This document shows positions 1-64,000 of a stretch of DNA of 64,000 nt, piece after piece; positions within the stretch are counted from its first letter, which is position 1, and each line of letters begins with the position of its first letter. The notes beneath the pieces were generated by a model. It saw only the letters and a list, made by a program, of their open reading frames with translations. It had not been told where the DNA came from and made no database searches. The stretch lies in assembly GCA_964436165.1 (NCBI GenBank), contig CAYTBY010000001.1, positions 6,777 through 70,776 on the forward strand, written 5' to 3'. The position numbers and the translations under genes are program-made. This DNA comes from an uncultured Candidatus Saccharibacteria bacterium. Its GTDB lineage: Bacteria; Patescibacteriota; Minisyncoccia; 2-02-FULL-40-12; GWA2-44-9.

Positions 1-45
1 ATCAGTTTAAGCAAGAATGCCATATTTACTTTTTGGGATGACATC

Positions 46-681
46 ATGGCTATGGCTCTGGCTTACTTTTTTCTGCAGGAATCCAAGTTTTGGAACGTCT
101 CTCTTGCGGTAGGTGTGGTTTTAAGCCTGTCTTCTATGGTTATGTTTTCTTTGCACAAATATTATAAATCAAGAGTTAAAGGCAATGATTTAGGAGAAAA
201 TAATAGTAGTAAATTATCGGAATTTTTTATTTATGTAGCGATCTATAGTTTTATTTGGGGGGCGGTATTCTTCTTTATAAGGTATCAGGCTCTCAAGAAC
301 TTTCCTGTTACTGGCTTTCTTGCATTTTGGTTTATCGGAACCCTTTTAGCTGCTTCTTTAATACTTTTCATCAGCAAGAAAATTAACAATCGAGTTGCGA
401 ATACTGTCGACCACGATTTTTCTTATGACTTGTCCAGGAAAGATATACGGGGCGTGTTTTGGCTAAGCATCTCTATTGTTGCTTCTTTGGCCCTGACCTT
501 TTGGTCATATAAAGTAGCTCCACTAACCGTAAGCCAACCGATTTTCCTGGTGGGAGAAATGATTCTTCCGGCTTTTTTAGGCCTCTATTACTTTAAAGAA
601 ATTAAGAAACTAGATTTGAAGGAGAAATTAATTTTCTCGGTCGGTATTGTTGGCGGCCTGATCGTTATTCTCAGCTTTTAA
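46..681 (+). CDS. DMT/EamA-like polytopic membrane transporter. Probably the C-terminal part of a gene that begins upstream of the window.
   Basis: Multi-TM hydrophobic protein with paired EamA-like halves. The reading frame is open from nt 1 to 45, so the true start may lie upstream. Confidence 0.45.
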   Translation: MAMALAYFFLQESKFWNVSLAVGVVLSLSSMVMFSLHKYYKSRVKGNDLGENNSSKLSEFFIYVAIYSFIWGAVFFFIRYQALKNFPVTGFLAFWFIGTLLAASLILFISKKINNRVANTVDHDFSYDLSRKDIRGVFWLSISIVASLALTFWSYKVAPLTVSQPIFLVGEMILPAFLGLYYFKEIKKLDLKEKLIFSVGIVGGLIVILSF

Positions 682-702
682 CGCCGATCTTATGGTGTAA
701 AT

Positions 703-729
703 AAAAAAAGACCCATATCGCGGGTCTCG
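703..729 (-). terminator. Rho-independent terminator shared by convergent genes. The hairpin is AGACCC-atatcgc-GGGTCT with an A7 run on the plus strand, which is a T-run on the minus strand.
   Basis: GC stem-loop at 709-727. It is preceded by aaaaaaa and sits between the convergent CDS 46..681 and 745..1764. Confidence 0.55.
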
Positions 730-744
730 TAAGTTTAGATCATT

Positions 745-1764
745 TTAGATATTGGCAAAGATAGTCAGGGTTCCTATTAAACCGATGGCCATTGCCAGTT
801 TACCCTGCCTGGTAAAGTCCTTGAATTCATTAAATACATATAGGCCGATCAGAAGAGGGATCATGACTTGGCCCATTTGGAATATCGGCCGTACCTTCAA
901 TACTTCAGCTAGGGCGAAAGCCTGATAAGAAAGACCAAGACTGATAAATACTACCAGCGAGAGCAGTAATACTGGGTAAATACCTTTTAAAGTTAATTTA
1001 CCGGAAGCCTCTTCCTTGCTGCCAAGAAAAAGAATCAACAGAGAACCAATGAAACTGCTCCCATACCAAGCCGGTAGGAAGTAAAATATCGATAAGCCGT
1101 TAAGACTCAAAACTCTGAACATGAAACTTGTAAGCCCCCAGCCCAAATTATAACCCATTACCCATTTCCAAATCGTCCGATTGTTTTTTCTGCCCTGTTC
1201 TTGAAGAAGGGCTTTATTTTTGTCATCCGTGTCTTTGGGGATGGCGATGGGAGCAGTGACGAACAAAACTGCAGCAATTAAGACCAGGACAATGCCAAGG
1301 CTCCATGATAAGGTGATGACCTTGCTTTCGTTAAGGATGAAATAGGCCAGGATCATTGATAGGATATCATCACCTTGAGTGAAAAGGGCGGTTTTGGTCA
1401 CGTTTAGATCGGTGGCTCGCCATTGGCAGTAACAAGCTCCGCTATTTATTAGACCCATGCCCACTACTAACAAGAAAAAACCATTAAACTGGCTGGAGTC
1501 AAAATCGGTTGAAATAGCTCCAAAAACAAGAGATAAAAAAAAGCAGGTGAAAAACTGGAGGACCAATTTTTTTGTTCTTGATAAAGAACTGGCAACGATC
1601 TTAATAAGTATCGATGCTACTCCATTAGCTATCGCTACTCTCAGAAATACAGTCTGCTGCCAACCTGACAAAAAAATCGCGGCTATTACCATGAACGCAA
1701 AAGCGCTTATTATCGCCAGGAGTATTTTTTTCTGCTTTGTCACTCCCAACACCCTTGTTTTCAA
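745..1764 (-). CDS. DMT/EamA-family 10-TM membrane transporter
   Basis: 339 aa, about 10 predicted TM helices. Two-domain organisation typical of the drug/metabolite transporter superfamily. Confidence 0.45.
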   Translation of the reverse strand: MKTRVLGVTKQKKILLAIISAFAFMVIAAIFLSGWQQTVFLRVAIANGVASILIKIVASSLSRTKKLVLQFFTCFFLSLVFGAISTDFDSSQFNGFFLLVVGMGLINSGACYCQWRATDLNVTKTALFTQGDDILSMILAYFILNESKVITLSWSLGIVLVLIAAVLFVTAPIAIPKDTDDKNKALLQEQGRKNNRTIWKWVMGYNLGWGLTSFMFRVLSLNGLSIFYFLPAWYGSSFIGSLLILFLGSKEEASGKLTLKGIYPVLLLSLVVFISLGLSYQAFALAEVLKVRPIFQMGQVMIPLLIGLYVFNEFKDFTRQGKLAMAIGLIGTLTIFANI

Positions 1765-1827
1765 AGACCCGTAACTTCAAGATTACTATATTTGATAAAC
1801 CATGAAATGTCAAGCCTTGACAAATGA

Positions 1828-2466
1828 TCAGTATTTTTTTAGCAAAAATGCCGAATCAACATTATCACTGTTCAGATACTTGTATTTCTTTTCTTTTATT
1901 AGTTTTAGATCGATAAATTCATCCAGATACATTTTCGCAAAGTTGCCTTTCCAGAGACGGTTCTTGTGACCGCGATAGGTAATAGCTTGTGTCTGGGGGC
2001 TGAAATATTCAAATCCCCAGATGTATTTTCTTGATGTCCGGCAGATCTCTTTCATTATTTTTTTTATATCTTTAGGATTGATATGGATCAAAACTCCGGA
2101 AGTAAAAACAAGATCAAAATAATTGTCTTTGAACGGCAGGTCAAAAGCGCTTCCCTGAATGATGTTGATGTTTTTAGTATTTGTCTTTGCCAACTCCACC
2201 GCCTTAGGGAATATTTCAATTCCATATAGATTTTTAAATCCTTGCCCCTGAAGTATATTCAGCTGAACCCCAATATTACATCCCACCTCAAGAATGTTAT
2301 TTATTCCCAAATTCCCCAGAAAGTTTTTATTTAACCTCGAGCGAGAAATTCCAAAATTCCTAGTATAAAAATCATCCAGTTGTTTGGGAGAAAATGTATT
2401 CCTGTCTATATATTCTTGGCCGAAATTGGATGACCAAAATTTTTCCTGAATAGTTTGTTTCGTCAT
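1828..2466 (-). CDS. Class I SAM-dependent methyltransferase resembling the methylase associated with pseudaminic-acid clusters
   Basis: LEVGCNIGVQLNIL is a SAM motif I (hh[DE]hGxGxG-like). It has an acidic loop and an FDLVFTSGVLIHI motif. It overlaps the PseC-like gene by 4 nt (ATGA), so the two are translationally coupled. Confidence 0.55.
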   Translation of the reverse strand: MTKQTIQEKFWSSNFGQEYIDRNTFSPKQLDDFYTRNFGISRSRLNKNFLGNLGINNILEVGCNIGVQLNILQGQGFKNLYGIEIFPKAVELAKTNTKNINIIQGSAFDLPFKDNYFDLVFTSGVLIHINPKDIKKIMKEICRTSRKYIWGFEYFSPQTQAITYRGHKNRLWKGNFAKMYLDEFIDLKLIKEKKYKYLNSDNVDSAFLLKKY

Positions 2467-3623
2467 CTAAAGAAGTTTTTTATTTGATTGCAGATGTATT
2501 TTATGTTTTCTGGTTTTAAGTTCGGATAAAGGGGGAGAGTGATACAGGAGTTGTGATATATCTCTTCATTATTAAGCTTTATATTTTTGTGTCCGCTTTC
2601 TCTGTAATAGGGATGAGAGTATACGGCTGGATAGTGAAAATTTACACCGATACCCTGCCCCTTTAAATAAGATGCCAATTTATTTCGTATAGCCGGATTC
2701 TTCACTCTTATTACAAAAATGTGGTTGGCGGAAGTACCATCTTCAGTTGTCGAAGGAAGGACGATATCCTTTATGCTCTTTAATTTCTCAACATAAGCAT
2801 TAAAGATAGCTTGTCTTGCTTTTATAAATCCATCCAGTTTTTTAAGCTGGCTTAAGCCCAGGGCTGTTTGGATGTCAGTAAGTCTATAATTATGCCCTAA
2901 AGCAGTCATGACATTAAATCCGTCTTTATCTTTGTTTATTCCGTGGGACCGAAGATGTATTAATCTTTCGCAGTAGCTTTTATTGTTAGTTAATATTGCT
3001 CCGCCTTCACCGGTAGTGATTGATTTAACCGGATGAAAACTAAAAATAGTCATATCACCGATACTGCCTATTTTTTTGTTCTGATATGACGCCCCTAATG
3101 CATGACAGGCATCTTCGATAATCAGTAGTTTATATTTTTTAGCTACTTTGTTAATGACATCCATTTCGCAAGGATGGCCGGCAAAGTGAACGGGAACTAT
3201 GGCTTTTGTTCTGGGCGTGATCAGTTCCTCGATTTTGGATGCGTCTATATTATAATTATCCAGACGAATATCACAAAAGACCGGCTTGGCACCTACGGCC
3301 AGTAACATATTGGAAGTAGCAGCAAAGGTGTTGGGTGTAGTAATCACTTCATCGCCAGATTGGATATTTGCGGCTAAATAAGCTAAATGAAGGGCGGCGG
3401 TGCCACTAGAAACCGCAACAGCATAACTAGCTCCACAGTATTTAGCCAGAGCATTTTCAAATTCTTTTACTTTGGGACCCTGGGTCAGCCAATCGGATTT
3501 GAGAACGGCAATAACCGCCCTGATATCATCGGTATCGATTTTCTGGCGGCCATAGGGGATGAGAGTGTTTCCTAGGAAAGCGTTGGTTCTATTTTTGATT
3601 TGAGCTCTTGTTCTGTTAGCCAT
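2463..3623 (-). CDS. pseC: DegT/DnrJ/EryC1/StrS-family PLP-dependent sugar aminotransferase (PseC-like, UDP-4-keto-6-deoxy-HexNAc 4-aminotransferase)
   Basis: N-terminal LIPYGRQ. The block SSGTAALHLAY...DEVITTPNTF...IVPVHFAGH...EDACHALGA...FSFHPVKSITTGEGG contains the PLP lysine. The gene sits immediately downstream of the PseB-like gene. Confidence 0.8.
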   Translation of the reverse strand: MANRTRAQIKNRTNAFLGNTLIPYGRQKIDTDDIRAVIAVLKSDWLTQGPKVKEFENALAKYCGASYAVAVSSGTAALHLAYLAANIQSGDEVITTPNTFAATSNMLLAVGAKPVFCDIRLDNYNIDASKIEELITPRTKAIVPVHFAGHPCEMDVINKVAKKYKLLIIEDACHALGASYQNKKIGSIGDMTIFSFHPVKSITTGEGGAILTNNKSYCERLIHLRSHGINKDKDGFNVMTALGHNYRLTDIQTALGLSQLKKLDGFIKARQAIFNAYVEKLKSIKDIVLPSTTEDGTSANHIFVIRVKNPAIRNKLASYLKGQGIGVNFHYPAVYSHPYYRESGHKNIKLNNEEIYHNSCITLPLYPNLKPENIKYICNQIKNFFR

Positions 3624-4558
3624 GTATCGTTTGTATTACTGGCAAATGCGATATGGGTATTAAGCTTGGTGCCCATATCGAAGTAATGGTCAAAAAGTTT
3701 TGCCTTGGGTTTAAATTCGGGAAGAATGACAAAGTATCTATCCACTAATATAGTATTACGAGCCTCATGTTCAGTTAGGAGTGTCTCGTGGATTTTTTCT
3801 CCGGGTCGAATACCGATGATTACTTTTTTAGCCTGGGGGGCGAGAGCATCAAACAGTTCGGTGATTTTCATGCTGGGAATTTTGGGTACAATTATCTCTC
3901 CTCCGCCCATATGTTTAATAGCAAATGATACAAGTTGGAAGCTTTCCGGAAGAGTAAGCCAAAAACGGGTCATCTCTGGGTGGGTGATAAATACTTTTTC
4001 TGCCGCCGGTTTTTTTAGGAGGGTTTCAACGATACTGCCCCGGCTTCCCATTACATTACCGTAGCGCACGGCACTGAAGATACTACGTTTTGTAAGCGAT
4101 GTATAAGAATTTGCAGCTACAAAAAGTTTTTCGGCAGCCAGTTTAGTCGCTCCATACAGGTTGATTGGCTGAACCGCCTTGTCACTTGAGATGAGAAGCG
4201 TTTTTGAAACCTTTTGATCAATCGAAGCATCAATTATATTTTGCGAGCCGATTATGTTGGTTTTTACTGCTTCAAATGGATTGTACTCCAGCGTAGGAAC
4301 TTGTTTTAATGCGGCGGCATGGATAACCATATCTACGCCATAAAAGGCTCGCTGAAGGCGGGATAAATCCCGGACATCGCCGATAAAAAACCTAATTCGC
4401 GGATCACCTATCTCTTTTTGCATTTCATATTGCTTGAACTCGTCTCGACTGAAAATAATCAGTTTTTTTAGTTTGCTATTCTTAAGCAAAAATTTAGCAA
4501 AATTTTTGCCGAATGAACCAGTGCCGCCGGTTATAAGAATTGTCTTATTTTTAAACAT
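3572..4558 (-). CDS. pseB: UDP-N-acetylglucosamine 4,6-dehydratase of the PseB/FlaA1/CapE family
   Basis: ILITGGTGSFGK Rossmann motif, RDE(F)KQ.EM, DVRD, HAAALKQVP, PINLYGATK (YxxxK), and VRYGNVMGSRGS. Near-colinear with Helicobacter FlaA1/PseB from memory. Confidence 0.85.
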   Translation of the reverse strand: MFKNKTILITGGTGSFGKNFAKFLLKNSKLKKLIIFSRDEFKQYEMQKEIGDPRIRFFIGDVRDLSRLQRAFYGVDMVIHAAALKQVPTLEYNPFEAVKTNIIGSQNIIDASIDQKVSKTLLISSDKAVQPINLYGATKLAAEKLFVAANSYTSLTKRSIFSAVRYGNVMGSRGSIVETLLKKPAAEKVFITHPEMTRFWLTLPESFQLVSFAIKHMGGGEIIVPKIPSMKITELFDALAPQAKKVIIGIRPGEKIHETLLTEHEARNTILVDRYFVILPEFKPKAKLFDHYFDMGTKLNTHIAFASNTNDTWLTEQELKSKIEPTLS

Positions 4559-4570
4559 TGTCGTCTTTAA

Positions 4571-4610
4571 AGTCTATCAAATGGTGTCAAATAGTGTCAA
4601 ACGGTGTCAG
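4571..4610 (-). promoter_or_regulatory. Four tandem 10-bp direct repeats. The plus-strand consensus is nGTnTCAAA, which reads TTTGACAC on the minus strand. They lie immediately upstream of the pseB-like start and are a candidate operator/promoter.
   Basis: The repeats agtctatcaa / atggtgtcaa / atagtgtcaa / acggtgtcag have 10-bp periodicity. The same architecture recurs at 34697..34726. Confidence 0.45.
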
Positions 4611-4643
4611 AGAAAATGATTATAAATTCTTAGAAGCTGTCTT

Positions 4644-5729
4644 TCAGGTAAAGGAATTCATTATCGGCTTAAAATCTTTGTAATACTTGGAGCTCGGCTC
4701 TAAGACCTCATAGTGTAAATATTTTTTGCCGGTTTTAAGGGGTTTTACTTTGGTTCTATATATTTTTTTGATAATCGGAAAAGTGCTGCCAATCATTGAT
4801 CTCAGGCGGCGGTAGCGGATTGAATACTGACTTTCGGGTTTTTGGGCTGATGGAAATTCATCGCCGAAGTCTTTAATCAACAGCCAATTAAGAAATCCCC
4901 AAAGAGCTTTACGAAATGCAGTTTTTGCTTCTTTCTCGCCAATACCGTCAACGGCCATTATTTCTTTAGCAAGAATATCCTCGGCCATTTTATAAGATTT
5001 ATACCAGTGTTCCTTCATTATCCAATCAAAGGCATTATATGTGGCGAGATGGCGGTTGTGTATCTGCCTGACCAGACTTAAACAATCAATAATTTTCGAC
5101 TTACCCCCGACAAGCAATAAAGCGCTGGGAACAACCTCGGTGGCTAGAGAACGGTCGGGAATATCTTTTCCAGCGAGCCAATATCTGCGCATGGGATCCA
5201 TACGATGGACAGAAAATCCAGGCGTATAATATTCTCGGAAAAATTTGACGACCCTTTCGGATGCCGTCTCAAGTTCAATTTGTTTTCTGGGGTAATCCGC
5301 GAGGTAGTTTAATTCGCCGTGAACGCCGTTATTCTTGAGGCGAAAGCTTACCGCATAGCCGCCGGCCGATGCATAATCCGGATGCTCTTCAAGAAATTCT
5401 GCGCACTTTGTAAGAGAATCGGGTATGAAATAATCATCATCGCCGATACTTGCGCCGTATTTTTCTTTTATTAAAGATACCAGGTCGTTATGGCTATCGA
5501 TTTGTGTGAAAGATTCAGATTCTCGATATAGTTTATAGATTACTTTTAATGCGCCCTCCAGTTTTTTAATTGCCGTCTGGATTTTATTGCCATGTTCTTC
5601 GTCACTGCCGTCGGCGATATACACCGGATGGGGGGAATTTACGGATGCATAGTACTCCAACTGTCTAATTACAAAATCAGACCGGTTGCGAGTCCTAAAA
5701 TATATAGCCACCAGGGGTTTATTATCCAT
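4644..5729 (-). CDS. Hypothetical protein with a GT-A-like N-terminus (putative glycosyltransferase)
   Basis: VAIYFRTRNR...YIADGSDEE resembles the GT2 motifs (IIPTYNR ... DDGS). The rest of the protein has no recognisable motif. Confidence 0.3.
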   Translation of the reverse strand: MDNKPLVAIYFRTRNRSDFVIRQLEYYASVNSPHPVYIADGSDEEHGNKIQTAIKKLEGALKVIYKLYRESESFTQIDSHNDLVSLIKEKYGASIGDDDYFIPDSLTKCAEFLEEHPDYASAGGYAVSFRLKNNGVHGELNYLADYPRKQIELETASERVVKFFREYYTPGFSVHRMDPMRRYWLAGKDIPDRSLATEVVPSALLLVGGKSKIIDCLSLVRQIHNRHLATYNAFDWIMKEHWYKSYKMAEDILAKEIMAVDGIGEKEAKTAFRKALWGFLNWLLIKDFGDEFPSAQKPESQYSIRYRRLRSMIGSTFPIIKKIYRTKVKPLKTGKKYLHYEVLEPSSKYYKDFKPIMNSFT

Positions 5730-5766
5730 GGTGGTAATCTATCATAATTATAAAAAAACACCACAT

Positions 5767-6726
5767 TTATGTGGTGTAATGTTTTTTGTACCATTCAATA
5801 GTTTTTCTAATTCCTTCGTCTATATTTATTTCCGGTTGCCAGCCCAGTTGCTCTCTTGCCTTGCCGATGTCGATAGTAATAGAACTGTCTTTGATTGTCG
5901 GTTTGGAAAGATCGTTGACTATTTTGAGATCTTTTCCGGACTGTCTTACAATTTTTTCAACCAGTTCTCTGACCGAGACCGTCTCTCCCCGGCCCACATT
6001 GAATATTTCAAATGAGGTTTTTTGCCGATTCATCGCCATGCCGACAAACCGGACCAGGTCATCAATATAAAGCAAATCTCGTCTTTCCTCGCCCGTACCC
6101 CAAATTGTAATTTCTCCATTTGTTGCGTTTAATACTTTATTGATCGTGGCGCCAAAAACATGCGACTTTTCAAGATCAAACTTATCATGGGGGCCGTAGA
6201 TGTTGGAATGTCGAATAACGGTATACCGGGTTCTTCCCTGACGGGCATAGAACTCACATTGTTTTTCGAGGTAAATTTTTGTCCAGCCGGCGGCAAAATA
6301 ATCTCCTAATTCTCTGTTAAGATCCACGTCTGTTTCTTTAAGGAGCCGGTGTCCAAATTCATACATGATGGTACAGCTGAAGAATAACACGTGAGGAACT
6401 TTTCTCTGATGAGCGGCGCGGAAAATGAGAGAATTCATTATTGCATTATCCGTTACGTGTATTTCGGGGTGCTCCTTTATTATCTTAGAACCTGATGTGG
6501 TAGCGGCGGCTTGGACGATTACATCAAAACCTTCACTAAGCAAATTGTCGACGCTTGTTGGATCAGTCAGGTTAACTCGCCTGAGACTTTCGGCGGGAAT
6601 TAATGATGGTGGATTGGATCTGTAAGCACCCGTAACTTCGAGGTCGCTATTCTGCGATAGGGCATTGAAAATATTCCGGCCGATGAACCCGCTGGCGCCG
6701 CAAATAAGAATCCTTTTCTTTTTCAT
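5767..6726 (-). CDS. NAD-dependent epimerase/dehydratase (extended SDR)
   Basis: ILICGASGFIGRN Rossmann motif, YxxxK-type core, and a C-terminal substrate domain. The start at 6726 is preferred because it forms an ATGA overlap with the stop of the upstream gene. The ORF table start of 6765 adds 13 aa. Confidence 0.7.
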   Translation of the reverse strand: MKKKRILICGASGFIGRNIFNALSQNSDLEVTGAYRSNPPSLIPAESLRRVNLTDPTSVDNLLSEGFDVIVQAAATTSGSKIIKEHPEIHVTDNAIMNSLIFRAAHQRKVPHVLFFSCTIMYEFGHRLLKETDVDLNRELGDYFAAGWTKIYLEKQCEFYARQGRTRYTVIRHSNIYGPHDKFDLEKSHVFGATINKVLNATNGEITIWGTGEERRDLLYIDDLVRFVGMAMNRQKTSFEIFNVGRGETVSVRELVEKIVRQSGKDLKIVNDLSKPTIKDSSITIDIGKAREQLGWQPEINIDEGIRKTIEWYKKHYTT

Positions 6727-7709
6727 TGTTGAGCAACCTCCTCTTTTCTGACTGCTTGGCGGCAAGACTGCAGAAGGTATTCAACGCTTTCCTCGAAGCT
6801 ATATTTTGGTTCCCAACCCGTCTGTTTTTTGAATTTATCCGAATTTATAATCTGCAGAGTGGCATCCACCGGACGGAATAAATTTTGGTCGGCCTTGGAG
6901 GGTATCGGGCAGTGAGCTTTTCTTTTCAGCATTTCCAAAAACTCACCCACAGTTACGATCTTGTTTCCGCCGATATTATAGACCTCTCCCGCTGTTCCCT
7001 TTTCCATGGCTGTCCAATATGCGCTTGCACAGTCTCTTGCGTCCAGAATCGTCCGGGTGGATTCAAGGTTTCCGTGGAGAAGAACTTTCTGTAAGCCGGT
7101 TTCAATGCGCGCTACTTGCATTGCAAAAGCAGTAGCGAACAGGTCCGCTCTGCGGGGGTTGATGTAAGTAGACATCCGGGTGATGATAACTGGCAGACCG
7201 TAACCTTTAAAATATGAATAGCCGAGAGATTCTTGGGCAAACTTGGATACGGCGTATGGATTGTTCGGGTTAATCGGGCAATTCTCGTCTATCGGTATAT
7301 TTTTAGGATCTACTTGCCCGTAAACTTCGGGGGTACTGCACATCTGGACTCGGGGATGTATGTTGGCTAACCGGATCGCTTCCAACAGATTGGCTGTGCT
7401 GATAATATTGTTTCGAAGGGTAAAGGTTATCTTGTCCCAGGATTCTCTTACGTTGGCATAGGAGGCGATGTGGAAAACAAGGTCCGGTTTAAGTCCGGCA
7501 ACCAACTGATACGTGGCGGAATAATCATCCAAGTCGCAGTCGTGAAGAAACAGCTTGTCTGTAATATTTTGGATATTTTTTTGAGAGCGAGAACTACACG
7601 AGCGAAAAGTGCCATGAAGCTCCACTTCCGGATGGTTGTTAACAACATATTCGGCTAAATAGCTGGCTCCTGAACCTGTGATGCCGGTAATCAAAGCTTT
7701 TACAGGCAC
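6723..7709 (-). CDS. NAD-dependent sugar epimerase/dehydratase (extended SDR, GMD/4,6-dehydratase-like fold)
   Basis: ALITGITGSGASYLAEY resembles the TGxTGQDGSYLAE motif of NDP-sugar dehydratases. The YAVSK catalytic dyad is present. Confidence 0.65.
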   Translation of the reverse strand: MPVKALITGITGSGASYLAEYVVNNHPEVELHGTFRSCSSRSQKNIQNITDKLFLHDCDLDDYSATYQLVAGLKPDLVFHIASYANVRESWDKITFTLRNNIISTANLLEAIRLANIHPRVQMCSTPEVYGQVDPKNIPIDENCPINPNNPYAVSKFAQESLGYSYFKGYGLPVIITRMSTYINPRRADLFATAFAMQVARIETGLQKVLLHGNLESTRTILDARDCASAYWTAMEKGTAGEVYNIGGNKIVTVGEFLEMLKRKAHCPIPSKADQNLFRPVDATLQIINSDKFKKQTGWEPKYSFEESVEYLLQSCRQAVRKEEVAQQ

Positions 7710-7770
7710 TCCATATCTCCTTTTTAAGGTGCAAAGTTTCTATACGGATAACATAAAAGCTTATACTTGT

Positions 7771-7797
7771 ACAGAAAACCCGAGAATTTTTCTCGGG
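7771..7797 (-). terminator. Rho-independent terminator downstream of radical SAM gene 1
   Basis: CCCGAGAA-ttttt-CTCGGG hairpin. On the minus strand it is followed by a T-run. Confidence 0.5.
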
Positions 7798-7808
7798 CTG
7801 TAATTAGT

Positions 7809-9956
7809 TTAGTGATGGCCGGCAATTTCTTGGTGCGGGTTTTTATTGCCGTTATAGAGATAGGCACCTCGTCTATTGGAATACCAAACCATTTTCTGGT
7901 ACCAATCTTCCCATGTCGGCCACGTTTGAGATCTGCGGTCGATTGTGAATTCTTGAGGTTCATGAGCTAAAGGAATTTTTTGACCCACTAAAACCGATCT
8001 ATAAATACCCCAGGTATTGTAAGAAAGGCGGATACTTATATCTTCTGCCTGAAAAGGTATTTTTAGCAAATGGCGGTTGAGATTAATTGATTCTTCAAGG
8101 ATTTCGATCGGAACTTCAGAGTTTGACATCGCTAGATATCTCAAGAGCTGTCCGGCTTCTTTGTAAAAATCTTCGAGTTTACCTTCCCGGCACAGCTTAA
8201 TCAGGATATGTTCATCGGGCATCCAGTAGATTTTCAGCCACTCTTCCGAATATATGAATTCACCCTGCTTGCCTGCTTGAATGTCCCGGCCAGTTTGAGA
8301 GAAGAATCTGTTAATTTCTGAGAGTACCGGGAAATTGCCGTATTTTGAGAACTGATCAAAGCTGAAAAGTTCCAAGATCTGCCGATAACTAAAGCCATAA
8401 ACTTCGTGGAGGATAATTATGGGAATTTGAAGGAGTTTGCTGAAATAAAATAAGTTTACAGTCCAGCAAAGGATATATGTCTTAACCCAATCTTCGGGCG
8501 GCATAGTGTTGGTTCCAATGACGAATTCTTGTAATTCATCAATTCCGGTATCGGAGTCATTTTTACTGCCGTGAGCATTTATAATTTTTGTTTTTACCGT
8601 TTTGAATCCGTAGCGTTCCTGATATTCCCAATCCGCCATCTCGGTATTGCAAAGGATGGAAAGAATGTTGAACTGAATCCGATTATGCTGGCCGTTAGTA
8701 ATTAATGTTGCAATTCCGTCAAAAAAGGTATCGAATGTTTCCTCGGGCATGCCGGGGATCAGGTCGGTCATGGTAAAAATTCTTTGGGCAGCTAATTCTT
8801 TTTGAATTTCATAATATTGTTCCAGCTTCATGTTATCGCGTCTCACGGCTTTAAGGGTCGGAGGATTAAGTGATTGCTGTGACATTACGGTAGCTTTGTT
8901 GAGGCCGGCTCTTTCCAGGGCTTTTAGGGCTCTAATTGTGTGGGCTTTAGGATTTTTAGAATTCTGGGTTGAGACAGCTTCGGGATAGCCGTATTTTACT
9001 TTCGATTCGGCAAAGAATTCTGCAATTTGCTCGTCTCTTTCTTTGATGCCCCAGTTAGCATCGCAAATAAACCAGTAGGGAACTTTATGCTGTCCGCACC
9101 ACATGATGTCGTTGTATATTTGTGTCATTGGAAATTCGCTCACACGATCTTCTGTCGCTCCGCCCCAATCGCAATATGTGCATGAGAAAGGACAGCCCCG
9201 GTTAGTTTCGTACATTGTGATAAAAACCTGATCCGGATTCTCTTCGATCAACTTATCAAAAACCCCAGTTGTAAAAGGAGATGGTACTTCGGCTAATTCA
9301 TTGTTTTTCATCCGCTCGAGTTTGTTATTGTAACAGAAATTCCCATTTGCATCAGTATAGCTGATTGAAGGAATCAGTCTTTTATTATAGCATCCGTCGA
9401 TTGCCATTTGTTCAAGAATCTTTGTGAATACTCTTTCGCCCTCGCCGTGAACGCAAATATCTATTTCCGGATGAGCCCGATGATAATCAGGGGTAAAATT
9501 TATTCGCTGACGTTTTTGTTCTTCTGCCGTCAGCTCGGTTGTCCTGTTGAGGCGGAATTGCTTCTTACTGTCCGGAACTTGCGGTCCTCCAAAAACAAGA
9601 ATTCCATTCGGATTCCTTTTTTTATATTCCTGCCCCAAGACTAAGGAGTGCTGTTCTCCCCAGGTGTAATTTCCTACGCCAAGTATGTCGCATTCACTTA
9701 ATTTTTCACATATCTCATCAATCTCTCTCCGGTTCTTCGGGAACTTGTAAATTATTTCTTTGAATTCAAGATCGTCGGGATATGGAAAGTGCCGTTTCGC
9801 GTATGCCTGGATTAAACCAGCGGCAAAGGGAAAATAATATTGTCCGGAAAAAGACGTATTTAACTGTATTTGGCCGATCCTTATTTGCCCGTTAGGTTTC
9901 GGCACAATTCTAGGGGGATTTTCGGTCACCGTTTTGAGAGGAATTATAGATCCCAT
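7809..9956 (-). CDS. B12-binding-domain radical SAM enzyme (715 aa, paralog 1)
   Basis: CPFSCTYC has the CxxxCxxC radical SAM cluster motif. The N-terminal region is B12-binding-like. A C-terminal extension of about 250 aa is shared with 16508..18580. Confidence 0.75.
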   Translation of the reverse strand: MGSIIPLKTVTENPPRIVPKPNGQIRIGQIQLNTSFSGQYYFPFAAGLIQAYAKRHFPYPDDLEFKEIIYKFPKNRREIDEICEKLSECDILGVGNYTWGEQHSLVLGQEYKKRNPNGILVFGGPQVPDSKKQFRLNRTTELTAEEQKRQRINFTPDYHRAHPEIDICVHGEGERVFTKILEQMAIDGCYNKRLIPSISYTDANGNFCYNNKLERMKNNELAEVPSPFTTGVFDKLIEENPDQVFITMYETNRGCPFSCTYCDWGGATEDRVSEFPMTQIYNDIMWCGQHKVPYWFICDANWGIKERDEQIAEFFAESKVKYGYPEAVSTQNSKNPKAHTIRALKALERAGLNKATVMSQQSLNPPTLKAVRRDNMKLEQYYEIQKELAAQRIFTMTDLIPGMPEETFDTFFDGIATLITNGQHNRIQFNILSILCNTEMADWEYQERYGFKTVKTKIINAHGSKNDSDTGIDELQEFVIGTNTMPPEDWVKTYILCWTVNLFYFSKLLQIPIIILHEVYGFSYRQILELFSFDQFSKYGNFPVLSEINRFFSQTGRDIQAGKQGEFIYSEEWLKIYWMPDEHILIKLCREGKLEDFYKEAGQLLRYLAMSNSEVPIEILEESINLNRHLLKIPFQAEDISIRLSYNTWGIYRSVLVGQKIPLAHEPQEFTIDRRSQTWPTWEDWYQKMVWYSNRRGAYLYNGNKNPHQEIAGHH

Positions 9957-10020
9957 TTTTCCCTTAATTTTAAAGTTCTTGTCGTGTTATACCTTAAACT
10001 TCAAGTTTTGGCAAATTAAC

Positions 10021-10048
10021 CCCCACACTCATACATGAGTGTGTGGGG
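10021..10048. promoter_or_regulatory. Near-perfect palindrome CCCCACACTCAT-ac-ATGAGTGTGTGGGG just upstream of the radical SAM gene 1 start (minus strand)
   Basis: Inverted repeat read directly from the sequence. The same arms recur at 39576..39643, flanking a 66-bp AT-rich spacer. Confidence 0.4.
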
Positions 10049-10050
10049 TT

Positions 10051-10076
10051 AAAAAGCCCCACCTATTTAGCGGGGC
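10051..10076 (-). terminator. Rho-independent terminator for the aldo/keto reductase operon
   Basis: GCCCCAC-ctatttag-CGGGGC hairpin preceded on the plus strand by aaaaa, which is a T-run on the minus strand. Confidence 0.5.
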
Positions 10077-10108
10077 TTGGTTTAGAAGCCGTCTGAGAAG
10101 TCCATATT

Positions 10109-11059
10109 CTACTTAACAAAAAACTCATTATTGTCTTTGTATATTTTACGGATTTGTTCCACCGTCCCTTGGCTTAGAGGCGGTAAATTTGAGACAACAG
10201 TATTTTCTAAAACATCACTTACCGTAAGCAGGCCGGGGATGACAGTGCTTACTCCGTCAGCACTTAAGCAATAACGCAAGGCCAACATGGCTAACGGATG
10301 TTCTGGGTCAACTTCTGATAGTAACCGAGCGGCTTTTTGCCAGGACTCCCTCTGTTTCATCGGCCAAACCGATCTGTGGTCCTGCGGACCAAAGTTCAGA
10401 TCCATAGTTTTTCCATTATCGGTAAGAAAGCCGAAATTTAAGGGCGTGCGTGCAATAATTCCTACGCCTTGATTCCTAGCCTTTTCTATGAGGCCGTTAT
10501 CAATCGCTCTCTGGTCAATCATGCTTAGGTTGGCCTGGATAGAAGCAAATAGGCTGTATTTTAGCGCTAGAAGACCCTGATTAGGATGTTTAACCGAAAC
10601 ACCGAAAGCTTTGACCAGTCCTCGGGTTTTTAATTCCAGCAAGGCGTCAACGATGTCGTCCATGGGCAAATTTTGAATGTCCGGATTATGAAGCTGGTAA
10701 AGATCGACATAACCTGTTCCTAGATTCTCCAGACTTCTTTGAAGGGTGGCGGTAATATTTTGTCTCGAAAAATTTTGGGGAGTGTGGTGTTCCAGAAATC
10801 CAACCTTGGTGCCGATGACTACTTGGCCGCGGCAGTGCCTAAAGGTCTTTCCAATGAGGTTTTCGCTATGGCCATAGACTCCGGCAGTATCGTAGTAAGT
10901 TACTCCCTGATCAAACGCCTTTTCCAGGGTTTTTTGAGATTCGTTGTCGTCGGTCGGTCCGTAAGAGGTAGGACCGGGAGTTACACCGCCGATGCCCCAA
11001 CCGCCAAATCCGATTTCTGATACCATAATCCCGGTTGATCCGAAAGGACGATATTTCAT
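10109..11059 (-). CDS. Aldo/keto reductase family oxidoreductase
   Basis: N-terminus MKYRPFGSTGIMVSEIGFGGWGIGG. It has AKR-type YDTA..YG and a C-terminal block. Confidence 0.8.
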   Translation of the reverse strand: MKYRPFGSTGIMVSEIGFGGWGIGGVTPGPTSYGPTDDNESQKTLEKAFDQGVTYYDTAGVYGHSENLIGKTFRHCRGQVVIGTKVGFLEHHTPQNFSRQNITATLQRSLENLGTGYVDLYQLHNPDIQNLPMDDIVDALLELKTRGLVKAFGVSVKHPNQGLLALKYSLFASIQANLSMIDQRAIDNGLIEKARNQGVGIIARTPLNFGFLTDNGKTMDLNFGPQDHRSVWPMKQRESWQKAARLLSEVDPEHPLAMLALRYCLSADGVSTVIPGLLTVSDVLENTVVSNLPPLSQGTVEQIRKIYKDNNEFFVK

Positions 11060-11859
11060 GCGATTCTCGCTTTGGAATTTCCACCATCAAGTAAAATCCA
11101 TTGTCCGGTAACAAAGTTAGCTTGTTTGGAAGCAAGGAAAACCGTCCAGTTTGCGGCATCTTCCTCCGTGCCCTGTCTGCCCATTGGAATTTTACTCACG
11201 ACTTCTTTCGTCATGATCTCGCGCGCTTCCGCAACCGAGATATTCTTAGTTTGCGCCCGATCCCTGACGTCTCTCTCCCAGGTATCACAAGTTAATGAGT
11301 GGGGTGCAATTGCATTGACACAGATGCCCTTGGGCGCAAGTTCGTTGGACCAACGTTTATTTAAGAAATCCATAGCCGATTTAGCGGCGCCGTAGTGAGG
11401 ATTGTTCCAGCCTGGTTCGCGGGTGCATTTTGTGCTGACATTTATAATTCTTGCTTGATCAGATTTTTCTAAGAGTGGGATGCTAAATTCAGTGAACCAC
11501 TGCATACTCAGAGTATTTAATTTATACATATTGATCCATTGTTCTTCGGTAAGGCCATAAAGCTGAAGTGGTTTTTCGGTACCGCCACCGATGTTGTTCA
11601 CGAGGATATCGAGTTTGTCGATGTTGCCCAGGAATCCTCGAACCTCTTCACGGTTTGTTCCATCAACACACTTGGAATGAACACTGCCTTCGAAGCCCAT
11701 GGCAGCAATTTCTTTATGGGTTCTCTTAAGTTTTTCAAGCCCCCTGGCGCATAAAATTATATCGCAGCCCTCTTTAGCTAAAGCGATTGCGCATGTCTTG
11801 CCTATACTTTGGCTTGAGCCGGTAATAAGAGCTGTCCTACCTTTTAGTCCAAGATCCAT
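11056..11859 (-). CDS. Short-chain dehydrogenase/reductase (classical SDR)
   Basis: ALITGSSQSIGK is a TGxxxGIG motif. NNIG is an NNAG-like motif. Catalytic motif HYGAAKSAM (YxxxK). Confidence 0.8.
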   Translation of the reverse strand: MDLGLKGRTALITGSSQSIGKTCAIALAKEGCDIILCARGLEKLKRTHKEIAAMGFEGSVHSKCVDGTNREEVRGFLGNIDKLDILVNNIGGGTEKPLQLYGLTEEQWINMYKLNTLSMQWFTEFSIPLLEKSDQARIINVSTKCTREPGWNNPHYGAAKSAMDFLNKRWSNELAPKGICVNAIAPHSLTCDTWERDVRDRAQTKNISVAEAREIMTKEVVSKIPMGRQGTEEDAANWTVFLASKQANFVTGQWILLDGGNSKARIA

Positions 11860-11918
11860 TTTTCCCCTCTTTTCAAAGTTCTTGGCGCGTATTGTATTTT
11901 ATTTATTACAATATGTCA

Positions 11919-12000
11919 ATCCCGTTAGAGGTCCGGCCTGCCTGAAAGGCATGGCCGGCAGACGATCCGTCAAAGGCGGACGTCTTACCTCTAACGGGAT
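11919..12000 (-). other. Structured ~82-bp element. A 14-bp outer inverted repeat (ATCCCGTTAGAGGT / ACCTCTAACGGGAT) encloses nested hairpins. Possible cis-regulatory RNA or attenuator between the transketolase operon and the SDR/AKR genes.
   Basis: Inverted repeats read directly. The inner hairpin is CCGGCC-tgcctgaaaggca-TGGCCGG. It lacks a tRNA T-loop. Confidence 0.3.
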
Positions 12001-12004
12001 CAAG

Positions 12005-12026
12005 TAAAAAAGGCCCTTTCAGGCCT
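12005..12026 (-). terminator. Terminator overlapping the stop of the transketolase C-subunit gene
   Basis: aaaaaa + AGGCC-ctttca-GGCCT. On the minus strand this reads as a hairpin followed by TTTTTT. Confidence 0.4.
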
Positions 12027-12951
12027 TTCGATATAAATCCATAATTTGTTGAGCTACTGCTTCCGCATTTAATTTATAACAGCCCAGCATGTATTGATGG
12101 CTACCGGTGCGGTGATTGTATTCGTCAGGAATGCCCAGGCATCTGAAAAGCGGTTTTTTCTTGTAGTCATATTCACAAATAATCCTAGCGATACTTTCTC
12201 CTAGTCCACCGATGACATTGTGTTCTTCTAAGACAAATATCATATTTCTTGTTCGAACCGATTTTTCAATAAGCTCCTTGTCCAGCGGCTTTATTGTATG
12301 AATATTTATTACTTCTGTGCTAATTCCATGCTGTTCAAGAATATCACTGGCAGAAACAGCTTCTCTGACCATTGTGCCTGTAGCAAAGATTGTTATATTT
12401 TCTCCATGTTTAACAACTAATCCTTTACCGATTTCGAGACTATATTCTTTTTCGGCATTCGGTTCTCCGCCCTTGCCGATTCGCAGGTAGGCAGGATGAG
12501 ATGCGGTCAGAATGTATTTCGTGATTAACCGTGCTTCAAGCGGGTTCGAGGGGGAGTATATATGCATGTTTGGCAATGCTTTCATTGCGGCAATATCTTC
12601 AATGGCATGATGAGTGCAACCGCAAGTCGAATAAGCATAACCGGCGGCTACTCCGATAACCACAACCCCGACATTTTGATAACAGACATCTACTTTAATC
12701 TGTTCAAGACATCGCAGTGTGGCAAATGGGGCAATGGAATAAACAAAAACTCTATTTCCAGAAAGGGCAAGACCGGCGGCAATACTAATCATATTCTGTT
12801 CAGCGATGCCGACGTTTACATACTGATATTTATCTTGCAAGTTTTTTCTGAAATCATCCAAGTGAGCATGACCCAGGTCGCCAGTTAAAAATACAATCTT
12901 GGGATCGGCAAGCGCGGCTTGGTAGATTGTCTTTATTACTTCAAATCTCAT
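12019..12951 (-). CDS. Transketolase, C-terminal (pyrimidine-binding) subunit of a split transketolase
   Basis: GIAEQNMISIAAGLALSG and a C-terminal transketolase fold. It is coupled by an ATGA overlap to the N-subunit gene. Confidence 0.8.
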   Translation of the reverse strand: MRFEVIKTIYQAALADPKIVFLTGDLGHAHLDDFRKNLQDKYQYVNVGIAEQNMISIAAGLALSGNRVFVYSIAPFATLRCLEQIKVDVCYQNVGVVVIGVAAGYAYSTCGCTHHAIEDIAAMKALPNMHIYSPSNPLEARLITKYILTASHPAYLRIGKGGEPNAEKEYSLEIGKGLVVKHGENITIFATGTMVREAVSASDILEQHGISTEVINIHTIKPLDKELIEKSVRTRNMIFVLEEHNVIGGLGESIARIICEYDYKKKPLFRCLGIPDEYNHRTGSHQYMLGCYKLNAEAVAQQIMDLYRKA

Positions 12952-13856
12952 TGGACACCCCCATTCAACTCTTTTTTAGCCCTCTCGTATTCTTCCGGGC
13001 TTGGGCATTTGCCATGCCAGATATAATCGTCTTCCATGAATGGGACACCCTTACCCTTTATTGTCTGGGCAATTATCGCCAGAGGATTTCTCTCTCTATC
13101 CAAAGCCTCTTTTATCTGGGGGAAAGAGTGGCCGTCTATTTTTTTTACTTGCCAGCCAAAACTCTCGAACTTTTTATCTAGCGGTTCTATGCTTAGAATC
13201 TTATCTGTCTGTCCTAGCGTCTCAAGATTATTATTATCAATAATCAAGACAAGATTGCTAAGTTTATGGAATCCGGCGAACATTAACGCTTCCCAGTTTG
13301 AACCTTCCTGAAGCTCGCCATCGCCCGCAAGAACAAATACTCTTGATGACTTTCCGGCTTTCTTGGCGGCTAAAGCCATGCCAATACCAACCGATAAGCC
13401 ATGGCCAAGGGAGCCATTGGTTGTTTCAACTCCGGGCAAAGCACCACGGGTATTGTGGTCACCGATCGGAGTGCCGTCGCTGCCATATTCCCTCAGTTTC
13501 TCCAATGGAAAATAACCCCTCATTGCCAAAATCGCATACAATGCCACACAAGCGTGGCCTTTGCTTAAAATAAATTTATCCCTGTCTTCCCAATTAGGAT
13601 TTGAAGGATTGATTTTCATGAGGTCTCCGAAATATAGCGCAGTTAATATGTCGACTATAGAAAGAGCGCAGCCAAGATGGGACGACTTAGCTTCAAATAT
13701 CATGTCCAGTATCAGATGTCGGGCCGTTCTTGCCTGTTTGGTCAGGTAGGTATTATTTGTCATTTTACCCCTTGTTTTTTTAACGAACATGTTTAGAAGA
13801 CTATACAACCATATTTTTATCCAGTCAATGAGCGGAGTTGACCCCGCACTTATCAA
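12948..13856 (-). CDS. Transketolase, N-terminal (TPP-binding) subunit
   Basis: HLGCALSIVDILTALYF and SKGHACVALYAIL. GDGELQEGSNWEA is a ThDP-binding GDG...N motif. Confidence 0.8.
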   Translation of the reverse strand: MISAGSTPLIDWIKIWLYSLLNMFVKKTRGKMTNNTYLTKQARTARHLILDMIFEAKSSHLGCALSIVDILTALYFGDLMKINPSNPNWEDRDKFILSKGHACVALYAILAMRGYFPLEKLREYGSDGTPIGDHNTRGALPGVETTNGSLGHGLSVGIGMALAAKKAGKSSRVFVLAGDGELQEGSNWEALMFAGFHKLSNLVLIIDNNNLETLGQTDKILSIEPLDKKFESFGWQVKKIDGHSFPQIKEALDRERNPLAIIAQTIKGKGVPFMEDDYIWHGKCPSPEEYERAKKELNGGVQ

Positions 13857-14032
13857 GCTTTGGCGGTTTGATATTTCTTGATGATGATGGTTTATAAATT
13901 ATTATGATTCTATTAGTAATTATTTGTTTAGCTTATGACCGCGAGGAAATATAAGCTCGATAAGTGACGGGGTTGATTCTTGGCTTTAATTTGATACCAT
14001 AACCCAAGTCCTATTAAGAAAGGAGTTGGTAG

Positions 14033-14731
14033 GTGGAGAAAATTTCATACAAAACAGTTAGTTATAAAAACATAAAAGTAAATTATTTGCCTGAACTTGA
14101 GGGCGGAGGCAGGGGATTTGGGCAAGAGTATATTCGTGTTATTAGGGAAAAAGTTGGAAAAGTTGACCATGTTTTTGAATTTTGCGCCGGGCCGGGATTT
14201 ATAGGTTTTTCTTTACTGGCGCAGGGGCTTTGTAATAGATTGACATTAGCGGATATTAACCCGGAAGCGGTAGGGGCCTGTCAAAAAACCATAGAGGATA
14301 ACGACCTTGAAGACAGAGTCTCTGTTTACTTGTCTGATTGTCTAGACTCAATTCCTGTATCGGAAAAATGGGATTTAGTGGTAAGTAATCCCCCTCATTT
14401 TTGGACCGGATCAGAGGAAGTTCATAAACAGGATATTCGTACGTATGATATTGATTTTAGAGTTCATAGAAAATTTTACCAGGATATTAAGAAATTTCTT
14501 AAACCCGATGGCTCGGTTATAATTCAAGAAAATGGAAATGTTAACCGGCCAGGCTTTACAAGGCTTGAAGATTTTACTTCTATGATCGGGGAAGGAGGTC
14601 TGGAAATTGTGGAAGTTTTTTACGCCAGAGTTATGTCTGTTGAAGAGTGTCTTGGCGGAGGAGGAAGGATGGGGATGGATACTCAACAATCCCAGTTCTA
14701 TTTTATTTGGAGCAAAATAAAAACCGCCTAA
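14033..14731 (+). CDS. Class I SAM-dependent methyltransferase (small-domain/NPPY-like, motif VSNPPHF)
   Basis: FEFCAGPGFIG is SAM motif I. DLVVSNPPHF is an NPPY-like motif IV. It has a GTG start preceded by AGGAG at 14021-14025. Confidence 0.6.
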   Translation: MEKISYKTVSYKNIKVNYLPELEGGGRGFGQEYIRVIREKVGKVDHVFEFCAGPGFIGFSLLAQGLCNRLTLADINPEAVGACQKTIEDNDLEDRVSVYLSDCLDSIPVSEKWDLVVSNPPHFWTGSEEVHKQDIRTYDIDFRVHRKFYQDIKKFLKPDGSVIIQENGNVNRPGFTRLEDFTSMIGEGGLEIVEVFYARVMSVEECLGGGGRMGMDTQQSQFYFIWSKIKTA

Positions 14732-14744
14732 ACATGGCGGTTTT
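14719..14744. terminator. Bidirectional rho-independent terminator between convergent genes
   Basis: AAAACCGCC-taaacat-GGCGGTTTT. Confidence 0.55.
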
Positions 14745-15693
14745 AACTTAAAACAGTTTTTCGTGATATTTCAGAAATGCCCCAAGATTTGTGCGGATCC
14801 GCATTTTCTAGCGTGATCGGGTCGTTAATTGACGACTTAAACGTGATTAATTCTTCTCTGCCGATGTGGCAGAACCTATCATAACTTAACCGAGGATGGG
14901 TGGGATGATACAGTTCGCCGCCCCCGATATTCGCAAAAGAAAGATGGTCAATTGATACGCGCGGTCCGGCGTTCTCCTTAAGGTTTGATTTATGTATTAC
15001 AGAAATGTCGGAAAGATATGTAAAACCAGGTTCAGAGGATTCAAAAACAGGAATCGGGTCGTAGTAGCTAAAATATTCAGCCCCATCGAGAAACTTCAAA
15101 ATCTTTAGCCACCTATCGGAAAAGTTATCCGGTGGTGCATAGTAAGCGCAATTATTATCTTTAGTATCGCCGAAAATAGGCGTAATCGTATTCATACTAT
15201 GAGGCGACTCACCTAGCCAGGCATCAGAATGGGGATTTTCTGTTGAATAAGTTTTTGCCGAATTCTCACTGTTTGCCCATTTGCTTTTCGTCCACTCATC
15301 CTTGTGCCGGATAGTAGTTAGGGCGTAAAAACTGGCTATTAAACCGGTGAAGTTAAAACTCCTCATTATATCCCCGTAAGCTCTGTGAATCATATTATAT
15401 TCTAGAGTCAATTCGCGTTTAGGCAAAAGACAGCCATTATTGTTCTTGTTTTTTAACTCTGCTGATCTTTTGCTGAATTCGGCCATAATATCAGATTCAG
15501 CGGTAAGTACTTTTCTGCTTGGCAAGCATCGAGACATATAAAGCGCCACCGCACATCTTAAGGAATCAAATAGGTCGGGCTGTATTTTTAGTTTAAGAAT
15601 AAGCGGCGAAGGTCTTGCGCAGTCCGTTCTCGAAGCTAATTCGTCAAATCTGGCAATGCGTTTTTTGAGGTCTTCGGTCATTTTTCCTCCCAT
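14743..15693 (-). CDS. Hypothetical protein (316 aa)
   Basis: ORF with no recognisable motif. It overlaps the next gene by 16 nt and lies inside the sugar locus. Confidence 0.3.
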   Translation of the reverse strand: MGGKMTEDLKKRIARFDELASRTDCARPSPLILKLKIQPDLFDSLRCAVALYMSRCLPSRKVLTAESDIMAEFSKRSAELKNKNNNGCLLPKRELTLEYNMIHRAYGDIMRSFNFTGLIASFYALTTIRHKDEWTKSKWANSENSAKTYSTENPHSDAWLGESPHSMNTITPIFGDTKDNNCAYYAPPDNFSDRWLKILKFLDGAEYFSYYDPIPVFESSEPGFTYLSDISVIHKSNLKENAGPRVSIDHLSFANIGGGELYHPTHPRLSYDRFCHIGREELITFKSSINDPITLENADPHKSWGISEISRKTVLS

Positions 15694-16253
15694 GAGATTG
15701 CTTCACGAGTTCGGAGACTGTCGTCTGTTTCCTCCGGATCATGTCTAAAAATATATAACTGACCATCGCGGGTATCAAAGTAAACGGCTGGAACATATCC
15801 CCTAAAATCCCGAGTGGCATCACAGCGAGTAATATTTACAACATCCAGGTATTGACCGTCTGTCATCCAGGTAAACCACCTGCCCAACAAGAGGCGTTCA
15901 ATTAGCGTACTCCCATTGATGCCATCGGATTGGATATGGTTAGCTGATTTGTTTTTATATTTTTCCTCCGGCTCAACCCCATCACGAAACCAGGTTGTAT
16001 AGGTGCCTTTGTCAGCCGACCTAACCGATTTAGTAATTAAGTCTATATTATCATTCGTCCATCGCCAGACTGGGCATATGTCAGAGTAGCTGCAGATGAT
16101 TTGTTCAATCGTCAATGATTGGGGCATAACTACTCCCCAGCGAAAATCTGGGTGAGTTTTTGGAATTTTGATTGTGTCTTGAGCCGGCAAGCCTATCTTA
16201 AAAACTTCCCATAAAAATTTAGTCTGATTATCAAGGAATATTTCGATGTCCAA
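15678..16253 (-). CDS. Hypothetical protein (191 aa)
   Basis: ORF only. Confidence 0.3.
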   Translation of the reverse strand: MDIEIFLDNQTKFLWEVFKIGLPAQDTIKIPKTHPDFRWGVVMPQSLTIEQIICSYSDICPVWRWTNDNIDLITKSVRSADKGTYTTWFRDGVEPEEKYKNKSANHIQSDGINGSTLIERLLLGRWFTWMTDGQYLDVVNITRCDATRDFRGYVPAVYFDTRDGQLYIFRHDPEETDDSLRTREAISWEEK

Positions 16254-16306
16254 GACCCCCTCACTTTGTTAATGTTCTATCCTCAATAGTATGAGCTTTA
16301 TTTTAA

Positions 16307-16470
16307 AAGTCAAATTAGGACTTACGCGCTTGGGCTTTAAGAGCCCCAAAGCCAGCAAGCCCTAAAGGGTTTGGCCAATTTCTTCGTTAAAATCTCCGCT
16401 TAATCCTCGCCATACTTCTAGTATGGCTCGGCTTAATGCTCGATTTTGCCTCGAACTTGGCCAAACGCGT
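16307..16470. mobile_element. MITE-like structured repeat, copy A. The TA-flanked terminal inverted repeat is GGACTTACGCG...CGCGTAAGTCC. The interior is divergent.
   Basis: Termini are identical to the copies at 20930..21142 and 49451..49632. Intergenic. Contains internal palindromes, for example CCATACT-tct-AGTATGG. Confidence 0.45.
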
Positions 16471-16482
16471 AAGTCCTACTTC

Positions 16483-16501
16483 TAATTAAAAATCCCCGTA
16501 T
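16483..16501 (-). terminator. Terminator downstream of radical SAM gene 2
   Basis: AATCCCC-gtata-GGGGATT, with a T-run on the minus strand. Confidence 0.45.
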
Positions 16502-16507
16502 AGGGGA

Positions 16508-18580
16508 TTAAAAATGTCCGGCGATTTGAACAACGGCCTTACTGCCGTAAAGATAGGCACTTCTTTTACTGCCATACCAGACAACAAATCGGCACCAATC
16601 TTCCCAAGAATTCCATTGATCGGTATTGTAATCGATTGTAATCACCGATCCCCGTTTTTCCAACTGGATTGGTTCAGATCTAACCGCTGCTTTATAAAAT
16701 TCCCAAATATTATATGTTAGCGGCACTTCACGGTTACCGGTACGGAAAGGAAGTTTGAGCATATGTTCATTAAGTTCCACGGCTTCTCTTATCGCATCCC
16801 GATATTCACTCTTACCGTATCTGTCTAATAAAGATTCCAAGGCGCGATATGCTTCTTGGTAGAATGCAGAAAGATTCCCGTTAGTCGCGAGGTCTATTAG
16901 CATATATTCATCGGAGGGCCACCACATGTCAAGCCATTGGCTTGAATGGCAGAACTCTTCACCGCCCAGCTGAATTGACTGCGCTTTCTCAATAAAGAAC
17001 TGGTGAATTTTGTTAAGAATAGGGAAGTCAGCAGGTTGGCCAAACTGTCCTTCGGAAAAAAGCTCAATGAGTTTACTGTAACTTGCGCCGGTAAGCTCAT
17101 GGGTTAGGACCATCGGAATTTGAAATACTTTGTCAAAATGTAAAAATGCTGCGGTCCAGCTGAATGCGCGGACACGGACCCAATCTTCGCGCGGCATGGA
17201 TTTAGTGGTAATAACCATTTCTTGGTATTCAGGAACATCGTTTTCAATCTCTTTCCGGTTACCATGAATGTTAATTGTGCGTGCTTCAACCGTCTCCATG
17301 CCGAACTTTTCCCGATAGCTGGGATCAGCCATTTCAGCATTGGGTAAAATGGTTAAAATATAGAATAAAATTCTATCATGTAATCCGTTTCTGATGAGTT
17401 GATCTACGCCGTTGGTAAATGAGTCGTATGTTTCTCCCGGTAATCCGAGGACGATATCGGTAAAAGATGACACGCCATCGAGTTTCATTCTCTGCTGAAT
17501 TTCCTGATATGAGTCAAGACTGATGTTGTCCCGCTTGATATCTCTAAGAGTTCCAGGATCCATTGATTGCATTGAGAGCGAGGCTCCGGCAGCAAGTCCG
17601 GCTTCAGCAAAAATTTTCTGTACTTCATAAGAACGATCGGTTGCATTTTTCGTGTTTGAAACGGTAATTGAAGTCGGATAGCCGGTTCGTTTTCGAGTTT
17701 CAGCGCAGTATCTGGCTATATCAATATCTCGGGGAAGAATTCCTAAGTTTGCGTCAGCTAAGAAAATAAATTCAACTTTGTGATCTGCGAACCAATCCAT
17801 TTCTCTATATACTCGTTCCATCTCCCATTTATAAACCTTGGATGCTATCGCGGAACCCCAATCGCAAAATGTGCATGAAAATGGACAACCGCGATTTGTT
17901 TCCCAAACAGTAATCCATTTGATGTCGGGATTAGCCTTGATTATAGGTTCAAAAGTGCCCTCAAGGTATGGTGAAGGTAGTTCGTCAAGCTCTTTAAGAC
18001 GGGCGATTCTTTCGGTCTGAACAATGTATCTATCCTTATCTAAATAACTGATTGACGGAATCTTTCCCCAGTCCCCATATATATTTTCCAGGAGCAGTGA
18101 AAAAGGTCTTTCGCCCTCACCATGGCAAGCGATATCAATATAAGAGTTATCTCGTAAGTAGGCCTCTGTTCTTGCTAATGCGGGATCGCTTGAGTTTGGT
18201 TGATTTTTTTTCAAACTGCTAATCGTAATCGGAAGCTGTTTATTTTGTATGTGTGATTTATATTTATCCGGCACATGGGGCCCGCCTACCACAATAACAA
18301 TGTTCGGCTTTCTTGCCTTTAGCTCTTTGGCTATTGCAAGAGATAACTGATTATTCCAGACATAAAGACTGAAGCATGCGATATTGGAAGATATTAATTT
18401 TTTGACAGCTGAATCTACCGATTCTCGCGTAAAAATCGGAGAAAGGAATTGAAACCTGTCAATATTGGGAAGATTTTTACGCGCGTATGCTTCCAGAAGC
18501 CCAACGGAATACGGCAAATAGCTTGCTCCGGAAAAACCGGCGTTTATTTGGCATAAACCGACGGTAATTTTTTGATTCAT
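16508..18580 (-). CDS. B12-binding-domain radical SAM enzyme (690 aa, paralog 2)
   Basis: CPFSCTFC motif. Colinear with 7809..9956 from the N-terminus to the C-terminal ...WYGSKRSAYLYG. Confidence 0.75.
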   Translation of the reverse strand: MNQKITVGLCQINAGFSGASYLPYSVGLLEAYARKNLPNIDRFQFLSPIFTRESVDSAVKKLISSNIACFSLYVWNNQLSLAIAKELKARKPNIVIVVGGPHVPDKYKSHIQNKQLPITISSLKKNQPNSSDPALARTEAYLRDNSYIDIACHGEGERPFSLLLENIYGDWGKIPSISYLDKDRYIVQTERIARLKELDELPSPYLEGTFEPIIKANPDIKWITVWETNRGCPFSCTFCDWGSAIASKVYKWEMERVYREMDWFADHKVEFIFLADANLGILPRDIDIARYCAETRKRTGYPTSITVSNTKNATDRSYEVQKIFAEAGLAAGASLSMQSMDPGTLRDIKRDNISLDSYQEIQQRMKLDGVSSFTDIVLGLPGETYDSFTNGVDQLIRNGLHDRILFYILTILPNAEMADPSYREKFGMETVEARTINIHGNRKEIENDVPEYQEMVITTKSMPREDWVRVRAFSWTAAFLHFDKVFQIPMVLTHELTGASYSKLIELFSEGQFGQPADFPILNKIHQFFIEKAQSIQLGGEEFCHSSQWLDMWWPSDEYMLIDLATNGNLSAFYQEAYRALESLLDRYGKSEYRDAIREAVELNEHMLKLPFRTGNREVPLTYNIWEFYKAAVRSEPIQLEKRGSVITIDYNTDQWNSWEDWCRFVVWYGSKRSAYLYGSKAVVQIAGHF

Positions 18581-18663
18581 TAATTTTTGCCCATCCTTTA
18601 AATTTTAAAGAGCAATTTGTAGTACTTATAACACATATCATATAACTCGTCTATAAAGGGCAT

Positions 18664-18686
18664 AAAAAAGAGCCTCCTCGGCTCTT
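18664..18686 (-). terminator. Terminator overlapping the stop of the SDR gene
   Basis: aaaaaa + AGAGCC-tcct-CGGCTCT. Confidence 0.45.
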
Positions 18687-19635
18687 AAGTGTTTGTATAC
18701 TTATTGTTTCTGATAACCTGATATCCCTTGATTAGTTCTACAATCCCATCCCGTAACGATATTTGGGGCTTAAATCCGGTACTTTCTATCTTTTCGTTGC
18801 TTACAATGTAATTACGTTTATCCGGGTCTTCTCCGATGGACGCTTCGTGAAAATAAAAAGAGGGAATTTGTTTTTGTATTTCCTGGCATAGTTCAAGCTT
18901 GCTAAGATTGGCATTGCTTAAGCCGACATTGTATACTTGATTTTTCATTTGATCGAAGTTCTTGATGCAATGCAGGAACGCCCTGGCTACATCTCGGACA
19001 TGGATATAGTTTCTTTTGAAATGAGCCTCAAAGAGAACTAAGTAGCGGTCATTTAATGCACGATATACAAAATCATTGACAAGAAGGTCAAGCCGCATTC
19101 GAGGGCTTATTCCGAATACCGTGGCTAGGCGCAGTACGATTGAATTACCCCTCTCTAATACTAATTTTTCTGCTTCAACTTTTTGGCGGCCGTAAAGAGA
19201 GATCGGGTTAAGAGGAGCCTCCTCTGTGCAGTAAATACTGTCTTGACCTATGCCATAACCACTGTTGGTATTCGGGAAGATTACTTTTGGCGTCGAATCT
19301 TCAACCCATTTTTGGCATACTTCCACTACGCCGCCGATATTGACCGTGGTAGAAGTTACGGGATCTTTATCGCAAGCGGATGCTCCGACAATAGCGGCAA
19401 GAGGAAAAACATACTCGGGTTTATAATCTTTAAAAATTTTATCTATTAATTTCTCATCCCTTGTGTCGCCTCGGATTAGATTGAACCTATCAGGATAAGA
19501 GAAACATTCCAGAAGAGTGGTCTGACCATACATGAAATTATCTAATACGATTACCTCGTGGCCTTCATTAAGAAGTGTCGGTACTAAAACAGAACCGATA
19601 TATCCGGCACCGCCGGTGACTAGGATTTTAGACAT
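18685..19635 (-). CDS. NAD-dependent epimerase/dehydratase (extended SDR)
   Basis: [12 protein letters not shown] motif and a YxxxK motif. Confidence 0.7.
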   Translation of the reverse strand: MSKILVTGGAGYIGSVLVPTLLNEGHEVIVLDNFMYGQTTLLECFSYPDRFNLIRGDTRDEKLIDKIFKDYKPEYVFPLAAIVGASACDKDPVTSTTVNIGGVVEVCQKWVEDSTPKVIFPNTNSGYGIGQDSIYCTEEAPLNPISLYGRQKVEAEKLVLERGNSIVLRLATVFGISPRMRLDLLVNDFVYRALNDRYLVLFEAHFKRNYIHVRDVARAFLHCIKNFDQMKNQVYNVGLSNANLSKLELCQEIQKQIPSFYFHEASIGEDPDKRNYIVSNEKIESTGFKPQISLRDGIVELIKGYQVIRNNKYTNT

Positions 19636-20819
19636 CAGCTACCTCTACAGATTCTCAAAACTACATTCGAAATTAATTCGATATCTTTAGGTTCAAGGGA
19701 CGGATTGTTGGGAAGGAATAGACCGCAATCATAAATTCTTGTAGCCATAGGGGCTTGGAATTTGCCGTAATTATCATACCAGAAGGGATGAAGACCAAGG
19801 TTGCCGGCGGAGTAAAGTCTTGTTTCTATCCCATTTTCTTTCAGACTGGTGGCTATTTTGTCTCTTTCGGTTGAATCTTTAGCTAAGATGGCAAAATGGA
19901 TACTGGAGACCACTGAATCTTTATCGTAATTTTGGGTGTAAACATAATCGCCTAGTAAGCCTCGATACAGTTCATGATTTTCTCTTCTTCGCTTGATTGT
20001 CCATTCCAATTTATCCAATTGTCCCAATCCAATGAATGCTTGTATGTCGGTAGGCCGGACATTAAATCCGGGATAAAAGAAAGCAAAGGGACGATGGGCG
20101 GTGTCAATATTGTATTTACCAAAGATTCTGTTGTATGTTTCAGGATCCAGATGTTGGCCCCAGCCATGACTTCTGATCATTACCAGAATATTGTAAAACT
20201 CTTGGTCGTCAGTAAAAACAAGTCCTCCTTCAACGGTTGGCGATTGGTGGCCATAGTAAGTTGAAAAACTGGACATATCTCCGAATGTCCCGACTTTTCG
20301 GTTTTTGTAGCTTGATCCCACAGAAGCACAGGCATCCTCCAGTAAAAGGAATCTGTATTTTTCTTTCAAAGCTAGAATCTCATCCATTTTATGAGGCACA
20401 CCGAGAACTTGAACAAGCATTACTGTGGCGGGATGGTGTCTTTTGAGAAGTTCTTCCAAATGGCTTAAATCTAATCCGAATGTGTCTGGGTCGGCTTCGC
20501 ACATGATAGGTTCAAAACCAAATTGAATCGCTGGAGAAATTGTTGTTACCCAACCCACGCTAGGAACAATAACTTTCTTATTCATTAACTTACTGGAACA
20601 AAGAAGCGTATAATACATCAGTTGGTTGGCTGAAGATCCAGAGTTAACAAAGACGGCATGGTTGCTTCCCAACCATTCAGCCCATTTTTTCTCATATTGC
20701 TTGGTCATTTCATCCATTGTTAATCTCGGATTAGTTCTTAGCCAAGCAATTAGCTTTTCAATATCTTCCCGGTCAATGGTGTCGCCGGCTAAAGGATGTT
20801 TAGGAGTCGCGCTGTCCAT
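19635..20819 (-). CDS. DegT-fold PMP-dependent sugar 3-dehydratase (ColD/E1-like). The canonical PLP-lysine is replaced by histidine.
   Basis: DMSSFSTYYGHQSPTVEGG aligns residue-for-residue with DMTIFSFHPVKSITTGEGG of the PseC-like protein, and the H falls at the K position. This is the known hallmark of ColD/E1 dehydratases. Confidence 0.55.
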   Translation of the reverse strand: MDSATPKHPLAGDTIDREDIEKLIAWLRTNPRLTMDEMTKQYEKKWAEWLGSNHAVFVNSGSSANQLMYYTLLCSSKLMNKKVIVPSVGWVTTISPAIQFGFEPIMCEADPDTFGLDLSHLEELLKRHHPATVMLVQVLGVPHKMDEILALKEKYRFLLLEDACASVGSSYKNRKVGTFGDMSSFSTYYGHQSPTVEGGLVFTDDQEFYNILVMIRSHGWGQHLDPETYNRIFGKYNIDTAHRPFAFFYPGFNVRPTDIQAFIGLGQLDKLEWTIKRRRENHELYRGLLGDYVYTQNYDKDSVVSSIHFAILAKDSTERDKIATSLKENGIETRLYSAGNLGLHPFWYDNYGKFQAPMATRIYDCGLFLPNNPSLEPKDIELISNVVLRICRGS

Positions 20820-20890
20820 AAAACCACCTCTTGATTTTCAAAGTTCTTTCCCTGTGTTATATGAAACTTTTACGAATTCGTCAAATAAAA

Positions 20891-20918
20891 TCCCTCACCT
20901 TTCCGAAAGGTGAGGGGT
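20891..20918 (-). terminator. Hairpin CCCTCACCT-ttccgaa-AGGTGAGGG, probable terminator for the carbamoyltransferase transcript
   Basis: 9-bp GC-rich stem. On the minus strand it is followed by an A/T-rich tract. Confidence 0.35.
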
Positions 20919-20929
20919 AAAAACTATCA

Positions 20930-21142
20930 TAGGACTTACGCGTTTGCCCAAGATTGAGGCAAAATGCTTAAGTTTTTATGAGACGTACTAGGAGTACGAC
21001 GAGGAAAAACTTAAGTATTTTAACGACCGCGTGCCGCCTTAGCTTTAGCGGTGGCGCAAAAGATTGGGCAAACCTTTATGGCTTGAGCCACGTAAAGCCC
21101 TACTGATTTCGGGCTTCGTGGCTCAAGCGCGTAAGTCCTATA
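20930..21142. mobile_element. MITE-like structured repeat, copy B (about 213 bp)
   Basis: TA-GGACTTACGCG...CGCGTAAGTCC-TA termini. Interior nearly identical to copy C, plus about 30 extra bp. Confidence 0.5.
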
Positions 21143-21147
21143 TCAGA

Positions 21148-22842
21148 TTAGGCAGTTTTAGCGACTAGGTATCTGGCATTTAATACCAGGTAATCTATAT
21201 CCGTACCCAAGAAACAGTCGATTGCTTCTTGGGGTGTATTTATGATTGGTTGGCCCATGACATTGAACGAGGTATTTAATATAACTCCAATTCCGGTTAG
21301 ATGCTTGAATGCTTTCAGCAGTTTATAAAGGTTGGGATTTTGTTCTTCCTTTAGGGTCTGAACTCTTGCGGTCCCATCAATGTGGGTGATGGCCGGAACG
21401 ATACTTCTCTTTTCTTTCCTAACCCCGTAAGTTAAAAGCATATATGGCGATTGGTGGGTATTATCAAAATATTCTCCGCAATCTTCCTCCAAAACTATTG
21501 GCGCAAAAGGCCTGAAGCCTTCCCGATGCTTAACTCTTGAATTAAGAATATCTTTTATTTCTGCTGGAAATGGCGCAGTAAGAATCGAACGATTTCCGAG
21601 GGCTCGAGGGCCGAACTCAAATCTTCCGTTAAACCAGGCAATGATTTTTTGATCAGCCAGTAATTTAGCTACCAAAAGGAATAAGTCCTTAGGGTCGGTA
21701 TACTTTACTGAATTATTGATCAGAACACTTTTGATTTGTTCGTCCGTGTATTCGTTGCCCAAATAGGCGTTTTCCATCGTGTTGCGTTTGGCTTCGGGAT
21801 TCGCTTGGTAATGGTAGTTGAGCGCGGCTCCGATGCCAAGGCCGGCATCATTAGCGGCAGGTTGAATAAAGATATTTTTAAAAGGCGTTTCGGTTAGTAT
21901 TTTGCCATTGGCGACGCAGTTTAATGCTACCCCGCCAGCAAGGCAGAGATTTGATTCTCCAGTTTCAAGGTGTAAATTATTAGCGGCATGCACTAAAGCT
22001 TTTTCAGTTATATATTGCGCTCCGGCGGCGATATCTTTATGTTGCTGGGTAATTTTTTCTTGTGGCTCTCTAGCCGGACCACAAATCTCGGCAAATTTTG
22101 ACGACATGGTTGAACCTTGTATGAACGGATAATCAAAATAGCTCAAGTCCATTTCAAATTTGCCGTTAGGTTTTAGTTGGATAATATCATCAAAAACTTC
22201 TCTGTATTTTTCAATGTTTCCATAGGGCGCAAGACCCATGATTTTTCCTTCATCGCAATGTTTCTTGAAACCTAGCCAACCAGTAATGCAAGTATAGAGA
22301 ACTCCCAAAGAGCTTGGCCATTCAACATTATTTTCTTCGTAAGTGTATATATGGTTATCTTGTCCTCGTCCAATCATCAAACTTTCAATTTCGCCAACAC
22401 CGTCAACGGACAGTAGCGCACTGTGAGAAAATCCCGAGAGATAATAGGCGCTTGCCATGTGGGCAATGTGATGTCGACAAAAAGCAACTTCTTTTTTGAA
22501 GTTTAATTGTTCGCGTATTTCTTTTTCAATGTCCATGACCCTGTTGATCCATTTAAATTCAGATTCCATCCGAGGCCTTACTTGAGGATAATGGTTGAGC
22601 CAATGTCTAATAAATCTAAGACGTACGTGGGCGACCGGATCGGTCGGCACGCAGAAAACATCAACGTCTTCCATACTGATTTTTGCAAAGTCCAGGCAGG
22701 CCCTAATTGCATTATGAGGAAATTTTGGAGTGTGTTTTTCTCTGTTGAATCTCTCTTCTTCGGCGGCGTAAAGTAGCCGGCCATCCTTAACAATGGCCGC
22801 CGCGGCATCGTGGGAGAATGTCATCGCCCCAATAATTATCAT
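21148..22842 (-). CDS. Carbamoyltransferase (NodU/CmcH family)
   Basis: MIIIGAMTFSHDAAAAIVKDGRLLYAAEEERFNREKH N-terminus. C-terminal YrdC-like carbamoyl-adenylate domain. Confidence 0.8.
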   Translation of the reverse strand: MIIIGAMTFSHDAAAAIVKDGRLLYAAEEERFNREKHTPKFPHNAIRACLDFAKISMEDVDVFCVPTDPVAHVRLRFIRHWLNHYPQVRPRMESEFKWINRVMDIEKEIREQLNFKKEVAFCRHHIAHMASAYYLSGFSHSALLSVDGVGEIESLMIGRGQDNHIYTYEENNVEWPSSLGVLYTCITGWLGFKKHCDEGKIMGLAPYGNIEKYREVFDDIIQLKPNGKFEMDLSYFDYPFIQGSTMSSKFAEICGPAREPQEKITQQHKDIAAGAQYITEKALVHAANNLHLETGESNLCLAGGVALNCVANGKILTETPFKNIFIQPAANDAGLGIGAALNYHYQANPEAKRNTMENAYLGNEYTDEQIKSVLINNSVKYTDPKDLFLLVAKLLADQKIIAWFNGRFEFGPRALGNRSILTAPFPAEIKDILNSRVKHREGFRPFAPIVLEEDCGEYFDNTHQSPYMLLTYGVRKEKRSIVPAITHIDGTARVQTLKEEQNPNLYKLLKAFKHLTGIGVILNTSFNVMGQPIINTPQEAIDCFLGTDIDYLVLNARYLVAKTA

Positions 22843-22911
22843 CTCGCCATCCTTTTTAAGAAGCTGGGCATTATATACATGATTTTTAATAGTTAGTCAA
22901 TAAGCGTAATA

Positions 22912-22938
22912 AAAAAGACCGTCTTAGAACGGTCCTTT
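22912..22938 (-). terminator. Terminator overlapping the stop of the E1-beta gene
   Basis: GACCGT-cttagaa-CGGTC with TTTTTT on the minus strand. Confidence 0.45.
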
Positions 22939-23970
22939 AAATTTATTTTCCCAAGTATGGAATTTTTCTTGGTTTAAATCTGTTTTGGTTAATCCTAACT
23001 TTTTTTCTACTGCGCGTACAATATCAACAGCGTTGGGATAGAATAAATTTTCCAGCGGTCTGGTGGTTGGACATGGAGTGGGAGCAAAACCGATTCTGGT
23101 TACAGGAGATTTGAGTTTTCCAAAACACTTTTCAGAAATGCGGGCCGCTACTTCAGCGCTGAATCCGCAGTTAAGCCAGTCATAATCAGCCACAACGCAA
23201 TGACCAGTTTTGTTAACTGATTTAATCATCACCTCATCATCCAGGGGACTGACTGTCCGCGGATCAATTATCTCTAAGCCTATCCCTCTTTTGGCAAGAA
23301 CTTGAGCGGCATCGTGGGCCTCCACGTTCATCCAGGAGGTAGCGACGACAGTAATATCAGAACCTTGTCGTATAACGCGGCTCTGGCCAATTGGCACAGT
23401 GTATGGCTCTTCAGGTACATTGCCCTCTATCCAGTAAAGCCAGCGATGTTCCAGACAAATTACCGGGTTGTTATCTCTTATCGCCGAGATCATTAACCCC
23501 TTCATATCGTATGGCGTGGTAGGCATAATTACTTTTAGTCCTGGAATATGGGCGAAAATTGATTGTAAACTTTTGCTGTGTTGAAATCCTTGTCCCCAGC
23601 CTCGGCCAATGACGGCTCTTATTACGATTGGAACGGATAAATTTCCGTTACTGCCATATCTTAGGGAGGAAGCAATATTTATCAATTGATTCATGGCCAG
23701 CAATAAAAACTCTACTCTTATGTGGACATTGATTGGCCTTAACCCGCTAAGGGCGGCTCCGATCCCAAATCCCAGCAGAGCTTCTTCAGAAAGAGGAGTA
23801 CTAAAACATCTTTTTGGTCCGAATTTTTCTAATCCGTTTGTTGAGCCAAAAATTGCCTTGTGGTCGGCTACATCTAAACCATAGACGAACACTCTTTCAT
23901 CCGCGGCCATTTCCTGGCTTATCGCCTCATTAATCGCTTGCTGATAAGTGATTATTCGCTGGTTACTCAT
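22924..23970 (-). CDS. TPP-dependent 2-oxoacid/acetoin dehydrogenase E1 component, beta subunit
   Basis: Transketolase-like pyrimidine-binding and C-terminal domains. ATGA overlap with the alpha-subunit gene. Confidence 0.75.
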   Translation of the reverse strand: MSNQRIITYQQAINEAISQEMAADERVFVYGLDVADHKAIFGSTNGLEKFGPKRCFSTPLSEEALLGFGIGAALSGLRPINVHIRVEFLLLAMNQLINIASSLRYGSNGNLSVPIVIRAVIGRGWGQGFQHSKSLQSIFAHIPGLKVIMPTTPYDMKGLMISAIRDNNPVICLEHRWLYWIEGNVPEEPYTVPIGQSRVIRQGSDITVVATSWMNVEAHDAAQVLAKRGIGLEIIDPRTVSPLDDEVMIKSVNKTGHCVVADYDWLNCGFSAEVAARISEKCFGKLKSPVTRIGFAPTPCPTTRPLENLFYPNAVDIVRAVEKKLGLTKTDLNQEKFHTWENKFKGPF

Positions 23971-24946
23971 CGTAAACTCCGTGATAGAGATCTTTCGGTT
24001 CTGGAAATGGCGCGTTTTGGGCTAGAATGATAGCTTGATCTATCTGCCGGATTACGGTTTCTTCAATTTTTATTACCTCGTTTTCTAGTCCAGCTTTTAT
24101 CAATTTCGCTCTTTGCATGTCAACCGGATCTTTTTCTCGCCATTTTAAAAATTCTTCTTTAGGCCGATAGCCAGCCTCAAAGTCTTCATTTGTCCCCACA
24201 TGTTCAAGATAGCGATAATATTTTAAAGACATAAGAATTGGACCAGATTCAAGGTGTTCCAGGGCAGTTTTAGTTAAATTAAATATTTCCTCTACTTCGG
24301 TGCCAGGGTATTTAACACAATGACATCCAAACTGTTTTACAATAACAGCAAGGTTGGCATAACTGTGTCGCGATGCGGTGTGAGCATGAATAGCAAGGCC
24401 GTTGTCTTCATACACAAACAAAACAGGCAGTTTCCAAAGGCAAGCCAGATTGATGCTTTCCCAAAAAACACCTTCATCTACTGCGCCGTCGCCGAAAAAG
24501 ACAACGGCAATTTTATTATTATCAAGATAATGGTTAGCAAAGGCATTACCGAGTGCCGGAGCGATATTAGTTCCAACTACGGCCGAGCTGAACATTACCC
24601 CCTTCTCCGGATTGGCTAAATGCATTGATCCCGCTTTTCCGCCCGCTGGCCCGCTGGCCTTACCATAAAGTTCAGCAAAAAAGCCATTTATATCTTCGGT
24701 CGCGGCAAGATAAACAGCATGACTGCGGTAAGTGCTGAAAATTTGATGCCTTCCTTCAAGGGCCGTGCAAACTCCGGCGGCGATAGCTTCTTCGCCCATC
24801 GACATGTGCATTGGAGTTTTCATTTCATCGTGGCTGTATTCTTGGATTATTTTTTTTTCCGCCTGGCGTATTAGATACATCTTACGGTAGAGATCTAGCG
24901 AGAGATTAGCCGGTTTTATGTTCAAAGTAGCTCCTGTTATTGTCAA
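23963..24946 (-). CDS. TPP-dependent 2-oxoacid/acetoin dehydrogenase E1 component, alpha subunit
   Basis: GDGAVDEG...YEDNGLAIH ThDP-binding motif. YRSHA motif. Confidence 0.75.
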   Translation of the reverse strand: MTITGATLNIKPANLSLDLYRKMYLIRQAEKKIIQEYSHDEMKTPMHMSMGEEAIAAGVCTALEGRHQIFSTYRSHAVYLAATEDINGFFAELYGKASGPAGGKAGSMHLANPEKGVMFSSAVVGTNIAPALGNAFANHYLDNNKIAVVFFGDGAVDEGVFWESINLACLWKLPVLFVYEDNGLAIHAHTASRHSYANLAVIVKQFGCHCVKYPGTEVEEIFNLTKTALEHLESGPILMSLKYYRYLEHVGTNEDFEAGYRPKEEFLKWREKDPVDMQRAKLIKAGLENEVIKIEETVIRQIDQAIILAQNAPFPEPKDLYHGVYDE

Positions 24947-25002
24947 AATACTTTGACCAAATGTACAACATTAAAATCCAATCGTCAACCCTTCGTAAAA
25001 AT

Positions 25003-25032
25003 AAAAAACCGATGTGTTTAACATCGGCAAAT
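25003..25032 (-). terminator. Rho-independent terminator of the Nudix gene
   Basis: CCGATGT-gttta-ACATCGG with a T-run on the minus strand. Confidence 0.5.
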
Positions 25033-25033
25033 T

Positions 25034-25621
25034 TTAAATTAGTCCAAGTTTCTCAAGGCGAGGCTTGGCTAATAGTGTAGTTACGATCGAATAAGAACTA
25101 TTCGATTTAATCTGATATACAGCATTAAGCCAATCATTCCATGTCATGAGGTCAACTTCGATATCTTCATGCTTGTCAAGGTTTCTTTTACCAGTATCCA
25201 CGCAATCAAGGCAAAGAAATGGGTAATATGATATATCTGAACTCGCCGGGTCGTGGCAAATATTTAAGTCATTTGAAAGTGAAATAATTTTACCTGATTG
25301 GTAGCCGGTCTCTTCTTTCAGTTCTCTTTCGGCTGCATTAGCCGGACTTTCTCCGGGCATAATATTACCCCCCGGTAATTCGACAACCACTTCATCCGGC
25401 CCCATTCGGTATTGCCTAATTACAACCACTCTGCCATCTGAAGTAAGGGGTAGAATGAAAGATGAGATGTATTTACCCTTAAACTTTCCATAGGATTCGA
25501 CAGTTCCGGTCTTAGGCATTTCATAATCTTGGCTGATAAGTATTTTGCTGAAAACTTTAGCGACAACTTTTTCTTCACCGACCTTGCGCGGGATTCTGAT
25601 GGCCATTAGACAACACCCCAT
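25034..25621 (-). CDS. Nudix hydrolase (paralog 1)
   Basis: Nudix box GGNIMPGESPANAAERELKEETGY. 16-nt overlap with the IMPase-family gene. Confidence 0.7.
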   Translation of the reverse strand: MGCCLMAIRIPRKVGEEKVVAKVFSKILISQDYEMPKTGTVESYGKFKGKYISSFILPLTSDGRVVVIRQYRMGPDEVVVELPGGNIMPGESPANAAERELKEETGYQSGKIISLSNDLNICHDPASSDISYYPFLCLDCVDTGKRNLDKHEDIEVDLMTWNDWLNAVYQIKSNSSYSIVTTLLAKPRLEKLGLI

Positions 25622-26466
25622 CTACTGATATGTTCAGCCGTTTCGTCCCTGAATTTATTGACAAGCAACTCATGAATGATTGGATTTGCCGCAAGTATTG
25701 ATTTATAACCTACTTTCCATGGCTTGAGTTCTAGATTGGTGACTTTTGCTCCTGCCCCTTTCAAAATAATAGCGGCCGCGGCTATGTCTTCGGAGTCGAG
25801 TCCGGTAGCAAGAACTGCTTCAAGTCTGCCGTCGGCCACAAAGCTCAACGATGCTACAGCGCACGCAAATCCCACATCCGTCATAATACAAGGATTTTCC
25901 ATGGCTTTTACTAGGAAAGGCAGATGACTAGTTCTAAAACCTTGTTTATTTTTTAACTCTTTGCCAGAGTAAAAGCTCATGATAACCTTATTGAGTGAAT
26001 CTGCGTTGTTGACCTTAATTTGTTTACCATTGAGCCGTGAAGGTTCTCCAGCAACTCCGGTATACAGATAATCTTTAAACGGCATGTATATTACACCCAA
26101 TACAGGATCGCTACCTATACACAATGCCCGTGAAAAACAAAATCCATCAAAGTAGCGTCTTGTATATGCGATTGTTCCATCAAGTTCATCGTCAATCCAA
26201 GTGAAGGGGCTATCAGTTTTGTGGTCGTCTGATTCTTCAGAGTGAATATTGTGTTCCGGATAGGTTTCAGCGAGTTGTTTCCTTAACATAGCCGATACTC
26301 TAGTATCAGCTTCAGTTCTGAAATGAACCCTTCCCGTCCATTCGATATCGTGATTAGAGTCGTATAAATCCATATGGATTTTACCGGCAGCTTTGGCCGA
26401 GGCAGTCGCAAATTCTAAAAATTCTGACTTTCTTTGTATAAATTCAGTCCATGGGTCTGGGTGCAT
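25606..26466 (-). CDS. Inositol monophosphatase / CysQ family phosphatase
   Basis: EE metal site (SEESDD), WIDDELDGT, and a C-terminal DxxD-type motif. Confidence 0.65.
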   Translation of the reverse strand: MHPDPWTEFIQRKSEFLEFATASAKAAGKIHMDLYDSNHDIEWTGRVHFRTEADTRVSAMLRKQLAETYPEHNIHSEESDDHKTDSPFTWIDDELDGTIAYTRRYFDGFCFSRALCIGSDPVLGVIYMPFKDYLYTGVAGEPSRLNGKQIKVNNADSLNKVIMSFYSGKELKNKQGFRTSHLPFLVKAMENPCIMTDVGFACAVASLSFVADGRLEAVLATGLDSEDIAAAAIILKGAGAKVTNLELKPWKVGYKSILAANPIIHELLVNKFRDETAEHISRWGVV

Positions 26467-26573
26467 TTTGTGCCCTTTTCTTTTTTAATGAACAGACCGT
26501 TACATATTGTATCCCTAATCATTCCAAGAGTCAAGTTGCTAATTCTTATAGGAATGTTAAAGTATTTGTATTT

Positions 26574-27071
26574 ATGGCTATAATTACAAAAAAAGATTTT
26601 ATTAAAATTAGACAAAAACACTCAGATAAAAAGATTGTCTATTGCGACGGCTCTTTTGATCTTACTCATGCCGGTCATGTATTATTTTTTGAAGAGGGTA
26701 AATCAATGGGGGATGTATTAGTGGTTGGAGTCGGTGCGGATTCAGATATTAAAAAATATAAAGGCAAGACTAGGCCGATTCTTAACCAAAGCGTGAGATT
26801 GAAAACAATAGATTCTCTCAAGCCGGTGGATTATAGTTTTTTGAATAAGCTTCCTAGTCAAAAAAACCTTCTTTCGCATTTGGAAGTTAATTTTAATAAG
26901 TTAAAACCCGACGTCTATCTAATTAATGAAGATGCGTTTAATATTGAATATCGAAAAAAAATTTCAAAACAATATAGTGTGAAAATAGTAATGGCTCATC
27001 GGGTTTGTCCCCCCAATTTTGATAAGATCTCCACGTCTAAGATCATAGATAAAATTAAGAGACTAGACTAA
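26574..27071 (+). CDS. Cytidylyltransferase-family nucleotidyltransferase, HxGH class (paralog 1)
   Basis: CDGSFDLTHAGHV is an HxGH motif. The ISTSKI motif is present. An ATG at 26574 is preferred; the ORF table start at 26451 adds 41 non-conserved residues. Confidence 0.6.
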   Translation: MAIITKKDFIKIRQKHSDKKIVYCDGSFDLTHAGHVLFFEEGKSMGDVLVVGVGADSDIKKYKGKTRPILNQSVRLKTIDSLKPVDYSFLNKLPSQKNLLSHLEVNFNKLKPDVYLINEDAFNIEYRKKISKQYSVKIVMAHRVCPPNFDKISTSKIIDKIKRLD

Positions 27072-27697
27072 TGTCTACTATCCATCCAAAATTTCAAAAA
27101 ACTCGTCTTCCTAGAATAGTCATAACTGGTCCGCCTGGTGCTGGAAAAACGACCATGGTTAAAATTTTTGGTGATGAATTCGGTCATGTTATTCGTCCAG
27201 TGCCTGAAGTTGCTACGATGACAATCGTTAAATTGGGGCTTATTCCCGGCACACCGAGGTCTGAAATTGTTTTTGAAAGCGTTTTTCAGCATATGATGTA
27301 TCGAATGCAGGAGTTATTTGAGCATATGGCCGATGTGTTGGCTAGGGAGACCGGGAAAAAGGTTTTGCTTTCGGATAAGGGAAGGGTTGATATCGCTGGA
27401 CATATTCGTGGCGGGAAGAAGGAATATGAAGAACTTTTTAAAACCACTCTTAAAAAAGATTATTCTTTATATGATTTAGTATTGTTTTTAGAATTACCAT
27501 CTAAAAAAGTGTACAACCAAATTCGTAAAAATAATCCTGCCCGAGGAGAAACTTATGAAGATGCCAAAGCTACGGAGGCGAAAGTAAAAAAAGCATGGCA
27601 AAATCATCCAAATTTTAAATCTATTTCAAATTATGGTGGTTGGGAGGGGAAAGTTCAGAAAGCTCGTCTGGCGATAGCAGAATTTTTAAAAATTTGA
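27071..27697 (+). CDS. P-loop NTPase, putative small-molecule or nucleotide kinase
   Basis: Walker A motif GPPGAGKTT. TAATG coupling to the upstream gene. Confidence 0.4.
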   Translation: MSTIHPKFQKTRLPRIVITGPPGAGKTTMVKIFGDEFGHVIRPVPEVATMTIVKLGLIPGTPRSEIVFESVFQHMMYRMQELFEHMADVLARETGKKVLLSDKGRVDIAGHIRGGKKEYEELFKTTLKKDYSLYDLVLFLELPSKKVYNQIRKNNPARGETYEDAKATEAKVKKAWQNHPNFKSISNYGGWEGKVQKARLAIAEFLKI

Positions 27698-27751
27698 CAG
27701 ATCAATAAAAGAACTGTATATTTGAACGAGTAATTTAAAAAAGGATTGATC

Positions 27752-28354
27752 ATGGCTATCATCTGTCCGGAAAAGGTAAATGAAGAAAAAATTATCGGCC
27801 AAGTACACAATAAAGTATTAATTACCCAGGATTTTAAAGATCCAAGAACCGGAGAAATTATACCCTGGGGCATGTTGAAAGGATTAAAGCTGTCTTCAAT
27901 TATTTTACCGCTAACGATAGATTATAAAGTAATAGCCATTCGTCAGTTTCGATATGGGGCTAACCAGGTTGTTCTAGAATTGCCAGGCGGAAATATAGAA
28001 GGAGACCAAACTTCGCAAGATGCGGCACAATCTGAATTATTACAGGAGACGGGCTATGTAGCAGAAAAAATAATACCTCTTTCTTCAAGTGGTATTATCG
28101 CAGAGCCGTCTTGCCTTCAAGGGGCTGCTTATTTTGGTTTTCTGGGGTTGAACTGTGTCTGGAAACAAAAGCCCAAATTAGATGACAGTGAAGATATAGA
28201 GGTGGTAACAATGGACTTAGATGAATGGATTTGGATGATGTACAATATTCCAAATAAAGTCAATGGCATGCTTGCATTGACATTTTTGGCCCTTCCCCAT
28301 CTTGGACTTTTTTCACCTGGAGAACCCAAACCAACTTGGCAGAACGTTTCTTAG
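27752..28354 (+). CDS. Nudix hydrolase (paralog 2)
   Basis: Nudix box GGNIEGDQTSQDAAQSELLQETGY. Colinear with 25034..25621. ATG at 27752 with AAGGA 6 nt upstream; the table start at 27746 is TTG. Confidence 0.7.
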   Translation: MAIICPEKVNEEKIIGQVHNKVLITQDFKDPRTGEIIPWGMLKGLKLSSIILPLTIDYKVIAIRQFRYGANQVVLELPGGNIEGDQTSQDAAQSELLQETGYVAEKIIPLSSSGIIAEPSCLQGAAYFGFLGLNCVWKQKPKLDDSEDIEVVTMDLDEWIWMMYNIPNKVNGMLALTFLALPHLGLFSPGEPKPTWQNVS

Positions 28355-28419
28355 ATCGCATATTTAATGCGATTTTTTATTGTTGACAGATCTTCTTTAA
28401 GGTATACAATTTAATAATT

Positions 28420-28929
28420 ATGGAGAGTAAGAAAACCATTGCTCAGATAAAAAAAGATTTGATAGCTTTACGCAAAAATAATCCTGGCAAAAAAATTGTT
28501 TTTTGTTCGGGAAGTTTCGATCTTCCTCATGCCGGACATGTTCTTTTTTTTGAAGAGTGTAAAAAACTAGGCGATATTTTGGTAGTCGATTTAGGCAGTG
28601 ACAAGTCTTTGAGATTGACGAAAACGCCCGATCGCCCGATTCTTAATGAGCATGTGAGATTTAAAGTCGTTTCTTCTTTGAAGCCGGTTGATTATTGTTT
28701 TGTGGATAGAACAAAAAACGGACATAAAGTAAGTTCACTTATTTACTACTTCAAAACTTTAAAACCTGATATTTACGTTAACAATACAGATGCCAAGCGA
28801 TTAACTGAGGGCCAGGAAGTGGCTAGGAAAAACGGAGTAAAAATGGTTGTTTTGGACCGGACATGTCCCCCGGAGTTTATATCTATTTCTACCACTAAGA
28901 TTATTGAAAAAATTAAAAATCTCAATTAA
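28420..28929 (+). CDS. Cytidylyltransferase-family nucleotidyltransferase, HxGH class (paralog 2)
   Basis: CSGSFDLPHAGHV and ISTTKI, a paralog of 26574..27071. Confidence 0.6.
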   Translation: MESKKTIAQIKKDLIALRKNNPGKKIVFCSGSFDLPHAGHVLFFEECKKLGDILVVDLGSDKSLRLTKTPDRPILNEHVRFKVVSSLKPVDYCFVDRTKNGHKVSSLIYYFKTLKPDIYVNNTDAKRLTEGQEVARKNGVKMVVLDRTCPPEFISISTTKIIEKIKNLN

Positions 28930-28931
28930 AA

Positions 28932-28955
28932 ATCCCGCTTGTGGCGGGTTTTAAT
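28932..28955. terminator. Bidirectional terminator
   Basis: CCCGC-ttgtg-GCGGG followed by TTTT. Confidence 0.45.
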
Positions 28956-29538
28956 GTTTGTGCTCAATATATGAAGCGCCTTTTCTGTCTCTATCTGATA
29001 AAATCGGATCAGTGGTTGGCCAGCTGATATTAAATCTCGGGTCGTTCCATTTAACTACATTTTGGATTTCAGGGCCTGAATAATATTGGGATTGATTATA
29101 ATGGAAAAGGATCTGATCGCTTAGAGCCAGGTGGCCGTTACAGTGCCTGGGCGGGACTAATATTTGTAGGCCATTCTCGGCCGATAAAATAAATGACTCC
29201 CATTTGCCGAAGTGTTCCGAAGCCGGATTATAATTCAGGACTACTAAGTAAAATTCTCCCAAAAGGCAAGTTATCAATTTCCAGGTTCTAGAATCGCCGT
29301 GCAGTCCGCGTAGGGCATTTTTTATTGAAAAAGAAGCAGTTTGTTCGCCATCCTCGAAGTCTATAGTGATTCCATTGGCGAAGTAGACTCTTTTGCTATA
29401 AAGTTCCGCATAGTAGCCACGATGATCTTTGGTTACTTTTCTTTTTATTTTTAATACTCCTGGTAGAGTAGTCTCTTGAACTGTAATGTTTTTAGCTAAT
29501 TCCTCATCATTCGGTCCAAGCTGGTATTTATTAACCAC
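28951..29538 (-). CDS. RmlC-like cupin, NDP-4-keto-6-deoxy-sugar 3,5-epimerase family
   Basis: The conserved RGLH motif is present, followed by ...KLITCLLGEFYLVVLNY. Cupin-sized (195 aa). Equivalent to DdahB/MlghB-type epimerases in 6-deoxyheptose pathways. Confidence 0.6.
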   Translation of the reverse strand: MVNKYQLGPNDEELAKNITVQETTLPGVLKIKRKVTKDHRGYYAELYSKRVYFANGITIDFEDGEQTASFSIKNALRGLHGDSRTWKLITCLLGEFYLVVLNYNPASEHFGKWESFILSAENGLQILVPPRHCNGHLALSDQILFHYNQSQYYSGPEIQNVVKWNDPRFNISWPTTDPILSDRDRKGASYIEHKH

Positions 29539-29627
29539 CAGAGCCCCCCATATTTATTAAAAGACTAAAAACACAATACAATATTTTAGTTGAGTTTGTC
29601 AAAAATCTTAGAAGGATCGGTCATCGG

Positions 29628-30611
29628 TCACATGTTGTAATAAATCACCTGGCTGCCCTGATTCTCAAATTTAAATGGAACATGAAGAAGTCTTTTTAAT
29701 TTTTCTTTGATCCGAGGTTGAATTTCGGGCGGGGCAAAAAATAATATAAATCCTCCTCCTCCAGCCCCCAACAACTTACCGCCAAGAGCGCCAGCTTTGA
29801 TGGCCGTGTCGTAAATTGCATCAATTCTGGGATTGCTTATTTTACTGGACAATTTTTTCTTATATTCCCAGCTTGTTTTTAGAAGTTTGCCAAAATCTTC
29901 AATGGGCTTTTCATCTTTAATAATTGAAAAACCTTCGCTAGCTATGGCGGTCATGATTTTTAGTTCTTCGTTGGTCTTTTTTATGTTTTTTATCTGTATT
30001 TTAGCGATCTCTGAAGCGTTGCGAGACAAGCCGGTAAAAAATAGCATACAATGGTCCTGAAGCAGGTTCAGGTGTTCTGGACGCATTATTATCGGTTGAA
30101 TGGAAATATGATGTGAGCCGCCGAAATCTATTTTATTAAAACCGCCGAAAGCTGCTGCTGTCTGGTCTTGCGAGCCGACATTTTCTTTGATCATATTCTG
30201 CTCAATGTGAATAGCTTCAAGCGCCAATTCTTTCTTGCTTTTCATTATGCCCTTTAGGCCATACAGGGCATTTATAAGTCCAACCGTAAATGACGAGCTA
30301 GAGCCTAGGCCTGATCTGGCCGGCAGATCGCCGTCATGATGGATTTCTAGTCCGTGGTCTATATTAATGAATCGGAGACATTCTCTGACCGAAGGGTGGT
30401 CAATTTTATTTATATCTTTGACATTCTCTGATTGAGAATAAACAATACGGTGTTTGTATTTAAAAAACGGCGGCAAAGGACGGCAAGTTATGTAGCAGTA
30501 TTTATCTATGGTCGTAGATAAAACAGTCCCGCCGTTCTCTTTGTACCAGCCGGGGTAATCGGTTCCTCCGCCGAAAAACGATATTCTAAAAGGTGTTCTG
30601 GTGATAATCAT
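29628..30611 (-). CDS. GHMP kinase, D-glycero-D-manno-heptose 7-phosphate kinase (HddA)-like
   Basis: GHMP ATP motif LPARSGLGSSSSF. N-terminus MIITRTPFRISFFGGGTDYP is typical of HddA and fucokinase. Confidence 0.7.
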   Translation of the reverse strand: MIITRTPFRISFFGGGTDYPGWYKENGGTVLSTTIDKYCYITCRPLPPFFKYKHRIVYSQSENVKDINKIDHPSVRECLRFINIDHGLEIHHDGDLPARSGLGSSSSFTVGLINALYGLKGIMKSKKELALEAIHIEQNMIKENVGSQDQTAAAFGGFNKIDFGGSHHISIQPIIMRPEHLNLLQDHCMLFFTGLSRNASEIAKIQIKNIKKTNEELKIMTAIASEGFSIIKDEKPIEDFGKLLKTSWEYKKKLSSKISNPRIDAIYDTAIKAGALGGKLLGAGGGGFILFFAPPEIQPRIKEKLKRLLHVPFKFENQGSQVIYYNM

Positions 30612-30665
30612 TGATAGGTTTTAGGTATTTAGCTTTTAGGTGTTAGAATCCTAAGAAGTTAAAAC

Positions 30666-32639
30666 CTAATTCTCTAAATTCCTTGTATTTAATAGCCAAG
30701 CATATCCTCGCCAGCGGTCTTTTTTTGTGATTTCATGTAAAATCAAATCTCGGAAACCGGTTACTTCGCTTTCCACTGGCCAAATATTGCTAGTTCCCAT
30801 AGTTTTAAATTTAGCCGTGGCTATTTTCTCCATATCCCTTGTTTCCAGTAATTTATTTAGGACAGGGTCCTTGGTATAATCTCCGCCTTCGATTGCTTCC
30901 ATCTCCGTGTTCATATAAAGCGATTTACTGCTTGTACAAGGAATCACTATCCATCCGTTTTTAACATCAGCTATGCTGTTAATATAGTGCACAATATAGG
31001 GCGGCGCCATATCTTTGGGGGGCAGATAATCTGATTTTCCTATGCCATGAATTGCTTCTATGAAAGATTTATTATAGTTGGTGTTGTAAGTGTAAAATTC
31101 TTTTATTCCAAGGCGATCCAATGTGTTTATTAAGTTAGTCACGCTCATTCTTGCTGGATAAACATCTGAAAAAAATTTCCATAAATTCCAAACAAGAGCG
31201 ACCAAAATCAGGACTATAAAAATTGGGACACTCTTATCATAGAAAAATAATTGAATTAAATACGCACCACTACCGATAGCCAAAAAAATACCCACCAGTC
31301 CCGGAGAATATGTTCTGGAAAGCTGGGGAGCCTTGGTTATTTCTGCCCAAATAACAGGTGATAAGGAAAACAACAAAATTAAAACCATGCCCACTTCATT
31401 GAAAATTAAATTACCTTGCAAGAAAAAGGGAGAGACAATTAGGCCAATGGCAGAGGCTGTGAATATTATAGTATGAACGGGGACCATCCTAAAAAATACT
31501 TTTGGCAACCAAATTAACCCCGCTCCTTGGGTATAGCGAGTAACGGTCAAACCTTTCTTTGCGAAATAATCAACATATAGCCTGAAGTGTGATTTTTTTC
31601 TGATTTGAGTCTCCAGCAAAAATGCAAAGAAATATTTAAAACTTTTTTTAATATCCGGCAAGGTTAAAGTTAAAAAGCCGATAATGAATCCAATTAAAAT
31701 TAGTAAAAGATATCCCCAGCTGATCAGATTAACTAACAGTAATAAGGCGACAGTAGCATAAAGACCCCAGACAGTTAGTTGTTTGACTCTTTTGCGGGCA
31801 TGCTCTAAGTAGAAGTCTAAAGAAAATTTATCTCTCCCGCGGATTAGTTTATTTAGGAATCTTGGCGCTGTCTGATAGTATATTGAGGCAACTATTTTTT
31901 TATGGACAAGCCATAGAAAAACTATCGTTAAGCCGTATAAAATTAGCATTGTCATGTTAAATAATACCAATTGATTATTCCAGATTTGAGTATAAATATT
32001 ATCAAAAGCATTATTGGCGATTATTGTTCGGTGGCTTGAATAAAAAACAGCAGTAAAGAAGAGAGGTGTATATTTAATTGTTGAGGCAGAGGCAAATTGG
32101 GCAAAACAAAATATTATTCCTGCCCCGATTAGCCAGATGGCCGATTCCGGCCAACCGCCATTTGCTTGTTGTATAAACAGAACAGATAAGAGAAAAAGCA
32201 TGGTGGCTACATTGGCATGGCCTCCATAAAGAGCAACTTGCCAGCTCCATAGGGAAGTCAAGAATAGTATTCCTAGAAATAAAGCGATGGCAGGGTTCCA
32301 ATATCCAAGTGCGATAAGAAATATTAAAAATGAAGAAAAAGCGGTGGATATGCCGCCCAGGGCAGTATATGGATAATCTCCGGTTTTATTGCGAAATATT
32401 TTCTGAAAGACAGCCATCAGTATAATAGTCATATCTTTCATGCCAGTTTTTCCAAGGCCCATTTTATGTAAATCTGAAAACCATCGCCATCTTGAAGACG
32501 TCGCCGCGGCATAAGCCATTAGTTCGTTGTCGGTATTGGGACCATTGAATTGCACCCCGCGGACCAGGAACATAAAAATCAACGCTGCCATAGATGAAGA
32601 CAGGGCCATAAATATTATGCTGGTGATTGGATCTGACAT
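30666..32639 (-). CDS. Large polytopic membrane protein (657 aa) with a C-terminal soluble domain; putative glycan polymerase or GT-C-like transferase
   Basis: More than 12 hydrophobic segments. No diagnostic motif recognised. Confidence 0.3.
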   Translation of the reverse strand: MSDPITSIIFMALSSSMAALIFMFLVRGVQFNGPNTDNELMAYAAATSSRWRWFSDLHKMGLGKTGMKDMTIILMAVFQKIFRNKTGDYPYTALGGISTAFSSFLIFLIALGYWNPAIALFLGILFLTSLWSWQVALYGGHANVATMLFLLSVLFIQQANGGWPESAIWLIGAGIIFCFAQFASASTIKYTPLFFTAVFYSSHRTIIANNAFDNIYTQIWNNQLVLFNMTMLILYGLTIVFLWLVHKKIVASIYYQTAPRFLNKLIRGRDKFSLDFYLEHARKRVKQLTVWGLYATVALLLLVNLISWGYLLLILIGFIIGFLTLTLPDIKKSFKYFFAFLLETQIRKKSHFRLYVDYFAKKGLTVTRYTQGAGLIWLPKVFFRMVPVHTIIFTASAIGLIVSPFFLQGNLIFNEVGMVLILLFSLSPVIWAEITKAPQLSRTYSPGLVGIFLAIGSGAYLIQLFFYDKSVPIFIVLILVALVWNLWKFFSDVYPARMSVTNLINTLDRLGIKEFYTYNTNYNKSFIEAIHGIGKSDYLPPKDMAPPYIVHYINSIADVKNGWIVIPCTSSKSLYMNTEMEAIEGGDYTKDPVLNKLLETRDMEKIATAKFKTMGTSNIWPVESEVTGFRDLILHEITKKDRWRGYAWLLNTRNLEN

Positions 32640-34441
32640 TAGCGTATGTTATAAACTTTATAGAAATACGAGTCTTTATTTTTAAGCAGTTCTGCGGGTG
32701 ATCCTTGTTCTGTAACTGTACCACCGTTCATGACTATCAGGCGGTCTGAGCTTGTTACAGTTGAAAGGCGATGGGCAATAGCAATGACCGTAAGAGAGCG
32801 CTTTAATTCATCTATGGATTTTTGAATATGAACTTCTGATTCGTTATCTAAGGCGCTGGTAGCTTCATCTAGGATTAATATCTCCGGTTTTCTTAATAAG
32901 ACTCTTGCGAGGATGATTCTTTGGCGTTGACCGGCTGAAAGCTTAACACCATTTTCACCCACAAGCGTTTGGAATTTATCGGGAAGTTCGTTTATAAAAT
33001 CATAAGCTTGACTGATTTTGGCGGCTTCTGCTATCTCTTTTTTGGTAGCCATATCATTGTAAAATCTGATGTTGTTTTCTACCGTATCATTCAGTAAAAA
33101 TATCTCTTGCGAGACGTAGCCAACTTTACTGCGCCACTGAAATAAATCTATTCTTGAGATAGGCTTACCGTCGATAAGAATTTCTCCAGCTCCTAATTCA
33201 AATAGCCTTAGAAGGATATCAACCAACGTAGTTTTACCGACTCCGGATGGCCCGATTATGCCTATCATTTCACCGCGCTTTAATGAAAAGCTAAGATTAT
33301 TGAGGACTTTTACGTCATTGTTGTAGCCGAAAGTGATATTGTTAATTTCAAGTTTGTCTTTAAACTCAAATGATAAAATACCGGTATTGATTTCTTGGTG
33401 GCGGTCAGCCTCTTTTTCATAGTCTGAGATCACTTGCAGATATGGCAAAGCCTCATTGACGCCATTTAGTTGGGTGTGCATCGCCTGACTAAATGCAAGT
33501 ATTTTTTGAATTAAATATATTGTTGCAGCAAATGAAGCGATATTAAATTCTGTATTATAGAGATATTCAAATGCAAAAAGGCCTGAAATATAAAATAGTC
33601 CGACAGGTTCAATAAATGAACCAGGCGCTCGGTTGTAGGCCGCTATTTTGAGTCGTATCTGACGCAATTTTGCAAGGTATGAGTTGGTATGATCAATAAT
33701 CTGATCTTCTGTGGCGGTTACTTTAACTGTTTTTGAACCCAGGGCATGCTGACTGATATGATGATTTAAGCTTCTGTTAACACCAGATAATTTATGAGCC
33801 TCTTCTCTAATCCCGTACATCAGAGGCTTTACAAAAAGAAAGATTATTAAACTTACTACTAAGGTTAATATTGTCAGAGAGAGCGAGATATTAATTGCTA
33901 CGATCGTATATGCAATAAGACTCGTTAGAGTCATGATCATCGCATTGATAGTACCAAGAATTCCCGAACACGCATTAACGTCATACATTAATATTGATTC
34001 AAGGTGGCCGGTTTTTTGCTCCATCAGATAGGGCCAGTCTGCTTTTAAGGTCTTTTCGAACAATTCACTGCGCTTTTTCATCTCGTAGTCAGCGGAGACT
34101 TTTTCGTTGTAATAAAATGCACAATAAGTGATGATGCCTTTAAGAATAAACAAAACTAGCACTAAGCCTAGAACATAGAAAAGATTATAGGGTATATGAA
34201 AGAAAGCTAAACCATCTTGTATAAACTTAGATATACTATCCAACTCCTTAATGTTTACTCCTCCTCGACTTCCGACTAGGGCAAACAGGGGAATGACTGC
34301 TCCGATTCCAATACCACCGAATAAACCAGTTATGAACCCCAGGATTGTGGTAACGATAAATCTTCTGCGATAATACCAGAATGATGTCCGGATGATCTTT
34401 AGAGTATTTGTAATTTTTTGGGCGTCGATTAATGCGGGCAT
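32639..34441 (-). CDS. ABC transporter, fused permease/ATPase exporter (type I, MsbA-like)
   Basis: Walker A GPSGVGKTT, ABC signature LSAGQRQR, and Walker B ILILDEATSALD. The N-terminal domain has 6 TM helices. Confidence 0.85.
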   Translation of the reverse strand: MPALIDAQKITNTLKIIRTSFWYYRRRFIVTTILGFITGLFGGIGIGAVIPLFALVGSRGGVNIKELDSISKFIQDGLAFFHIPYNLFYVLGLVLVLFILKGIITYCAFYYNEKVSADYEMKKRSELFEKTLKADWPYLMEQKTGHLESILMYDVNACSGILGTINAMIMTLTSLIAYTIVAINISLSLTILTLVVSLIIFLFVKPLMYGIREEAHKLSGVNRSLNHHISQHALGSKTVKVTATEDQIIDHTNSYLAKLRQIRLKIAAYNRAPGSFIEPVGLFYISGLFAFEYLYNTEFNIASFAATIYLIQKILAFSQAMHTQLNGVNEALPYLQVISDYEKEADRHQEINTGILSFEFKDKLEINNITFGYNNDVKVLNNLSFSLKRGEMIGIIGPSGVGKTTLVDILLRLFELGAGEILIDGKPISRIDLFQWRSKVGYVSQEIFLLNDTVENNIRFYNDMATKKEIAEAAKISQAYDFINELPDKFQTLVGENGVKLSAGQRQRIILARVLLRKPEILILDEATSALDNESEVHIQKSIDELKRSLTVIAIAHRLSTVTSSDRLIVMNGGTVTEQGSPAELLKNKDSYFYKVYNIR

Positions 34442-34443
34442 TT

Positions 34444-34689
34444 TTACCAGTGTTTTATTCGTGATTTTATTTTTTTCTTCAGGTCTGAGTAGGCTCTAAC
34501 TGCCCTTCTTTCCATGCGGGGAGAGACTAATCTTAGCAGTTCTTTCCCCAGGACTCTATATTGACCGCCGACCTTATTAGCTCTAATCAAACCCTTTTTC
34601 AGGAGTCGTTTCAGGGTGCTGTTTGATATTTTTAGAAGTAACCTGGCTTCGTTAGTTGTGTAAACTTCGTTCGGATTTATATCTGGCAT
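34444..34689 (-). CDS. Small helix-turn-helix DNA-binding protein (excisionase/MerR-like HTH)
   Basis: LLKISNSTLKRLLKKGLIRANKVGGQYRV is an HTH pattern. 81 aa. Sits just downstream of the tandem repeat array. Confidence 0.45.
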   Translation of the reverse strand: MPDINPNEVYTTNEARLLLKISNSTLKRLLKKGLIRANKVGGQYRVLGKELLRLVSPRMERRAVRAYSDLKKKIKSRIKHW

Positions 34690-34696
34690 TCTCTAA

Positions 34697-34726
34697 ACGT
34701 ATCAAAAAGTGTCAAAAGGTGTCAAA
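34697..34726 (-). promoter_or_regulatory. Three tandem 10-bp direct repeats (acgtatcaaa / aagtgtcaaa / aggtgtcaaa), the same motif as at 4571..4610
   Basis: Read directly from the sequence. On the minus strand they read TTTGACAC / TTTGATAC. Confidence 0.45.
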
Positions 34727-34741
34727 TAAAGTAATAAACAT

Positions 34742-35323
34742 TTAGACATGATTTTTGAAAGCATTATCTATCAGTGAACATAACTCATGAATCATCATTA
34801 TGTGGGCTTCCTGAATATGCTGGGTATTATGAGAGGGTACAACCAGCTTAAGGTCGCATAAATTACTCATTTGTCCGCCGTCTTTACCCAATAACCCGAC
34901 TGTCATCAACCCATTCTTTTTCGCGATGTTCAGGGCATTAATTAAATTAAGGGAATTACCGCTTGTGGAAATGCCGACGAATATATCGCCGTATTTGCCA
35001 AGACCCTCGATTTGTCTCGAAAAAACATAGTCATAGCCGAAATCATTGCCGATAGCGGTAATTATGGATGAATTCGTTGTTAGGGCGATGGCTGGCAGGC
35101 CTTTGCGTTTATGGATAAATTGTCCAGCCAGCTCTGCGGCAAAATGCTGGGTATCGGCCGCTGAACCGCCGTTGCCGGCGATTAAAATCTTTCGGCCCAT
35201 CTTTAGGGCAGTTATCATCCGGCTGGCAATTTTCTCAATTTCAAGTAAAAATTCCTTGTCTGATGCGATTTTAAGCTTAGTTTCTATTGATTCGAGAATT
35301 GATTTTTTAATATCCCTTATCAT
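34742..35323 (-). CDS. gmhA: D-sedoheptulose 7-phosphate isomerase (SIS domain)
   Basis: [24 protein letters not shown], and the HELC motif of the GmhA family. Confidence 0.8.
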
Positions 35324-36290
35324 TTAAATACCGGTCAATTGTTTTTTTGAGGCCATTTTCAAAATCAGTAGTGGCTTTAAAGCCGAATTCTTTTTTGGCT
35401 AAAGTTGCGTCAACCATGCGCCTTGGTTGGCCATCGGGTTTTGATTTATCCCAGTGGATTTCACCCCTAAAATTCATAAGTCTGCAAATTATCTTTACGA
35501 GATCGCGTATTTTTATTTCTCTGTTTGCTCCTAAGTTAACCGGATCTGGTTTGTCGTATTTTTCTGTGGCTAAAATTATGCCTTCAGCGCAATCGTCCAC
35601 ATAGAGAAATTCTCTGGAAGCTGTGCCTGTTCCCCAGACGTCTATGTATTTCTTTTCCGCTTTTTGGGCATCAGCCACTTTTTTTATAAGTGCCGGAATG
35701 ACATGGGAAGTTTCAGGATTGAAATTATCACCTGGGCCGTAGAGATTTACCGGCAGAAGGTAAATCGCATTGAAATTGTACTGCTGGCGATAGGCTTGAG
35801 CTTGGACGAGGAGCATTTTTTTAGCAAGTCCGTAAGGGGCATTTGTTTCCTCCGGATAGCCGTGCCAGAGAGTTGTTTCGGCAAAGGGGACTGACGTGTG
35901 CTTGGGGTAGGCACAAATGGTTCCAATAGCGACGAATTTTTTTACTCCAGCTTGGCGGGCCGTCTCCATTAATTGAGAACCCATCATTAGATTGTCGTAA
36001 AACATTTGACCGGGAATCTTTTGGTTATATCCTATTCCGCCAACAACAGCGGCAAGATGAATTATAATGTCCTGGTTTTTTACAACTTTTTGACAGTTTT
36101 CCCACTTAGTCAGGTCATAATCCTTAGAGCGGGGGACTGATATATTTTTTTTGGGCACTCCCCGTTCCAACAATTTTTTCACCACAAAAGAGCCAAGAAA
36201 CCCGGCTCCACCGGTAACGAGAATTTTTCTAGTGCTGAGATTTACCAAAGCACTAGCCCTGAGCTTTGTCGAAGGGTTTGCGGAGTTCAT
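35307..36290 (-). CDS. GDP-L-fucose synthase family 3,5-epimerase/4-reductase (Fcl/WcaG-like); could act on a GDP-4-keto-6-deoxy-hexose or -heptose
   Basis: Motifs [29 protein letters not shown] and KPDGQPR, colinear with E. coli Fcl from memory. Confidence 0.75.
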
Positions 36291-36298
36291 TTAAATTT

Positions 36299-39200
36299 TT
36301 ATTTTTTCTCGTTTATGTCTGCCCAGACCATTATTTTAACGAGATCTTTAAATTTTGTCTTTGGTTGCCAACCGAGCATTTTTTTAGCTTTTGAGGAGTC
36401 GGCAATGAGATGATGGACTTCAGCCGGGCGGTAATAGCGGGGGTCTATCTCGACATATTTTTTGTAGTCGCCAAGGCCGGCTTCTTGAAAGGCAAGTTGT
36501 ACGAACTCGCGAACGGTATGGGTTTCTCCGGTGCCGATGACATAGTCATCCGGCTTTGGCTGCTGCATCATCAGCCACATAGCTTCGCAAAACTCCGGGG
36601 CATAACCCCAGTCGCGTCTAGCGTCAAGATTACCGAGGTATAATTTTTTATCCAGACCGGCTTTTATTCTGGCAATTCCTCTTGTAATTTTTCTGGTAAC
36701 AAATGTCTCACCGCGGCGGGGGCTGTTATGTATCCAAGTAAGACCTATGCCCGCAGAGAAAGTATTGCTCTCGGTTTCTAAGTCAAATAGCCAGCCGGTA
36801 TAGCCATGATTTTTTATTAGTTTAATCTCTGTCAGTTCTCTTTGCAGGTGTTTGCCTTTTCCGGTTTTTTGGTTCGAATTTATATTAAGGTGGTAATAAA
36901 GATAATTTTTTCTAAATTCCGGATGTAGGGTCATTCTTAGTTCTAGTGTATTTTTAACTAAATACCACAAACTTGCTGCTAACACGGAAGAGTTTGTGGT
37001 AAATGATTTAAATTCTGTCTTTTGATGACCGCCCCTAAGTCCATCACAGGAGTTATAGCCACTTAGAAACGCCAGGACCACCTCGTGGTTAGAATTTAAG
37101 ATGCGCTTAGGAACTCTTTTGAATAATTTTTGAGTGTAAATTTCTTTCCATATAAAACGCAAGTAATCCGCATTTCCTCTTAGCTCTGTCGATTTAATTT
37201 TATTAGCAGGGTTAAATCCGCTTGGATGATCATCTTCCCGACTACTTCCTCCGCTAACCTTTTGCCACAAATCAGCAAACCTCCTTCTTAAATTATCAGT
37301 ATTATTTATAAATCGTCCTTTCCCGTCACTGCTTATATAGCCATCAGCAACTAACATTCCCAATAATTCTGCCTCCTCTAATGTAGTAATTGTAATTCTT
37401 TGTAAGGGCGGAAGAGTTTTTAATTCTAAATTATCCCCTGGCTTTAAATTGCCTGTTTTTATTTCAGTAGCTCCTTTTAAAAATGATATATGATCTTCTG
37501 TGGCCTCATAATATCCTCCTCTACATATTACTCGCTTAATTTTTTTGTCTTTTGATGAGCCGTATTCATTCCAGGTGGCAGTCAAGGTTTTAATTTTTGA
37601 CCACTTATCTCCATCCCAAATTTCTACACCCCCGTTGCCCATAGTAATATACTTTTTTCCTTTTGTTGGATCCTCTCGATGGGGCACTATCTCTTCAATA
37701 GGAAGAATATCAATTAAGCCACCCCTTCTGATTATTACTGGTGTTTGCGCCGTGATACATTCGTGATTGAACAAAATTCCGTTAACGGCAAAAATTCCAT
37801 AGGCTTCGCGGTAGAGATTGGTCATGTTATAGGCGAAAAGCTTTGCCGCTCCGTATGGGCTCTGGGGATTGAAGGGTGTTTTCTCATTTTGGGGCGGGGG
37901 AGACGAACCGAACATTTCGGAACTTGAGGCTTGGTAAAATTTAACTTTTTTACTCGCCAAGCCGGAGCCTTTGGCGTAGCGCTGGCCCATATCTTCTTGG
38001 AAATCTCTTATTGCTTCAAGAACCCGCAGAGCTCCATTGCCGGTGATATCCATTGTATATTCTGGAATCTCAAAAGAAACCTTTACGTGGGAATTATGAA
38101 CTACTATATTGCCGACGCCTACAGCGAAATTATGTACTTCAGCCACGGTTATATCATAAACCCAGCCGTTATAATCTATCCATTCTAATTTTTTACTATT
38201 TCCTTGATTTGGCTGGTATGTAGTGCATTCTCTAAAATGCCAAACCGAATGATAGCCTGTGTTTTTATTATTTTCCTCGTTAACGGTATAGTCGTAGTTC
38301 AACAGCGTGAACAACAAACTTAATTGACATGCAAGTTTATATGAATTAGTTGTATACCTAAAGCCGGTACCAGGATTTATACATCCATCGCCTTCGCACA
38401 TTTTTTCCCAAATTTCTTCTAAAAATTTAGCCTCAATCTGAGAGAACCAATAGGGAAGCTGTTTTGTTTTAGAGTTTTCTCCCAGTAATTTTCGAAGTAG
38501 ATTATACAATGCCCTTGATTTTATTTGTAGCTCCCAAACATCTTTATAATTGTCTTTTTTATGCTTGACATACCAACAACTGCCAACATAAAATTTTTTA
38601 AGATCTGATTCAAGGCTTTTAAGCCACTCTTTATTATTTGAGCTTATACCGACATACCAATTTTTATTTGCTTTATTAAAACTTGTATGACCTTCTGCAA
38701 TAAATGCCCCTGTAAATCTACAGAAAGATTTTAACGTATCTCCTTTAACTTTTCTTAAAACCTTGCTGATTAAGCCGTGCTCATCTAGCCAGAAGTATTT
38801 ATTATCAAATTTATAAACCCCGTCTAGTTTTAAAGAAATAGATTTTCTATACCTATTCGGTTTATAATTGAGTTTTCTGATGTTTAATAACCATGGATTT
38901 TCAGATGGACGACAAATTTTTCCAGTTACATCAATTACAGAATGATTAGGCGTTACAGTTACTGATCCAAATTTTTGAGATAATTTTGCGACTTTGCCGC
39001 TCCACCTATGTCTAGATATTTGTTTTATTGGGAAAAACGTTCCCATTCCATTCCACATTCCCAAAGCCCTAAGCTGAGTATTGTTTGATAAATCAATAAC
39101 TTCAACATTAGTATCATCCATTTTCTCTACTCTAACTTTACCCCTCTTTTTTACCTGTTCGCTCCACAAGTCTTCTAATGTTCTATATTCAAGTTTTTGT

Positions 39201-39517
39201 GCAGACAAAATCGGACATAGACATTCACCTGTTACTGATTGCGCCCCCAAATTATATATTTCATCGGGTTTAACTTGATAAATAATTTTTCTGATAGTTC
39301 CTGAATCTGCCAAATCACCGTGATGCAAAAACAACCTCTTGTTTCTTTCGTGAGGATCCTGGTATAAGTGGTTGAGTCGGGAAGTATTAAAAGTCGAGGC
39401 TCTTCTGACTACTCCATGAACAAAATAGCCCTTCTTCAAGAGAAGCTCGGTAAGGTAGGAACCGTCTTGTCCTGTACAGCCAAAAACCAAAGCTATTTTA
39501 TTTTTGTTTTTTACCAT
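36299..39517 (-). CDS. gmd: GDP-mannose 4,6-dehydratase homolog interrupted by two inteins
   Basis: Exteins: [12 protein letters not shown]...YNLGAQ / [12 protein letters not shown]...NGILFNHE / [18 protein letters not shown]. They sum to about 345 aa, colinear with E. coli Gmd. The start at 39517 ([13 protein letters not shown]) is preferred. The ORF is open to 39568. Confidence 0.8.
   Translation of the reverse strand: [1072 protein letters not shown]
36725..37759 (-). mobile_element. Intein 2 (about 345 aa) in Gmd, between FNHE and SPRRGETF. Starts with Cys, ends ...WIHN, with +1 Ser. Contains LAGLIDADG homing-endonuclease motifs ([24 protein letters not shown]).
   Basis: The [21 protein letters not shown] block of Gmd is split exactly at HE|SP. 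Canonical C1 and HN intein termini. Confidence 0.75.
38093..39238 (-). mobile_element. Intein 1 (about 382 aa) in Gmd, between NLGAQ and SHVKVSF. Ends ...VVHN with +1 Ser. Contains LAGLIDADG-like motifs ([17 protein letters not shown]).
   Basis: The insertion splits the contiguous LGAMSHVAVSFE-type extein motif. C-terminal HN. The first intein residue is ambiguous (Ser111 or Cys116). Confidence 0.65.
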
Positions 39518-39575
39518 AAGATTTAGGATAAATATTATCTGTTCAACTGACAATATTGACGCCCACACTCATCTG

Positions 39576-39643
39576 TTATCTAATTTTTAAATTACATTAC
39601 TTAAAAATTAAAACAAGGCCAGTAAACAGAATGAGTGTGGGGG
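39576..39643. promoter_or_regulatory. CCCACACTCAT ... ATGAGTGTGGGGG inverted repeat flanking a 66-bp AT-rich spacer, in the divergent promoter region between gmd and the paralog island
   Basis: Same arms as the palindrome at 10021..10048. Confidence 0.35.
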
Positions 39644-39672
39644 TTGACATGGCAACTACAATCGTTTATACT
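39644..39672 (+). promoter_or_regulatory. Sigma70-like promoter for the plus-strand island: TTGACA, a 17-nt spacer, then TATACT
   Basis: -35 at 39644-39649 and -10 at 39667-39672. GGAAGGGG RBS before the ATG at 39711. Confidence 0.45.
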
Positions 39673-39710
39673 ATGTAAGTTTCAAGTTATTTTAAAAATA
39701 GGAAGGGGAT

Positions 39711-40190
39711 ATGGGCCAAGTAATAGCTGTGGGTGGTTTACAAACTGGCGGTGGGAATCTTATAAAACAGACACCCAAAGAAGAATTGTTGATTGAATTG
39801 CGTAGAATTAAGATGAATAATCTTTCCTCTGCCCAAGTCCAAAAGTTGTCTGATAATAAAAAAGTTTTTTGCAGATCTTTCAAGGAGCTTTGCTATTCCA
39901 GATTCGGGTTATCTCCTGATCAGTTAATACAGTTTAAGGATGAGCATTTAAAAGAACTGGATAATCTGCTGTTCGGAAGAGCCAAATGGGCGCGCTTACC
40001 CCCGTATTTAATTTTTTTAATCCCAGTATTTGGACAAGTTGCTTTTTTCGTTGCACGCAATGGAGTATTAGGGATTGGCAATCATGGACCATATTATGTT
40101 GCCCGTAAATTTCTTAAAAAAACTCTTGGTAAAGATTATTTTCCGATTGATGAGCTAAGGAAATATTTAGAGATGGAGGCCAAGCCATGA
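39711..40190 (+). CDS. Hypothetical single-pass membrane protein, family P member 1 (N-terminal LIKQT motif; C-terminal KKTLGKDYFPIDELRKYLE tail)
   Basis: Shares a central ELCYSRFGLSPDQL...LKELDNLLFGRAK block and a C-terminal tail motif with 40852..41433, 42533..43048, 44635..45165 and 45954..46367. Confidence 0.4.
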   Translation: MGQVIAVGGLQTGGGNLIKQTPKEELLIELRRIKMNNLSSAQVQKLSDNKKVFCRSFKELCYSRFGLSPDQLIQFKDEHLKELDNLLFGRAKWARLPPYLIFLIPVFGQVAFFVARNGVLGIGNHGPYYVARKFLKKTLGKDYFPIDELRKYLEMEAKP

Positions 40191-40741
40191 CGGTAAGATA
40201 TAACTCACCGATCATTTTAACCTTTGCTCTTATATCAACAGCAGTTCTCGCCATTTTCATGGCTACCGGTACTACATTCTACCATCTGTTTACTGCGCCG
40301 ACAGATTTCAGGATTTTTTCTCCGTTTACCTACTTTTGCCTGGTGTCGCATATTTTCGGCCATAAAGACTGGAATCACCTCTTGAGTAATTTCATGATAA
40401 TACTGCTCATCGGCCCGCTGGTAGAAGAAAAATATTCTTCGATCGTGCTTTTACTGATGATTCTGATCACGGCCATGGTAACCGGAATTCTAAATATTAT
40501 CCTTTTTTCTACCAGTTTAATGGGAGCGAGCGGTATTGCTTTCATGTTAATTATCCTGGGTTCTTTGACTAATATTAGAAGGAAAGAAGTGCCTCTGACG
40601 TTTTTGCTGGTCATCGCTATTTTTATAGGCGGTGAAGTGCTTAACAGTTTACAGGCAGATAATATTTCTCAATTTGCCCATGTCTTAGGCGGAGTGTGCG
40701 GAGCCGGTTTCGGGCTTACCTTTGCTAAAAAATCTTATTAA
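40187..40741 (+). CDS. Rhomboid-family intramembrane serine protease (6-TM short form)
   Basis: GASGIAF matches the GxSG catalytic Ser motif. AHVLGGVCGAGFG has the catalytic His followed by GxxxG. ATGA overlap with the upstream family-P gene. Confidence 0.65.
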   Translation: MTVRYNSPIILTFALISTAVLAIFMATGTTFYHLFTAPTDFRIFSPFTYFCLVSHIFGHKDWNHLLSNFMIILLIGPLVEEKYSSIVLLLMILITAMVTGILNIILFSTSLMGASGIAFMLIILGSLTNIRRKEVPLTFLLVIAIFIGGEVLNSLQADNISQFAHVLGGVCGAGFGLTFAKKSY

Positions 40742-40757
40742 GTCGTATTTCATTTCC

Positions 40758-40785
40758 GGGCTAAGGCCCGGAGTTTTTGTAAATG
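40758..40785 (+). terminator. Rho-independent terminator after the rhomboid gene
   Basis: CCGGGC-taag-GCCCGG followed by agttttt. Confidence 0.5.
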
Positions 40786-40851
40786 TTGACGACAAATACA
40801 TTTAGTGTATAATATGGCCATCATAAGTTGTTTGAAAAGGGAGAACAAAAG

Positions 40852-41433
40852 ATGTCTAGCAAACTGACTTTGCAGAAAGAGCAAACTGGCCGTTTGATTT
40901 TAGACGGACCTCAGGAAGTAATAAGTTCAAGTCTTGCCAGGTTCAGAGATCTGAATAAAGAAGAAGCCACTAAAGCCGCTCAAGAGGCAACTATTGCACA
41001 TAAAGAAAGTGTAATCAAGAACGCCCAACGAGAAAAAGAATTATATGCCATGAACTTCATGGCTTGCTTTCAGCGTTTTTCACGGATAAATAGCGATCAG
41101 TTTAGAGATATTGTTACCAAGCTGAAAGATAGTGAAATGAGCGCCCTAGAAGATGTAGTAGCTAAAACAATGTATAGGCGAGCCTTTCTGTCATTGAGTT
41201 TCATTTCTCTGGTGTTGATTTCCGGCCTTTCCTGTTTTCTTTACTATTCTTCTAACGATAATTCAGGTTTAGCGACGATGTCATTATTCTTGTCTCTAAT
41301 AACCTTAGGCTTCTTTTTTACAGATACCACTTCTTCAAGAGCCCTCCTTTTTAAAAGGAGAAAATTAAAGAAAATATATGGCCAAAACTACTTTCCATAT
41401 CAGGAATTAAAAAATAAGCTAGAACTAAAATAA
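40852..41433 (+). CDS. Hypothetical 2-TM membrane protein, family P member 2
   Basis: C-terminal KKIYGQNYFPYQELKNKLE tail and central FQRFSRINSDQF...LEDVVAKTMYRRA block. ATG at 40852 with AAAGGGAG RBS; the table start at 40828 is TTG. Confidence 0.4.
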   Translation: MSSKLTLQKEQTGRLILDGPQEVISSSLARFRDLNKEEATKAAQEATIAHKESVIKNAQREKELYAMNFMACFQRFSRINSDQFRDIVTKLKDSEMSALEDVVAKTMYRRAFLSLSFISLVLISGLSCFLYYSSNDNSGLATMSLFLSLITLGFFFTDTTSSRALLFKRRKLKKIYGQNYFPYQELKNKLELK

Positions 41434-41451
41434 TAAAAACGATAAAATCAA

Positions 41452-41478
41452 AAAGCCCCGCCTTGACGGGGCTGTTTT
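41452..41478. terminator. Bidirectional terminator
   Basis: AGCCCCGCC-ttga-CGGGGCT followed by gtttt. Confidence 0.5.
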
Positions 41479-41479
41479 A

Positions 41480-42514
41480 TTAGTTAGCTTGAGCGGAAAC
41501 GGAAACATCAATTATTTCTGCTTCGGCTGGATTTAACATTTTTGTTTGAACCGAAGCTGATTCCAGGGCTAAAGTCCTCTTTCTGTCCTCGCTTGCCAAG
41601 AGCTTCAGTTTCTCGTCAATTCTCCGACTCCCTGTTTCTAAGAGCTTCTGCATATCGGCCGAGACGATAGAGTGGTCGCGGCATTTTCTGACCGCATCCA
41701 GGGCGTTATCAATGGCCCTGATAGAAATATCGCATGTTGTCACCAGAGCATCTCTTCCCGAATACATTATATCGCCTGCCTCAACTAGGGTCTTGGCCGT
41801 ATCTCTAATCGCGGCAAATGGCTTATAAACATTGACAAAGTTATAGTATTCGCCAGCCGCGGCTTCACAAACTTCAAGACTGGCGTAACAGGCCTTAACC
41901 CCGAATATTACCAGGGCTCTACCCTGAGAGAGGTTGTCCTCAAGCTGTTGAAGAAGTCTTTTTCTGCGGTTTTCTTTTTCTTCCTCGCCAAGAACATTGA
42001 ACTTATCATCAAGAAGTTCTGCTATTTCTTCGTCTACTTCAATATCGGCCTGTCTGAATATATATTCATGGAGCTCTCGGGCATTCAAATTTTTTTCTCG
42101 GGCTTCTTCAATATCTGCTTTTTGGGCTTCAATCTCTAGCCCTTTTTCTCTGATGGCATGAGTCAGGTTCTTGGTTGCCATCTGAACGTTGGTTACTCTG
42201 GTTCGATATTCTCCTTCGGCGGCCTCAAGGGCATCTAGTTCTTCGGCTATCATCTTGGTTAGGGGAGCAGGCAGTTTGTGATAAAAACTCTGAGGAATTA
42301 TCAGGTGCAGTCCTCTGGCCAGCCAGCTCTTGGTCCGGTTGGCCGGCAGTTTAAGGATCTGCCTGATGTAATCGTTCAATTCTACAAATTCATCCCGGCT
42401 TCTTTTGACCTCTCTTATTGATTCCTGCAAGGCCCGGTCAGATGCTGACTTAAGGGTTCTTTCCCTGGCTAGTGACGAATTTCTTTTTCCCGAACTGACG
42501 AGTTCTAGCGGCAT
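41480..42514 (-). CDS. Hypothetical coiled-coil-rich protein (344 aa)
   Basis: Extensive heptad-like charged and Leu patterning. No enzymatic motif. Confidence 0.3.
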   Translation of the reverse strand: MPLELVSSGKRNSSLARERTLKSASDRALQESIREVKRSRDEFVELNDYIRQILKLPANRTKSWLARGLHLIIPQSFYHKLPAPLTKMIAEELDALEAAEGEYRTRVTNVQMATKNLTHAIREKGLEIEAQKADIEEAREKNLNARELHEYIFRQADIEVDEEIAELLDDKFNVLGEEEKENRRKRLLQQLEDNLSQGRALVIFGVKACYASLEVCEAAAGEYYNFVNVYKPFAAIRDTAKTLVEAGDIMYSGRDALVTTCDISIRAIDNALDAVRKCRDHSIVSADMQKLLETGSRRIDEKLKLLASEDRKRTLALESASVQTKMLNPAEAEIIDVSVSAQAN

Positions 42515-42532
42515 GTCTGTTCCTCCTTTTTA

Positions 42533-43048
42533 TTACCTTTCTTGAATCTTCAAGTCGGGACAAAAGTTTTTACCGGATAGTGTTCGTATTTTTTTATACC
42601 AATAACAGTATCTGTTATTTTTATATTGGGCATCTTTGCCATAATTTATTTTGTCCATCATGCGTGCGCTACCTTCGCCAGTGATAGTAACTGCTAAAAT
42701 CAACCATCCAAAGAGGGGAATACACAGCAAGATGCCTGTTTGAATAAAACTGGGTATTTTTGACCGTTCATAGATAATCGCCGCTAGTTCATTCAGGTCG
42801 TCTTGTTCTAACTTCTGTAGTTGTTCCAGCGAAACACCCAACTTACTCCAGCAAAGCTGTATAAATAAACGGCTTAGGCCATCCCTTAGCACGTTGTAAT
42901 ATACTATTTCTTTTGCCGTCATATTCTCCGTTTTAAAGGAGTGTAATCTTGTTAATAATGCCTCGCGTTTGGTTTGCAGAATTAGGGCTCGGCTCGTTTC
43001 CTGACTTTTTGTAACGCCAGTCTGTCCTATAGTTAGGGCCTGTTCCAT
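42533..43048 (-). CDS. Hypothetical single-pass membrane protein, family P member 3 (opposite strand)
   Basis: LCWSKLGVSLEQLQKLEQDDLNELAAIIYERSK block and KKIRTLSGKNFCPDLK tail. Confidence 0.35.
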   Translation of the reverse strand: MEQALTIGQTGVTKSQETSRALILQTKREALLTRLHSFKTENMTAKEIVYYNVLRDGLSRLFIQLCWSKLGVSLEQLQKLEQDDLNELAAIIYERSKIPSFIQTGILLCIPLFGWLILAVTITGEGSARMMDKINYGKDAQYKNNRYCYWYKKIRTLSGKNFCPDLKIQER

Positions 43049-43049
43049 T

Positions 43050-43388
43050 TTATTTCTCTTCCTTTACTTCAGTTTTCTGGAGGGACCTAAGGACGGCTTC
43101 AGTTGTCCTGCTTACCGATTTGCCCGTGTATTCCATAGCCTCGTCGTGGCTAAAGTTTGCCTTTATCAGGGCATTATATTGCTCTCTGATTCTTCCGGCT
43201 AAACGTAGATCGGGATCAATAGCTTCATGAAAGTTCTGAACGATAGTTGTCTTTAGCCGGCCAAGCTTGGCTTTTAGCACTCTCTTGGTTATTTCGACGG
43301 CCAGATCCAGATCTTCTTTTGTAAAGGGACTTTCAGTTGTTGATGCCATGGTTCCTCCTTTTCTCTTTTGGAAACGGACACCACTCAA
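43050..43388 (-). CDS. Hypothetical protein (112 aa)
   Basis: ORF only. Confidence 0.25.
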   Translation of the reverse strand: MSGVRFQKRKGGTMASTTESPFTKEDLDLAVEITKRVLKAKLGRLKTTIVQNFHEAIDPDLRLAGRIREQYNALIKANFSHDEAMEYTGKSVSRTTEAVLRSLQKTEVKEEK

Positions 43389-43507
43389 ACCGTGGCCACA
43401 TGTTATTATATTACTTAAGATATGTCAAGAGGTCAATATTGACTTATTACCCTACATTTGTTATATATTCAGCCATAAGTTCTTCGACAACTTAGTAGGA
43501 GTTGAAG

Positions 43508-44062
43508 ATGGAGACAGCCATGCAACTTATTAAAAGCACTTGTTTTGAGCAACTATTGCAAAATATTCGGCAGGAAGAATTAAGGAGAATGGAATCAGAA
43601 CGATTAAAACAGGAGAAAGATAAAAACCATGAGCTTATTAACAGATCATTTCGTGTAATTTATTTATCGGTCATGTCATCATATTTCTATTTAAGACGTG
43701 TGCACAATATGCCAGAAAGACCTCTTACGCTTCAGGAGTTTGAAGCTGTTACTGAACATCTAAAAAAAATAGGCGGACAAACCGTTAAAAAATTTAGACA
43801 TAGATTAGTTCACGCCTTCCGGATTGATACGGCTTGGCATTATTATCTAAAGCATGGCCATTTTCCAGAGAAGAAAACTCCTTTCGGAAGGTGGTACGAT
43901 AATCACCCACTCATTGGTTTTAACCATTTTGATCCTTTTGCGGATCGTAAAAGTTATCGGGACGATTATAATTATAGTATTCCACCTAATATAGATGCAT
44001 TGATTAGAGAAATAAAGGATAAACAACTTGGCCAATGCGAGTCAGAAAGGAAGGGGGAGTGA
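43508..44062 (+). CDS. Hypothetical soluble protein, family Q member 1 (N-terminal METAMQLIKST)
   Basis: Colinear with 46380..46964 (SIMSIYFYLRKVHNM, GWHYYLEYG, FGWWY, IPPN). AGGAG RBS 6 nt upstream of the ATG at 43508. Confidence 0.4.
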   Translation: METAMQLIKSTCFEQLLQNIRQEELRRMESERLKQEKDKNHELINRSFRVIYLSVMSSYFYLRRVHNMPERPLTLQEFEAVTEHLKKIGGQTVKKFRHRLVHAFRIDTAWHYYLKHGHFPEKKTPFGRWYDNHPLIGFNHFDPFADRKSYRDDYNYSIPPNIDALIREIKDKQLGQCESERKGE

Positions 44063-44577
44063 TGGAAACGATAGCGTTAATTAAGTCGACGGCATTTGAG
44101 GGCTTGGTCTCTAAATACCGAGAGGAACAAGAGAAGTATTCGAATTCAGACCTGAATATAGGTCGGGTTAATATAATTACTCGGCAAGTAAAGACCGCTT
44201 ATAATTTTCTGTGTAAATTTGGCAAGCCCCACTCCAGTATGACTTTTGATGAATTTGAAGTGACTGATGGTGAAATAAAAAGAATTCAGCAAGACGAGCT
44301 TCGTATAAATGAAGAGAACCTAAAGGAAACACCGTTTTTTAGGTTCATTAAAAGGCACTCAATATCACAAACGATTTCTAAGAGTCGTTATATTCTTAAA
44401 TGTGGCTATTATCCAGCTTTTTACAAGAATACCTTTTTGGGCCAGTGGACTAATTATAGAGAAGAAGTTCCCCTTAACTTACCAGAGCTAGTGAAAGAGA
44501 TTTGTTTGGCTCGTTGGTGTGTCAGTATCAAACCAGAAGAGATTAACCGTTATAATGAAAACGATAGTCAGAGTTAA
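44062..44577 (+). CDS. Hypothetical soluble protein, family Q member 2 (N-terminal METIALIKSTAFEGL)
   Basis: TGATG stop/start overlap with member 1. AAGGGGGAG RBS. The table start at 44035 would overlap the upstream gene by 28 nt. Confidence 0.35.
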   Translation: METIALIKSTAFEGLVSKYREEQEKYSNSDLNIGRVNIITRQVKTAYNFLCKFGKPHSSMTFDEFEVTDGEIKRIQQDELRINEENLKETPFFRFIKRHSISQTISKSRYILKCGYYPAFYKNTFLGQWTNYREEVPLNLPELVKEICLARWCVSIKPEEINRYNENDSQS

Positions 44578-44634
44578 TGAATTGAACCCAAACACATCAC
44601 ATCTATCTACAGAACCAGAAAGGAGCGCAGAGTG

Positions 44635-45165
44635 ATGGAAACAGCAGTTCAGACAAGGGAAGAGTCAAAACTGATTCTGCCTTCAGGAACGGAAAAATTG
44701 ATGGCCAGAGTCAGGGTCTTAGAGGCCCAGGCATTAAGCGCGAGAAGTGCCGAAATATCAGGAGAATATAAGGGCCAATATAAATTTGCCCTCAGTAGGC
44801 TTGCTCGAAGGTGGCTATCTTTAAAGGAAATTGGTCAATTATCAGAAGAAGAGTACTCAGCGCTGGATTTTATTGTTTATAAAAAATCAGTTCGTCAGTT
44901 AACAATCTGGGGCTTGGCAAATACAGTTATTCTTATTGCGGGGACTTGCCCAGTATTATTGATTCCTGGTTTTGGAACATCCGTGCTGATTTTTATTGTC
45001 TTAGTACTCCTTGCGATGGCTAATGGGCTTTACTTTGATCCTGATCCTAAGAATCCTATGTCGTTCGGAAATTCTATATTTAAATTCTTGAGAGCAAGAA
45101 GGTTTTTGAAAGAACAAGGTTGTCTTGGCCTGGAAATTAAAAATGATGCCAACAGCAGAAGTTAA
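44635..45165 (+). CDS. Hypothetical 2-TM membrane protein, family P member 4
   Basis: LSLKEIGQLSEEEYSALDFIVYKKS block. N-terminal METAVQ. Confidence 0.35.
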   Translation: METAVQTREESKLILPSGTEKLMARVRVLEAQALSARSAEISGEYKGQYKFALSRLARRWLSLKEIGQLSEEEYSALDFIVYKKSVRQLTIWGLANTVILIAGTCPVLLIPGFGTSVLIFIVLVLLAMANGLYFDPDPKNPMSFGNSIFKFLRARRFLKEQGCLGLEIKNDANSRS

Positions 45166-45841
45166 TCAATCTGCCCCTCTTTTTCTTAACCCGGCTGAGT
45201 CTATCATCAGGTCAGACAATATATTATTTAAGTTACGAGCAAAACTGGAAAGTAAAAAATCACCAAAACTTCTGGCCTCTGTAGTTTATTGTCTAGCCCT
45301 TAAAGCTCAAAAGAAAATATTGGCCTATCTCAACGATGATGATTTTTTCTGCCAAGTATTGTGGGATTCAAGGATCGGTTTACCGAGTTCTCCCTCGCTG
45401 GCGGCAGATGTGGCCAAATGCGCAGAGGTATTTGATTTGTCTCCAGAACTGAAATCATTGCTAAATTCTTTGTCCGGCTGGGTTCTTTTTAAAAAAGAAC
45501 AAATGCCATGTTGCTGTGGAGGCAAAGAAAGAATGGTGGATATAGATATTATGATGAATACTATCCTGAAAGTCGAAAACAGCAGTTTGACCGTAAAGTT
45601 TCTTGTCGGAGTAAAAAGCGATGATCAAGACCATCTCGAAAAGCATTATAAGACAAAGAGGCAGAGCAAGGTTGATAGCGGTTTAATTATTATTTTTACT
45701 TGTGAGAATCAAATTACGGCATCAAGCGACGGCCTAATGCCGGTAATAGAATCGATGGATTTCAGTCATGATGAACAGTTACATGTCCCAGAGCTTGAGA
45801 AAAATATTTGGAGCGCAGTCGCTTCAATGGCGGAGTCATAA
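45125..45841 (+). CDS. Hypothetical protein (238 aa), Cys-rich (CCCGG)
   Basis: ORF only. The true start is probably an internal Met, because it overlaps the upstream gene by 41 nt. Confidence 0.25.
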   Translation: MAWKLKMMPTAEVNQSAPLFLNPAESIIRSDNILFKLRAKLESKKSPKLLASVVYCLALKAQKKILAYLNDDDFFCQVLWDSRIGLPSSPSLAADVAKCAEVFDLSPELKSLLNSLSGWVLFKKEQMPCCCGGKERMVDIDIMMNTILKVENSSLTVKFLVGVKSDDQDHLEKHYKTKRQSKVDSGLIIIFTCENQITASSDGLMPVIESMDFSHDEQLHVPELEKNIWSAVASMAES

Positions 45842-45858
45842 GACCCCGCTTTTTGTTT
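45829..45858 (+). terminator. Probable terminator
   Basis: GCGGAGTC-ataa-GACCCCGC with one mismatch, followed by TTTTTG. Confidence 0.35.
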
Positions 45859-45953
45859 GTAAATTTTAATAAAACCCGTACTTGACATTGAGTCAATATT
45901 TTGTTATCAATTTTTCAGTGAATGTGTTGGTCCCTTAACAAAAAGGACTCCAG

Positions 45954-46367
45954 ATGGAAACAGGAACCCTTATTAAGCAGACTATCGAGGAACAGGTGTT
46001 TATCAAGATAAACGTGATGAGACAGAACGAGCTGACCGCAAAACAAGCGAATGAGATTGAAAAGCTGGAAGGACGTATTAAGTGTGATTTCTTTCTTCTA
46101 GTATGGAAATATTTTGGTATTAGTGAATGTCAGGCAAAGCAATTCTCGGACCAGGAGCTCAAGGCCTTATTTTTTATTGTTCATAAAAAAGCTGAAAAAA
46201 CAGCTGTGTATATAAAAACACTATCTGCTATTACGGTGGTCGGTTGGTTTATGGTCAATTCTTATGGTGCTGGTTCAGATACGGTAGATTTTACAAATTC
46301 CGTCCGAAAACTTAAGAAAAAGTTGGGTAATAGTTTTGATCCGGTTAAAATATTACGTTCTATATAA
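45954..46367 (+). CDS. Hypothetical single-pass membrane protein, family P member 5 (N-terminal METGTLIKQT)
   Basis: LLVWKYFGISECQAKQFSDQELKALFFIVHKKAEK block and LKKKLGNSFDPVKIL tail. Confidence 0.4.
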   Translation: METGTLIKQTIEEQVFIKINVMRQNELTAKQANEIEKLEGRIKCDFFLLVWKYFGISECQAKQFSDQELKALFFIVHKKAEKTAVYIKTLSAITVVGWFMVNSYGAGSDTVDFTNSVRKLKKKLGNSFDPVKILRSI

Positions 46368-46379
46368 GGAGGAACAAAA

Positions 46380-46964
46380 ATGACTGAAACCGAACTGGCT
46401 CTTTCGGAGAGTAATATTGACGGACGGCTTATTAAGAGTACTCGTTTTGAAGGTATTTTGGCCAATATCAAGGCTGAACAGGATAAGCACAATCAGGAAA
46501 TGTTGAAGGAATTTGAAAAAAATAAAACAAATGAACTGGTTCAGAATGAATTTCGTAAAATATTCAGATCAATTATGTCGATATATTTCTATTTAAGGAA
46601 GGTTCACAATATGGACAGAAGGGATTTATCTATTGAAGAATATGAGGCGACTAGAGATCATTTGAAAGAAATGGGAGTTAGAGAAGTAAATAAATTAAGG
46701 AACAGATTATTCGGTTCCTTGGGGATAAAAACCGGGTGGCATTATTATTTGGAATATGGATATTTCAAAATTGGCCGAACTCCTTTCGGGTGGTGGTATA
46801 GGTCTCATCCGCTATTTAGCCATGAAGGGTTTGATCCGTTTGAGAGATCTGATCAATTTAGTTCTGGTACCGGTAATTATAGTTATTGCATACCCCCCAA
46901 CATGAAAGTTTTAATGGAGGAATTATTTAAGAAACAAAGTTGCGGAGGAAAGGATTCAAATTGA
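46380..46964 (+). CDS. Hypothetical soluble protein, family Q member 3
   Basis: Colinear with 43508..44062. AAGGAGG RBS. Confidence 0.4.
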   Translation: MTETELALSESNIDGRLIKSTRFEGILANIKAEQDKHNQEMLKEFEKNKTNELVQNEFRKIFRSIMSIYFYLRKVHNMDRRDLSIEEYEATRDHLKEMGVREVNKLRNRLFGSLGIKTGWHYYLEYGYFKIGRTPFGWWYRSHPLFSHEGFDPFERSDQFSSGTGNYSYCIPPNMKVLMEELFKKQSCGGKDSN

Positions 46965-47002
46965 ATGCCATTTAAGATTAACCGAGTTGATTATCAGCGG
47001 AG

Positions 47003-47027
47003 CACTAAGCTCCGTTTTTTATTGAGT
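47003..47027 (+). terminator. Rho-independent terminator
   Basis: CGGAGC-actaa-GCTCCG followed by TTTTTT. Confidence 0.5.
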
Positions 47028-47056
47028 AAAGCCCAGGTTTCTGTTATTTTTATAAG

Positions 47057-48382
47057 GTGATAAATCTAGTATTGAATAGGCTCAATTACTACCGACAGAG
47101 TTTGTTTGTCAGGAATGTGGCGACATTGCAGGTAGGGAGTTTTGGGGGAACATTGGTTCAGGCGGTTTTTGGAATACTTATTGCCCGGCTCTTACAGCCG
47201 GAGCTTTTTGGTGTTTACAGCTTATCTATCGGTCTGGCCGCTTTAGCCGGTTTGCTTTTGGGGGCCGGAATGCAGGATGCGGTGGGGACTTTGGTCGGTT
47301 CGGCTTATGCTAAAAATGACAGAGAAGAACTACAAAATGCCTTGGCTTTTCTTTTAAAAATCACTTTCTATGCCGGAATTTTAACTTTAATTATTTTCTT
47401 TTTTCTTCCGTCGCTGACCGAATATTTTTATAGTAATTCGCTTATCGGCTGGTATGCCGGCATAGTTCTGCTGGCCGTCTTTTTTTCCACTTCTTTCAAC
47501 GCTGTAGTCCAGTTAAGTTTGCAGGTGGCCGGCAAAATTAAAGCCCTGGCTTTACTGGTTTTTGGCGATCAGTTTCTGCGGTCAGGGTTGTCGCTACTTT
47601 TGATATTTGTCGGCCTCGGTGTTTTCGGCGGAGTAAGCGGACAGTTAGTCGGTTCTATAGGTGTATTTATTTTTTCTATTTTAATGTGGCGGAAATTAAG
47701 GAAGGTTTATTCAATCTTTCCATCATTGACGGAGCTTTTTAACCGAACCAAAAGTGTCTCGGTATTTAAATATTTTGGTTTCAGTTTCTGGGTGGCGGTG
47801 GATAGGAATATGGGTAATTTATATATGGCTTTGCCGGTGGTATTAACCGGTATTTATGTCTCGACGGGAGAGGTGTCTTTTTTTAAGCTTGCCTTTGGTT
47901 ATCTTAACATTGCCTTGAGCTTACTCGGCCCCATATCAGTTCTTTTAAACATGGAGTTTCCCAAGATTCAGGTTGAAGATTCCCGTCAGTTGAGGAATAA
48001 CTTTATTAAGATTTCGGTGTTTGGTCTGGTTATTTCCATTGTCCTTACTCTTGCCGCTATTCTTGTATCTCCGTTGGCCTTCAGAATTTTATATGGTGAA
48101 AGTTTTCTGCCCAGCGTCAGCTATGTTTTTGGCCTGGCGGCCTATGGAGCGTTATATGGAATTGGCGTCGGTCTTGGGCCGATGTGGCGGGCGATAAACA
48201 AGGTTAAAGTTTCAATACTTATCAATATCATTATCTTGGGAGGAGGTATTCCGCTCGGCCTTTGGCTCATAAAGCACTACGGTCTTTGGGGTTCAGTTGT
48301 AATGGTGACACTTTGGTTTACTATTTCGCATTTGATATCATTTATTTATCTGATGAAAAAATTAAATAATCGGAATGTATAA
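47057..48382 (+). CDS. Polysaccharide biosynthesis protein, Wzx-like flippase (MOP superfamily)
   Basis: 441 aa, about 12-14 TM helices. N-terminal region typical of oligosaccharide flippases. Confidence 0.55.
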   Translation: MINLVLNRLNYYRQSLFVRNVATLQVGSFGGTLVQAVFGILIARLLQPELFGVYSLSIGLAALAGLLLGAGMQDAVGTLVGSAYAKNDREELQNALAFLLKITFYAGILTLIIFFFLPSLTEYFYSNSLIGWYAGIVLLAVFFSTSFNAVVQLSLQVAGKIKALALLVFGDQFLRSGLSLLLIFVGLGVFGGVSGQLVGSIGVFIFSILMWRKLRKVYSIFPSLTELFNRTKSVSVFKYFGFSFWVAVDRNMGNLYMALPVVLTGIYVSTGEVSFFKLAFGYLNIALSLLGPISVLLNMEFPKIQVEDSRQLRNNFIKISVFGLVISIVLTLAAILVSPLAFRILYGESFLPSVSYVFGLAAYGALYGIGVGLGPMWRAINKVKVSILINIIILGGGIPLGLWLIKHYGLWGSVVMVTLWFTISHLISFIYLMKKLNNRNV

Positions 48383-49478
48383 AAAACCAGCCATCATGTT
48401 AGTTATTGTTATCGGATCAGTGCTTATTTACTTTTTGATTGCTACACCCATAATGATGGATGACGGTACTCACTATGAAGGATTTACTGAGTCGTTGGCA
48501 ATGGGTAACTTGGATTTCAAATCTTTTTATGGTTTTCAGGGCCTGTCTATTTTATCGGTGCCGATATTTTGGCTTACTGGTTCGCACATATCAATTATCA
48601 TCACTTCCGCCATTTTGTATTTATTGGCTTTGCCTTTAGCATATTTTATTGGACGTAGTTATTATCAAAGCAATAGGGCTGGGTTTTATTTTGTGGCGTT
48701 GATTTTGCTTATGCCCTACACTTATACGACAATGATGCGAGGATTTCAGGAAGCGGGGCTTTTATTTTTTATTCTTCTTATCATTTACGGGGCAATTAGT
48801 AAAAAAACATGGACGCCTGTCTCATGGGCTGTCGGAGGAATTGTTAAACCTTTCGCCTTGGTCCTGTTCCCTCTTTTTGCCAAAGATTTTTTTGACCGGA
48901 AGAAAATTATCTGGATTATTGTTGCCGGTGCGATCGGCACTGCCTATTTGAGTGCTAGCTATTATCAAACCGGACATTTGATAAATAATGCGGCCATTAA
49001 TTCTTATCAAGGAAACTTTGATACCGGCAATCCTCCGCCCCTGACCGAGAGTTTCACCGTCGGCATAAAAGGATTTTTGAGGGTTGGAGCTAATTTATTT
49101 TTACACTATAGGAAAATTTTAATATCGCCGTTGATTATTATTCTTGGCGGTTTAACTCTGCTCCTAAAAAAAGACCTAAGATTGCGGAAGGAAATAATGT
49201 TGGCTATTTTATTAAATTTTATCTTGGTTGGAAGTTTGACGTTTTCTTTTTCAAAATATCTTTTACCGATGGCAGTTCTGCTGGCCCTGGTTTCGGTTAA
49301 TTATTTGTTAAAATATAAATGGCTGATGCCGTTAGTTCTAGCCGACTCCTTATTTATATTTCTGCCGATATGGGGCTATTTTGGCGTTGATTTTTGGAGT
49401 AATATCTACCTATATCTAGCCCCATATTATTTAGCTGTCTTTATCTATATTAGGACTTACGCGTTTGCCCAAGATTAA
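48375..49478 (+). CDS. Polytopic membrane protein (367 aa); possible glycan polymerase or GT-C-like enzyme
   Basis: About 10 or more TM helices. The last 9 codons and the stop lie inside MITE copy C. Confidence 0.3.
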   Translation: MYKKPAIMLVIVIGSVLIYFLIATPIMMDDGTHYEGFTESLAMGNLDFKSFYGFQGLSILSVPIFWLTGSHISIIITSAILYLLALPLAYFIGRSYYQSNRAGFYFVALILLMPYTYTTMMRGFQEAGLLFFILLIIYGAISKKTWTPVSWAVGGIVKPFALVLFPLFAKDFFDRKKIIWIIVAGAIGTAYLSASYYQTGHLINNAAINSYQGNFDTGNPPPLTESFTVGIKGFLRVGANLFLHYRKILISPLIIILGGLTLLLKKDLRLRKEIMLAILLNFILVGSLTFSFSKYLLPMAVLLALVSVNYLLKYKWLMPLVLADSLFIFLPIWGYFGVDFWSNIYLYLAPYYLAVFIYIRTYAFAQD

Positions 49479-49632
49479 GGCAAAATGCTTAAGTTTTTAT
49501 GAGACGTACTAGGAGTACGGCGAGTAAAAACTTAAGCATTTTAACGAAAAGATTGGGCAAACCCTTGCGGCTTGAGCTACGCTAAGCCCTATAGATTTTG
49601 GGCTTCGTAGCTCAAGCGCGTAAGTCCTATAT
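49451..49632. mobile_element. MITE-like structured repeat, copy C (182 bp)
   Basis: TA|GGACTTACGCG...CGCGTAAGTCC|TA termini. Three nested stem-loops, including a perfect 17-bp inverted repeat AAAATGCTTAAGTTTTT/AAAAACTTAAGCATTTT and a 12-bp inverted repeat GCTTGAGCTACG/CGTAGCTCAAGC. Confidence 0.55.
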
Positions 49633-49636
49633 ATTT

Positions 49637-50335
49637 ATGCAACGAGAATCAGTCGTTTTAATCCCAACTCTTAACGAGAGGAAAAATCTGGAAAAACTTA
49701 TTCCGGCGATATTTAGTTCTATGCCGGAAATTTCGGTTTTAGTCATGGACGATAATTCTGGCGATGGGACGGCCCAGTTTCTGAATTCTATTCAAGCCAG
49801 ATTTCCCAATCTATTTTTTTTAAATCGGGATAAGGATTTTGGCTACGGCAAGGCCTGTCTGGATGGTTTCAGGTGGGCGTTGGGAGGGGGATATAAACAC
49901 ATTGTGACAATGGACGCTGATTTTTCTCATGACTTTAAAAGCATTCCCGGTTTTCTTAATAAACTTGAGAATAATGATGTTGTCATCGGTTCGCGTTATA
50001 TAGCCGGAGGGAAGATAGAAAATTGGGGACTTCATCGTAGAATTTTAAGTAAAGCCGCCAATTTCTATGTCCGGACGATTTTGAATCTGAAAATTAAGGA
50101 CTTGACGACTGGTTTCAACGCTTACCGCCGAGAAATTCTGTCCAAGATAAATTTTGATGATATTAAATCCGACGGTTATGCTTTTTTGGTCGAGCTGAAA
50201 TACAAATTGTTCAAATCGGGTGCTAAAATTACTGAATATCCGATTACGTTTTACGAAAGACGGGAGGGCGAATCAAAAATGACCGGCAAAGTAATTTTAG
50301 AATCAATTAAAATGCCTTGGCGGTTGAGGTTTTAA
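49637..50335 (+). CDS. GT2 polyprenol-phosphate glycosyltransferase (dolichol-phosphate mannose synthase-like)
   Basis: VLIPTLNE and VMDDNSGDGT (DxD-like) are GT2 motifs. MDADFSHD has the DAD and the family-typical SHD pattern. The start at 49637 lies just outside the MITE. Confidence 0.8.
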   Translation: MQRESVVLIPTLNERKNLEKLIPAIFSSMPEISVLVMDDNSGDGTAQFLNSIQARFPNLFFLNRDKDFGYGKACLDGFRWALGGGYKHIVTMDADFSHDFKSIPGFLNKLENNDVVIGSRYIAGGKIENWGLHRRILSKAANFYVRTILNLKIKDLTTGFNAYRREILSKINFDDIKSDGYAFLVELKYKLFKSGAKITEYPITFYERREGESKMTGKVILESIKMPWRLRF

Positions 50336-50358
50336 AATATAAGTTTTATTATTGATCT

Positions 50359-52593
50359 ATGCGGGAATCCCTATTAGCCAAAATAATTACGTATCTTATT
50401 TACGCGGTTGCTTTTGTGCCGTTGATCATTTTTTCTGACTTTGTTTCGCCGTTTCATTTCGGCAAGGTTATTGTCTTTCGGAGTCTAGTCTATATTCTCA
50501 CAGCCTCTTATCTGTTGCTTATATTGAAGGACCGGTCATATCTTCCGAAAATGACAAAGGTAAGCTGGGCTTTTTTCTTTTTTGCGGCCGCTTTTTCAAT
50601 AACTACTTTTGCCAGCGTTCTGCCTTATGCAAGTTTTTGGGGAACGCTTGAAAGAATGGGCGGTCTTTTCACCTTCTGGCATTATTTCATTTATTTTATA
50701 ATTTTAACCGCCGTCTTTAAAACTGAAAAAAAATGGATGAGTTTATTCAACCTCGTAATTTTTATCGGCGTTCTCTCGGCCATTTACGGATTTGGCCAAA
50801 GAACGAATATAGAATTTTTTGTCGGTTCTGGCGGGCGCTCCAGAATATTCGGTACTATCGGCAACCCGGCCTTATTTGCCGGTTACCAGATTTTAGTTTC
50901 CTTTCTGTCGATGATGCTTGTTTTTCGTTCCGGCATCGGCCGTAATTTACGGCTTTTTTACGCCGGTTCCGGTTTGATTACGATGATTGCCGCTCTCATA
51001 ACTGCCGTCAGGGGATCAATTCTCGGCATTGGTATCGGACTGCTCGCTTTTGTACTTTTATATTCTGCGGCTTATAGGTCTAAAAAGGCAAAAAAAGCTT
51101 TCTTATTTATGATTGCTTTTTTGTTTTTATTTGTGGCCTCGGCTTTAATATTTAAGGACTCTTCTTTCGTAAAAAGGTCAGGTTATTTGAGCCGTATTAC
51201 CGATTTTTCTTTGACATCATTTACGGTACAAACCCGATTCTGGGCTTGGGAGGCTGGATTTAAGGGCTGGAAAGAAACGTCTAAAACAGTGCTTTTGGGT
51301 TGGGGGCCGGAGAACTTCAATATACCTTTTTCGAGACATTTTAACCCTAAGTTTTATGCCGGACCCGGCGCCGAAACACTTTTTGACCGGGCTCATAATA
51401 TGTTCGTTGAAATTACGGTAACGATGGGCCTTTTGGGACTGTTAGCGTATTTATGGGTATTCGGCGCGAGTTTAAAAGTTTTGTGGAGAAAAATACACAA
51501 TAAGGACACGATGCTTTACGGGATCGGTTTGATTCCTCTTTTAATTGCTTACGCTATTCATAATTCATTTATATTTGATACTTCGGCTAACTTTCTGACC
51601 TTTTTTACTATTTTAGGTTTTATATCTTTTCTGGCCTTGCCAAGACAGGCAGAAGAAAAGAGGGTTGTTCGCCGGCCCGAAGTTAATGACCTTGCGGTGG
51701 CTTTATCTGTTGTCGTCCTTTTTATTGCTGTTTTAGCGGCGATATATTTTATAAACGTTAAGCCGTCACAAGCTAATTATGCGACGACGCGGGCGATTGT
51801 CGCCGGTTGGGGAGGGGACTTTGACGGGGCGGTTGCAAAATACAAAGAAGCTATTTCTTATGATGTTCCCGGCAAGTACGAATACCGCCACAGATTCGGC
51901 CAGTATATACTCGAGAAGACCAGTTCCGGCAAATTAACCGATAAACAAAAAGAGATAATCTTATTTACTATCGGCGAGATTCAAAAAAACGTTGATGAAA
52001 ATAAAGTTGATTATCTGCCCTATCTTTACATAGCTCGGCTTTATATAATTCTTGGCAAAAATGATCCGGATTCGGAGTATAATAACCGGTCTCTAGATTA
52101 TTCTTTAAAGGCCTTGGAAATTGCGCCTACGTTTGTCCGAAGTTACTTTGAGGTAGCTCAGGCCTATTTGAATAAAAATGATCTCGATAAAGGGGCCGAA
52201 TACTTTAGAAAAGCGGCCGAACTCAATCCTGATGCCCGCATTTCCCGCTGGTATTGGGGGATAATCGAAGTAGAAAGGGGAAATGTCAATCTCGGCCTTG
52301 AAGTAATCGAGGGCGTTCTTAAGACTGGATATATTCTTTCAGAAGGTGATCTTAACCGGGTCTTGAATGTTTATGTAGCTAGGGGCGATCTGGCTAAGGT
52401 TACCTGGATATCCGAATTGTTAGTTGAGGTCAATCCGACCAAGGCCCAATACCGGGCCTCCCTTGCTTTTGCTTACGCCCGAATCGGAAAAATAGACGAG
52501 GCGGTTAAACAAGCCCATGAAGCGGTCAAAATTGATCCAGCGTTTGAATCCGAAGCCCGCTCCTTCGTCGAATCTCTCGGTAGAGAATGGTAG
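50359..52593 (+). CDS. O-antigen ligase (Wzy_C) domain membrane protein with C-terminal TPR repeats
   Basis: About 12 TM helices. The periplasmic-loop motif FDRAHNMFVE is typical of O-antigen ligase-like proteins. TPR-like repeats fall at 660-744. Confidence 0.6.
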   Translation: MRESLLAKIITYLIYAVAFVPLIIFSDFVSPFHFGKVIVFRSLVYILTASYLLLILKDRSYLPKMTKVSWAFFFFAAAFSITTFASVLPYASFWGTLERMGGLFTFWHYFIYFIILTAVFKTEKKWMSLFNLVIFIGVLSAIYGFGQRTNIEFFVGSGGRSRIFGTIGNPALFAGYQILVSFLSMMLVFRSGIGRNLRLFYAGSGLITMIAALITAVRGSILGIGIGLLAFVLLYSAAYRSKKAKKAFLFMIAFLFLFVASALIFKDSSFVKRSGYLSRITDFSLTSFTVQTRFWAWEAGFKGWKETSKTVLLGWGPENFNIPFSRHFNPKFYAGPGAETLFDRAHNMFVEITVTMGLLGLLAYLWVFGASLKVLWRKIHNKDTMLYGIGLIPLLIAYAIHNSFIFDTSANFLTFFTILGFISFLALPRQAEEKRVVRRPEVNDLAVALSVVVLFIAVLAAIYFINVKPSQANYATTRAIVAGWGGDFDGAVAKYKEAISYDVPGKYEYRHRFGQYILEKTSSGKLTDKQKEIILFTIGEIQKNVDENKVDYLPYLYIARLYIILGKNDPDSEYNNRSLDYSLKALEIAPTFVRSYFEVAQAYLNKNDLDKGAEYFRKAAELNPDARISRWYWGIIEVERGNVNLGLEVIEGVLKTGYILSEGDLNRVLNVYVARGDLAKVTWISELLVEVNPTKAQYRASLAFAYARIGKIDEAVKQAHEAVKIDPAFESEARSFVESLGREW

Positions 52594-52796
52594 AATTTAT
52601 TTCCCGCTCTCGCCATTCCTATTTCTCATCCGGTTCGCCGCATCAATAAATTACTACGATATTTACTCATTTTCTTGAATAAAAATCGGCTCCCTTCGTA
52701 AGACTACATCCCAATTTTGTATTCAATAAGAAAATATCGTAAATATCTTGAATTTGTATTGAAGCGGCTCAAAGGATTCGAAATAGAAATGGCTAT

Positions 52797-52849
52797 GCTG
52801 GAAATACTGCATTTCCAGAGTTGACATATAACTTGAGCCGTGCTATCAT
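52797..52849 (+). promoter_or_regulatory. Promoter with an adjacent operator-like palindrome: CTGGAAAT-actgc-ATTTCCAG, then TTGACA, a 17-nt spacer, and TATCAT
   Basis: -35 at 52821-52826 and -10 at 52844-52849. Palindrome at 52797-52817. Confidence 0.5.
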
Positions 52850-52897
52850 AGAACACGGTTAAAGATGGTTTTCAGTTACTTCACAAGGAGAAGAAGA

Positions 52898-53242
52898 ATG
52901 AAGACGACACGGATCATTGTCATACTGATTCTTGGACTATGTGTCCCAGCCCTGTCGGGCTGTAACAATCAGAAAATCTGTTCAAATGGTTTCTATGAAA
53001 TCAATGGTAAAGTTGTTAAAAAGGGCATAGCTGCGGAAAATAACCCAACTGGAATGACGGCGGGAACTTTCTGGGCTCGGGTGGGTGATGGCTATATTCG
53101 CTTCAAGGAAAGAAATACTTGGGAATCCACAGAAATCAACAAGTCATTTGTCGTAAAATTTGACTGTAGTGGCTGGGTAATCTCCATTATCCCCAGTATA
53201 GTCAACAAGGACTTCGTTGTTGTTGGGGATACTCTAAAATAG
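52898..53242 (+). CDS. Small lipoprotein (signal peptide with lipobox LSGC)
   Basis: MKTTRIIVILILGLCVPALSGC. AAGGAG RBS 7 nt upstream of the ATG at 52898. The table start at 52865 adds 11 aa. Confidence 0.55.
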   Translation: MKTTRIIVILILGLCVPALSGCNNQKICSNGFYEINGKVVKKGIAAENNPTGMTAGTFWARVGDGYIRFKERNTWESTEINKSFVVKFDCSGWVISIIPSIVNKDFVVVGDTLK

Positions 53243-53258
53243 CATCCATTCCTTTACA

Positions 53259-53285
53259 GAGCTCGTACTTGCGAGCTCTTTTTAT
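53259..53285 (+). terminator. Rho-independent terminator
   Basis: AGAGCTCG-tact-TGCGAGCTCT followed by TTTTT. Confidence 0.6.
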
Positions 53286-53344
53286 TACCTTTTAGGAGCG
53301 TGCTTTAGCCGCTTCTGGAATCGCCTCAGCGGGCAGGGTTAAAC

Positions 53345-53377
53345 AATTATGTTAAACATCGGATGTTTAACATAATT
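53345..53377. repeat. Perfect 16-bp-arm palindrome AATTATGTTAAACATC-g-GATGTTTAACATAATT
   Basis: Read directly. Lies in the convergent intergenic region. Confidence 0.5.
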
Positions 53378-53472
53378 ACTTAGAGCGAAGGAGCGGCGCA
53401 GTGAGAGCTCTCGCTGGGAGCTCGAACGGTAGCGAGAGGATATTCATATTTGCTGTAAATTCCATGGATAAC

Positions 53473-54867
53473 CTACCATCCAAACAACTTGCCAATCTCC
53501 TCTGGAGTTTCGCGTTTACGTGCGATTTTTATTTCGCCGTTTGAGGCGACTAATTTAGCCGGACTTGATAAGAGGCAATGATGGGAAGCAAAAGAATCCT
53601 GATAAGCGCCGGTATCAGTGAAAGCGACATAAAGTTCGTCCACGTCTTCAAGGCGGGGGAGAAGGACATGTCTTCCGCTCGAAGTATATCGGTCATCGCT
53701 GTCACAGCTTGAACCGGCCAGCCAGACTTTTTGGAGTTTTTTAGAATTAAGATTATTGATCGGAATTATATTCCATTTTTGACGGCGGACAGACCAGGTA
53801 TCAGCTAAGTCATTAATAAAACTTCCATCAACAAAATACCATCTGATGTCGGTCTTATTGGTAATCGACTTTTCAGCCAGTACTTTATAAATAGTTATTT
53901 GAGCCGGACCGACAACATAGCTTCCCCATTCGCTTATTATGTTGGGATGTTTTACGCCCAATTTATCGCACTCATTCTTAGCCCCCTTTACAAGTTGGTT
54001 GATTAAATTTTTCAGGGAATAGAGTTTTTTTCTTTTTTCAAAAGGTATTCCGACTCCGCCGCCGATATCGATCGTATCAAGACCAGGATTCTTTTCTCTT
54101 AAAGTTTTATAAATGCCGATGGCTCGTTTTAATGGTTTAACGAAATCCTCAATTTTTTCTATTTGGCAGGAAAGATGGTAGTGGAGGATCGAGAGATTGC
54201 GTATTTTGCCCAGCTTAAGCAGTTCTTCCTCTGAAAAACCAAAGTGATTATACTTTTTGTCAAAGTGGGCGTTTATTTTAACGGCCAGATCAACCCGGAT
54301 GCCTATCTCGCCTCTGAATTTTTTCAGCCGGTCTAATTCTGCCTGATTTTCAATTACCGGAATGACTATCAGCCCCTTATTTTTTAACTCTTCAATGAGG
54401 GCAATGTATTTTTCTGTTTTCGGGCCATTGCAGGTAACCCGTATCTTTCGGTTGAATTTCTCTTCCTCAATCATCCGCTTTACCAGATACAGCTCATTAA
54501 CACTTGAGACTTCTATATTTGCCCCTTCAGCGATAGCCGGCAGAACAAATTCCTTATTTTGATTGACCTTCATTACATAATGGTAGAAAAATTTGCCCTT
54601 GTAGTTCAGGATTTTAATATAGGCGTTAAAAGTATCAATCAGGTCGCGGACTCTGTTCTCGATTATAGTTGGAAAAAGAATCTCAGTACTTGTTCCGTAC
54701 TTTTTAATGACGTCATAAATATTGTATTGGAAGTTTCCTTCTCTGACGATCAGCTCGCCGTCGGGGCTGATGTCGAAGTTCTGGGTGTTTAATTCTTCAA
54801 AACCAAATTTCCAGAACTTCTTGAACCCATTTTTCTTTTTTCGCTTCCGGCCTTTTCGTTTATCCAT
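53473..54867 (-). CDS. Fold-type III PLP-dependent decarboxylase (Orn/DAP/Arg decarboxylase family; SpeA-like)
   Basis: YVMKVN resembles the PLP-lysine motif (YAVKAN-like). GGGVGIPF is a glycine-rich phosphate loop. Lys-rich N-terminus. Confidence 0.55.
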   Translation of the reverse strand: MDKRKGRKRKKKNGFKKFWKFGFEELNTQNFDISPDGELIVREGNFQYNIYDVIKKYGTSTEILFPTIIENRVRDLIDTFNAYIKILNYKGKFFYHYVMKVNQNKEFVLPAIAEGANIEVSSVNELYLVKRMIEEEKFNRKIRVTCNGPKTEKYIALIEELKNKGLIVIPVIENQAELDRLKKFRGEIGIRVDLAVKINAHFDKKYNHFGFSEEELLKLGKIRNLSILHYHLSCQIEKIEDFVKPLKRAIGIYKTLREKNPGLDTIDIGGGVGIPFEKRKKLYSLKNLINQLVKGAKNECDKLGVKHPNIISEWGSYVVGPAQITIYKVLAEKSITNKTDIRWYFVDGSFINDLADTWSVRRQKWNIIPINNLNSKKLQKVWLAGSSCDSDDRYTSSGRHVLLPRLEDVDELYVAFTDTGAYQDSFASHHCLLSSPAKLVASNGEIKIARKRETPEEIGKLFGW

Positions 54868-54941
54868 TTATTACTTTTATTATATACTAAAACAAAACTT
54901 TGCAAAACAAAAATCCCGCATTAGGTCGGGATTTTATCATC

Positions 54942-55613
54942 TCATCTGGAGATATTTATTTTAGGATTGTATTTGCCAATCTTTTTGCTTAAGTTTCGTA
55001 TTCGATTAGCCATTGAGTCCAGTCGCCTATCTTCCCATGCCTCCGCTACTAACCGCACAAGTATTCCCAATAATACAACTAATAACACGATTGAACCGGT
55101 TGTCACTAATGTCCAAAATAAGTATTTGTATAAGAGCCATGTGTATAGCACTATACCCACGGGTATAATCGGCACAATCGATATACGGTCAGCGATTGTC
55201 GGAAGATATATTTGTTTAGGGTTTATAAATAAAGGATTTTCGCCTTCACTCATGACATCAAAACTAGGAATAGGATAATATCCAAATAGCAGCATAAATG
55301 GCGCGTATAAGATGATTTTCACTGTTTCCCACAAAATTAGAATCGGCCAGCCCAGTAGAAGCATGAAGAATATCTTTGTCCAATATGAAAAGAAGTTTTG
55401 GGCCAGATTGCCGTAATCCGGACTGCGACTAAACTTTTTAAATGGATAAGCGACTCTTCCATGCCAAGAGCTAATCCTGATTACGGGTTTTCCCGTTATC
55501 GGATCTTTTAAAAGAGTGCTTATAAAAATAAAGAATAAAGCGCCCAAAAATATATAAGCGCCGATATTTATAAGCAGAAGAATTTTTATTGTCTCCAATA
55601 TTGTCTCAAACAT
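54942..55613 (-). CDS. Hypothetical 5-6 TM membrane protein
   Basis: ORF plus hydrophobicity. Confidence 0.3.
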   Translation of the reverse strand: MFETILETIKILLLINIGAYIFLGALFFIFISTLLKDPITGKPVIRISSWHGRVAYPFKKFSRSPDYGNLAQNFFSYWTKIFFMLLLGWPILILWETVKIILYAPFMLLFGYYPIPSFDVMSEGENPLFINPKQIYLPTIADRISIVPIIPVGIVLYTWLLYKYLFWTLVTTGSIVLLVVLLGILVRLVAEAWEDRRLDSMANRIRNLSKKIGKYNPKINISR

Positions 55614-55625
55614 TCGTTTTCTCCT

Positions 55626-56165
55626 CTATTCCGACAATTTATCTGCGACAATAAAAGGCACTAATGGTTTGAAAGATTTCTTAACGGCATCCGACATTCT
55701 TAGACATTCATCTTTCTCCAGCTTTTTTTTCTTTACAACCTTATCTACTGCCTTCGTTAACTTTTTAAATGCCGGCTTTAAGAGCTGGCTGAAAACTATA
55801 AAGCAAGACATAGCAGAATTGGTGTTTTGAGAACTGAATTGGATCATATTTTGAAGATCAAGAGGGTGCCGGCAAGTTACATCTATCGTCCCGCCTCGCG
55901 CTATATCCATTTCTATAACAACGATTCTTTTTCTGATTCTGACTATTTTCGAATTAATGTCTTTCTCCGGCCACCATATTCTTCTTAGGCCTAAACTAAA
56001 ACCTACACTTTGGCCAGTATCAGGCCAGTAGGGCAATTTAAATTGAGGAATATCAAAAGCAGACAACTGTACAGTTTCTTCTGTCAGCTCCGGCCCCAGG
56101 GCACTAAAGTTATCAATGAATTTTCTTAGTTCAACCGCCGCTTCTTTGTTTGTCATAAGGACCAC
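55626..56165 (-). CDS. Hypothetical protein, family V member 1 (IPQFKLPYWP ... KPLVPFIVADKL)
   Basis: Shares N- and C-terminal motifs with 56236..56823 and 59163..59660. Confidence 0.4.
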   Translation of the reverse strand: MVLMTNKEAAVELRKFIDNFSALGPELTEETVQLSAFDIPQFKLPYWPDTGQSVGFSLGLRRIWWPEKDINSKIVRIRKRIVVIEMDIARGGTIDVTCRHPLDLQNMIQFSSQNTNSAMSCFIVFSQLLKPAFKKLTKAVDKVVKKKKLEKDECLRMSDAVKKSFKPLVPFIVADKLSE

Positions 56166-56235
56166 TGTTTTTAAAAAAACTTACCAGTATTATACGTATT
56201 TTAAATAAAAAAGCAAACTCTGCGAGTTTGCTTGG

Positions 56236-56823
56236 TCATTTCGCCATCTTATCGGCGACAATGAATGGAATCAACGGTTCAAAGGATCGCTTGACCGCTT
56301 CGACAAGGGCTTGGCTGTTTTTGATCTTATCTTTCAGGTTTTTTGTATCTTGGTTTAGCAGTTTAATTATCTCATTATATATTTCTTTAAGGAATTGATG
56401 AAACACGACAAAACATCTTAATCTTTCAAGGGCATCGAATGCATTAGAATATGCGCCGTAACTTTCTTCTAGTTCGTCATGGAAGGGATATTTTTTATGA
56501 TTCCAGAGAGCTACACGCACTACTCCAGAGGGGCTTATCCGGAAAGTTAGAGCCTCGACTTTTTTTTGACTCAATACAATCATGTTTTTTATGGACGGCT
56601 CTGTTCTAAGAGTTGAGTTAAGTTCTGGAAATTCTATTGTTCGTTTACCGAGATCTATATTTAAATCATTCATATCTTTTGGCCAATTAGGTAGACGGAA
56701 TTGGGGAACATCATCTATTTTCTCCATATTTTCTATATACGTTCGCAGTTTCTTTATCTCTGGTTCATATGTATTTAAGAAGAAATCAATTAGTGATTGA
56801 AGTATCGCCGTGTCATTCATCAT
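56236..56823 (-). CDS. Hypothetical protein, family V member 2 (VPQFRLPNWP ... EPLIPFIVADKM)
   Basis: Paralog. 4-nt overlap with the vWA gene. Confidence 0.4.
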   Translation of the reverse strand: MMNDTAILQSLIDFFLNTYEPEIKKLRTYIENMEKIDDVPQFRLPNWPKDMNDLNIDLGKRTIEFPELNSTLRTEPSIKNMIVLSQKKVEALTFRISPSGVVRVALWNHKKYPFHDELEESYGAYSNAFDALERLRCFVVFHQFLKEIYNEIIKLLNQDTKNLKDKIKNSQALVEAVKRSFEPLIPFIVADKMAK

Positions 56824-58001
56824 TGCGTCTCCATAATTATTTTTTCTCCCCAGGGAACGTTATATTCTTGATTCAAGAGCCAGATGACGGGATACTCTGG
56901 CGGACGAGCCGGATAGCTGCCCATTCCGTCCGTCTGATAGACAAGAGCGGATATTTCTAGGCGTCTTTTTTCAATTTCCGCGAATACTGGTTCAAAGGCC
57001 GTACCGCCACCATGTTTAGGAAAAAATTTCGGCCAGACATCCTGAGGGGTTATCTCAAAGTAATCGTGGATACCCGCATCGCAGAAAAATAGGTGAAGAG
57101 TATAATCTTCAAACTGATCGGTTAAGCCCCTTGTTTCAGCCATGAACTCTTGGAATTGTTTTTTACTGACCGAACCGGAAGTATCAATAGCGCAGGCAAT
57201 TTCTAGCTTCTCTCCGTAAACGGATGGGAGGTATATGCCTCGCCAAAGATGTTTTTTAGCCGGTGGATAAAAACGGAAATCGTTCTTAGCCGTTGAGATA
57301 ACCTTGTCTCTTAAAAGGGTTTTCCAATCCTGTTTCGGTTCAAGGATGTCTTCAACCAGCTTTGCTATTGAACCTGGCAAGTGACCTCTGCCTTTGGCAA
57401 AATTTGCCGCTCTGGCTATGCGGTCTTTCCACTGGTCCGCAAGATCCTGGTTTTCTTTATTAACATCTTGGGCGCTAATATTATTTCCATCCTGGTTATC
57501 ATTGGATTCTGTGCTTGTACCTTGATTCTTGTTCGGTTTTCCCGGCCATTTATGGTGGGAATCCGCTAGTCTGCCCTTGATTGTTTTCGGATCGGGCAGT
57601 AAATCATATATTCTTTCAGCTGACATTCCTTCGTATTTTTTGTCCAGCAATATGCCCGGCGGAAGCTGGAGACCCTCTTTTGTTACAATGAGATTTATTG
57701 CAAAATCAGTGGCATAATTCCATTTCAAAAACTCTCTGCCGCCCCTTCTCCAAATATGTCCAAGGGCGCAGTGGAGTACTTCGTGGACGAGAGTGCCTCT
57801 TAGCTGTTCCGGTGGTACGTTATTAACAAAGTCAGGGTGATAGAACAAGTGCTTTCCGTCTGTTGCCATTGTCGGGATGGGCAGATCTCTGGTTTCAACC
57901 GGTTCAAGTCCCAGGGCAAGATATCCGAAAAAACTGTACTCGTCTCTCATAAGGACCATTCGTTCTTTAAGGATGCGGTTTCTGGGAGAGAGTTTTGGCA
58001 T
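56820..58001 (-). CDS. Fusion of a putative HExxH metallopeptidase-like domain with a vWA domain (DUF2201-like partner of a MoxR ATPase)
   Basis: TLVHEVLHCALGH is an HExxH motif. ACAIDTSGSVS is a vWA MIDAS motif (DxSxS). Confidence 0.6.
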   Translation of the reverse strand: MPKLSPRNRILKERMVLMRDEYSFFGYLALGLEPVETRDLPIPTMATDGKHLFYHPDFVNNVPPEQLRGTLVHEVLHCALGHIWRRGGREFLKWNYATDFAINLIVTKEGLQLPPGILLDKKYEGMSAERIYDLLPDPKTIKGRLADSHHKWPGKPNKNQGTSTESNDNQDGNNISAQDVNKENQDLADQWKDRIARAANFAKGRGHLPGSIAKLVEDILEPKQDWKTLLRDKVISTAKNDFRFYPPAKKHLWRGIYLPSVYGEKLEIACAIDTSGSVSKKQFQEFMAETRGLTDQFEDYTLHLFFCDAGIHDYFEITPQDVWPKFFPKHGGGTAFEPVFAEIEKRRLEISALVYQTDGMGSYPARPPEYPVIWLLNQEYNVPWGEKIIMETQ

Positions 58002-58013
58002 GTTTGGTTTTCC

Positions 58014-59012
58014 TTAATCAAAAGTCAGTAGTTCGTAATATTCTTTCGCTAGCTTTGTCCAGGAGGGACTTTGAACCACGGTCTGTTTATTCTTCTGGAG
58101 CATAAGTTTTATCATTAAGACGGCTATCTCCTTCGGTTCTAAATAATCGGAATACTGAAGTAAGCGCTCAAATTGTTCCGGTCGAGCTTTTACGACCAAA
58201 CCGGTAACTAGGGCATAAGAAGTATCAATTCCGCCTTTTACTATTAGGTTCTTGCCTCTCAATATTTCGTCAAGATCAGGCATTTCAGCTCTAACTCTAA
58301 GGTAGCCCTTGAATTCAATTGCTGTACCCTCGCCGATTGTACCTTGGATCAACTTTTCCTTTAAATTTTGACTCAAGGTGTCGGTCTTTAATATTCTAGA
58401 AACGAATTCCCATGTCCGGGGAGTGGGGAAGGCATTATCATGTCTGGCCGGATCAAAACGGTAGAGTTTGTCGGGCATAAAACTTATGAATTCGATAACT
58501 TCAGATGCAATTCCTATTTTCATTGCCCATTCGCGCCAATCGTCAGTATGAATTTCAACATCAGCATGTATAAAACGGTTTCTTAGGGGAGCTGCCATTT
58601 TATATACGTTCGCTCCATGTTCGGCTTTGTTTCCGGCAGCAATCATATACCATCCATCCGGGACTAGATATTCACCGACTCTCCTGTCCAAAATCAATTG
58701 ATATGCGCTGGCTTGAACTAGAGGAGGAGCCAGATTCATCTCGTCAAGAAGCCAGATGCCTCGGCCATCTCGCGGGAATTCGTGGGGGGCCAGCCATTTT
58801 GCTCTGTCATTTTCAGGAAAAGGCAGTCCTTTAATATCACTCGGGTCCATCATTGATAATCTCGTGTCAATGAATCCGATTTTCTCCTCTTGAGCTACTT
58901 GGCAGCAAATTCTTGATTTCCCGCATCCGGGCGGTCCCCAAAGGTGGAGAGCCGGCATGCCCTGACTGTTAACGATAGCTCTGATGAGTTCGGTAACTTC
59001 TTTCGGGCGCAT
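58014..59012 (-). CDS. MoxR-like AAA+ ATPase
   Basis: Walker A GPPGCGKS. Walker B LLDEMN. About 330 aa and AAA_5-like. Confidence 0.7.
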   Translation of the reverse strand: MRPKEVTELIRAIVNSQGMPALHLWGPPGCGKSRICCQVAQEEKIGFIDTRLSMMDPSDIKGLPFPENDRAKWLAPHEFPRDGRGIWLLDEMNLAPPLVQASAYQLILDRRVGEYLVPDGWYMIAAGNKAEHGANVYKMAAPLRNRFIHADVEIHTDDWREWAMKIGIASEVIEFISFMPDKLYRFDPARHDNAFPTPRTWEFVSRILKTDTLSQNLKEKLIQGTIGEGTAIEFKGYLRVRAEMPDLDEILRGKNLIVKGGIDTSYALVTGLVVKARPEQFERLLQYSDYLEPKEIAVLMIKLMLQKNKQTVVQSPSWTKLAKEYYELLTFD

Positions 59013-59162
59013 TTTGTTGTTCTCCTTTATTGTGAACGAACTGGAATCGTATCCGCTTTATATAATAATAAGTTAAAAATGTCAATACTTTACAAATATT
59101 TATTATCGTGGTATTCTCCTGGGTAGTTAATTTTCCTTTACAACTACAACGGGGAGTAAGTC

Positions 59163-59660
59163 ATGGAGAGAACTCTTGATATTAGTTCTGGACTTGGTGA
59201 TTTTTTTCAGAAAGTTAGAAAAGTTGAGATCGAAGAATTAAAAGTGCCGGATTTTTATATTTCGGGGTGGCCAAGGGCAGTCGGTAGAATAGATATAAGG
59301 TTGAGAAAGCCCGGAATTGTTTATCGGTGGAGGTCAATTAACGGGACTTTATATAAAATTACTAGATGGTTTTGTACGGGGTTCTATGGATTTAAGTTCT
59401 CAATATTAGACACCGGAGAGATTTATATTAATTCTACGGACGCGGCATATTTATCAAGAGAGACTCCATATCGTAGTACTAATAATACATCAAGAGCTGT
59501 TTGTCTCATGTTGTTCGATCAATTTAAAAGCAGGGCATTGCCAAAAATAATTGCTAAAGTTGAAAGAGATTCAAGGTATAATCAAAAAGCAGTTGAAGCC
59601 GTCAAAAAAGCTCTTGAACCATTCATTCCCCAGATTGTTGCCGACCAGCTGGCAAGCTGA
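59163..59660 (+). CDS. Hypothetical protein, family V member 3 (VPDFYISGWP ... EPFIPQIVADQL)
   Basis: Paralog on the opposite strand, divergent from the MoxR operon. Confidence 0.4.
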   Translation: MERTLDISSGLGDFFQKVRKVEIEELKVPDFYISGWPRAVGRIDIRLRKPGIVYRWRSINGTLYKITRWFCTGFYGFKFSILDTGEIYINSTDAAYLSRETPYRSTNNTSRAVCLMLFDQFKSRALPKIIAKVERDSRYNQKAVEAVKKALEPFIPQIVADQLAS

Positions 59661-59662
59661 CA

Positions 59663-59687
59663 GGCTCCGAAATCTCGGAGCTTTTTA
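59663..59687. terminator. Bidirectional terminator
   Basis: GCTCCGA-aatc-TCGGAGC followed by TTTTT. Confidence 0.55.
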
Positions 59688-59692
59688 ATTTT

Positions 59693-61009
59693 TTATCTTC
59701 CGGCTTGGCGGAGAGAGATGTTTATTGTTTTGAGAATAATTCCTAGGTCGAGAATGAGAGAGCGGTTTTTTATATAGTAGAGGTCGTATTGCAATTTTTC
59801 GGCGGCATCGGCGACGGATGAACTATAGCGGTAATTTATCTGAGCCCAGCCGGTAAGTCCTGGTTTAATAATATACCTCTCTTCATAAAAGGGTATGTTC
59901 TTTTTTAAACTCTCATGGAATTCCGGTCTTTCGGCCCGCGGGCCGACGAATGACATCTCTCCTTTGATGATATTCCAGAGCTGGGGAAGTTCGTCTATTC
60001 TTGCTTTGCGGAGGAGTTTACCGAGCCAGGTTATTCTGGGGTCGTTTTCTTGAGCCCAAACGGCGCCGGTTTCTTTTTCGGCATCTTTTTTCATGGTTCG
60101 AAATTTTATTATTTCAAAATTTTTCCCATTCTGGCCGACTCTTTTCTGGCGGTAAAATATTGGTCCAGGCGAGCCGGTTTTTATTGTTAAGGCAATCAGG
60201 GGTATAAACGGCAAAACGACGGCTCCAAGGACGAATGAAAAAATGAGATCAAAAAACCTCTTCAGTTCTTCGTATGTTTTTTTACTGCCCTCGGTTAGGT
60301 TTTCCAAAAACCAAACTTGGTTAATGGCGCCAAGAGGAACTTTATTGGTTATTTGTTCATAGAATGATGAAAGGTTGCGGAAGGTAACCCGGTTTTCAAG
60401 CGAGCGATAAAATGTATCGATGATCTGGGGAATCTGATAAGTTTCTGGAGAGATGACGACGGTGTTTATTTTTTCCTGACGAATAATTTGGTCCACATTT
60501 CTTATTCCTTCTTTGACTAAGTCCATTAAATATTTTAACTCGTAACCAAGCTGAGGATTTTCTTCCACAAATTTTGCCAGTTCTAAGGATTGGTTGTTTA
60601 CCCCGACAATTAAAAGAGGCTTCTTGTAACCGCTGGCATTGGCTTTATTAAAAAGAGTTCGGCTGGCGATAACTATTCCCGAGGATAGGGCCGTAAATAG
60701 GGCCAAATTTGTTTTTGGTGTTATCTGGAATATCGGGATTAAATAAAAGAAAATGACGGAGATAGCCGAGGCGGTGATGATTGCCCGAGAAAGGCCGGAG
60801 TAAAAGTCGAGGTTGTTTCTTAAAAACCCGAAGTCATACAAGTTGGTGATGTAGAAAATAAAGAGCCAGAGGGCAAAAATAAACAAAAAAGGCATTGAGT
60901 GAATGCCGTATTGGTAGCCGAAACTATCCCTATAACGTACAAAAAGGGTAATGGCCAGAGCTCCATATAAAGCCCCGATATCCAATAAAAAAAGGCCGAA
61001 TCTTCTCAT
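59693..61009 (-). CDS. Polyprenyl-phosphate hexose-1-phosphate transferase (WbaP/WcaJ-type bacterial sugar transferase)
   Basis: PIFYRQKRVGQNGKNFEIIKFRTM ... DELPQLWNIIKGEMSFVGPRAERPEF is the canonical sugar-transferase C-terminal domain. Four or five N-terminal TM helices. Confidence 0.85.
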   Translation of the reverse strand: MRRFGLFLLDIGALYGALAITLFVRYRDSFGYQYGIHSMPFLFIFALWLFIFYITNLYDFGFLRNNLDFYSGLSRAIITASAISVIFFYLIPIFQITPKTNLALFTALSSGIVIASRTLFNKANASGYKKPLLIVGVNNQSLELAKFVEENPQLGYELKYLMDLVKEGIRNVDQIIRQEKINTVVISPETYQIPQIIDTFYRSLENRVTFRNLSSFYEQITNKVPLGAINQVWFLENLTEGSKKTYEELKRFFDLIFSFVLGAVVLPFIPLIALTIKTGSPGPIFYRQKRVGQNGKNFEIIKFRTMKKDAEKETGAVWAQENDPRITWLGKLLRKARIDELPQLWNIIKGEMSFVGPRAERPEFHESLKKNIPFYEERYIIKPGLTGWAQINYRYSSSVADAAEKLQYDLYYIKNRSLILDLGIILKTINISLRQAGR

Positions 61010-61049
61010 GATTGTGGTTAATAATAACCCAAAACCGATAAAGCGTCAA

Positions 61050-61086
61050 TTGCAAGCACTCATTAAGTGGGTATAATGCCTGTATG
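61050..61086 (+). promoter_or_regulatory. Sigma70-like promoter (TTGCAA, 16-nt spacer, TATAAT). The predicted TSS coincides with the ATG, implying a leaderless mRNA.
   Basis: -35 at 61050-61055 and -10 at 61072-61077. The ATG at 61084 is 7 nt after the -10. No SD sequence is present. Confidence 0.4.
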
Positions 61087-62058
61087 GCAACTAATAAAAT
61101 AAAAATTGGTATTATCGGTCTGGGGATGGTGGGCGAGCCGATAAGAAGGTGGTTTGAAGATGTAAACGGCTATAAAAGAGGCCGGGATTTGTTTTGCTAT
61201 GATGTTGACTCAAAAAAGGGCTATTCCGACGATGTTAATAGGGCCGATGTAATTTTTGTCTCGGTTCCGACGCCGACAAATCCGGACGGCAGTTGTAATG
61301 TATCTATTGTTGAGTCGGCTGTGGCCGGTGTTGGGGATAGGAAAATAGTCGTAATTAAATCAACGGTTTCACCCGGGACGGTGGAGAAGCTTCAGAAAAA
61401 ACATCCCAAAAAGCGGTTTATCTTTAATCCGGAATTTTTGACAGAATCTCAAGCCTGGGAGGATTTTATTTCTCCCGACCGGCAAATAGTCGGAACAACT
61501 GCGAAAAGCATGAGCGATGCGGTAGAGGTTCTTAATCTTTTGCCCAAAAAGAATTTTATTCGTCCTTGGACATCTGACTATGCCAAAAAATCAGTCAATG
61601 CTACTGAAGCTGAATTTGGTAAATACGCCTCGAACGTTTTCGGCTATATCAAAGTGATCTATGGAAATATCTTAGCTGATATGTGCTACTCAATGAGTAA
61701 AATAAATGGAGTAAAAGTAGATTACGAAAATGTTAAAGAGCTGATAGGCGCCGATTTACGTATTGGTCCGGCTTGGCTGAATGTTAATCACGGTAATTAC
61801 TCGGGGAGTGGGGGGTACTGCTTTCCGAAGGATATGAATGCTTTTATCGCTTTTGGCGAGACGCTTGAAAAAGATGCGATCAAGAAGAAATTATTAGACA
61901 AGGAACATCTCAAGATTCTTCAGGGCGGCCTGGCGGTTCTGAAAGCAGTCCGGGATTATAATAAAGTTCTCATTGAATCTCAGGGACTCTCAATGGAAGA
62001 CGTTTCGAGGCATGATAAGGAAATAATTGTCCAGAAAAGAAAGAAGATACGGGTATAA
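61084..62058 (+). CDS. NAD-dependent nucleotide-sugar dehydrogenase-like protein (UDP-glucose/GDP-mannose dehydrogenase family, short form)
   Basis: KIGIIGLGMVG Rossmann motif. A central GSGGYCFPKD resembles the catalytic-Cys region (GGxCxxKD). Confidence 0.55.
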   Translation: MATNKIKIGIIGLGMVGEPIRRWFEDVNGYKRGRDLFCYDVDSKKGYSDDVNRADVIFVSVPTPTNPDGSCNVSIVESAVAGVGDRKIVVIKSTVSPGTVEKLQKKHPKKRFIFNPEFLTESQAWEDFISPDRQIVGTTAKSMSDAVEVLNLLPKKNFIRPWTSDYAKKSVNATEAEFGKYASNVFGYIKVIYGNILADMCYSMSKINGVKVDYENVKELIGADLRIGPAWLNVNHGNYSGSGGYCFPKDMNAFIAFGETLEKDAIKKKLLDKEHLKILQGGLAVLKAVRDYNKVLIESQGLSMEDVSRHDKEIIVQKRKKIRV

Positions 62059-62143
62059 ATTAACCTAATTTCTAATTAACCTAATCAAATTCCAATGACC
62101 AAATTCTTATTTTAGACATTAGAAATTAAAACATTGGACATTG

Positions 62144-62186
62144 ATTAGAATAATTAGGTCAATTAGAATAATTAGAAATTTCTAAT
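62144..62186. repeat. AT-rich direct repeats (2x ATTAGAATAATTAG) ending in the palindrome ATTAGAAATTTCTAAT, which overlaps the start codon
   Basis: Read directly from the sequence. Confidence 0.4.
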
Positions 62187-63087
62187 GAGATTACTCGTAA
62201 CCGGCGGCGCCGGATTCATAGGGTCGAATTTAGTTGATGTTCTGATTGAGCGTGGTTTTGAGGTTCATGTGATTGATGACCTATCTAACGGCAAGAAGGA
62301 GAACGTTAACAAAAAGGCAGTTCTGCATACTCTTGATGTCACTGACCTTGGTTCCATAAAACCTATTTTTACGGGAGTAGATTATGTCTTTCATTTGGCA
62401 GCTTTGCCCAGAGTTCAATATTCCATTGAGTGTCCGGCCGAATCAAACAAAACTAATGTTGAGGGTACGTTGAATGTTTTGATATCCTCAGTCGAAGCAA
62501 AAGTCAAAAAATTTATTTATTCAGCTTCCAGTTCGGCTTACGGCGATCAGGTAGCGATGCCATTAAAAGAAGACATGATTCCATCTCCGAAAAGTCCGTA
62601 TGGTTTGCAAAAATATTTAGGTGAGCTTTACTGCAGGTTATGGAGGGAGGTTTATAATCTTCCAACCGTTTCTCTCCGTTATTTTAATGTATATGGTCCG
62701 AGATATAATCCTGATGGCGCTTACGCTCTTGTTATCGGAAAATTTTTAAAGCAAAGATTAAATGGCGAACCGATGACAATCACAGGTGATGGGGAACAAA
62801 CGAGGGACTTTACTCATGTTAGGGATGTCGTTCGGGCTAATATACTGGCCATGGAAAGTCAGATGGTGGGTAGGGGCGAAGTAATAAATATCGGAGCCGG
62901 TAAAAATCAATCCATGAACAGAATCGCCCAGCTGATTGGGGGACCGGCAACCTATATACCTGCCAGGTTGGAGCCTAAGCATACTTTGGCCGACAATACT
63001 CTGGCCCGTGAACTTTTAGGCTGGAAGCCTGAAATTGACCTGGAAGAAGGCATCTCGGAATTAAAAAAAATGGCCGGTCTTATCTAG
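62185..63087 (+). CDS. NAD-dependent sugar epimerase (extended SDR, UDP-hexose 4-epimerase-like)
   Basis: [14 protein letters not shown] motif and YGLQK (YxxxK). Confidence 0.75.
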   Translation: MRLLVTGGAGFIGSNLVDVLIERGFEVHVIDDLSNGKKENVNKKAVLHTLDVTDLGSIKPIFTGVDYVFHLAALPRVQYSIECPAESNKTNVEGTLNVLISSVEAKVKKFIYSASSSAYGDQVAMPLKEDMIPSPKSPYGLQKYLGELYCRLWREVYNLPTVSLRYFNVYGPRYNPDGAYALVIGKFLKQRLNGEPMTITGDGEQTRDFTHVRDVVRANILAMESQMVGRGEVINIGAGKNQSMNRIAQLIGGPATYIPARLEPKHTLADNTLARELLGWKPEIDLEEGISELKKMAGLI

Positions 63088-63090
63088 AAT

Positions 63091-63099
63091 TGGTATAAT
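63091..63099 (+). promoter_or_regulatory. Extended -10 promoter element TGgTATAAT
   Basis: Exact TGnTATAAT match 21 nt upstream of the ATG at 63121. Confidence 0.4.
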
Positions 63100-63120
63100 G
63101 ATGAAATGGGTTTAGTTAAA

Positions 63121-64000
63121 ATGGCTAAATTTTTGTGTTTTCTGCTGATTCTTATCAGCTTTTTTGTTGGTAAACCTGTTTATGCCGATAGTCTTGGCCA
63201 GAGAACGAATTTTAATGTAAATCCAGAATTTGATAAATACGAGAGGACATCTTTAACTGCGACATTGCGTCATATCGGCGAGAATCTTTATTTTTACATT
63301 GAAGACAGTTATTGGGATGGCCTTGGTTTTGCTGGACAAAATTCTCTTCTAACAAACATTAAATTTTTAGCCGACGAGTTTGATAAAAATATTTACCCAA
63401 AAGAAACGGCTCTTTGGGGGTCGGAGCCGAAACCTGGCATTGATGGTGATCCCAAGATTACTATTCTTCTGGAGGAGCTTTTAACTAATAATGGGGGGTA
63501 TTTTGATACTGCTAACGGTTACGCCAAAGAATCATCGAAGGATTCTAACGAGCGGGAGATGATTTCCTTGAATGCCGAAGTTTTGGTTTCGGATTCTTTT
63601 GTAGAAAAAATGTTTCTGGCCCATGAGTTTCAGCACCTCATTTCTTTTAATCAGAAAGAGCTAATCAACAATTCATCGGAAGACGTTTGGTTAAATGAAC
63701 TGCGCTCGGAATACTCAATTTCTGTGGCCGGTTATAATGATTCTTACCCGAATTCTAATTTGGATCGAAGAGCTTATATCTTTTCCGGCAATCAATCTGA
63801 TAGTTTGACCGAGTGGCCGAATAAAAATTCAGATTATGCCATGGTTGCATTGTTTGCTGAATATTTAGTCGAGCAGTTTGGCCCTAATATTTTATCGGAA
63901 ATGCTGAGAAGCTCTTTGACCGGAATCTCTTCGTTGAATAAATATTTTACAGATAAGGGCTATTATAGTCCGTCATCCGCCCCTTCTGGCGGAAGCGGAT
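63121..64000 (+). CDS. Secreted protein with an HExxH motif (putative metallopeptidase-like). Partial: it runs off the window end.
   Basis: The frame is open from 63121 to 64000 with no stop, which is why it is absent from the ORF table. Signal peptide MAKFLCFLLILISFFVGKPVYA. HEFQH motif. Confidence 0.45.
   Translation, partial: MAKFLCFLLILISFFVGKPVYADSLGQRTNFNVNPEFDKYERTSLTATLRHIGENLYFYIEDSYWDGLGFAGQNSLLTNIKFLADEFDKNIYPKETALWGSEPKPGIDGDPKITILLEELLTNNGGYFDTANGYAKESSKDSNEREMISLNAEVLVSDSFVEKMFLAHEFQHLISFNQKELINNSSEDVWLNELRSEYSISVAGYNDSYPNSNLDRRAYIFSGNQSDSLTEWPNKNSDYAMVALFAEYLVEQFGPNILSEMLRSSLTGISSLNKYFTDKGYYSPSSAPSGGSG

What the first reader, a model, noticed from the sequence alone, without database searches (positions are those of the whole stretch)
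4571..4610. Tandem 10-bp TTTGACAC-type direct repeats upstream of two separate sugar operons
Four helical-turn-spaced repeats (agtctatcaa / atggtgtcaa / atagtgtcaa / acggtgtcag) sit 13 nt upstream of the pseB-like ATG. A near-identical trio (acgtatcaaa / aagtgtcaaa / aggtgtcaaa) sits at 34697..34726, upstream of the HTH-ABC exporter-GHMP kinase genes.
On the coding (minus) strand each unit contains TTGACA, so these could be phased -35-like elements. More likely they are a binding array for one transcription factor that co-regulates both glycan operons.
Basis: seen in the sequence. Interest (0 to 1): 0.55.

Follow-up and report, generated by a model that had tools for sequence, protein, structure and literature searches.

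The report
Promoter-embedded repeat operator of glycan operons
The 10-bp TTGACAC repeats are a real control element, conserved across the candidate phyla radiation (Patescibacteria): each array forms the core promoter of a surface-sugar operon and probably also the docking site for the small BldC-like DNA-binding protein encoded next to one of the two arrays.

Summary
There are four phased 10-bp units at 4571-4610 and three at 34696-34725, giving 5 tandem matches against 0.2 expected, and none elsewhere in the window.

The window comes from a Patescibacteria (CPR) glycan island. All 10 independently fetched orthologues of the 81-aa HTH_17 gene carry the same 3-unit TTGAYAC array before the gene or its operon. 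Two truncated pattern scans added about 60 non-redundant cases. They also showed recurrent arrays before PseB (as here), PseC/DegT, PseF-like, WbuZ-like, GalE-like and ATP-sulfurylase-fusion genes.

The array overlaps the promoter: one unit is a perfect -35. In this window's class the last unit (TGATAnnnT) is an extended -10, and the start codon often sits at the predicted transcription start, so the mRNA would be leaderless.

The HTH_17 protein's predicted fold best matches BldC, which binds direct repeats head-to-tail. My best reading is a composite promoter-operator bound, probably repressively, by this autoregulated protein. Binding itself is only inferred.

The main rival is MraZ. The reverse complement of the unit (AARGTGTCAA) fits the MraZ-box consensus, and identical-looking arrays precede mraZ in other phyla. 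No CPR array found here lies next to mraZ.

I found no prior description. I rate it a new variant of a known kind.

The parts
4571..4610 (-). Array 1: four 10-bp head-to-tail units. Unit 1 is CTGACACCGT (4610-4601), unit 2 TTGACACTAT (4600-4591), unit 3 TTGACACCAT (4590-4581), unit 4 TTGATAGACT (4580-4571).
   Evidence: Three-unit arrays of the same kind precede PseB genes in L127, L180, L213 and L217.
4595..4600 (-). Predicted -35 hexamer TTGACA (start of unit 2 of array 1).
   Evidence: The promoter scan gives TTGACA, an 18-bp spacer, then TAGACT with TG before it, 10 of 12 matches.
4571..4579 (-). Predicted extended -10, TGATAGACT (inside unit 4). The inferred transcription start is near 4564, leaving a 6-nt leader.
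   Evidence: Consensus of 78 arrays of this class is TTGATACnnT, with T at the last hexamer position in 67 of 78. The transcription start is inferred, not mapped.
3572..4558 (-). pseB, UDP-GlcNAc 4,6-dehydratase (inverting). First gene downstream of array 1.
   Evidence: NCBIfam TIGR03589 PseB, 429 bits against a cutoff of 408. Pfam Polysacc_synt_2.
2463..3623 (-). pseC aminotransferase, overlapping pseB in the same transcription unit.
   Evidence: TIGR03588 PseC, 454 bits against a cutoff of 423.5.
1828..2466 (-). Pseudaminic-acid-associated methylase, next gene in the run.
   Evidence: TIGR03587, 196 bits against a cutoff of 112.
4644..5729 (-). TIGR04440-type glycosyltransferase upstream of array 1. 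Array 1 is therefore an internal promoter in a long minus-strand gene run. In other contigs this gene family is itself preceded by an array.
   Evidence: 133 bits. L140 and L169. No terminator-like site lies between this gene and the array.
34696..34725 (-). Array 2: three units. TTGACACCTT (34725-34716), TTGACACTTT (34715-34706), TTGATACGTT (34705-34696).
   Evidence: Conserved upstream of orthologous HTH_17 genes.
34687..34725 (-). Predicted promoter of the HTH operon: -35 TTGACA (34725-34720), 18-bp spacer, TG (34704-34703), -10 TACGTT (34701-34696), then TAGAGA. The A of the ATG (34689) falls at the expected +1, so the mRNA would be leaderless.
   Evidence: The same geometry is seen in L045, L078, L124, L158, L250, L252, L256 and L258. 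The scan tool instead proposes unit 2, a 16-bp spacer and GAGAAT, which would start inside the ORF. The transcription start is inferred.
34444..34689 (-). 81-aa HTH_17 (MerR/excisionase-like winged helix) protein. Candidate array-binding regulator, apparently autoregulated.
   Evidence: Pfam PF12728, E = 1.3e-10. 1217 homologues; the 120 listed are 67% or more identical, and every hit named by a source is from Patescibacteria. AlphaFold2 model, pLDDT 76.7. Best Foldseek match is BldC-DNA, 6ama_B.
32639..34441 (-). HepA/MsbA-like fused ABC exporter. It starts 2 nt after the HTH stop codon, so it is co-transcribed.
   Evidence: The HTH-ABC gene order is conserved in L001, L003, L247, L252 and L258.
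30666..32639 (-). 657-aa polytopic membrane protein with no family match. A 655-aa protein, also with no Pfam hit, sits in the same slot in L001.
29628..30611 (-). GHMP kinase, HddA-like (below the curated cutoff). Conserved last member of the HTH operon.

Best explanation
Each array is a composite promoter-operator.

(1) Promoter (inferred). In this window one unit supplies a consensus -35 (TTGACA). Two units downstream, the TTGATA-type unit supplies an extended -10 (TGnTAnnnT) across an 18-bp spacer. Transcription would then start at the ATG of the HTH gene (leaderless) and about 6 nt before the pseB ATG.

(2) Operator (inferred). The phased repetition is not needed by RNA polymerase: the unit lying in the spacer is kept, as are extra upstream units. 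I read it as the binding site of the 81-aa BldC-like HTH_17 protein, with one protomer per 10-bp unit, head-to-tail, covering -35 to -10.

(3) Direction (inferred). These are near-consensus promoters, and the regulator's own gene carries the site. Binding therefore most likely represses by excluding RNA polymerase, which would make it negative autoregulation. The alternative is MerR/BldC-style remodelling of the 18-bp spacer to activate. I put this at roughly 60:40 in favour of repression.

(4) Regulon. It covers the HTH-ABC exporter-membrane protein-GHMP kinase operon and the pseudaminic-acid genes (pseB-pseC-methylase). In relatives it also covers PseF-like, WbuZ-like, GalE-like, glycosyltransferase and ATP-sulfurylase-fusion genes. 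In short, it controls cell-surface glycan synthesis and export across Patescibacteria.

Shown: the sequence, its conservation, its gene associations, its geometry, and the fold similarity. Inferred: promoter activity, leaderless starts, which protein binds, and the sign of regulation.
For: - Non-random arrays found only at these two sites.
- Unbiased sample, loci fetched by protein rather than by motif. All 10 distinct HTH_17 orthologue loci (window, L001, L003, L247, L250, L252, L254, L255, L256, L258) have a 3-unit array before the gene or its operon. Of the 30 units, 26 fit TTGAYAC exactly. The spacer unit is TTGACAC or TTGATAC in all 10.
The genome scan gave 20 loci with an HTH_17 orthologue as the first downstream ORF, plus L012, L093 and L117 with it as the second gene. 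Together with the metagenome scan and the two protein-fetched loci held at that point (L001, L003), there are 59 non-redundant HTH-linked arrays.
- Recurrent non-HTH targets: PseB 5, PseF-like 5, pyruvate-kinase-barrel/PUA/ATP-sulfurylase fusion 5, GalE-like 3, DegT/PseC 3, WbuZ/HisF-like 3, TIGR04440 glycosyltransferase 2.
- Promoter reading. One search gives TTGACA, 18 bp, TG-TAGACT. Other promoter-like regions in the window pair TTGACA with TAnnnT about 17 bp away, with unrelated spacers and Shine-Dalgarno leaders (read by eye). In 45 non-redundant class-A arrays the start codon begins 6-7 nt after the putative -10 in 16 cases and 6-12 nt after in 24. In class-B arrays a TATAAT-like box follows unit 3, 16-18 bp from unit 2 (counted by eye).
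- The protein. HTH_17. The AlphaFold2 model has a beta-alpha-alpha-beta-beta winged helix plus two C-terminal helices. The top Foldseek hit in the PDB is BldC bound to direct-repeat DNA: rmsd 1.8 Å over 52 columns, target-normalised TM-score 0.75. BldC binds 2-4 direct repeats head-to-tail (PMC5859096).
- Not phage-borne: 3 hits in 2.9 million viral contigs.
Against: - There is no binding data of any kind.
- The unit's reverse complement, AARGTGTCAA, fits the MraZ box (AAAGTGKN3)3. Indistinguishable arrays lie upstream of mraZ in about 21 Desulfuromonadales loci, one Ruminococcus locus and two Victivallales loci. Some Parcubacteria do encode MraZ.
- BldC repeats are 9 bp and AT-rich (AATTxxxxC), not 10-bp TTGAYAC. 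No sequence-level similarity to BldC or any PDB chain is detectable. Foldseek E-values are weak (0.01-0.1).
- The C-terminal helices resemble GlnR/MerR-type extensions, and those proteins bind inverted repeats.
- At site 2 the proposed -10 (TACGTT) matches only 3 of 6 positions. The scan tool prefers a different, ORF-internal arrangement.
- The pattern scans force all three units to match, so only the 10 protein-based loci count as unbiased evidence of conservation.
Confidence: 0.58

Rival explanations
1. The arrays are MraZ boxes. MraZ, the AbrB-like regulator of the division/cell-wall (dcw) gene cluster, binds three or more direct repeats with a 10-nt period. In CPR its regulon would have expanded to envelope-glycan operons, and the HTH_17 gene would be just another target.
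For: - The unit's reverse complement, AARGTGTCAA, matches (AAAGTGKN3)3 from Mollicutes (PMC5282649).
- Arrays meeting the same search pattern sit directly upstream of mraZ-rsmH in about 21 Desulfuromonadales loci and in L087, L073 and L233.
- Three units is the typical number.
- MraZ (PF02381) is annotated in Minisyncoccus archaeiphilus and in a Nealsonbacteria-like genome.
Against: - No array in a CPR-type locus from the two scans (roughly 100-120 arrays, my estimate) or the protein-based loci is adjacent to a MraZ or RsmH gene. Yet mraZ-linked arrays from other phyla were picked up readily by the same scans, and MraZ autoregulation is the rule.
- The most conserved array-bearing gene is the HTH_17 gene, in 10 of 10 loci.
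- In the unbiased 30 units, the position that varies (C or T at position 5, 16 versus 14) lies in the GTG core that MraZ boxes keep. The invariant TTGA falls on the K and N3 positions, the degenerate part of the Mollicutes consensus.
- In CPR the orientation is always opposite to that at mraZ.
- The Saccharibacterium Southlakia has no annotated MraZ, while other Saccharibacteria carry arrays (L045, L078, L117).
Confidence: 0.15
2. The arrays are only strong sigma-70-type promoters, with a -35 and an extended -10 for leaderless transcripts. The repetition would be incidental, or would serve RNA polymerase itself, and there would be no dedicated regulator.
For: The unit equals the -35 consensus, and the last unit forms TGnTAnnnT. 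The start codon clusters at the predicted +1.
Against: - The unit in the spacer, which polymerase does not read, is TTGAYAC in 10 of 10 unbiased loci across distant CPR classes.
- Extra upstream units occur: 4 at site 1, 6 in L074.
- The array shifts by exactly one unit relative to the -10 between the two HTH subfamilies.
- Other promoter-like regions in the window have unrelated spacers.
- The arrays are confined to one functional gene set.
Confidence: 0.1
3. The arrays are the operator of another regulator, for example an OmpR/PhoB-type response regulator binding pho-box-like direct repeats that overlap the -35.
For: Response regulators of this type bind 10-11-bp direct repeats at -35 (general knowledge; also discussed in PMC5859096).
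Against: No such gene is conserved next to the arrays in any locus examined. The gene most consistently linked is the HTH_17 gene.
Confidence: 0.08
4. The arrays are recombination-directionality (Xis-type) binding sites at the end of a mobile element, given that HTH_17 is the excisionase family.
For: HTH_17 is the excisionase family (JGI names). In Bacteroidota, similar arrays lie near an integrase-like gene (L114, judged from its N-terminal sequence only) and near weak HTH_17-like ORFs (L017, L055, L047).
Against: No integrase was seen among the annotated genes in the window or in the CPR loci examined. The chromosomal gene order with ABC exporter and GHMP kinase is conserved across classes. 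The arrays keep a fixed distance to the start codons of biosynthetic genes. They are almost absent from viral contigs.
Confidence: 0.03

Closest known systems
BldC (Streptomyces), founder of the BldC family of MerR-like winged-helix regulators (PMC5859096; PDB 6ama, 6amk)
   Same: It is a small winged-helix protein with no effector domain. It binds a variable number (2-4) of direct repeats as head-to-tail multimers at promoters. It is the best structural match of the 81-aa protein.
   Different: The BldC repeat is 9 bp, AATTxxxx(C), read largely through minor-groove shape. Here the repeat is 10 bp with an invariant TTGAYA core that doubles as the -35 or -10. There is no detectable sequence similarity. 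The CPR protein has about 30 extra C-terminal residues forming two helices. Binding here is untested.
MraZ boxes upstream of the dcw operon: E. coli TGGGN x3 (from memory) and Mollicutes (AAAGTGKN3)3
   Same: Three direct repeats with a 10-nt period. The reverse complement of the CPR unit fits the consensus. Identical-looking arrays precede mraZ in Desulfuromonadales, Ruminococcus and Victivallales.
   Different: The CPR arrays are never next to mraZ or rsmH in the data held. Their orientation relative to the regulated gene is opposite. They overlap -35 and -10 instead of lying in the leader. Their variable position falls in the MraZ GTG core.
Pho boxes bound by PhoB (OmpR family)
   Same: Phased direct repeats that occupy the -35 region of regulon promoters (from general knowledge).
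   Different: Pho boxes replace a poor -35 and activate. Here the unit is a perfect -35. No response regulator is linked.
Lambda Xis, RdfS and other HTH_17 excisionases
   Same: Same Pfam family or fold (RdfS is rank 21). They assemble cooperatively head-to-tail on tandem sites (general knowledge; PMC11963761 abstract).
   Different: Those act at att sites of mobile elements together with an integrase. Here the context is a conserved chromosomal biosynthetic operon.
TnrA/GlnR (small MerR-type regulators)
   Same: Second-best structural match, including the C-terminal helix (7tea_C). Their half-site TNACA (from memory) resembles the TGACA core of the unit.
   Different: They bind inverted repeats (TGTNA-N7-TNACA) as dimers and respond to glutamine synthetase.

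Membership tests
BldC-family regulator with direct-repeat operator | Small single-domain MerR-like winged helix without an effector domain | tested here: met
   81 aa. Pfam HTH_17 only. AlphaFold2 winged-helix model. Top Foldseek hit BldC, target-normalised TM-score 0.75-0.83, rmsd 1.3-1.8 Å. It has two extra C-terminal helices that BldC lacks.
BldC-family regulator with direct-repeat operator | Detectable sequence homology to BldC | tested here: not met
   phmmer and a profile hmmsearch against all PDB chains, which include 6ama and 6amk, gave no hit at E <= 10. Foldseek identity is about 21%.
BldC-family regulator with direct-repeat operator | Operator made of a variable number of direct repeats at target promoters, including key regulon genes | tested here: met
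   Arrays of 3, 4 or 6 units lie at the regulator's own gene and at sugar genes. This is association only.
BldC-family regulator with direct-repeat operator | 9-bp repeat AATTxxxx(C) | tested here: not met
   The unit is 10 bp, TTGAYACYTT.
BldC-family regulator with direct-repeat operator | Head-to-tail cooperative binding with DNA distortion | not testable with these tools
   Needs EMSA, footprinting or a co-structure.
MraZ box | Three or more direct repeats, 10-nt period, GTGK core | tested here: inconclusive
   The period and copy number fit, and the consensus unit fits AAAGTGT-CAA. But 14 of 30 unbiased units have GTA instead of GTG.
MraZ box | Located at the mraZ/dcw promoter (autoregulation) | tested here: not met
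   No MraZ or RsmH ORF in the window or in any CPR locus held. The non-CPR mraZ arrays were found by the same scans.
MraZ box | MraZ encoded in the same genome | not testable with these tools
   Only 64 kb of this genome is available. MraZ exists in some Parcubacteria and is not annotated in one Saccharibacterium.
Sigma-70 promoter with extended -10 | TTGACA-like -35, a 17±1-bp spacer, TGnTAnnnT | tested here: met
   Site 1 scores 10 of 12 with TG. At site 2 the -35 is perfect, TG is present, and the -10 matches 3 of 6 (read from the sequence; offers another arrangement). Consensus.
Sigma-70 promoter with extended -10 | Mapped transcription start | not testable with these tools
   No RNA data. 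The only support is that start codons cluster at the predicted +1.
Xis/excisionase site of a mobile element | Adjacent integrase and att boundaries | tested here: not met
   No integrase among the annotated genes. The chromosomal gene order is conserved. 3 hits in viral contigs.
JUMPstart/ops antitermination element of polysaccharide operons | ops core GGCGGTAG in the 5' leader on the coding strand | tested here: not met
   Neither intergenic region contains it. The only GGCGGTAG nearby (about 4808-4815) is on the + strand inside the ORF 4644-5729.

The most novel reading that the evidence does not exclude
Patescibacteria, which have very few transcription factors, would use one highly conserved 81-aa BldC-like protein as a phylum-wide master switch for surface glycosylation (pseudaminic acid and other glycans, plus their export). 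Its operator would be built from -35-like hexamers, so that the regulator and sigma factor compete for the same bases on promoters of leaderless mRNAs. The resemblance to MraZ boxes would then be convergence, or reuse of an ancient repeat grammar.
Probability: 0.4. Interest if true: 0.75.

Novelty: new variant of a known kind. Interest (0 to 1): 0.62.

Why it matters
Gene regulation in the candidate phyla radiation is almost unexplored. These organisms have tiny genomes, few regulators and mostly cannot be cultured. Their surface glycans are likely central to attachment to host cells.

A conserved, easily recognised promoter-operator, with a named candidate regulator, gives a directly testable regulon. 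It can be tested by EMSA with an 81-aa protein, by reporters in E. coli, and by re-analysis of metatranscriptomes. It also gives a sequence tag for finding co-regulated surface-glycan genes in CPR metagenomes.

There is a practical point for annotation. Gene callers sometimes start the HTH gene inside the array.

The finding also warns that MraZ-box-like repeats outside dcw operons need not belong to MraZ. Conversely, if they do, MraZ regulons may be broader than thought.

Tried and rejected
- Chance or low complexity: rejected.
- Structured RNA or tRNA: Rfam at gathering thresholds and ARAGORN found nothing in the window.
- JUMPstart/ops: the motif is absent from both leaders.
- Phage or mobile-element origin: 3 viral hits only.
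- Sequence-level link to solved structures: none.
- The Desulfuromonadales array family: Rfam found nothing. It turned out to be mraZ promoters.
- Obtaining a CPR mraZ locus, to see what lies upstream, failed.
  - A viral-contig scan with a MraZ profile found nothing.
  - No dcw gene is present in any CPR locus held or among the ten right-hand window proteins checked.
  - A database protein search would list only close relatives of a non-CPR query, so I did not run it.
- Literature searches for CPR with pseudaminic acid, leaderless mRNA or MraZ gave nothing relevant.
- Supplements of two CPR genomics papers are not held as text.

Full report
**1.

On the minus (coding) strand, site 1 (4610-4571) reads CTGACACCGT TTGACACTAT TTGACACCAT TTGATAGACT. 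Twelve nt then separate it from the ATG at 4558. Site 2 (34725-34696) reads TTGACACCTT TTGACACTTT TTGATACGTT, followed by TAGAGA and the ATG at 34689.

The single heptamer is not over-represented: 7 matches against 4.1 expected. The tandem pattern is: 5 matches against 0.20 expected, 0 of 100 shuffles reach 5, and all 5 fall in these two sites.

Both arrays lie in short gaps (85 and 52 bp) inside long runs of minus-strand genes. No terminator-like site lies upstream of either.

**2. Context**

The window is a large glycan-biosynthesis island.
- Site 1 is followed by PseB, PseC and a pseudaminic-acid-associated methylase. All three score above NCBIfam cutoffs. It is preceded by a TIGR04440 glycosyltransferase.
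- Site 2 is followed by four genes: an 81-aa HTH_17 protein, a HepA/MsbA-like ABC exporter starting 2 nt after its stop codon, a 657-aa membrane protein, and an HddA-like GHMP kinase. It is preceded by GmhA.

The HTH protein has 1217 database relatives. The 120 listed are 67% or more identical, and every hit that carries a source name is from Patescibacteria: Yanofskybacteria, Nealsonbacteria and 'Patescibacteria group'. The organism is therefore a CPR bacterium, probably a parcubacterium.

**3. The array is conserved, judged first without motif bias**

I fetched loci by exact HTH orthologue protein, not by DNA motif. Nine further distinct loci all show three phased units.
- Eight have them right before the HTH gene: L001, L003, L247, L250, L252, L254, L256 and L258.
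- One (L255) has them before a two-gene operon, a cytidylyltransferase-like gene followed by the HTH gene.

With the window that makes 10 of 10.

Across the 30 units:
- Positions 1-4 (TTGA) and position 6 (A) are each kept in 29 or 30 of 30 units.
- Position 7 is C in 28 of 30.
- Position 5 is C in 16 and T in 14.

The unit that falls in the promoter spacer is TTGACAC or TTGATAC in every case. HTH-ABC-GHMP kinase gene order is also conserved.

In two database entries the called HTH protein starts inside the array (P0010, P0102). Their N-termini, MTPFDTFW and MTLIDTLSF, are translations of the repeats.

**4. Pattern scans: large but motif-biased, and truncated at about 120 rows each**

In species-representative genomes, 20 loci have an HTH_17 orthologue (phmmer E 1e-26 to 1e-36) as the first downstream ORF. 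These come from Saccharibacteria, Komeili-, Taylor-, Campbell-, Buchanan-, Nealson- and Magasanikiibacteria and Paceibacterota. Three more (L012, L093, L117) have it as the second gene.

Adding the metagenome scan and the two protein-fetched loci then held (L001, L003), 59 non-redundant arrays are HTH-linked.

Arrays recur before the same other families on independent contigs:

| Family | Arrays |
|---|---|
| PseB (including this window) | 5 |
| PseF-like cytidylyltransferase | 5 |
| Pyruvate-kinase-barrel/PUA/ATP-sulfurylase fusion | 5 |
| GalE-like epimerase | 3 |
| DegT/PseC aminotransferase | 3 |
| WbuZ/HisF-like | 3 |
| TIGR04440 glycosyltransferase | 2 |

There are also single cases, such as a KdsC-like phosphatase and, judged from its N-terminal sequence only, a NeuC-like epimerase.

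Viral contigs hold only 3 matches, so the element is not phage-borne.

**5. The array is also the promoter**

At site 1 the scan tool finds TTGACA (unit 2), an 18-bp spacer, then TAGACT preceded by TG. That is an extended -10 formed by unit 4. At site 2 the same register gives TTGACA (unit 1), 18 bp, then TG-TACGTT. The A of the ATG then falls exactly 7 nt after the hexamer.

Across 78 non-redundant arrays of this 'class A' type the consensus is TTGACACcttTTGACACtTTTTGATACnnT.

Among the 45 non-redundant arrays meeting a stricter T-rich-linker pattern that also have a clear downstream ORF, the start codon begins 6-7 nt after the putative -10 in 16. It begins 6-12 nt after in 24, and closer than 6 nt in only 2.

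A second HTH subfamily (82 aa, N-terminus M.EEIK.NAVYTT) has 'class B' arrays. There a TATAAT-like box follows unit 3, at 16-18 bp from unit 2, and the ATG again lies within about 0-3 nt of the predicted start (spacings counted by eye).

So the array sits at about -35/-25/-15 in one class and -45/-35/-25 in the other, shifted by exactly one unit.

Other promoter-like regions in the window show TTGACA and TAnnnT about 17 bp apart, with unrelated spacers, Shine-Dalgarno sequences and ordinary leaders (read by eye). RNA polymerase does not read the spacer. Its conservation as a full unit, the conserved unit upstream of the -35, and arrays of 4 units (site 1) and 6 units (L074) all argue for a second reader of the DNA.

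**6. Who reads it?**

*HTH_17 protein.* The standard comparative argument points here. The regulator's own gene is usually the most conserved member of its regulon, and this gene is the one always linked to an array.

Its AlphaFold2 model (pLDDT 76.7) is a beta-alpha-alpha-beta-beta winged helix plus two C-terminal helices. The best PDB match by Foldseek is BldC bound to direct-repeat DNA: 6ama_B, rmsd 1.8 Å over 52 columns, probability 1.0, but E only 0.012. GlnR, NmlR, RacA and the excisionase RdfS follow.

BldC binds 2-4 direct repeats as head-to-tail multimers and distorts the DNA (PMC5859096).

The differences are real:
- BldC repeats are 9 bp and AT-rich.
- No sequence similarity to any PDB chain is detectable.
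- The CPR protein has a conserved basic C-terminal extension.

I therefore file it as 'works like BldC', not as a proven family member.

*MraZ.* This rival emerged from the scans. About 21 Desulfuromonadales loci share a three-unit array immediately upstream of a 147-149-aa MraZ gene, followed by rsmH. MraZ genes also flank arrays in a Ruminococcus locus and two Victivallales loci.

The published Mollicutes MraZ box is (AAAGTGKN3)3 (PMC5282649). The reverse complement of the CPR unit, AARGTGTCAA, fits it. MraZ is annotated in at least two Parcubacteria-type genomes, though not in the Saccharibacterium Southlakia.

Against MraZ in CPR:
- No array in a CPR-type locus held lies near mraZ or rsmH, although the same scans readily found mraZ arrays elsewhere.
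- The orientation relative to the gene is opposite.
- The one variable unit position (C or T at position 5) lies in the GTG core that MraZ boxes conserve. The invariant TTGA falls on the K and N3 positions, the degenerate part of the Mollicutes consensus.

I could not fetch a CPR mraZ promoter, which would be the decisive comparison.

**7. Mechanism I commit to**

The array is a composite promoter-operator. RNA polymerase uses one unit as the -35 and, in this window, the TTGATA unit as an extended -10. That produces a leaderless HTH-operon mRNA and a pseB mRNA with about a 6-nt leader.

The HTH_17 protein polymerises head-to-tail on the 10-bp units across -35 to -10 and competes with polymerase. 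This gives negative autoregulation and co-repression of the pseudaminic-acid and glycan-export genes. Activation by remodelling the 18-bp spacer, in the MerR/BldC manner, is the alternative sign.

My confidence levels:

| Claim | Confidence |
|---|---|
| Conserved regulatory element marking a glycan regulon | about 0.9 |
| It is the core promoter | about 0.7 |
| The binder is the HTH_17 protein | about 0.6 |
| The binder is MraZ | about 0.15 |
| Binding represses rather than activates | about 0.6 |

**8. Novelty**

Full-text searches found no paper linking CPR with this motif, this protein, pseudaminic-acid regulation or leaderless promoters.

The kinds of part are known: direct-repeat operators, BldC-like and MraZ-like binders, extended -10 promoters. 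What is new is the combination. The operator is made of -35-like hexamers that also serve as the promoter. It is conserved phylum-wide and controls surface-glycan genes. I therefore rate it a new variant of a known kind.

Noticed in passing
window 36299-39568 (-): The GDP-mannose 4,6-dehydratase gene encodes 1089 aa. The dehydratase domain is split into three stretches by inserts with LAGLIDADG_3 and Intein_splicing hits, which suggests one or two inteins. An orthologous intein-bearing dehydratase lies near the HTH gene in L254.
   Followed up: partly
window 20924-21143 and 49445-49632: An intergenic repeat of about 190-220 nt, 88-94% identical between copies. It has terminal inverted repeats (TAGGACTTACGCG...CGCGTAAGTCCTA) and an internal hairpin. 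One copy carries a 32-nt insertion. It looks like a MITE (miniature inverted-repeat transposable element). A possible partial copy (AAGCGCGTAAGTCCTA) lies just upstream of the gene ending at 16253.
   Followed up: partly
window about 9957-9990, 11860-11890, 20820-20860 (-): A shared leader motif (C)AAGAACTTTGAAAA...GG(G/T)...AAAA-ATG lies upstream of a radical-SAM gene (7809-9956), an SDR gene (11056-11859) and a DegT aminotransferase gene (19635-20819). A looser version precedes the radical-SAM gene 16508-18580. It may be a second conserved 5'-UTR or regulatory signal in the island.
   Followed up: no
L013, L015, L028, L069, L077, L083, L092, L099, L110, L118 and about 11 metagenome loci: In Desulfuromonadales, a near-invariant promoter (TTGACA, 17 bp, TATATT) is followed by three GTGTCAA units at 10-bp spacing that abut the ATG of mraZ, with rsmH next. 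These are presumably MraZ autoregulatory boxes. Similar arrangements occur in a Ruminococcus locus (L087) and two Victivallales loci (L073, L233).
   Followed up: partly
L012 (about 880-1600), L117, L043: In some CPR genomes a 23S_rRNA_IVP (four-helix-bundle) gene sits directly after the array. In L012 and L117 it lies between the array and the HTH gene, as if inserted into the leader of the HTH operon.
   Followed up: partly
P0010 (L254 1501-1782), P0102 (L258 1501-1773): Public gene calls start the HTH protein at a TTG inside the array. This gives spurious N-terminal extensions (MTPFDTFWYFLR..., MTLIDTLSF...) that are translations of the repeat units.
   Followed up: yes
L114, L017, L055, L047, L025, L031, L075, L102: In Bacteroidota, tandem TTGAYAC-type 10-bp arrays lie near an integrase-like gene (L114, judged from its N-terminal sequence only) or near weak HTH_17-like ORFs (L017, L055, L047). 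They may be arm or Xis sites of integrative elements, a separate use of similar repeats.
   Followed up: no
L169, L229, L174 (downstream of the arrays): A conserved stretch of about 30 nt (tggtaggttattcattttattttt) follows the array in several contigs before different genes. It may be a shared leader element.
   Followed up: no
window 26628-26847 and 28489-28708 (+): Two 73%-identical segments lie in neighbouring ORFs. Homologous positions in relatives carry CTP_transf_like genes, so these look like paralogous cytidylyltransferase-like genes. The window ORFs themselves were not scanned.
   Followed up: no

What the first reader, a model, noticed from the sequence alone, without database searches (positions are those of the whole stretch)
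7809..18580. Two paralogous ~700-aa B12-binding radical SAM enzymes inside a sugar-tailoring cluster
7809..9956 (715 aa) and 16508..18580 (690 aa) are colinear paralogs. Each has an N-terminal cobalamin-binding-like region, a CPFSCT[YF]C radical SAM motif, and a shared C-terminal extension of about 250 aa ending ...WY(G/S)xxR(S/G)AYLY.
They bracket an aldo/keto reductase, an SDR, a split transketolase, a SAM methyltransferase and two unknown proteins.
Class B radical SAM enzymes of this kind usually perform C-methylation or related unactivated-carbon chemistry. Two copies within one nucleotide-sugar cluster suggests successive radical modifications of a sugar, which is rare outside antibiotic pathways.
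Basis: partly seen in the sequence, partly recalled or inferred. Interest (0 to 1): 0.6.

Follow-up and report, generated by a model that had tools for sequence, protein, structure and literature searches.

The report
TokK-like B12 radical SAM sugar methylases
Two anciently diverged copies of a vitamin-B12-dependent radical enzyme, related to the methylases that build carbapenem antibiotic side chains, lie inside a conserved pathway for an unusual branched deoxy-sugar, and this gene module turns out to be common in uncultivated bacteria and has not been characterised.

Summary
Two minus-strand genes (7809-9956, 715 aa; 16508-18580, 690 aa) are collinear paralogs, 40% identical, with a CPFSCT[YF]C cluster motif and a shared C-terminal domain.

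They are not generic class B enzymes. Their closest characterised relatives are TokK and CysS, the iterative cobalamin-dependent C-methylases (E 1e-93 and 1e-67 to TokK). The AlphaFold model of the 690-aa copy matches TokK over all three domains (TM 0.81). Both clade-signature tryptophans are invariant. MiaB/RimO is excluded.

The two copies belong to separate, widespread orthologous groups. Relatives occur in at least 598 species-level genomes across many phyla.

Near the gene, 40 complete related loci usually carry:
- a ThDP enzyme (33/40);
- an aldo-keto or SDR reductase (33/40);
- a GHMP sugar kinase (31/40);
- a 4,6-dehydratase (30/40).

A ColD/E1-type 3-dehydrase is also frequent. This matches the yersiniose/paulomycose logic of a C4 two-carbon branch followed by ketoreduction.

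Best reading: radical C-methylation of a branched deoxy-sugar nucleotide, possibly extending the branch. The substrate is inferred, not shown. Two copies per locus is unusual (4 of 85 loci). The claim that this is rare outside antibiotic pathways is wrong. I found no published description.

The parts
7809..9956 (-). rSAM_A: 715-aa TokK/CysS-like cobalamin-dependent radical SAM enzyme (A-type orthologous group)
   Evidence: PDB sequence search: TokK E 9.9e-67, CysS E 7.6e-42. NCBIfam KedN5 family 224.8 bits, below the cutoff of 700. Orthologs at 50-67% identity in CPR and other MAGs.
9165..9194 (-). A: CX3CX2C [4Fe-4S] motif plus the active-site Trp (C255, C259, C262, W264; CPFSCTYCDW)
   Evidence: Translation. 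The columns are invariant in alignment A1. W264 aligns with TokK W215.
9660..9662 (-). A: W99, equivalent to the TokK W76 / CysS W75 residue that sits under the cobalt of cobalamin
   Evidence: The role of TokK W76 and CysS W75 is taken from the papers read.
10109..11059 (-). Aldo-keto reductase, candidate ketoreductase for the sugar branch (functional analog of Pau7)
   Evidence: Pfam Aldo_ket_red E 5e-56. An AKR lies next to the rSAM on the same strand in 31 of 41 full loci. Pau7 precedent: PMC4753412.
11056..11859 (-). SDR-family oxidoreductase
   Evidence: Pfam adh_short and adh_short_C2. Present in 12 of 41 full loci. Syntenic in L016.
12019..13856 (-). Split transketolase: N-terminal subunit 12948-13856, C-terminal subunit 12019-12951. 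Either a second ThDP C-C bond enzyme or a supplier of sedoheptulose-7-phosphate
   Evidence: Pfam and NCBIfam. Syntenic between rSAM_B and SDR/AKR/rSAM_A in L016. Also next to the rSAM in L014, L058, L083 and L093.
13857..16507 (.). Lineage-specific insertion: MTS/HemK-like methyltransferase (14033-14731, + strand), unk316 (14743-15693, -) and unk191 (15678-16253, -). Probably not part of the conserved module
   Evidence: Absent from syntenic L016, where rSAM_B directly abuts the TK N-terminal subunit. unk316 has only 5 homologs in 5.8 billion proteins. No family or PDB hits.
16508..18580 (-). rSAM_B: 690-aa TokK/CysS-like cobalamin-dependent radical SAM enzyme (B-type orthologous group)
   Evidence: PDB sequence search: TokK E 1.5e-93, CysS E 1.9e-60. 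AF2 model pLDDT 83.8. Foldseek: TokK 7kdx TM 0.81 over 702 columns. NCBIfam KedN5 family 247.3 bits.
17858..17887 (-). B: CX3CX2C motif plus the active-site Trp (C232, C236, C239, W241; CPFSCTFCDW)
18356..18358 (-). B: W75, equivalent to TokK W76 (lower axial face of cobalamin)
18685..19635 (-). NAD-dependent epimerase/dehydratase-family enzyme
   Evidence: Pfam Epimerase E 2.9e-39. Conserved between the 3-dehydrase and the rSAM in L084, L083 and L093.
19635..20819 (-). DegT-family protein predicted to be a ColD/E1(RfbH)-type sugar 3-dehydrase. His191 (codon 20247-20249) replaces the PLP lysine
   Evidence: Best NCBIfam hit is RfbH, 203 bits. FSTYYGHQSP aligns with PseC-like FSFHPVKSIT. 29 of 36 homologs in the rSAM loci have His at this position.
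21148..22842 (-). NodU-like carbamoyltransferase (sugar O-carbamoylation)
   Evidence: Pfam Carbam_trans_N and Carbam_trans_C. NCBIfam NodU 187 bits. Syntenic in L016.
22924..24946 (-). Stand-alone PDH-E1-like ThDP enzyme: beta subunit 22924-23970, alpha subunit 23963-24946. Candidate two-carbon branch installer (AviB1/AviB2 and Pau11/Pau12 analog)
   Evidence: Pfam and NCBIfam. The alpha subunit is within 10 kb of the rSAM in 29 of 40 full loci, and any ThDP enzyme in 33 of 40. No E2 or lipoyl gene in any annotated context. Precedent: PMC4753412.
4644..7709 (-). Downstream conserved partners: GMD-like 4,6-dehydratase (6723-7709), GDP-fucose-synthase-like epimerase/reductase (5767-6765) and a TIGR04440 glycosyltransferase (4644-5729)
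   Evidence: Synteny in L016, L083, L084 and L093.
28951..30611 (-). RmlC-like 3,5-epimerase (28951-29538) and HddA-like GHMP sugar kinase (29628-30611)
   Evidence: A GHMP kinase lies within 10 kb of the rSAM in 31 of 40 full loci.

Best explanation
A (7809-9956) and B (16508-18580) are cobalamin-dependent radical SAM enzymes of the TokK/ThnK/CysS architecture: an N-terminal Rossmann cobalamin domain, a CX3CX2C radical SAM barrel and a large C-terminal substrate domain.

Proposed mechanism, taken by analogy from the family:
1. One SAM methylates cob(I)alamin.
2. A second SAM is cleaved at the [4Fe-4S] cluster to give a 5'-deoxyadenosyl radical.
3. That radical abstracts a hydrogen from an unactivated carbon of the substrate.
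4. The substrate radical takes the methyl group from methylcobalamin.

The substrate is inferred to be an intermediate of a conserved nucleotide-sugar pathway with these steps:
- sugar (probably heptose) activation: GmhA-like isomerase, HddA-like kinase, RfaE-domain-II-like nucleotidyltransferase;
- 4,6-dehydration;
- ColD/E1-type 3-deoxygenation;
- ThDP-dependent attachment of a two-carbon (acetyl) branch to the 4-keto sugar by a stand-alone E1 alpha/beta enzyme;
- radical C-methylation by the TokK-like enzyme;
- ketoreduction by the adjacent AKR or SDR.

The glycosyltransferase and the Wzx/Wzy genes elsewhere in the window would then place the sugar in a surface glycan.

My preferred site of methylation is the methyl group alpha to the branch ketone. 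This is chemically analogous to TokK's alpha-carbonyl C6 and would lengthen the branch. The site is the least certain step.

Shown: homology, fold, catalytic motifs and the conserved neighbourhood. Inferred: methyltransferase activity, the sugar substrate, the site of methylation and the order of steps.
For: Sequence and profile evidence:
- TokK is the best solved relative (E 1.5e-93 for B, 9.9e-67 for A), followed by CysS.
- The best NCBIfam family is the KedN5 methylcobalamin-dependent C-methyltransferase family (E 1e-66 to 1e-73). The next best family scores 57 bits or less.
- The CX3CX2C motif and both tryptophans that distinguish TokK, ThnK and CysS from other B12 radical SAM methylases are invariant in 17 family members. 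These are TokK W76 under the cobalt and W215 in the active site.
- A and B each form a clade, and TokK and CysS fall outside the combined A+B clade.

Structural evidence:
- The AF2 model of B has pLDDT 83.8 and pTM 0.86.
- It superposes on TokK over 702 columns (TM 0.81) and on CysS (TM 0.69).
- OxsB, TsrM and MiaB reach at most 0.47.

Genomic context in 40 complete 22-kb loci from GTDB species genomes:
- ThDP enzyme, 33;
- AKR or SDR, 33;
- GHMP kinase, 31;
- 4,6-dehydratase-like, 30.
- In one search, an AKR was on the same strand directly after the rSAM in 31 of 41 loci, with E1 alpha and beta 2-3 kb upstream.

Supporting annotations:
- The DegT homolog has His in place of the PLP lysine, the ColD/E1 hallmark, in 29 of 36 cases.
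- A fused nucleotidyltransferase-GmhB-like phosphatase, GmhA and HddA-like genes point to heptose.
- Published precedent for the surrounding logic: Pau11/Pau12 (AviB1/AviB2-like E1 alpha/beta) install a C4 acetyl branch, and the AKR Pau7 reduces it (PMC4753412).
Against: - No biochemical data exist for any member of these two groups.
- Both proteins score far below the KedN5 family cutoff (225 and 247 bits against 700).
- TokK's substrate-anchoring Arg280 is replaced by Thr or Ser, so the substrate differs and cannot be read from the sequence.
- Some class B enzymes do not methylate (ThnL, OxsB, BchE).
- Seven of 40 full loci lack a ThDP enzyme. Some A-type homologs (L085, L092) lie among glycosyltransferases with no E1 or AKR gene, so the link to the two-carbon branch is not universal.
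- Gene order is weak evidence for reaction order.
- The split transketolase may simply supply sedoheptulose-7-phosphate.
- I could not compare the E1 alpha/beta and AKR proteins directly with AviB1/AviB2, Pau11/Pau12 or Pau7.
Confidence: 0.55

Rival explanations
1. The enzymes are B12 radical SAM methylases acting on the nucleotide sugar, but they methylate a ring or terminal carbon (for example C3, C5 or the 6-deoxy methyl, as GenK does on gentamicin) rather than the ThDP-installed branch.
For: The homology and context evidence is the same. Some homologous loci lack any ThDP enzyme (7 of 40; L085 and L092), so the enzyme can work without a two-carbon branch.
Against: The rSAM is tightly and directionally linked to E1 alpha/beta upstream and an AKR adjacent in most loci. 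The known sugar-ring class B methylases (GenK type) belong to other clades, and none appears among the top profile hits.
Confidence: 0.25
2. The two paralogs serve two different sugars made by parallel pathways in this very large glycan locus, rather than acting successively on one sugar.
For: A and B are ancient, separate clades. Most genomes have only one of them. The window also duplicates other functions: two ThDP systems, AKR plus SDR, several 4,6-dehydratases, two RfaE-domain-II-like transferases and two NUDIX genes.
Against: In the window and in L016 both genes lie in one tight operon, with shared tailoring genes between them. L093 and L083 carry both TK and E1 alpha/beta with a single rSAM, so the number of rSAM genes does not follow the number of ThDP enzymes.
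Confidence: 0.35
3. The proteins use the TokK scaffold for non-methylating radical chemistry on the sugar, such as rearrangement, C-S or C-C bond formation or dehydration, as ThnL, OxsB and AprD4 do.
For: Both score far below the KedN5 equivalence cutoff. The A and B groups are as distant from TokK (31-37% identity) as from each other. Substrate-contact residues differ.
Against: Every characterised member of this particular clade (TokK, ThnK, CysS) is a methylase. The two clade-specific tryptophans around the cobalamin and substrate site are invariant. AprD4 and OxsB match only weakly.
Confidence: 0.12
4. They are housekeeping radical SAM enzymes (MiaB/RimO-type methylthiotransferases or similar) that merely lie next to sugar genes.
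For: Weak MiaB/RimO profile hits: TIGR00089 at 20.9 and 34.5 bits.
Against: Those scores are far below the cutoff of 251. TokK matches at E 1e-93 and over the full-length fold, whereas MiaB reaches TM 0.37. The sugar-gene neighbourhood is conserved across phyla.
Confidence: 0.01

Closest known systems
TokK / ThnK (carbapenem C6 side-chain B12 radical SAM methylases; PDB 7KDX, 7KDY)
   Same: - Three-domain architecture over the full length (TM 0.81).
- CX3CX2C motif.
- A Trp under the cobalt (TokK W76; B W75; A W99) and an active-site Trp directly after the third Cys (TokK W215; B W241; A W264).
- 31-37% identity over about 470 residues.
   Different: - TokK's substrate is a pantetheinylated carbapenam in an antibiotic cluster. 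Here the context is nucleotide-sugar and glycan genes.
- The carboxylate-binding Arg280 is replaced by Thr or Ser.
- The N-terminal motif is FSG(Q/A)xY instead of TokK's LNEYPF.
- A and the CPR-type B carry a disordered insert of about 25-30 aa after GGPxVPD.
CysS (cystobactamid iterative O-methyl extension; PDB 9N1B-D) and the KedN5 family (NCBIfam NF033712)
   Same: Same clade and same signature residues. KedN5 is the best NCBIfam family (E 1e-66 to 1e-73). CysS matches at E 1.9e-60 and 7.6e-42, with TM 0.69.
   Different: Scores of 225 and 247 bits are far below the family cutoff of 700. CysS acts on a carrier- or pantetheine-bound aromatic methoxy group, and no carrier protein gene is present here.
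Paulomycose / eurekanate / yersiniose branched-sugar modules (Pau11/Pau12 or AviB1/AviB2 E1 alpha/beta, or YerE; Pau7 AKR)
   Same: A stand-alone E1 alpha/beta ThDP enzyme without an E2 partner, an AKR, a 4,6-dehydratase and a ColD/E1-type 3-dehydrase together form the gene set expected for a 3,6-dideoxy-4-C-(1-hydroxyethyl) sugar.
   Different: None of those published pathways, as far as I could find, includes a B12 radical SAM enzyme. Here a TokK-like gene is inserted between the ThDP enzyme and the reductase. The sugar is probably heptose-derived and the product is a surface glycan, not an antibiotic. I did not compare these proteins directly with Pau or Avi sequences.
GenK / Fom3 / HpnP-type class B methylases
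   Same: Same superfamily and the same general two-SAM, methylcobalamin mechanism.
   Different: They belong to different clades. According to the TokK paper they lack the two signature tryptophans. No GenK, Fom3 or HpnP model appears among the NCBIfam hits, and the next best after KedN5 is HpnJ at 57 bits.

Membership tests
Cobalamin-dependent (class B) radical SAM enzymes | CX3CX2C motif binding the [4Fe-4S] cluster in a radical SAM barrel | tested here: met
   C232/C236/C239 in B and C255/C259/C262 in A. Pfam Radical_SAM scores 48.9 and 34.3 bits, above the cutoff of 29.5. The columns are invariant in A1.
Cobalamin-dependent (class B) radical SAM enzymes | N-terminal Rossmann-type cobalamin-binding domain | tested here: met
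   Pfam B12-binding is sub-threshold (23 and 17.4 bits against 32.1). However, residues 15-107 of B and 41-133 of A align to TokK residues 16-108 and 22-110 (E 3e-12 and 6e-6). The model shows an alternating strand-helix pattern (strands 5-10, 67-71, 95-99) and superposes on TokK over the full length.
Cobalamin-dependent (class B) radical SAM enzymes | Actual binding of cobalamin and methyl transfer through methylcobalamin | not testable with these tools
   This needs purified protein, UV-vis or EPR spectroscopy, and an assay for SAH and 5'-deoxyadenosine.
TokK/ThnK/CysS clade of iterative B12 radical SAM methylases | Trp on the lower axial face of cobalamin (TokK W76, CysS W75), giving base-off/His-off binding | tested here: met
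   W75 in B and W99 in A, in the same YxW context. The residue is invariant in 17 sequences. Its role is taken from the papers read.
TokK/ThnK/CysS clade of iterative B12 radical SAM methylases | Active-site Trp immediately after the third cluster Cys (TokK W215, in CDWG) | tested here: met
   CDWG is present in both proteins (W241 in B, W264 in A) and is invariant.
TokK/ThnK/CysS clade of iterative B12 radical SAM methylases | Large TokK-type C-terminal domain forming the substrate channel | tested here: met
   Foldseek aligns 702 columns of the 690-aa model to TokK (TM 0.81 and 0.84). OxsB and TsrM, whose C-terminal domains differ, reach at most 0.47.
TokK/ThnK/CysS clade of iterative B12 radical SAM methylases | TokK substrate-binding residues (Arg280 and the pantetheine contacts) | tested here: not met
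   Arg280 aligns to Thr306 in B and to Ser in A and in the family consensus. A different substrate is therefore expected. The equivalents of Tyr652 and Asn515 were not mapped.
TokK/ThnK/CysS clade of iterative B12 radical SAM methylases | Iterative (multiple) methylation of one substrate | not testable with these tools
   Needs an enzymatic time course.
NCBIfam NF033712, KedN5 family methylcobalamin-dependent radical SAM C-methyltransferase | Whole-protein score at or above the curated cutoff of 700 bits | tested here: not met
   224.8 bits for A and 247.3 bits for B. This is the best-matching family, but the proteins are not members by NCBI's criterion.
MiaB/RimO methylthiotransferases (housekeeping) | Score above the TIGR00089 cutoff (251 bits) and a UPF0004 + radical SAM + TRAM architecture | tested here: not met
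   20.9 and 34.5 bits. MiaB structures reach TM 0.37 against the model.
ColD / E1 (RfbH) sugar 3-dehydrases (for 19635-20819) | His replaces the PLP-binding Lys of DegT-family aminotransferases | tested here: met
   His191 lies in FSTYYGHQSP, opposite the Lys in PseC-like FSFHPVKSIT. 29 of 36 homologs in the rSAM loci have His. RfbH is the best NCBIfam hit, but at 203 bits it is below the cutoff of 423.
AviB1/AviB2-Pau11/Pau12 type sugar C-branching E1 alpha/beta enzymes (for 22924-24946) | Stand-alone PDH-E1-like alpha/beta pair without an E2 or E3 partner, inside a deoxysugar cluster | tested here: inconclusive
   The E1_dh and Transket_pyr/Transketolase_C pair is confirmed. No lipoyl or E2 gene occurs in five annotated contexts. 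No direct sequence comparison with AviB or Pau proteins was possible, and activity is untested.

The most novel reading that the evidence does not exclude
TokK-like enzymes iteratively methylate the ThDP-installed acetyl branch of a 3,6-dideoxy-4-keto (heptose-derived) nucleotide sugar. This would build propionyl or isobutyryl-type branches that the AKR then reduces. The result would be a previously unseen class of higher-carbon, alkyl-branched sugars in the surface glycans of hundreds of species across many phyla, including B12-auxotrophic CPR bacteria and at least one archaeon. In the two-copy operons, A and B would add different methyl groups in succession.
Probability: 0.25. Interest if true: 0.85.

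Novelty: new variant of a known kind. Interest (0 to 1): 0.62.

Why it matters
The TokK/ThnK/CysS clade is currently known only from antibiotic pathways, where it builds alkyl chains one methyl at a time on pantetheine- or carrier-linked substrates.

This work finds two large sister groups of that clade embedded in a conserved branched-deoxysugar module. The module occurs in at least 598 species-level genomes: Nitrospirota, Elusimicrobiota, Acidobacteriota, Alphaproteobacteria, Planctomycetota, cyanobacteria, Patescibacteria and Methanoperedens.

If the inference holds, three things follow:
- Radical C-methylation would be a common, overlooked step in cell-surface glycan biosynthesis.
- It predicts sugar structures that have not been reported.
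- It supplies new substrates and scaffolds for B12 radical SAM enzymology.

The idea is directly testable because cultured carriers exist, for example Enhydrobacter aerosaccus ATCC 27094 and Reyranella. It also implies a cobalamin requirement for envelope biosynthesis in reduced-genome CPR bacteria.

Tried and rejected
- MiaB/RimO or another housekeeping radical SAM family: rejected.
- GenK/Fom3/HpnP placement: not supported. KedN5, TokK and CysS are far closer.
- Recent tandem duplication of A and B: rejected. Identity is 40%, the two fall in separate clades, and each has closer orthologs in other phyla.
- The two unknown proteins as pathway components: unk191, unk316 and the + strand methyltransferase are absent from the syntenic locus L016.
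- unk316:
  - It has only 5 homologs and no PDB hit.
  - Its AF2 model is unusable (pLDDT 33.5), so I did not attempt a fold search.
- Metagenome scan with A: returned only 5 loci, so A-type contexts were taken from the look-up of encoding contigs instead.
- Source organism:
  - The listing of cluster members gave no names or accessions.
  - The look-up of encoding contigs returned only a short Logan contig for the window's own protein.
  - The source is therefore only inferred to be related to Saccharibacteria/Patescibacteria, from 73-85% identical syntenic genes in L016.
- My own ORF clustering was unreliable in high-GC loci because of spurious antisense ORFs. The co-occurrence counts therefore rest on tblastn.
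- Phosphonate (PEP mutase) and carrier-protein readings: I considered both. No such genes were seen in the annotated window.
- Seven full-text literature searches found no description of a TokK-like enzyme in a glycan cluster. The library lacks most subscription-journal papers, so this is not proof of absence.

Full report
**1. Observation**

The two ORFs exist exactly as described, both on the minus strand: A at 7809-9956 (715 aa) and B at 16508-18580 (690 aa).
- They align collinearly over 702 residues at 40% identity (542 bits, E = 0.0).
- Translation confirms the cluster motifs: CPFSCTYCDW at 9165-9194 and CPFSCTFCDW at 17858-17887.
- The shared C-terminal ...WY(S/G)xxR(G/S)AYLY motif is visible.
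- One correction: the methyltransferase (14033-14731) is on the opposite strand.

**2. What the two proteins are**

Profile evidence:
- Pfam gives Radical_SAM above threshold and B12-binding only below threshold.
- The best NCBIfam model by a wide margin is the KedN5 family of methylcobalamin-dependent radical SAM C-methyltransferases. It scores 224.8 and 247.3 bits (E 1e-66 and 1e-73). The next family scores 57 bits or less.
- Both scores are far below the family's curated cutoff of 700.

Structural evidence:
- Against all PDB sequences the only strong matches are TokK (E 1.5e-93 for B, 9.9e-67 for A) and CysS (E 1.9e-60 and 7.6e-42). The alignments include the N-terminal cobalamin domain.
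- An AlphaFold2 model of B has mean pLDDT 83.8 and pTM 0.86.
- It matches TokK 7KDX over 702 alignment columns (TM 0.81 and 0.84) and CysS at TM 0.69.
- OxsB, TsrM, AprD4 and MiaB stay at 0.47 or below.
- The shared C-terminal extension of about 250 aa is therefore the TokK-type third domain. In TokK and CysS this domain forms the substrate channel (papers read).

Signature residues:
[quoted passage not shown] They are W76, beneath the cobalt, and W215, directly after the third cluster cysteine.
- Both are present here (B: W75 and W241; A: W99 and W264).
- Both are invariant in a 17-sequence family alignment.
- TokK's carboxylate-anchoring Arg280 aligns to Thr or Ser, so the substrate must differ.

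**3. The two copies are old paralogs from two widespread groups**

- Each query finds more than 3,500 homologs at E below 1e-20.
- B has 50%-identical orthologs in Nitrospirota, Elusimicrobia, Planctomycetota, Alphaproteobacteria and Patescibacteria. A has 50-67%-identical orthologs, many in Candidatus Yanofskybacteria.
- Each is thus closer to orthologs in other phyla than to its neighbour.
- In a neighbour-joining tree, sampled A-type and B-type sequences are each monophyletic, and TokK and CysS fall outside the combined clade.
- B is 37% identical to TokK over 467 residues, about as far as it is from A (39.5%).
They include the cultured Enhydrobacter aerosaccus ATCC 27094 and one archaeon, Ca. 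Methanoperedens.
- Only 4 of the 85 loci with a TokK-like match carry two TokK-like genes.
- The closest relative of the window is an uncultured Saccharibacteria MAG (L016). It is 74% identical for B and 73-85% for several neighbouring genes, with the same gene order.
- The window therefore probably comes from a related member of the Patescibacteria. I could not confirm this.

**4. Conserved neighbourhood**

tblastn of the window's proteins against the 40 complete 22-kb GTDB loci shows, within 10 kb of the rSAM:

| Partner | Loci |
|---|---|
| Transketolase-superfamily ThDP enzyme | 33/40 (E1 alpha subunit in 29) |
| AKR or SDR | 33/40 |
| GHMP kinase | 31/40 |
| GMD-like 4,6-dehydratase | 30/40 |
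| DegT-family protein | 19/40 |
| RmlC-like epimerase | 14/40 |

- The AKR is on the same strand directly after the rSAM in 31 of 41 loci, and E1 alpha/beta lie 2-3 kb upstream.
- A frequent extra partner is a fused nucleotidyltransferase/GmhB-like HAD phosphatase.

In the window itself:
- The SIS protein scores as GmhA (208.4 bits against a cutoff of 209.45).
- The GHMP kinase is closest to HddA.
- The two cytidylyltransferase-like ORFs are closest to RfaE domain II, the heptose-1-phosphate adenylyltransferase.
- The NUDIX proteins are closest to the ADP-compound hydrolase NudE.
- Together these point to a heptose nucleotide as the starting material.

The DegT homolog next to B (19635-20819) is best matched by RfbH. 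It carries His191 where aminotransferases have the PLP lysine. This substitution is the hallmark of the ColD/E1 sugar 3-dehydrases, a point I take from established knowledge of those enzymes. Twenty-nine of 36 DegT homologs in the rSAM loci share it.

No E2 or lipoyl gene accompanies the E1 alpha/beta pair in any Pfam-annotated context.

**5. Mechanistic reading**

The gene set is a 4,6-dehydratase, a 3-dehydrase, a stand-alone E1 alpha/beta and an AKR. This is what is expected for a 3,6-dideoxy-4-C-(1-hydroxyethyl) sugar of the yersiniose or paulomycose type. In paulomycin biosynthesis the AviB1/AviB2 homologs Pau11/Pau12 are proposed to attach a C4 acetyl branch, and the AKR Pau7 was shown to reduce it (PMC4753412).

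The difference here is a TokK-like enzyme placed between the ThDP enzyme and the reductase.
- I propose that it C-methylates an intermediate of this pathway through the family's two-SAM, methylcobalamin mechanism.
- The most likely site is the methyl group alpha to the branch ketone. This is the closest chemical analog of TokK's alpha-carbonyl C6, and it would allow chain extension.
- Shown: homology, fold, motifs and genomic association.
- Inferred: activity, substrate, site and order of steps.

Caveats:
- Seven of 40 full loci lack a ThDP enzyme.
- Some A-type homologs lie among glycosyltransferases without E1 or AKR genes.
- The split transketolase may only supply sedoheptulose-7-phosphate for GmhA.

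**6. Architecture of this window**

On the minus strand the order is:
- E1 alpha, E1 beta;
- NodU-like carbamoyltransferase;
- 3-dehydrase, epimerase;
- rSAM_B;
- [unk191, unk316, (+) methyltransferase];
- TK N-terminal and C-terminal subunits;
- SDR, AKR;
- rSAM_A;
- GMD-like dehydratase, fucose-synthase-like reductase;
- TIGR04440 glycosyltransferase;
- PseB, PseC, methyltransferase.

Comparison with related loci:
- L016 has the same order without the bracketed 2.6-kb segment, which is therefore a lineage-specific insertion.
- Yanofskybacteria-type loci (L083, L093) have TK, E1 alpha/beta, 3-dehydrase, epimerases, AKR and rSAM_A, with no B-type gene.
- B thus looks like an addition to an A-type operon.
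- Whether A and B act in succession on one sugar or on two different sugars cannot be decided from sequence.

**7. Novelty**

Seven full-text searches found no report of a TokK-like or other B12 radical SAM enzyme in a polysaccharide or nucleotide-sugar pathway of this kind. The library is incomplete.

The enzymes are a new variant of a known kind. The catalytic scaffold is well understood, but the context and presumably the substrate class are uncharacterised and widespread.

**8. Verdict**

- Confidence is about 0.95 that these are TokK/CysS-clade cobalamin radical SAM enzymes.
- It is about 0.55 that they C-methylate an intermediate of the branched-sugar pathway.
- It is about 0.25-0.3 that the target is the two-carbon branch and that methylation is iterative.
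- Interest is 0.62.

Noticed in passing
window 36299-39568 (-): A 1089-aa GDP-mannose 4,6-dehydratase is interrupted by intein sequence. The Pfam GDP_Man_Dehyd match is split into 3 stretches, with a LAGLIDADG_3 homing-endonuclease domain (aa 286-359) and an intein splicing domain (aa 459-492). The excess of about 720 aa suggests possibly two inteins.
   Followed up: no
window 13857-16507: unk191, unk316 and an opposite-strand HemK/MTS-like methyltransferase form a 2.6-kb insertion that is absent from the syntenic Saccharibacteria locus L016. unk316 is an orphan family with 5 members among 5.8 billion proteins, and its AF2 model failed (pLDDT 33.5).
   Followed up: partly
window 4644-5729 (-): The 'unknown' 361-aa protein matches the NCBIfam TIGR04440 glycosyltransferase domain (133 bits, cutoff 70). 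It also shows weak similarity to SpsA. It is conserved beside the rSAM module in L016, L083, L084, L093, L006 and L042. It is a candidate transferase for the modified sugar.
   Followed up: partly
window 2463-4558 (-): PseC and PseB both score above their NCBIfam cutoffs. These are the first two steps of pseudaminic acid synthesis. No NeuB/PseI synthase follows them in the window, whereas the syntenic locus L084 continues with a NeuB-CMP-transferase fusion.
   Followed up: no
window 25034-28929: This block holds two RfaE-domain-II-like (heptose-1-phosphate adenylyltransferase-like) genes, two NudE-like NUDIX hydrolases, an AAA_28 protein and an inositol-monophosphatase-family phosphatase. Together with GmhA (34742-35323) and an HddA-like kinase (29628-30611), it looks like an unusual, mixed ADP/GDP-heptose-type activation route.
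   Followed up: partly
B aa 107-130 (about window 18191-18262) and A aa about 132-157: A Lys/Gln-rich insertion follows the GGPxVPD strand of the cobalamin domain and is predicted to be disordered (pLDDT about 30). It is present in all A-type and CPR-type B sequences examined. It is absent from TokK and from the B-type orthologs of other phyla.
   Followed up: no
L083, L084, L093 (about 12.2-13.5 kb in each locus): A second radical SAM gene of 432 aa, with no B12 domain, lies divergently right after the A-type rSAM in three related loci. It is missing from the window.
   Followed up: no
window 47057-52593 and 59693-61009: A Wzx-like flippase, a Wzy_C/O-antigen-ligase-like protein fused to TPR repeats, and a Bac_transf initiating sugar transferase are present. 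The sugars are therefore probably exported on a lipid carrier by a Wzx/Wzy-type route. If the source is a CPR bacterium, this is a very large share of a small genome devoted to one glycan.
   Followed up: no
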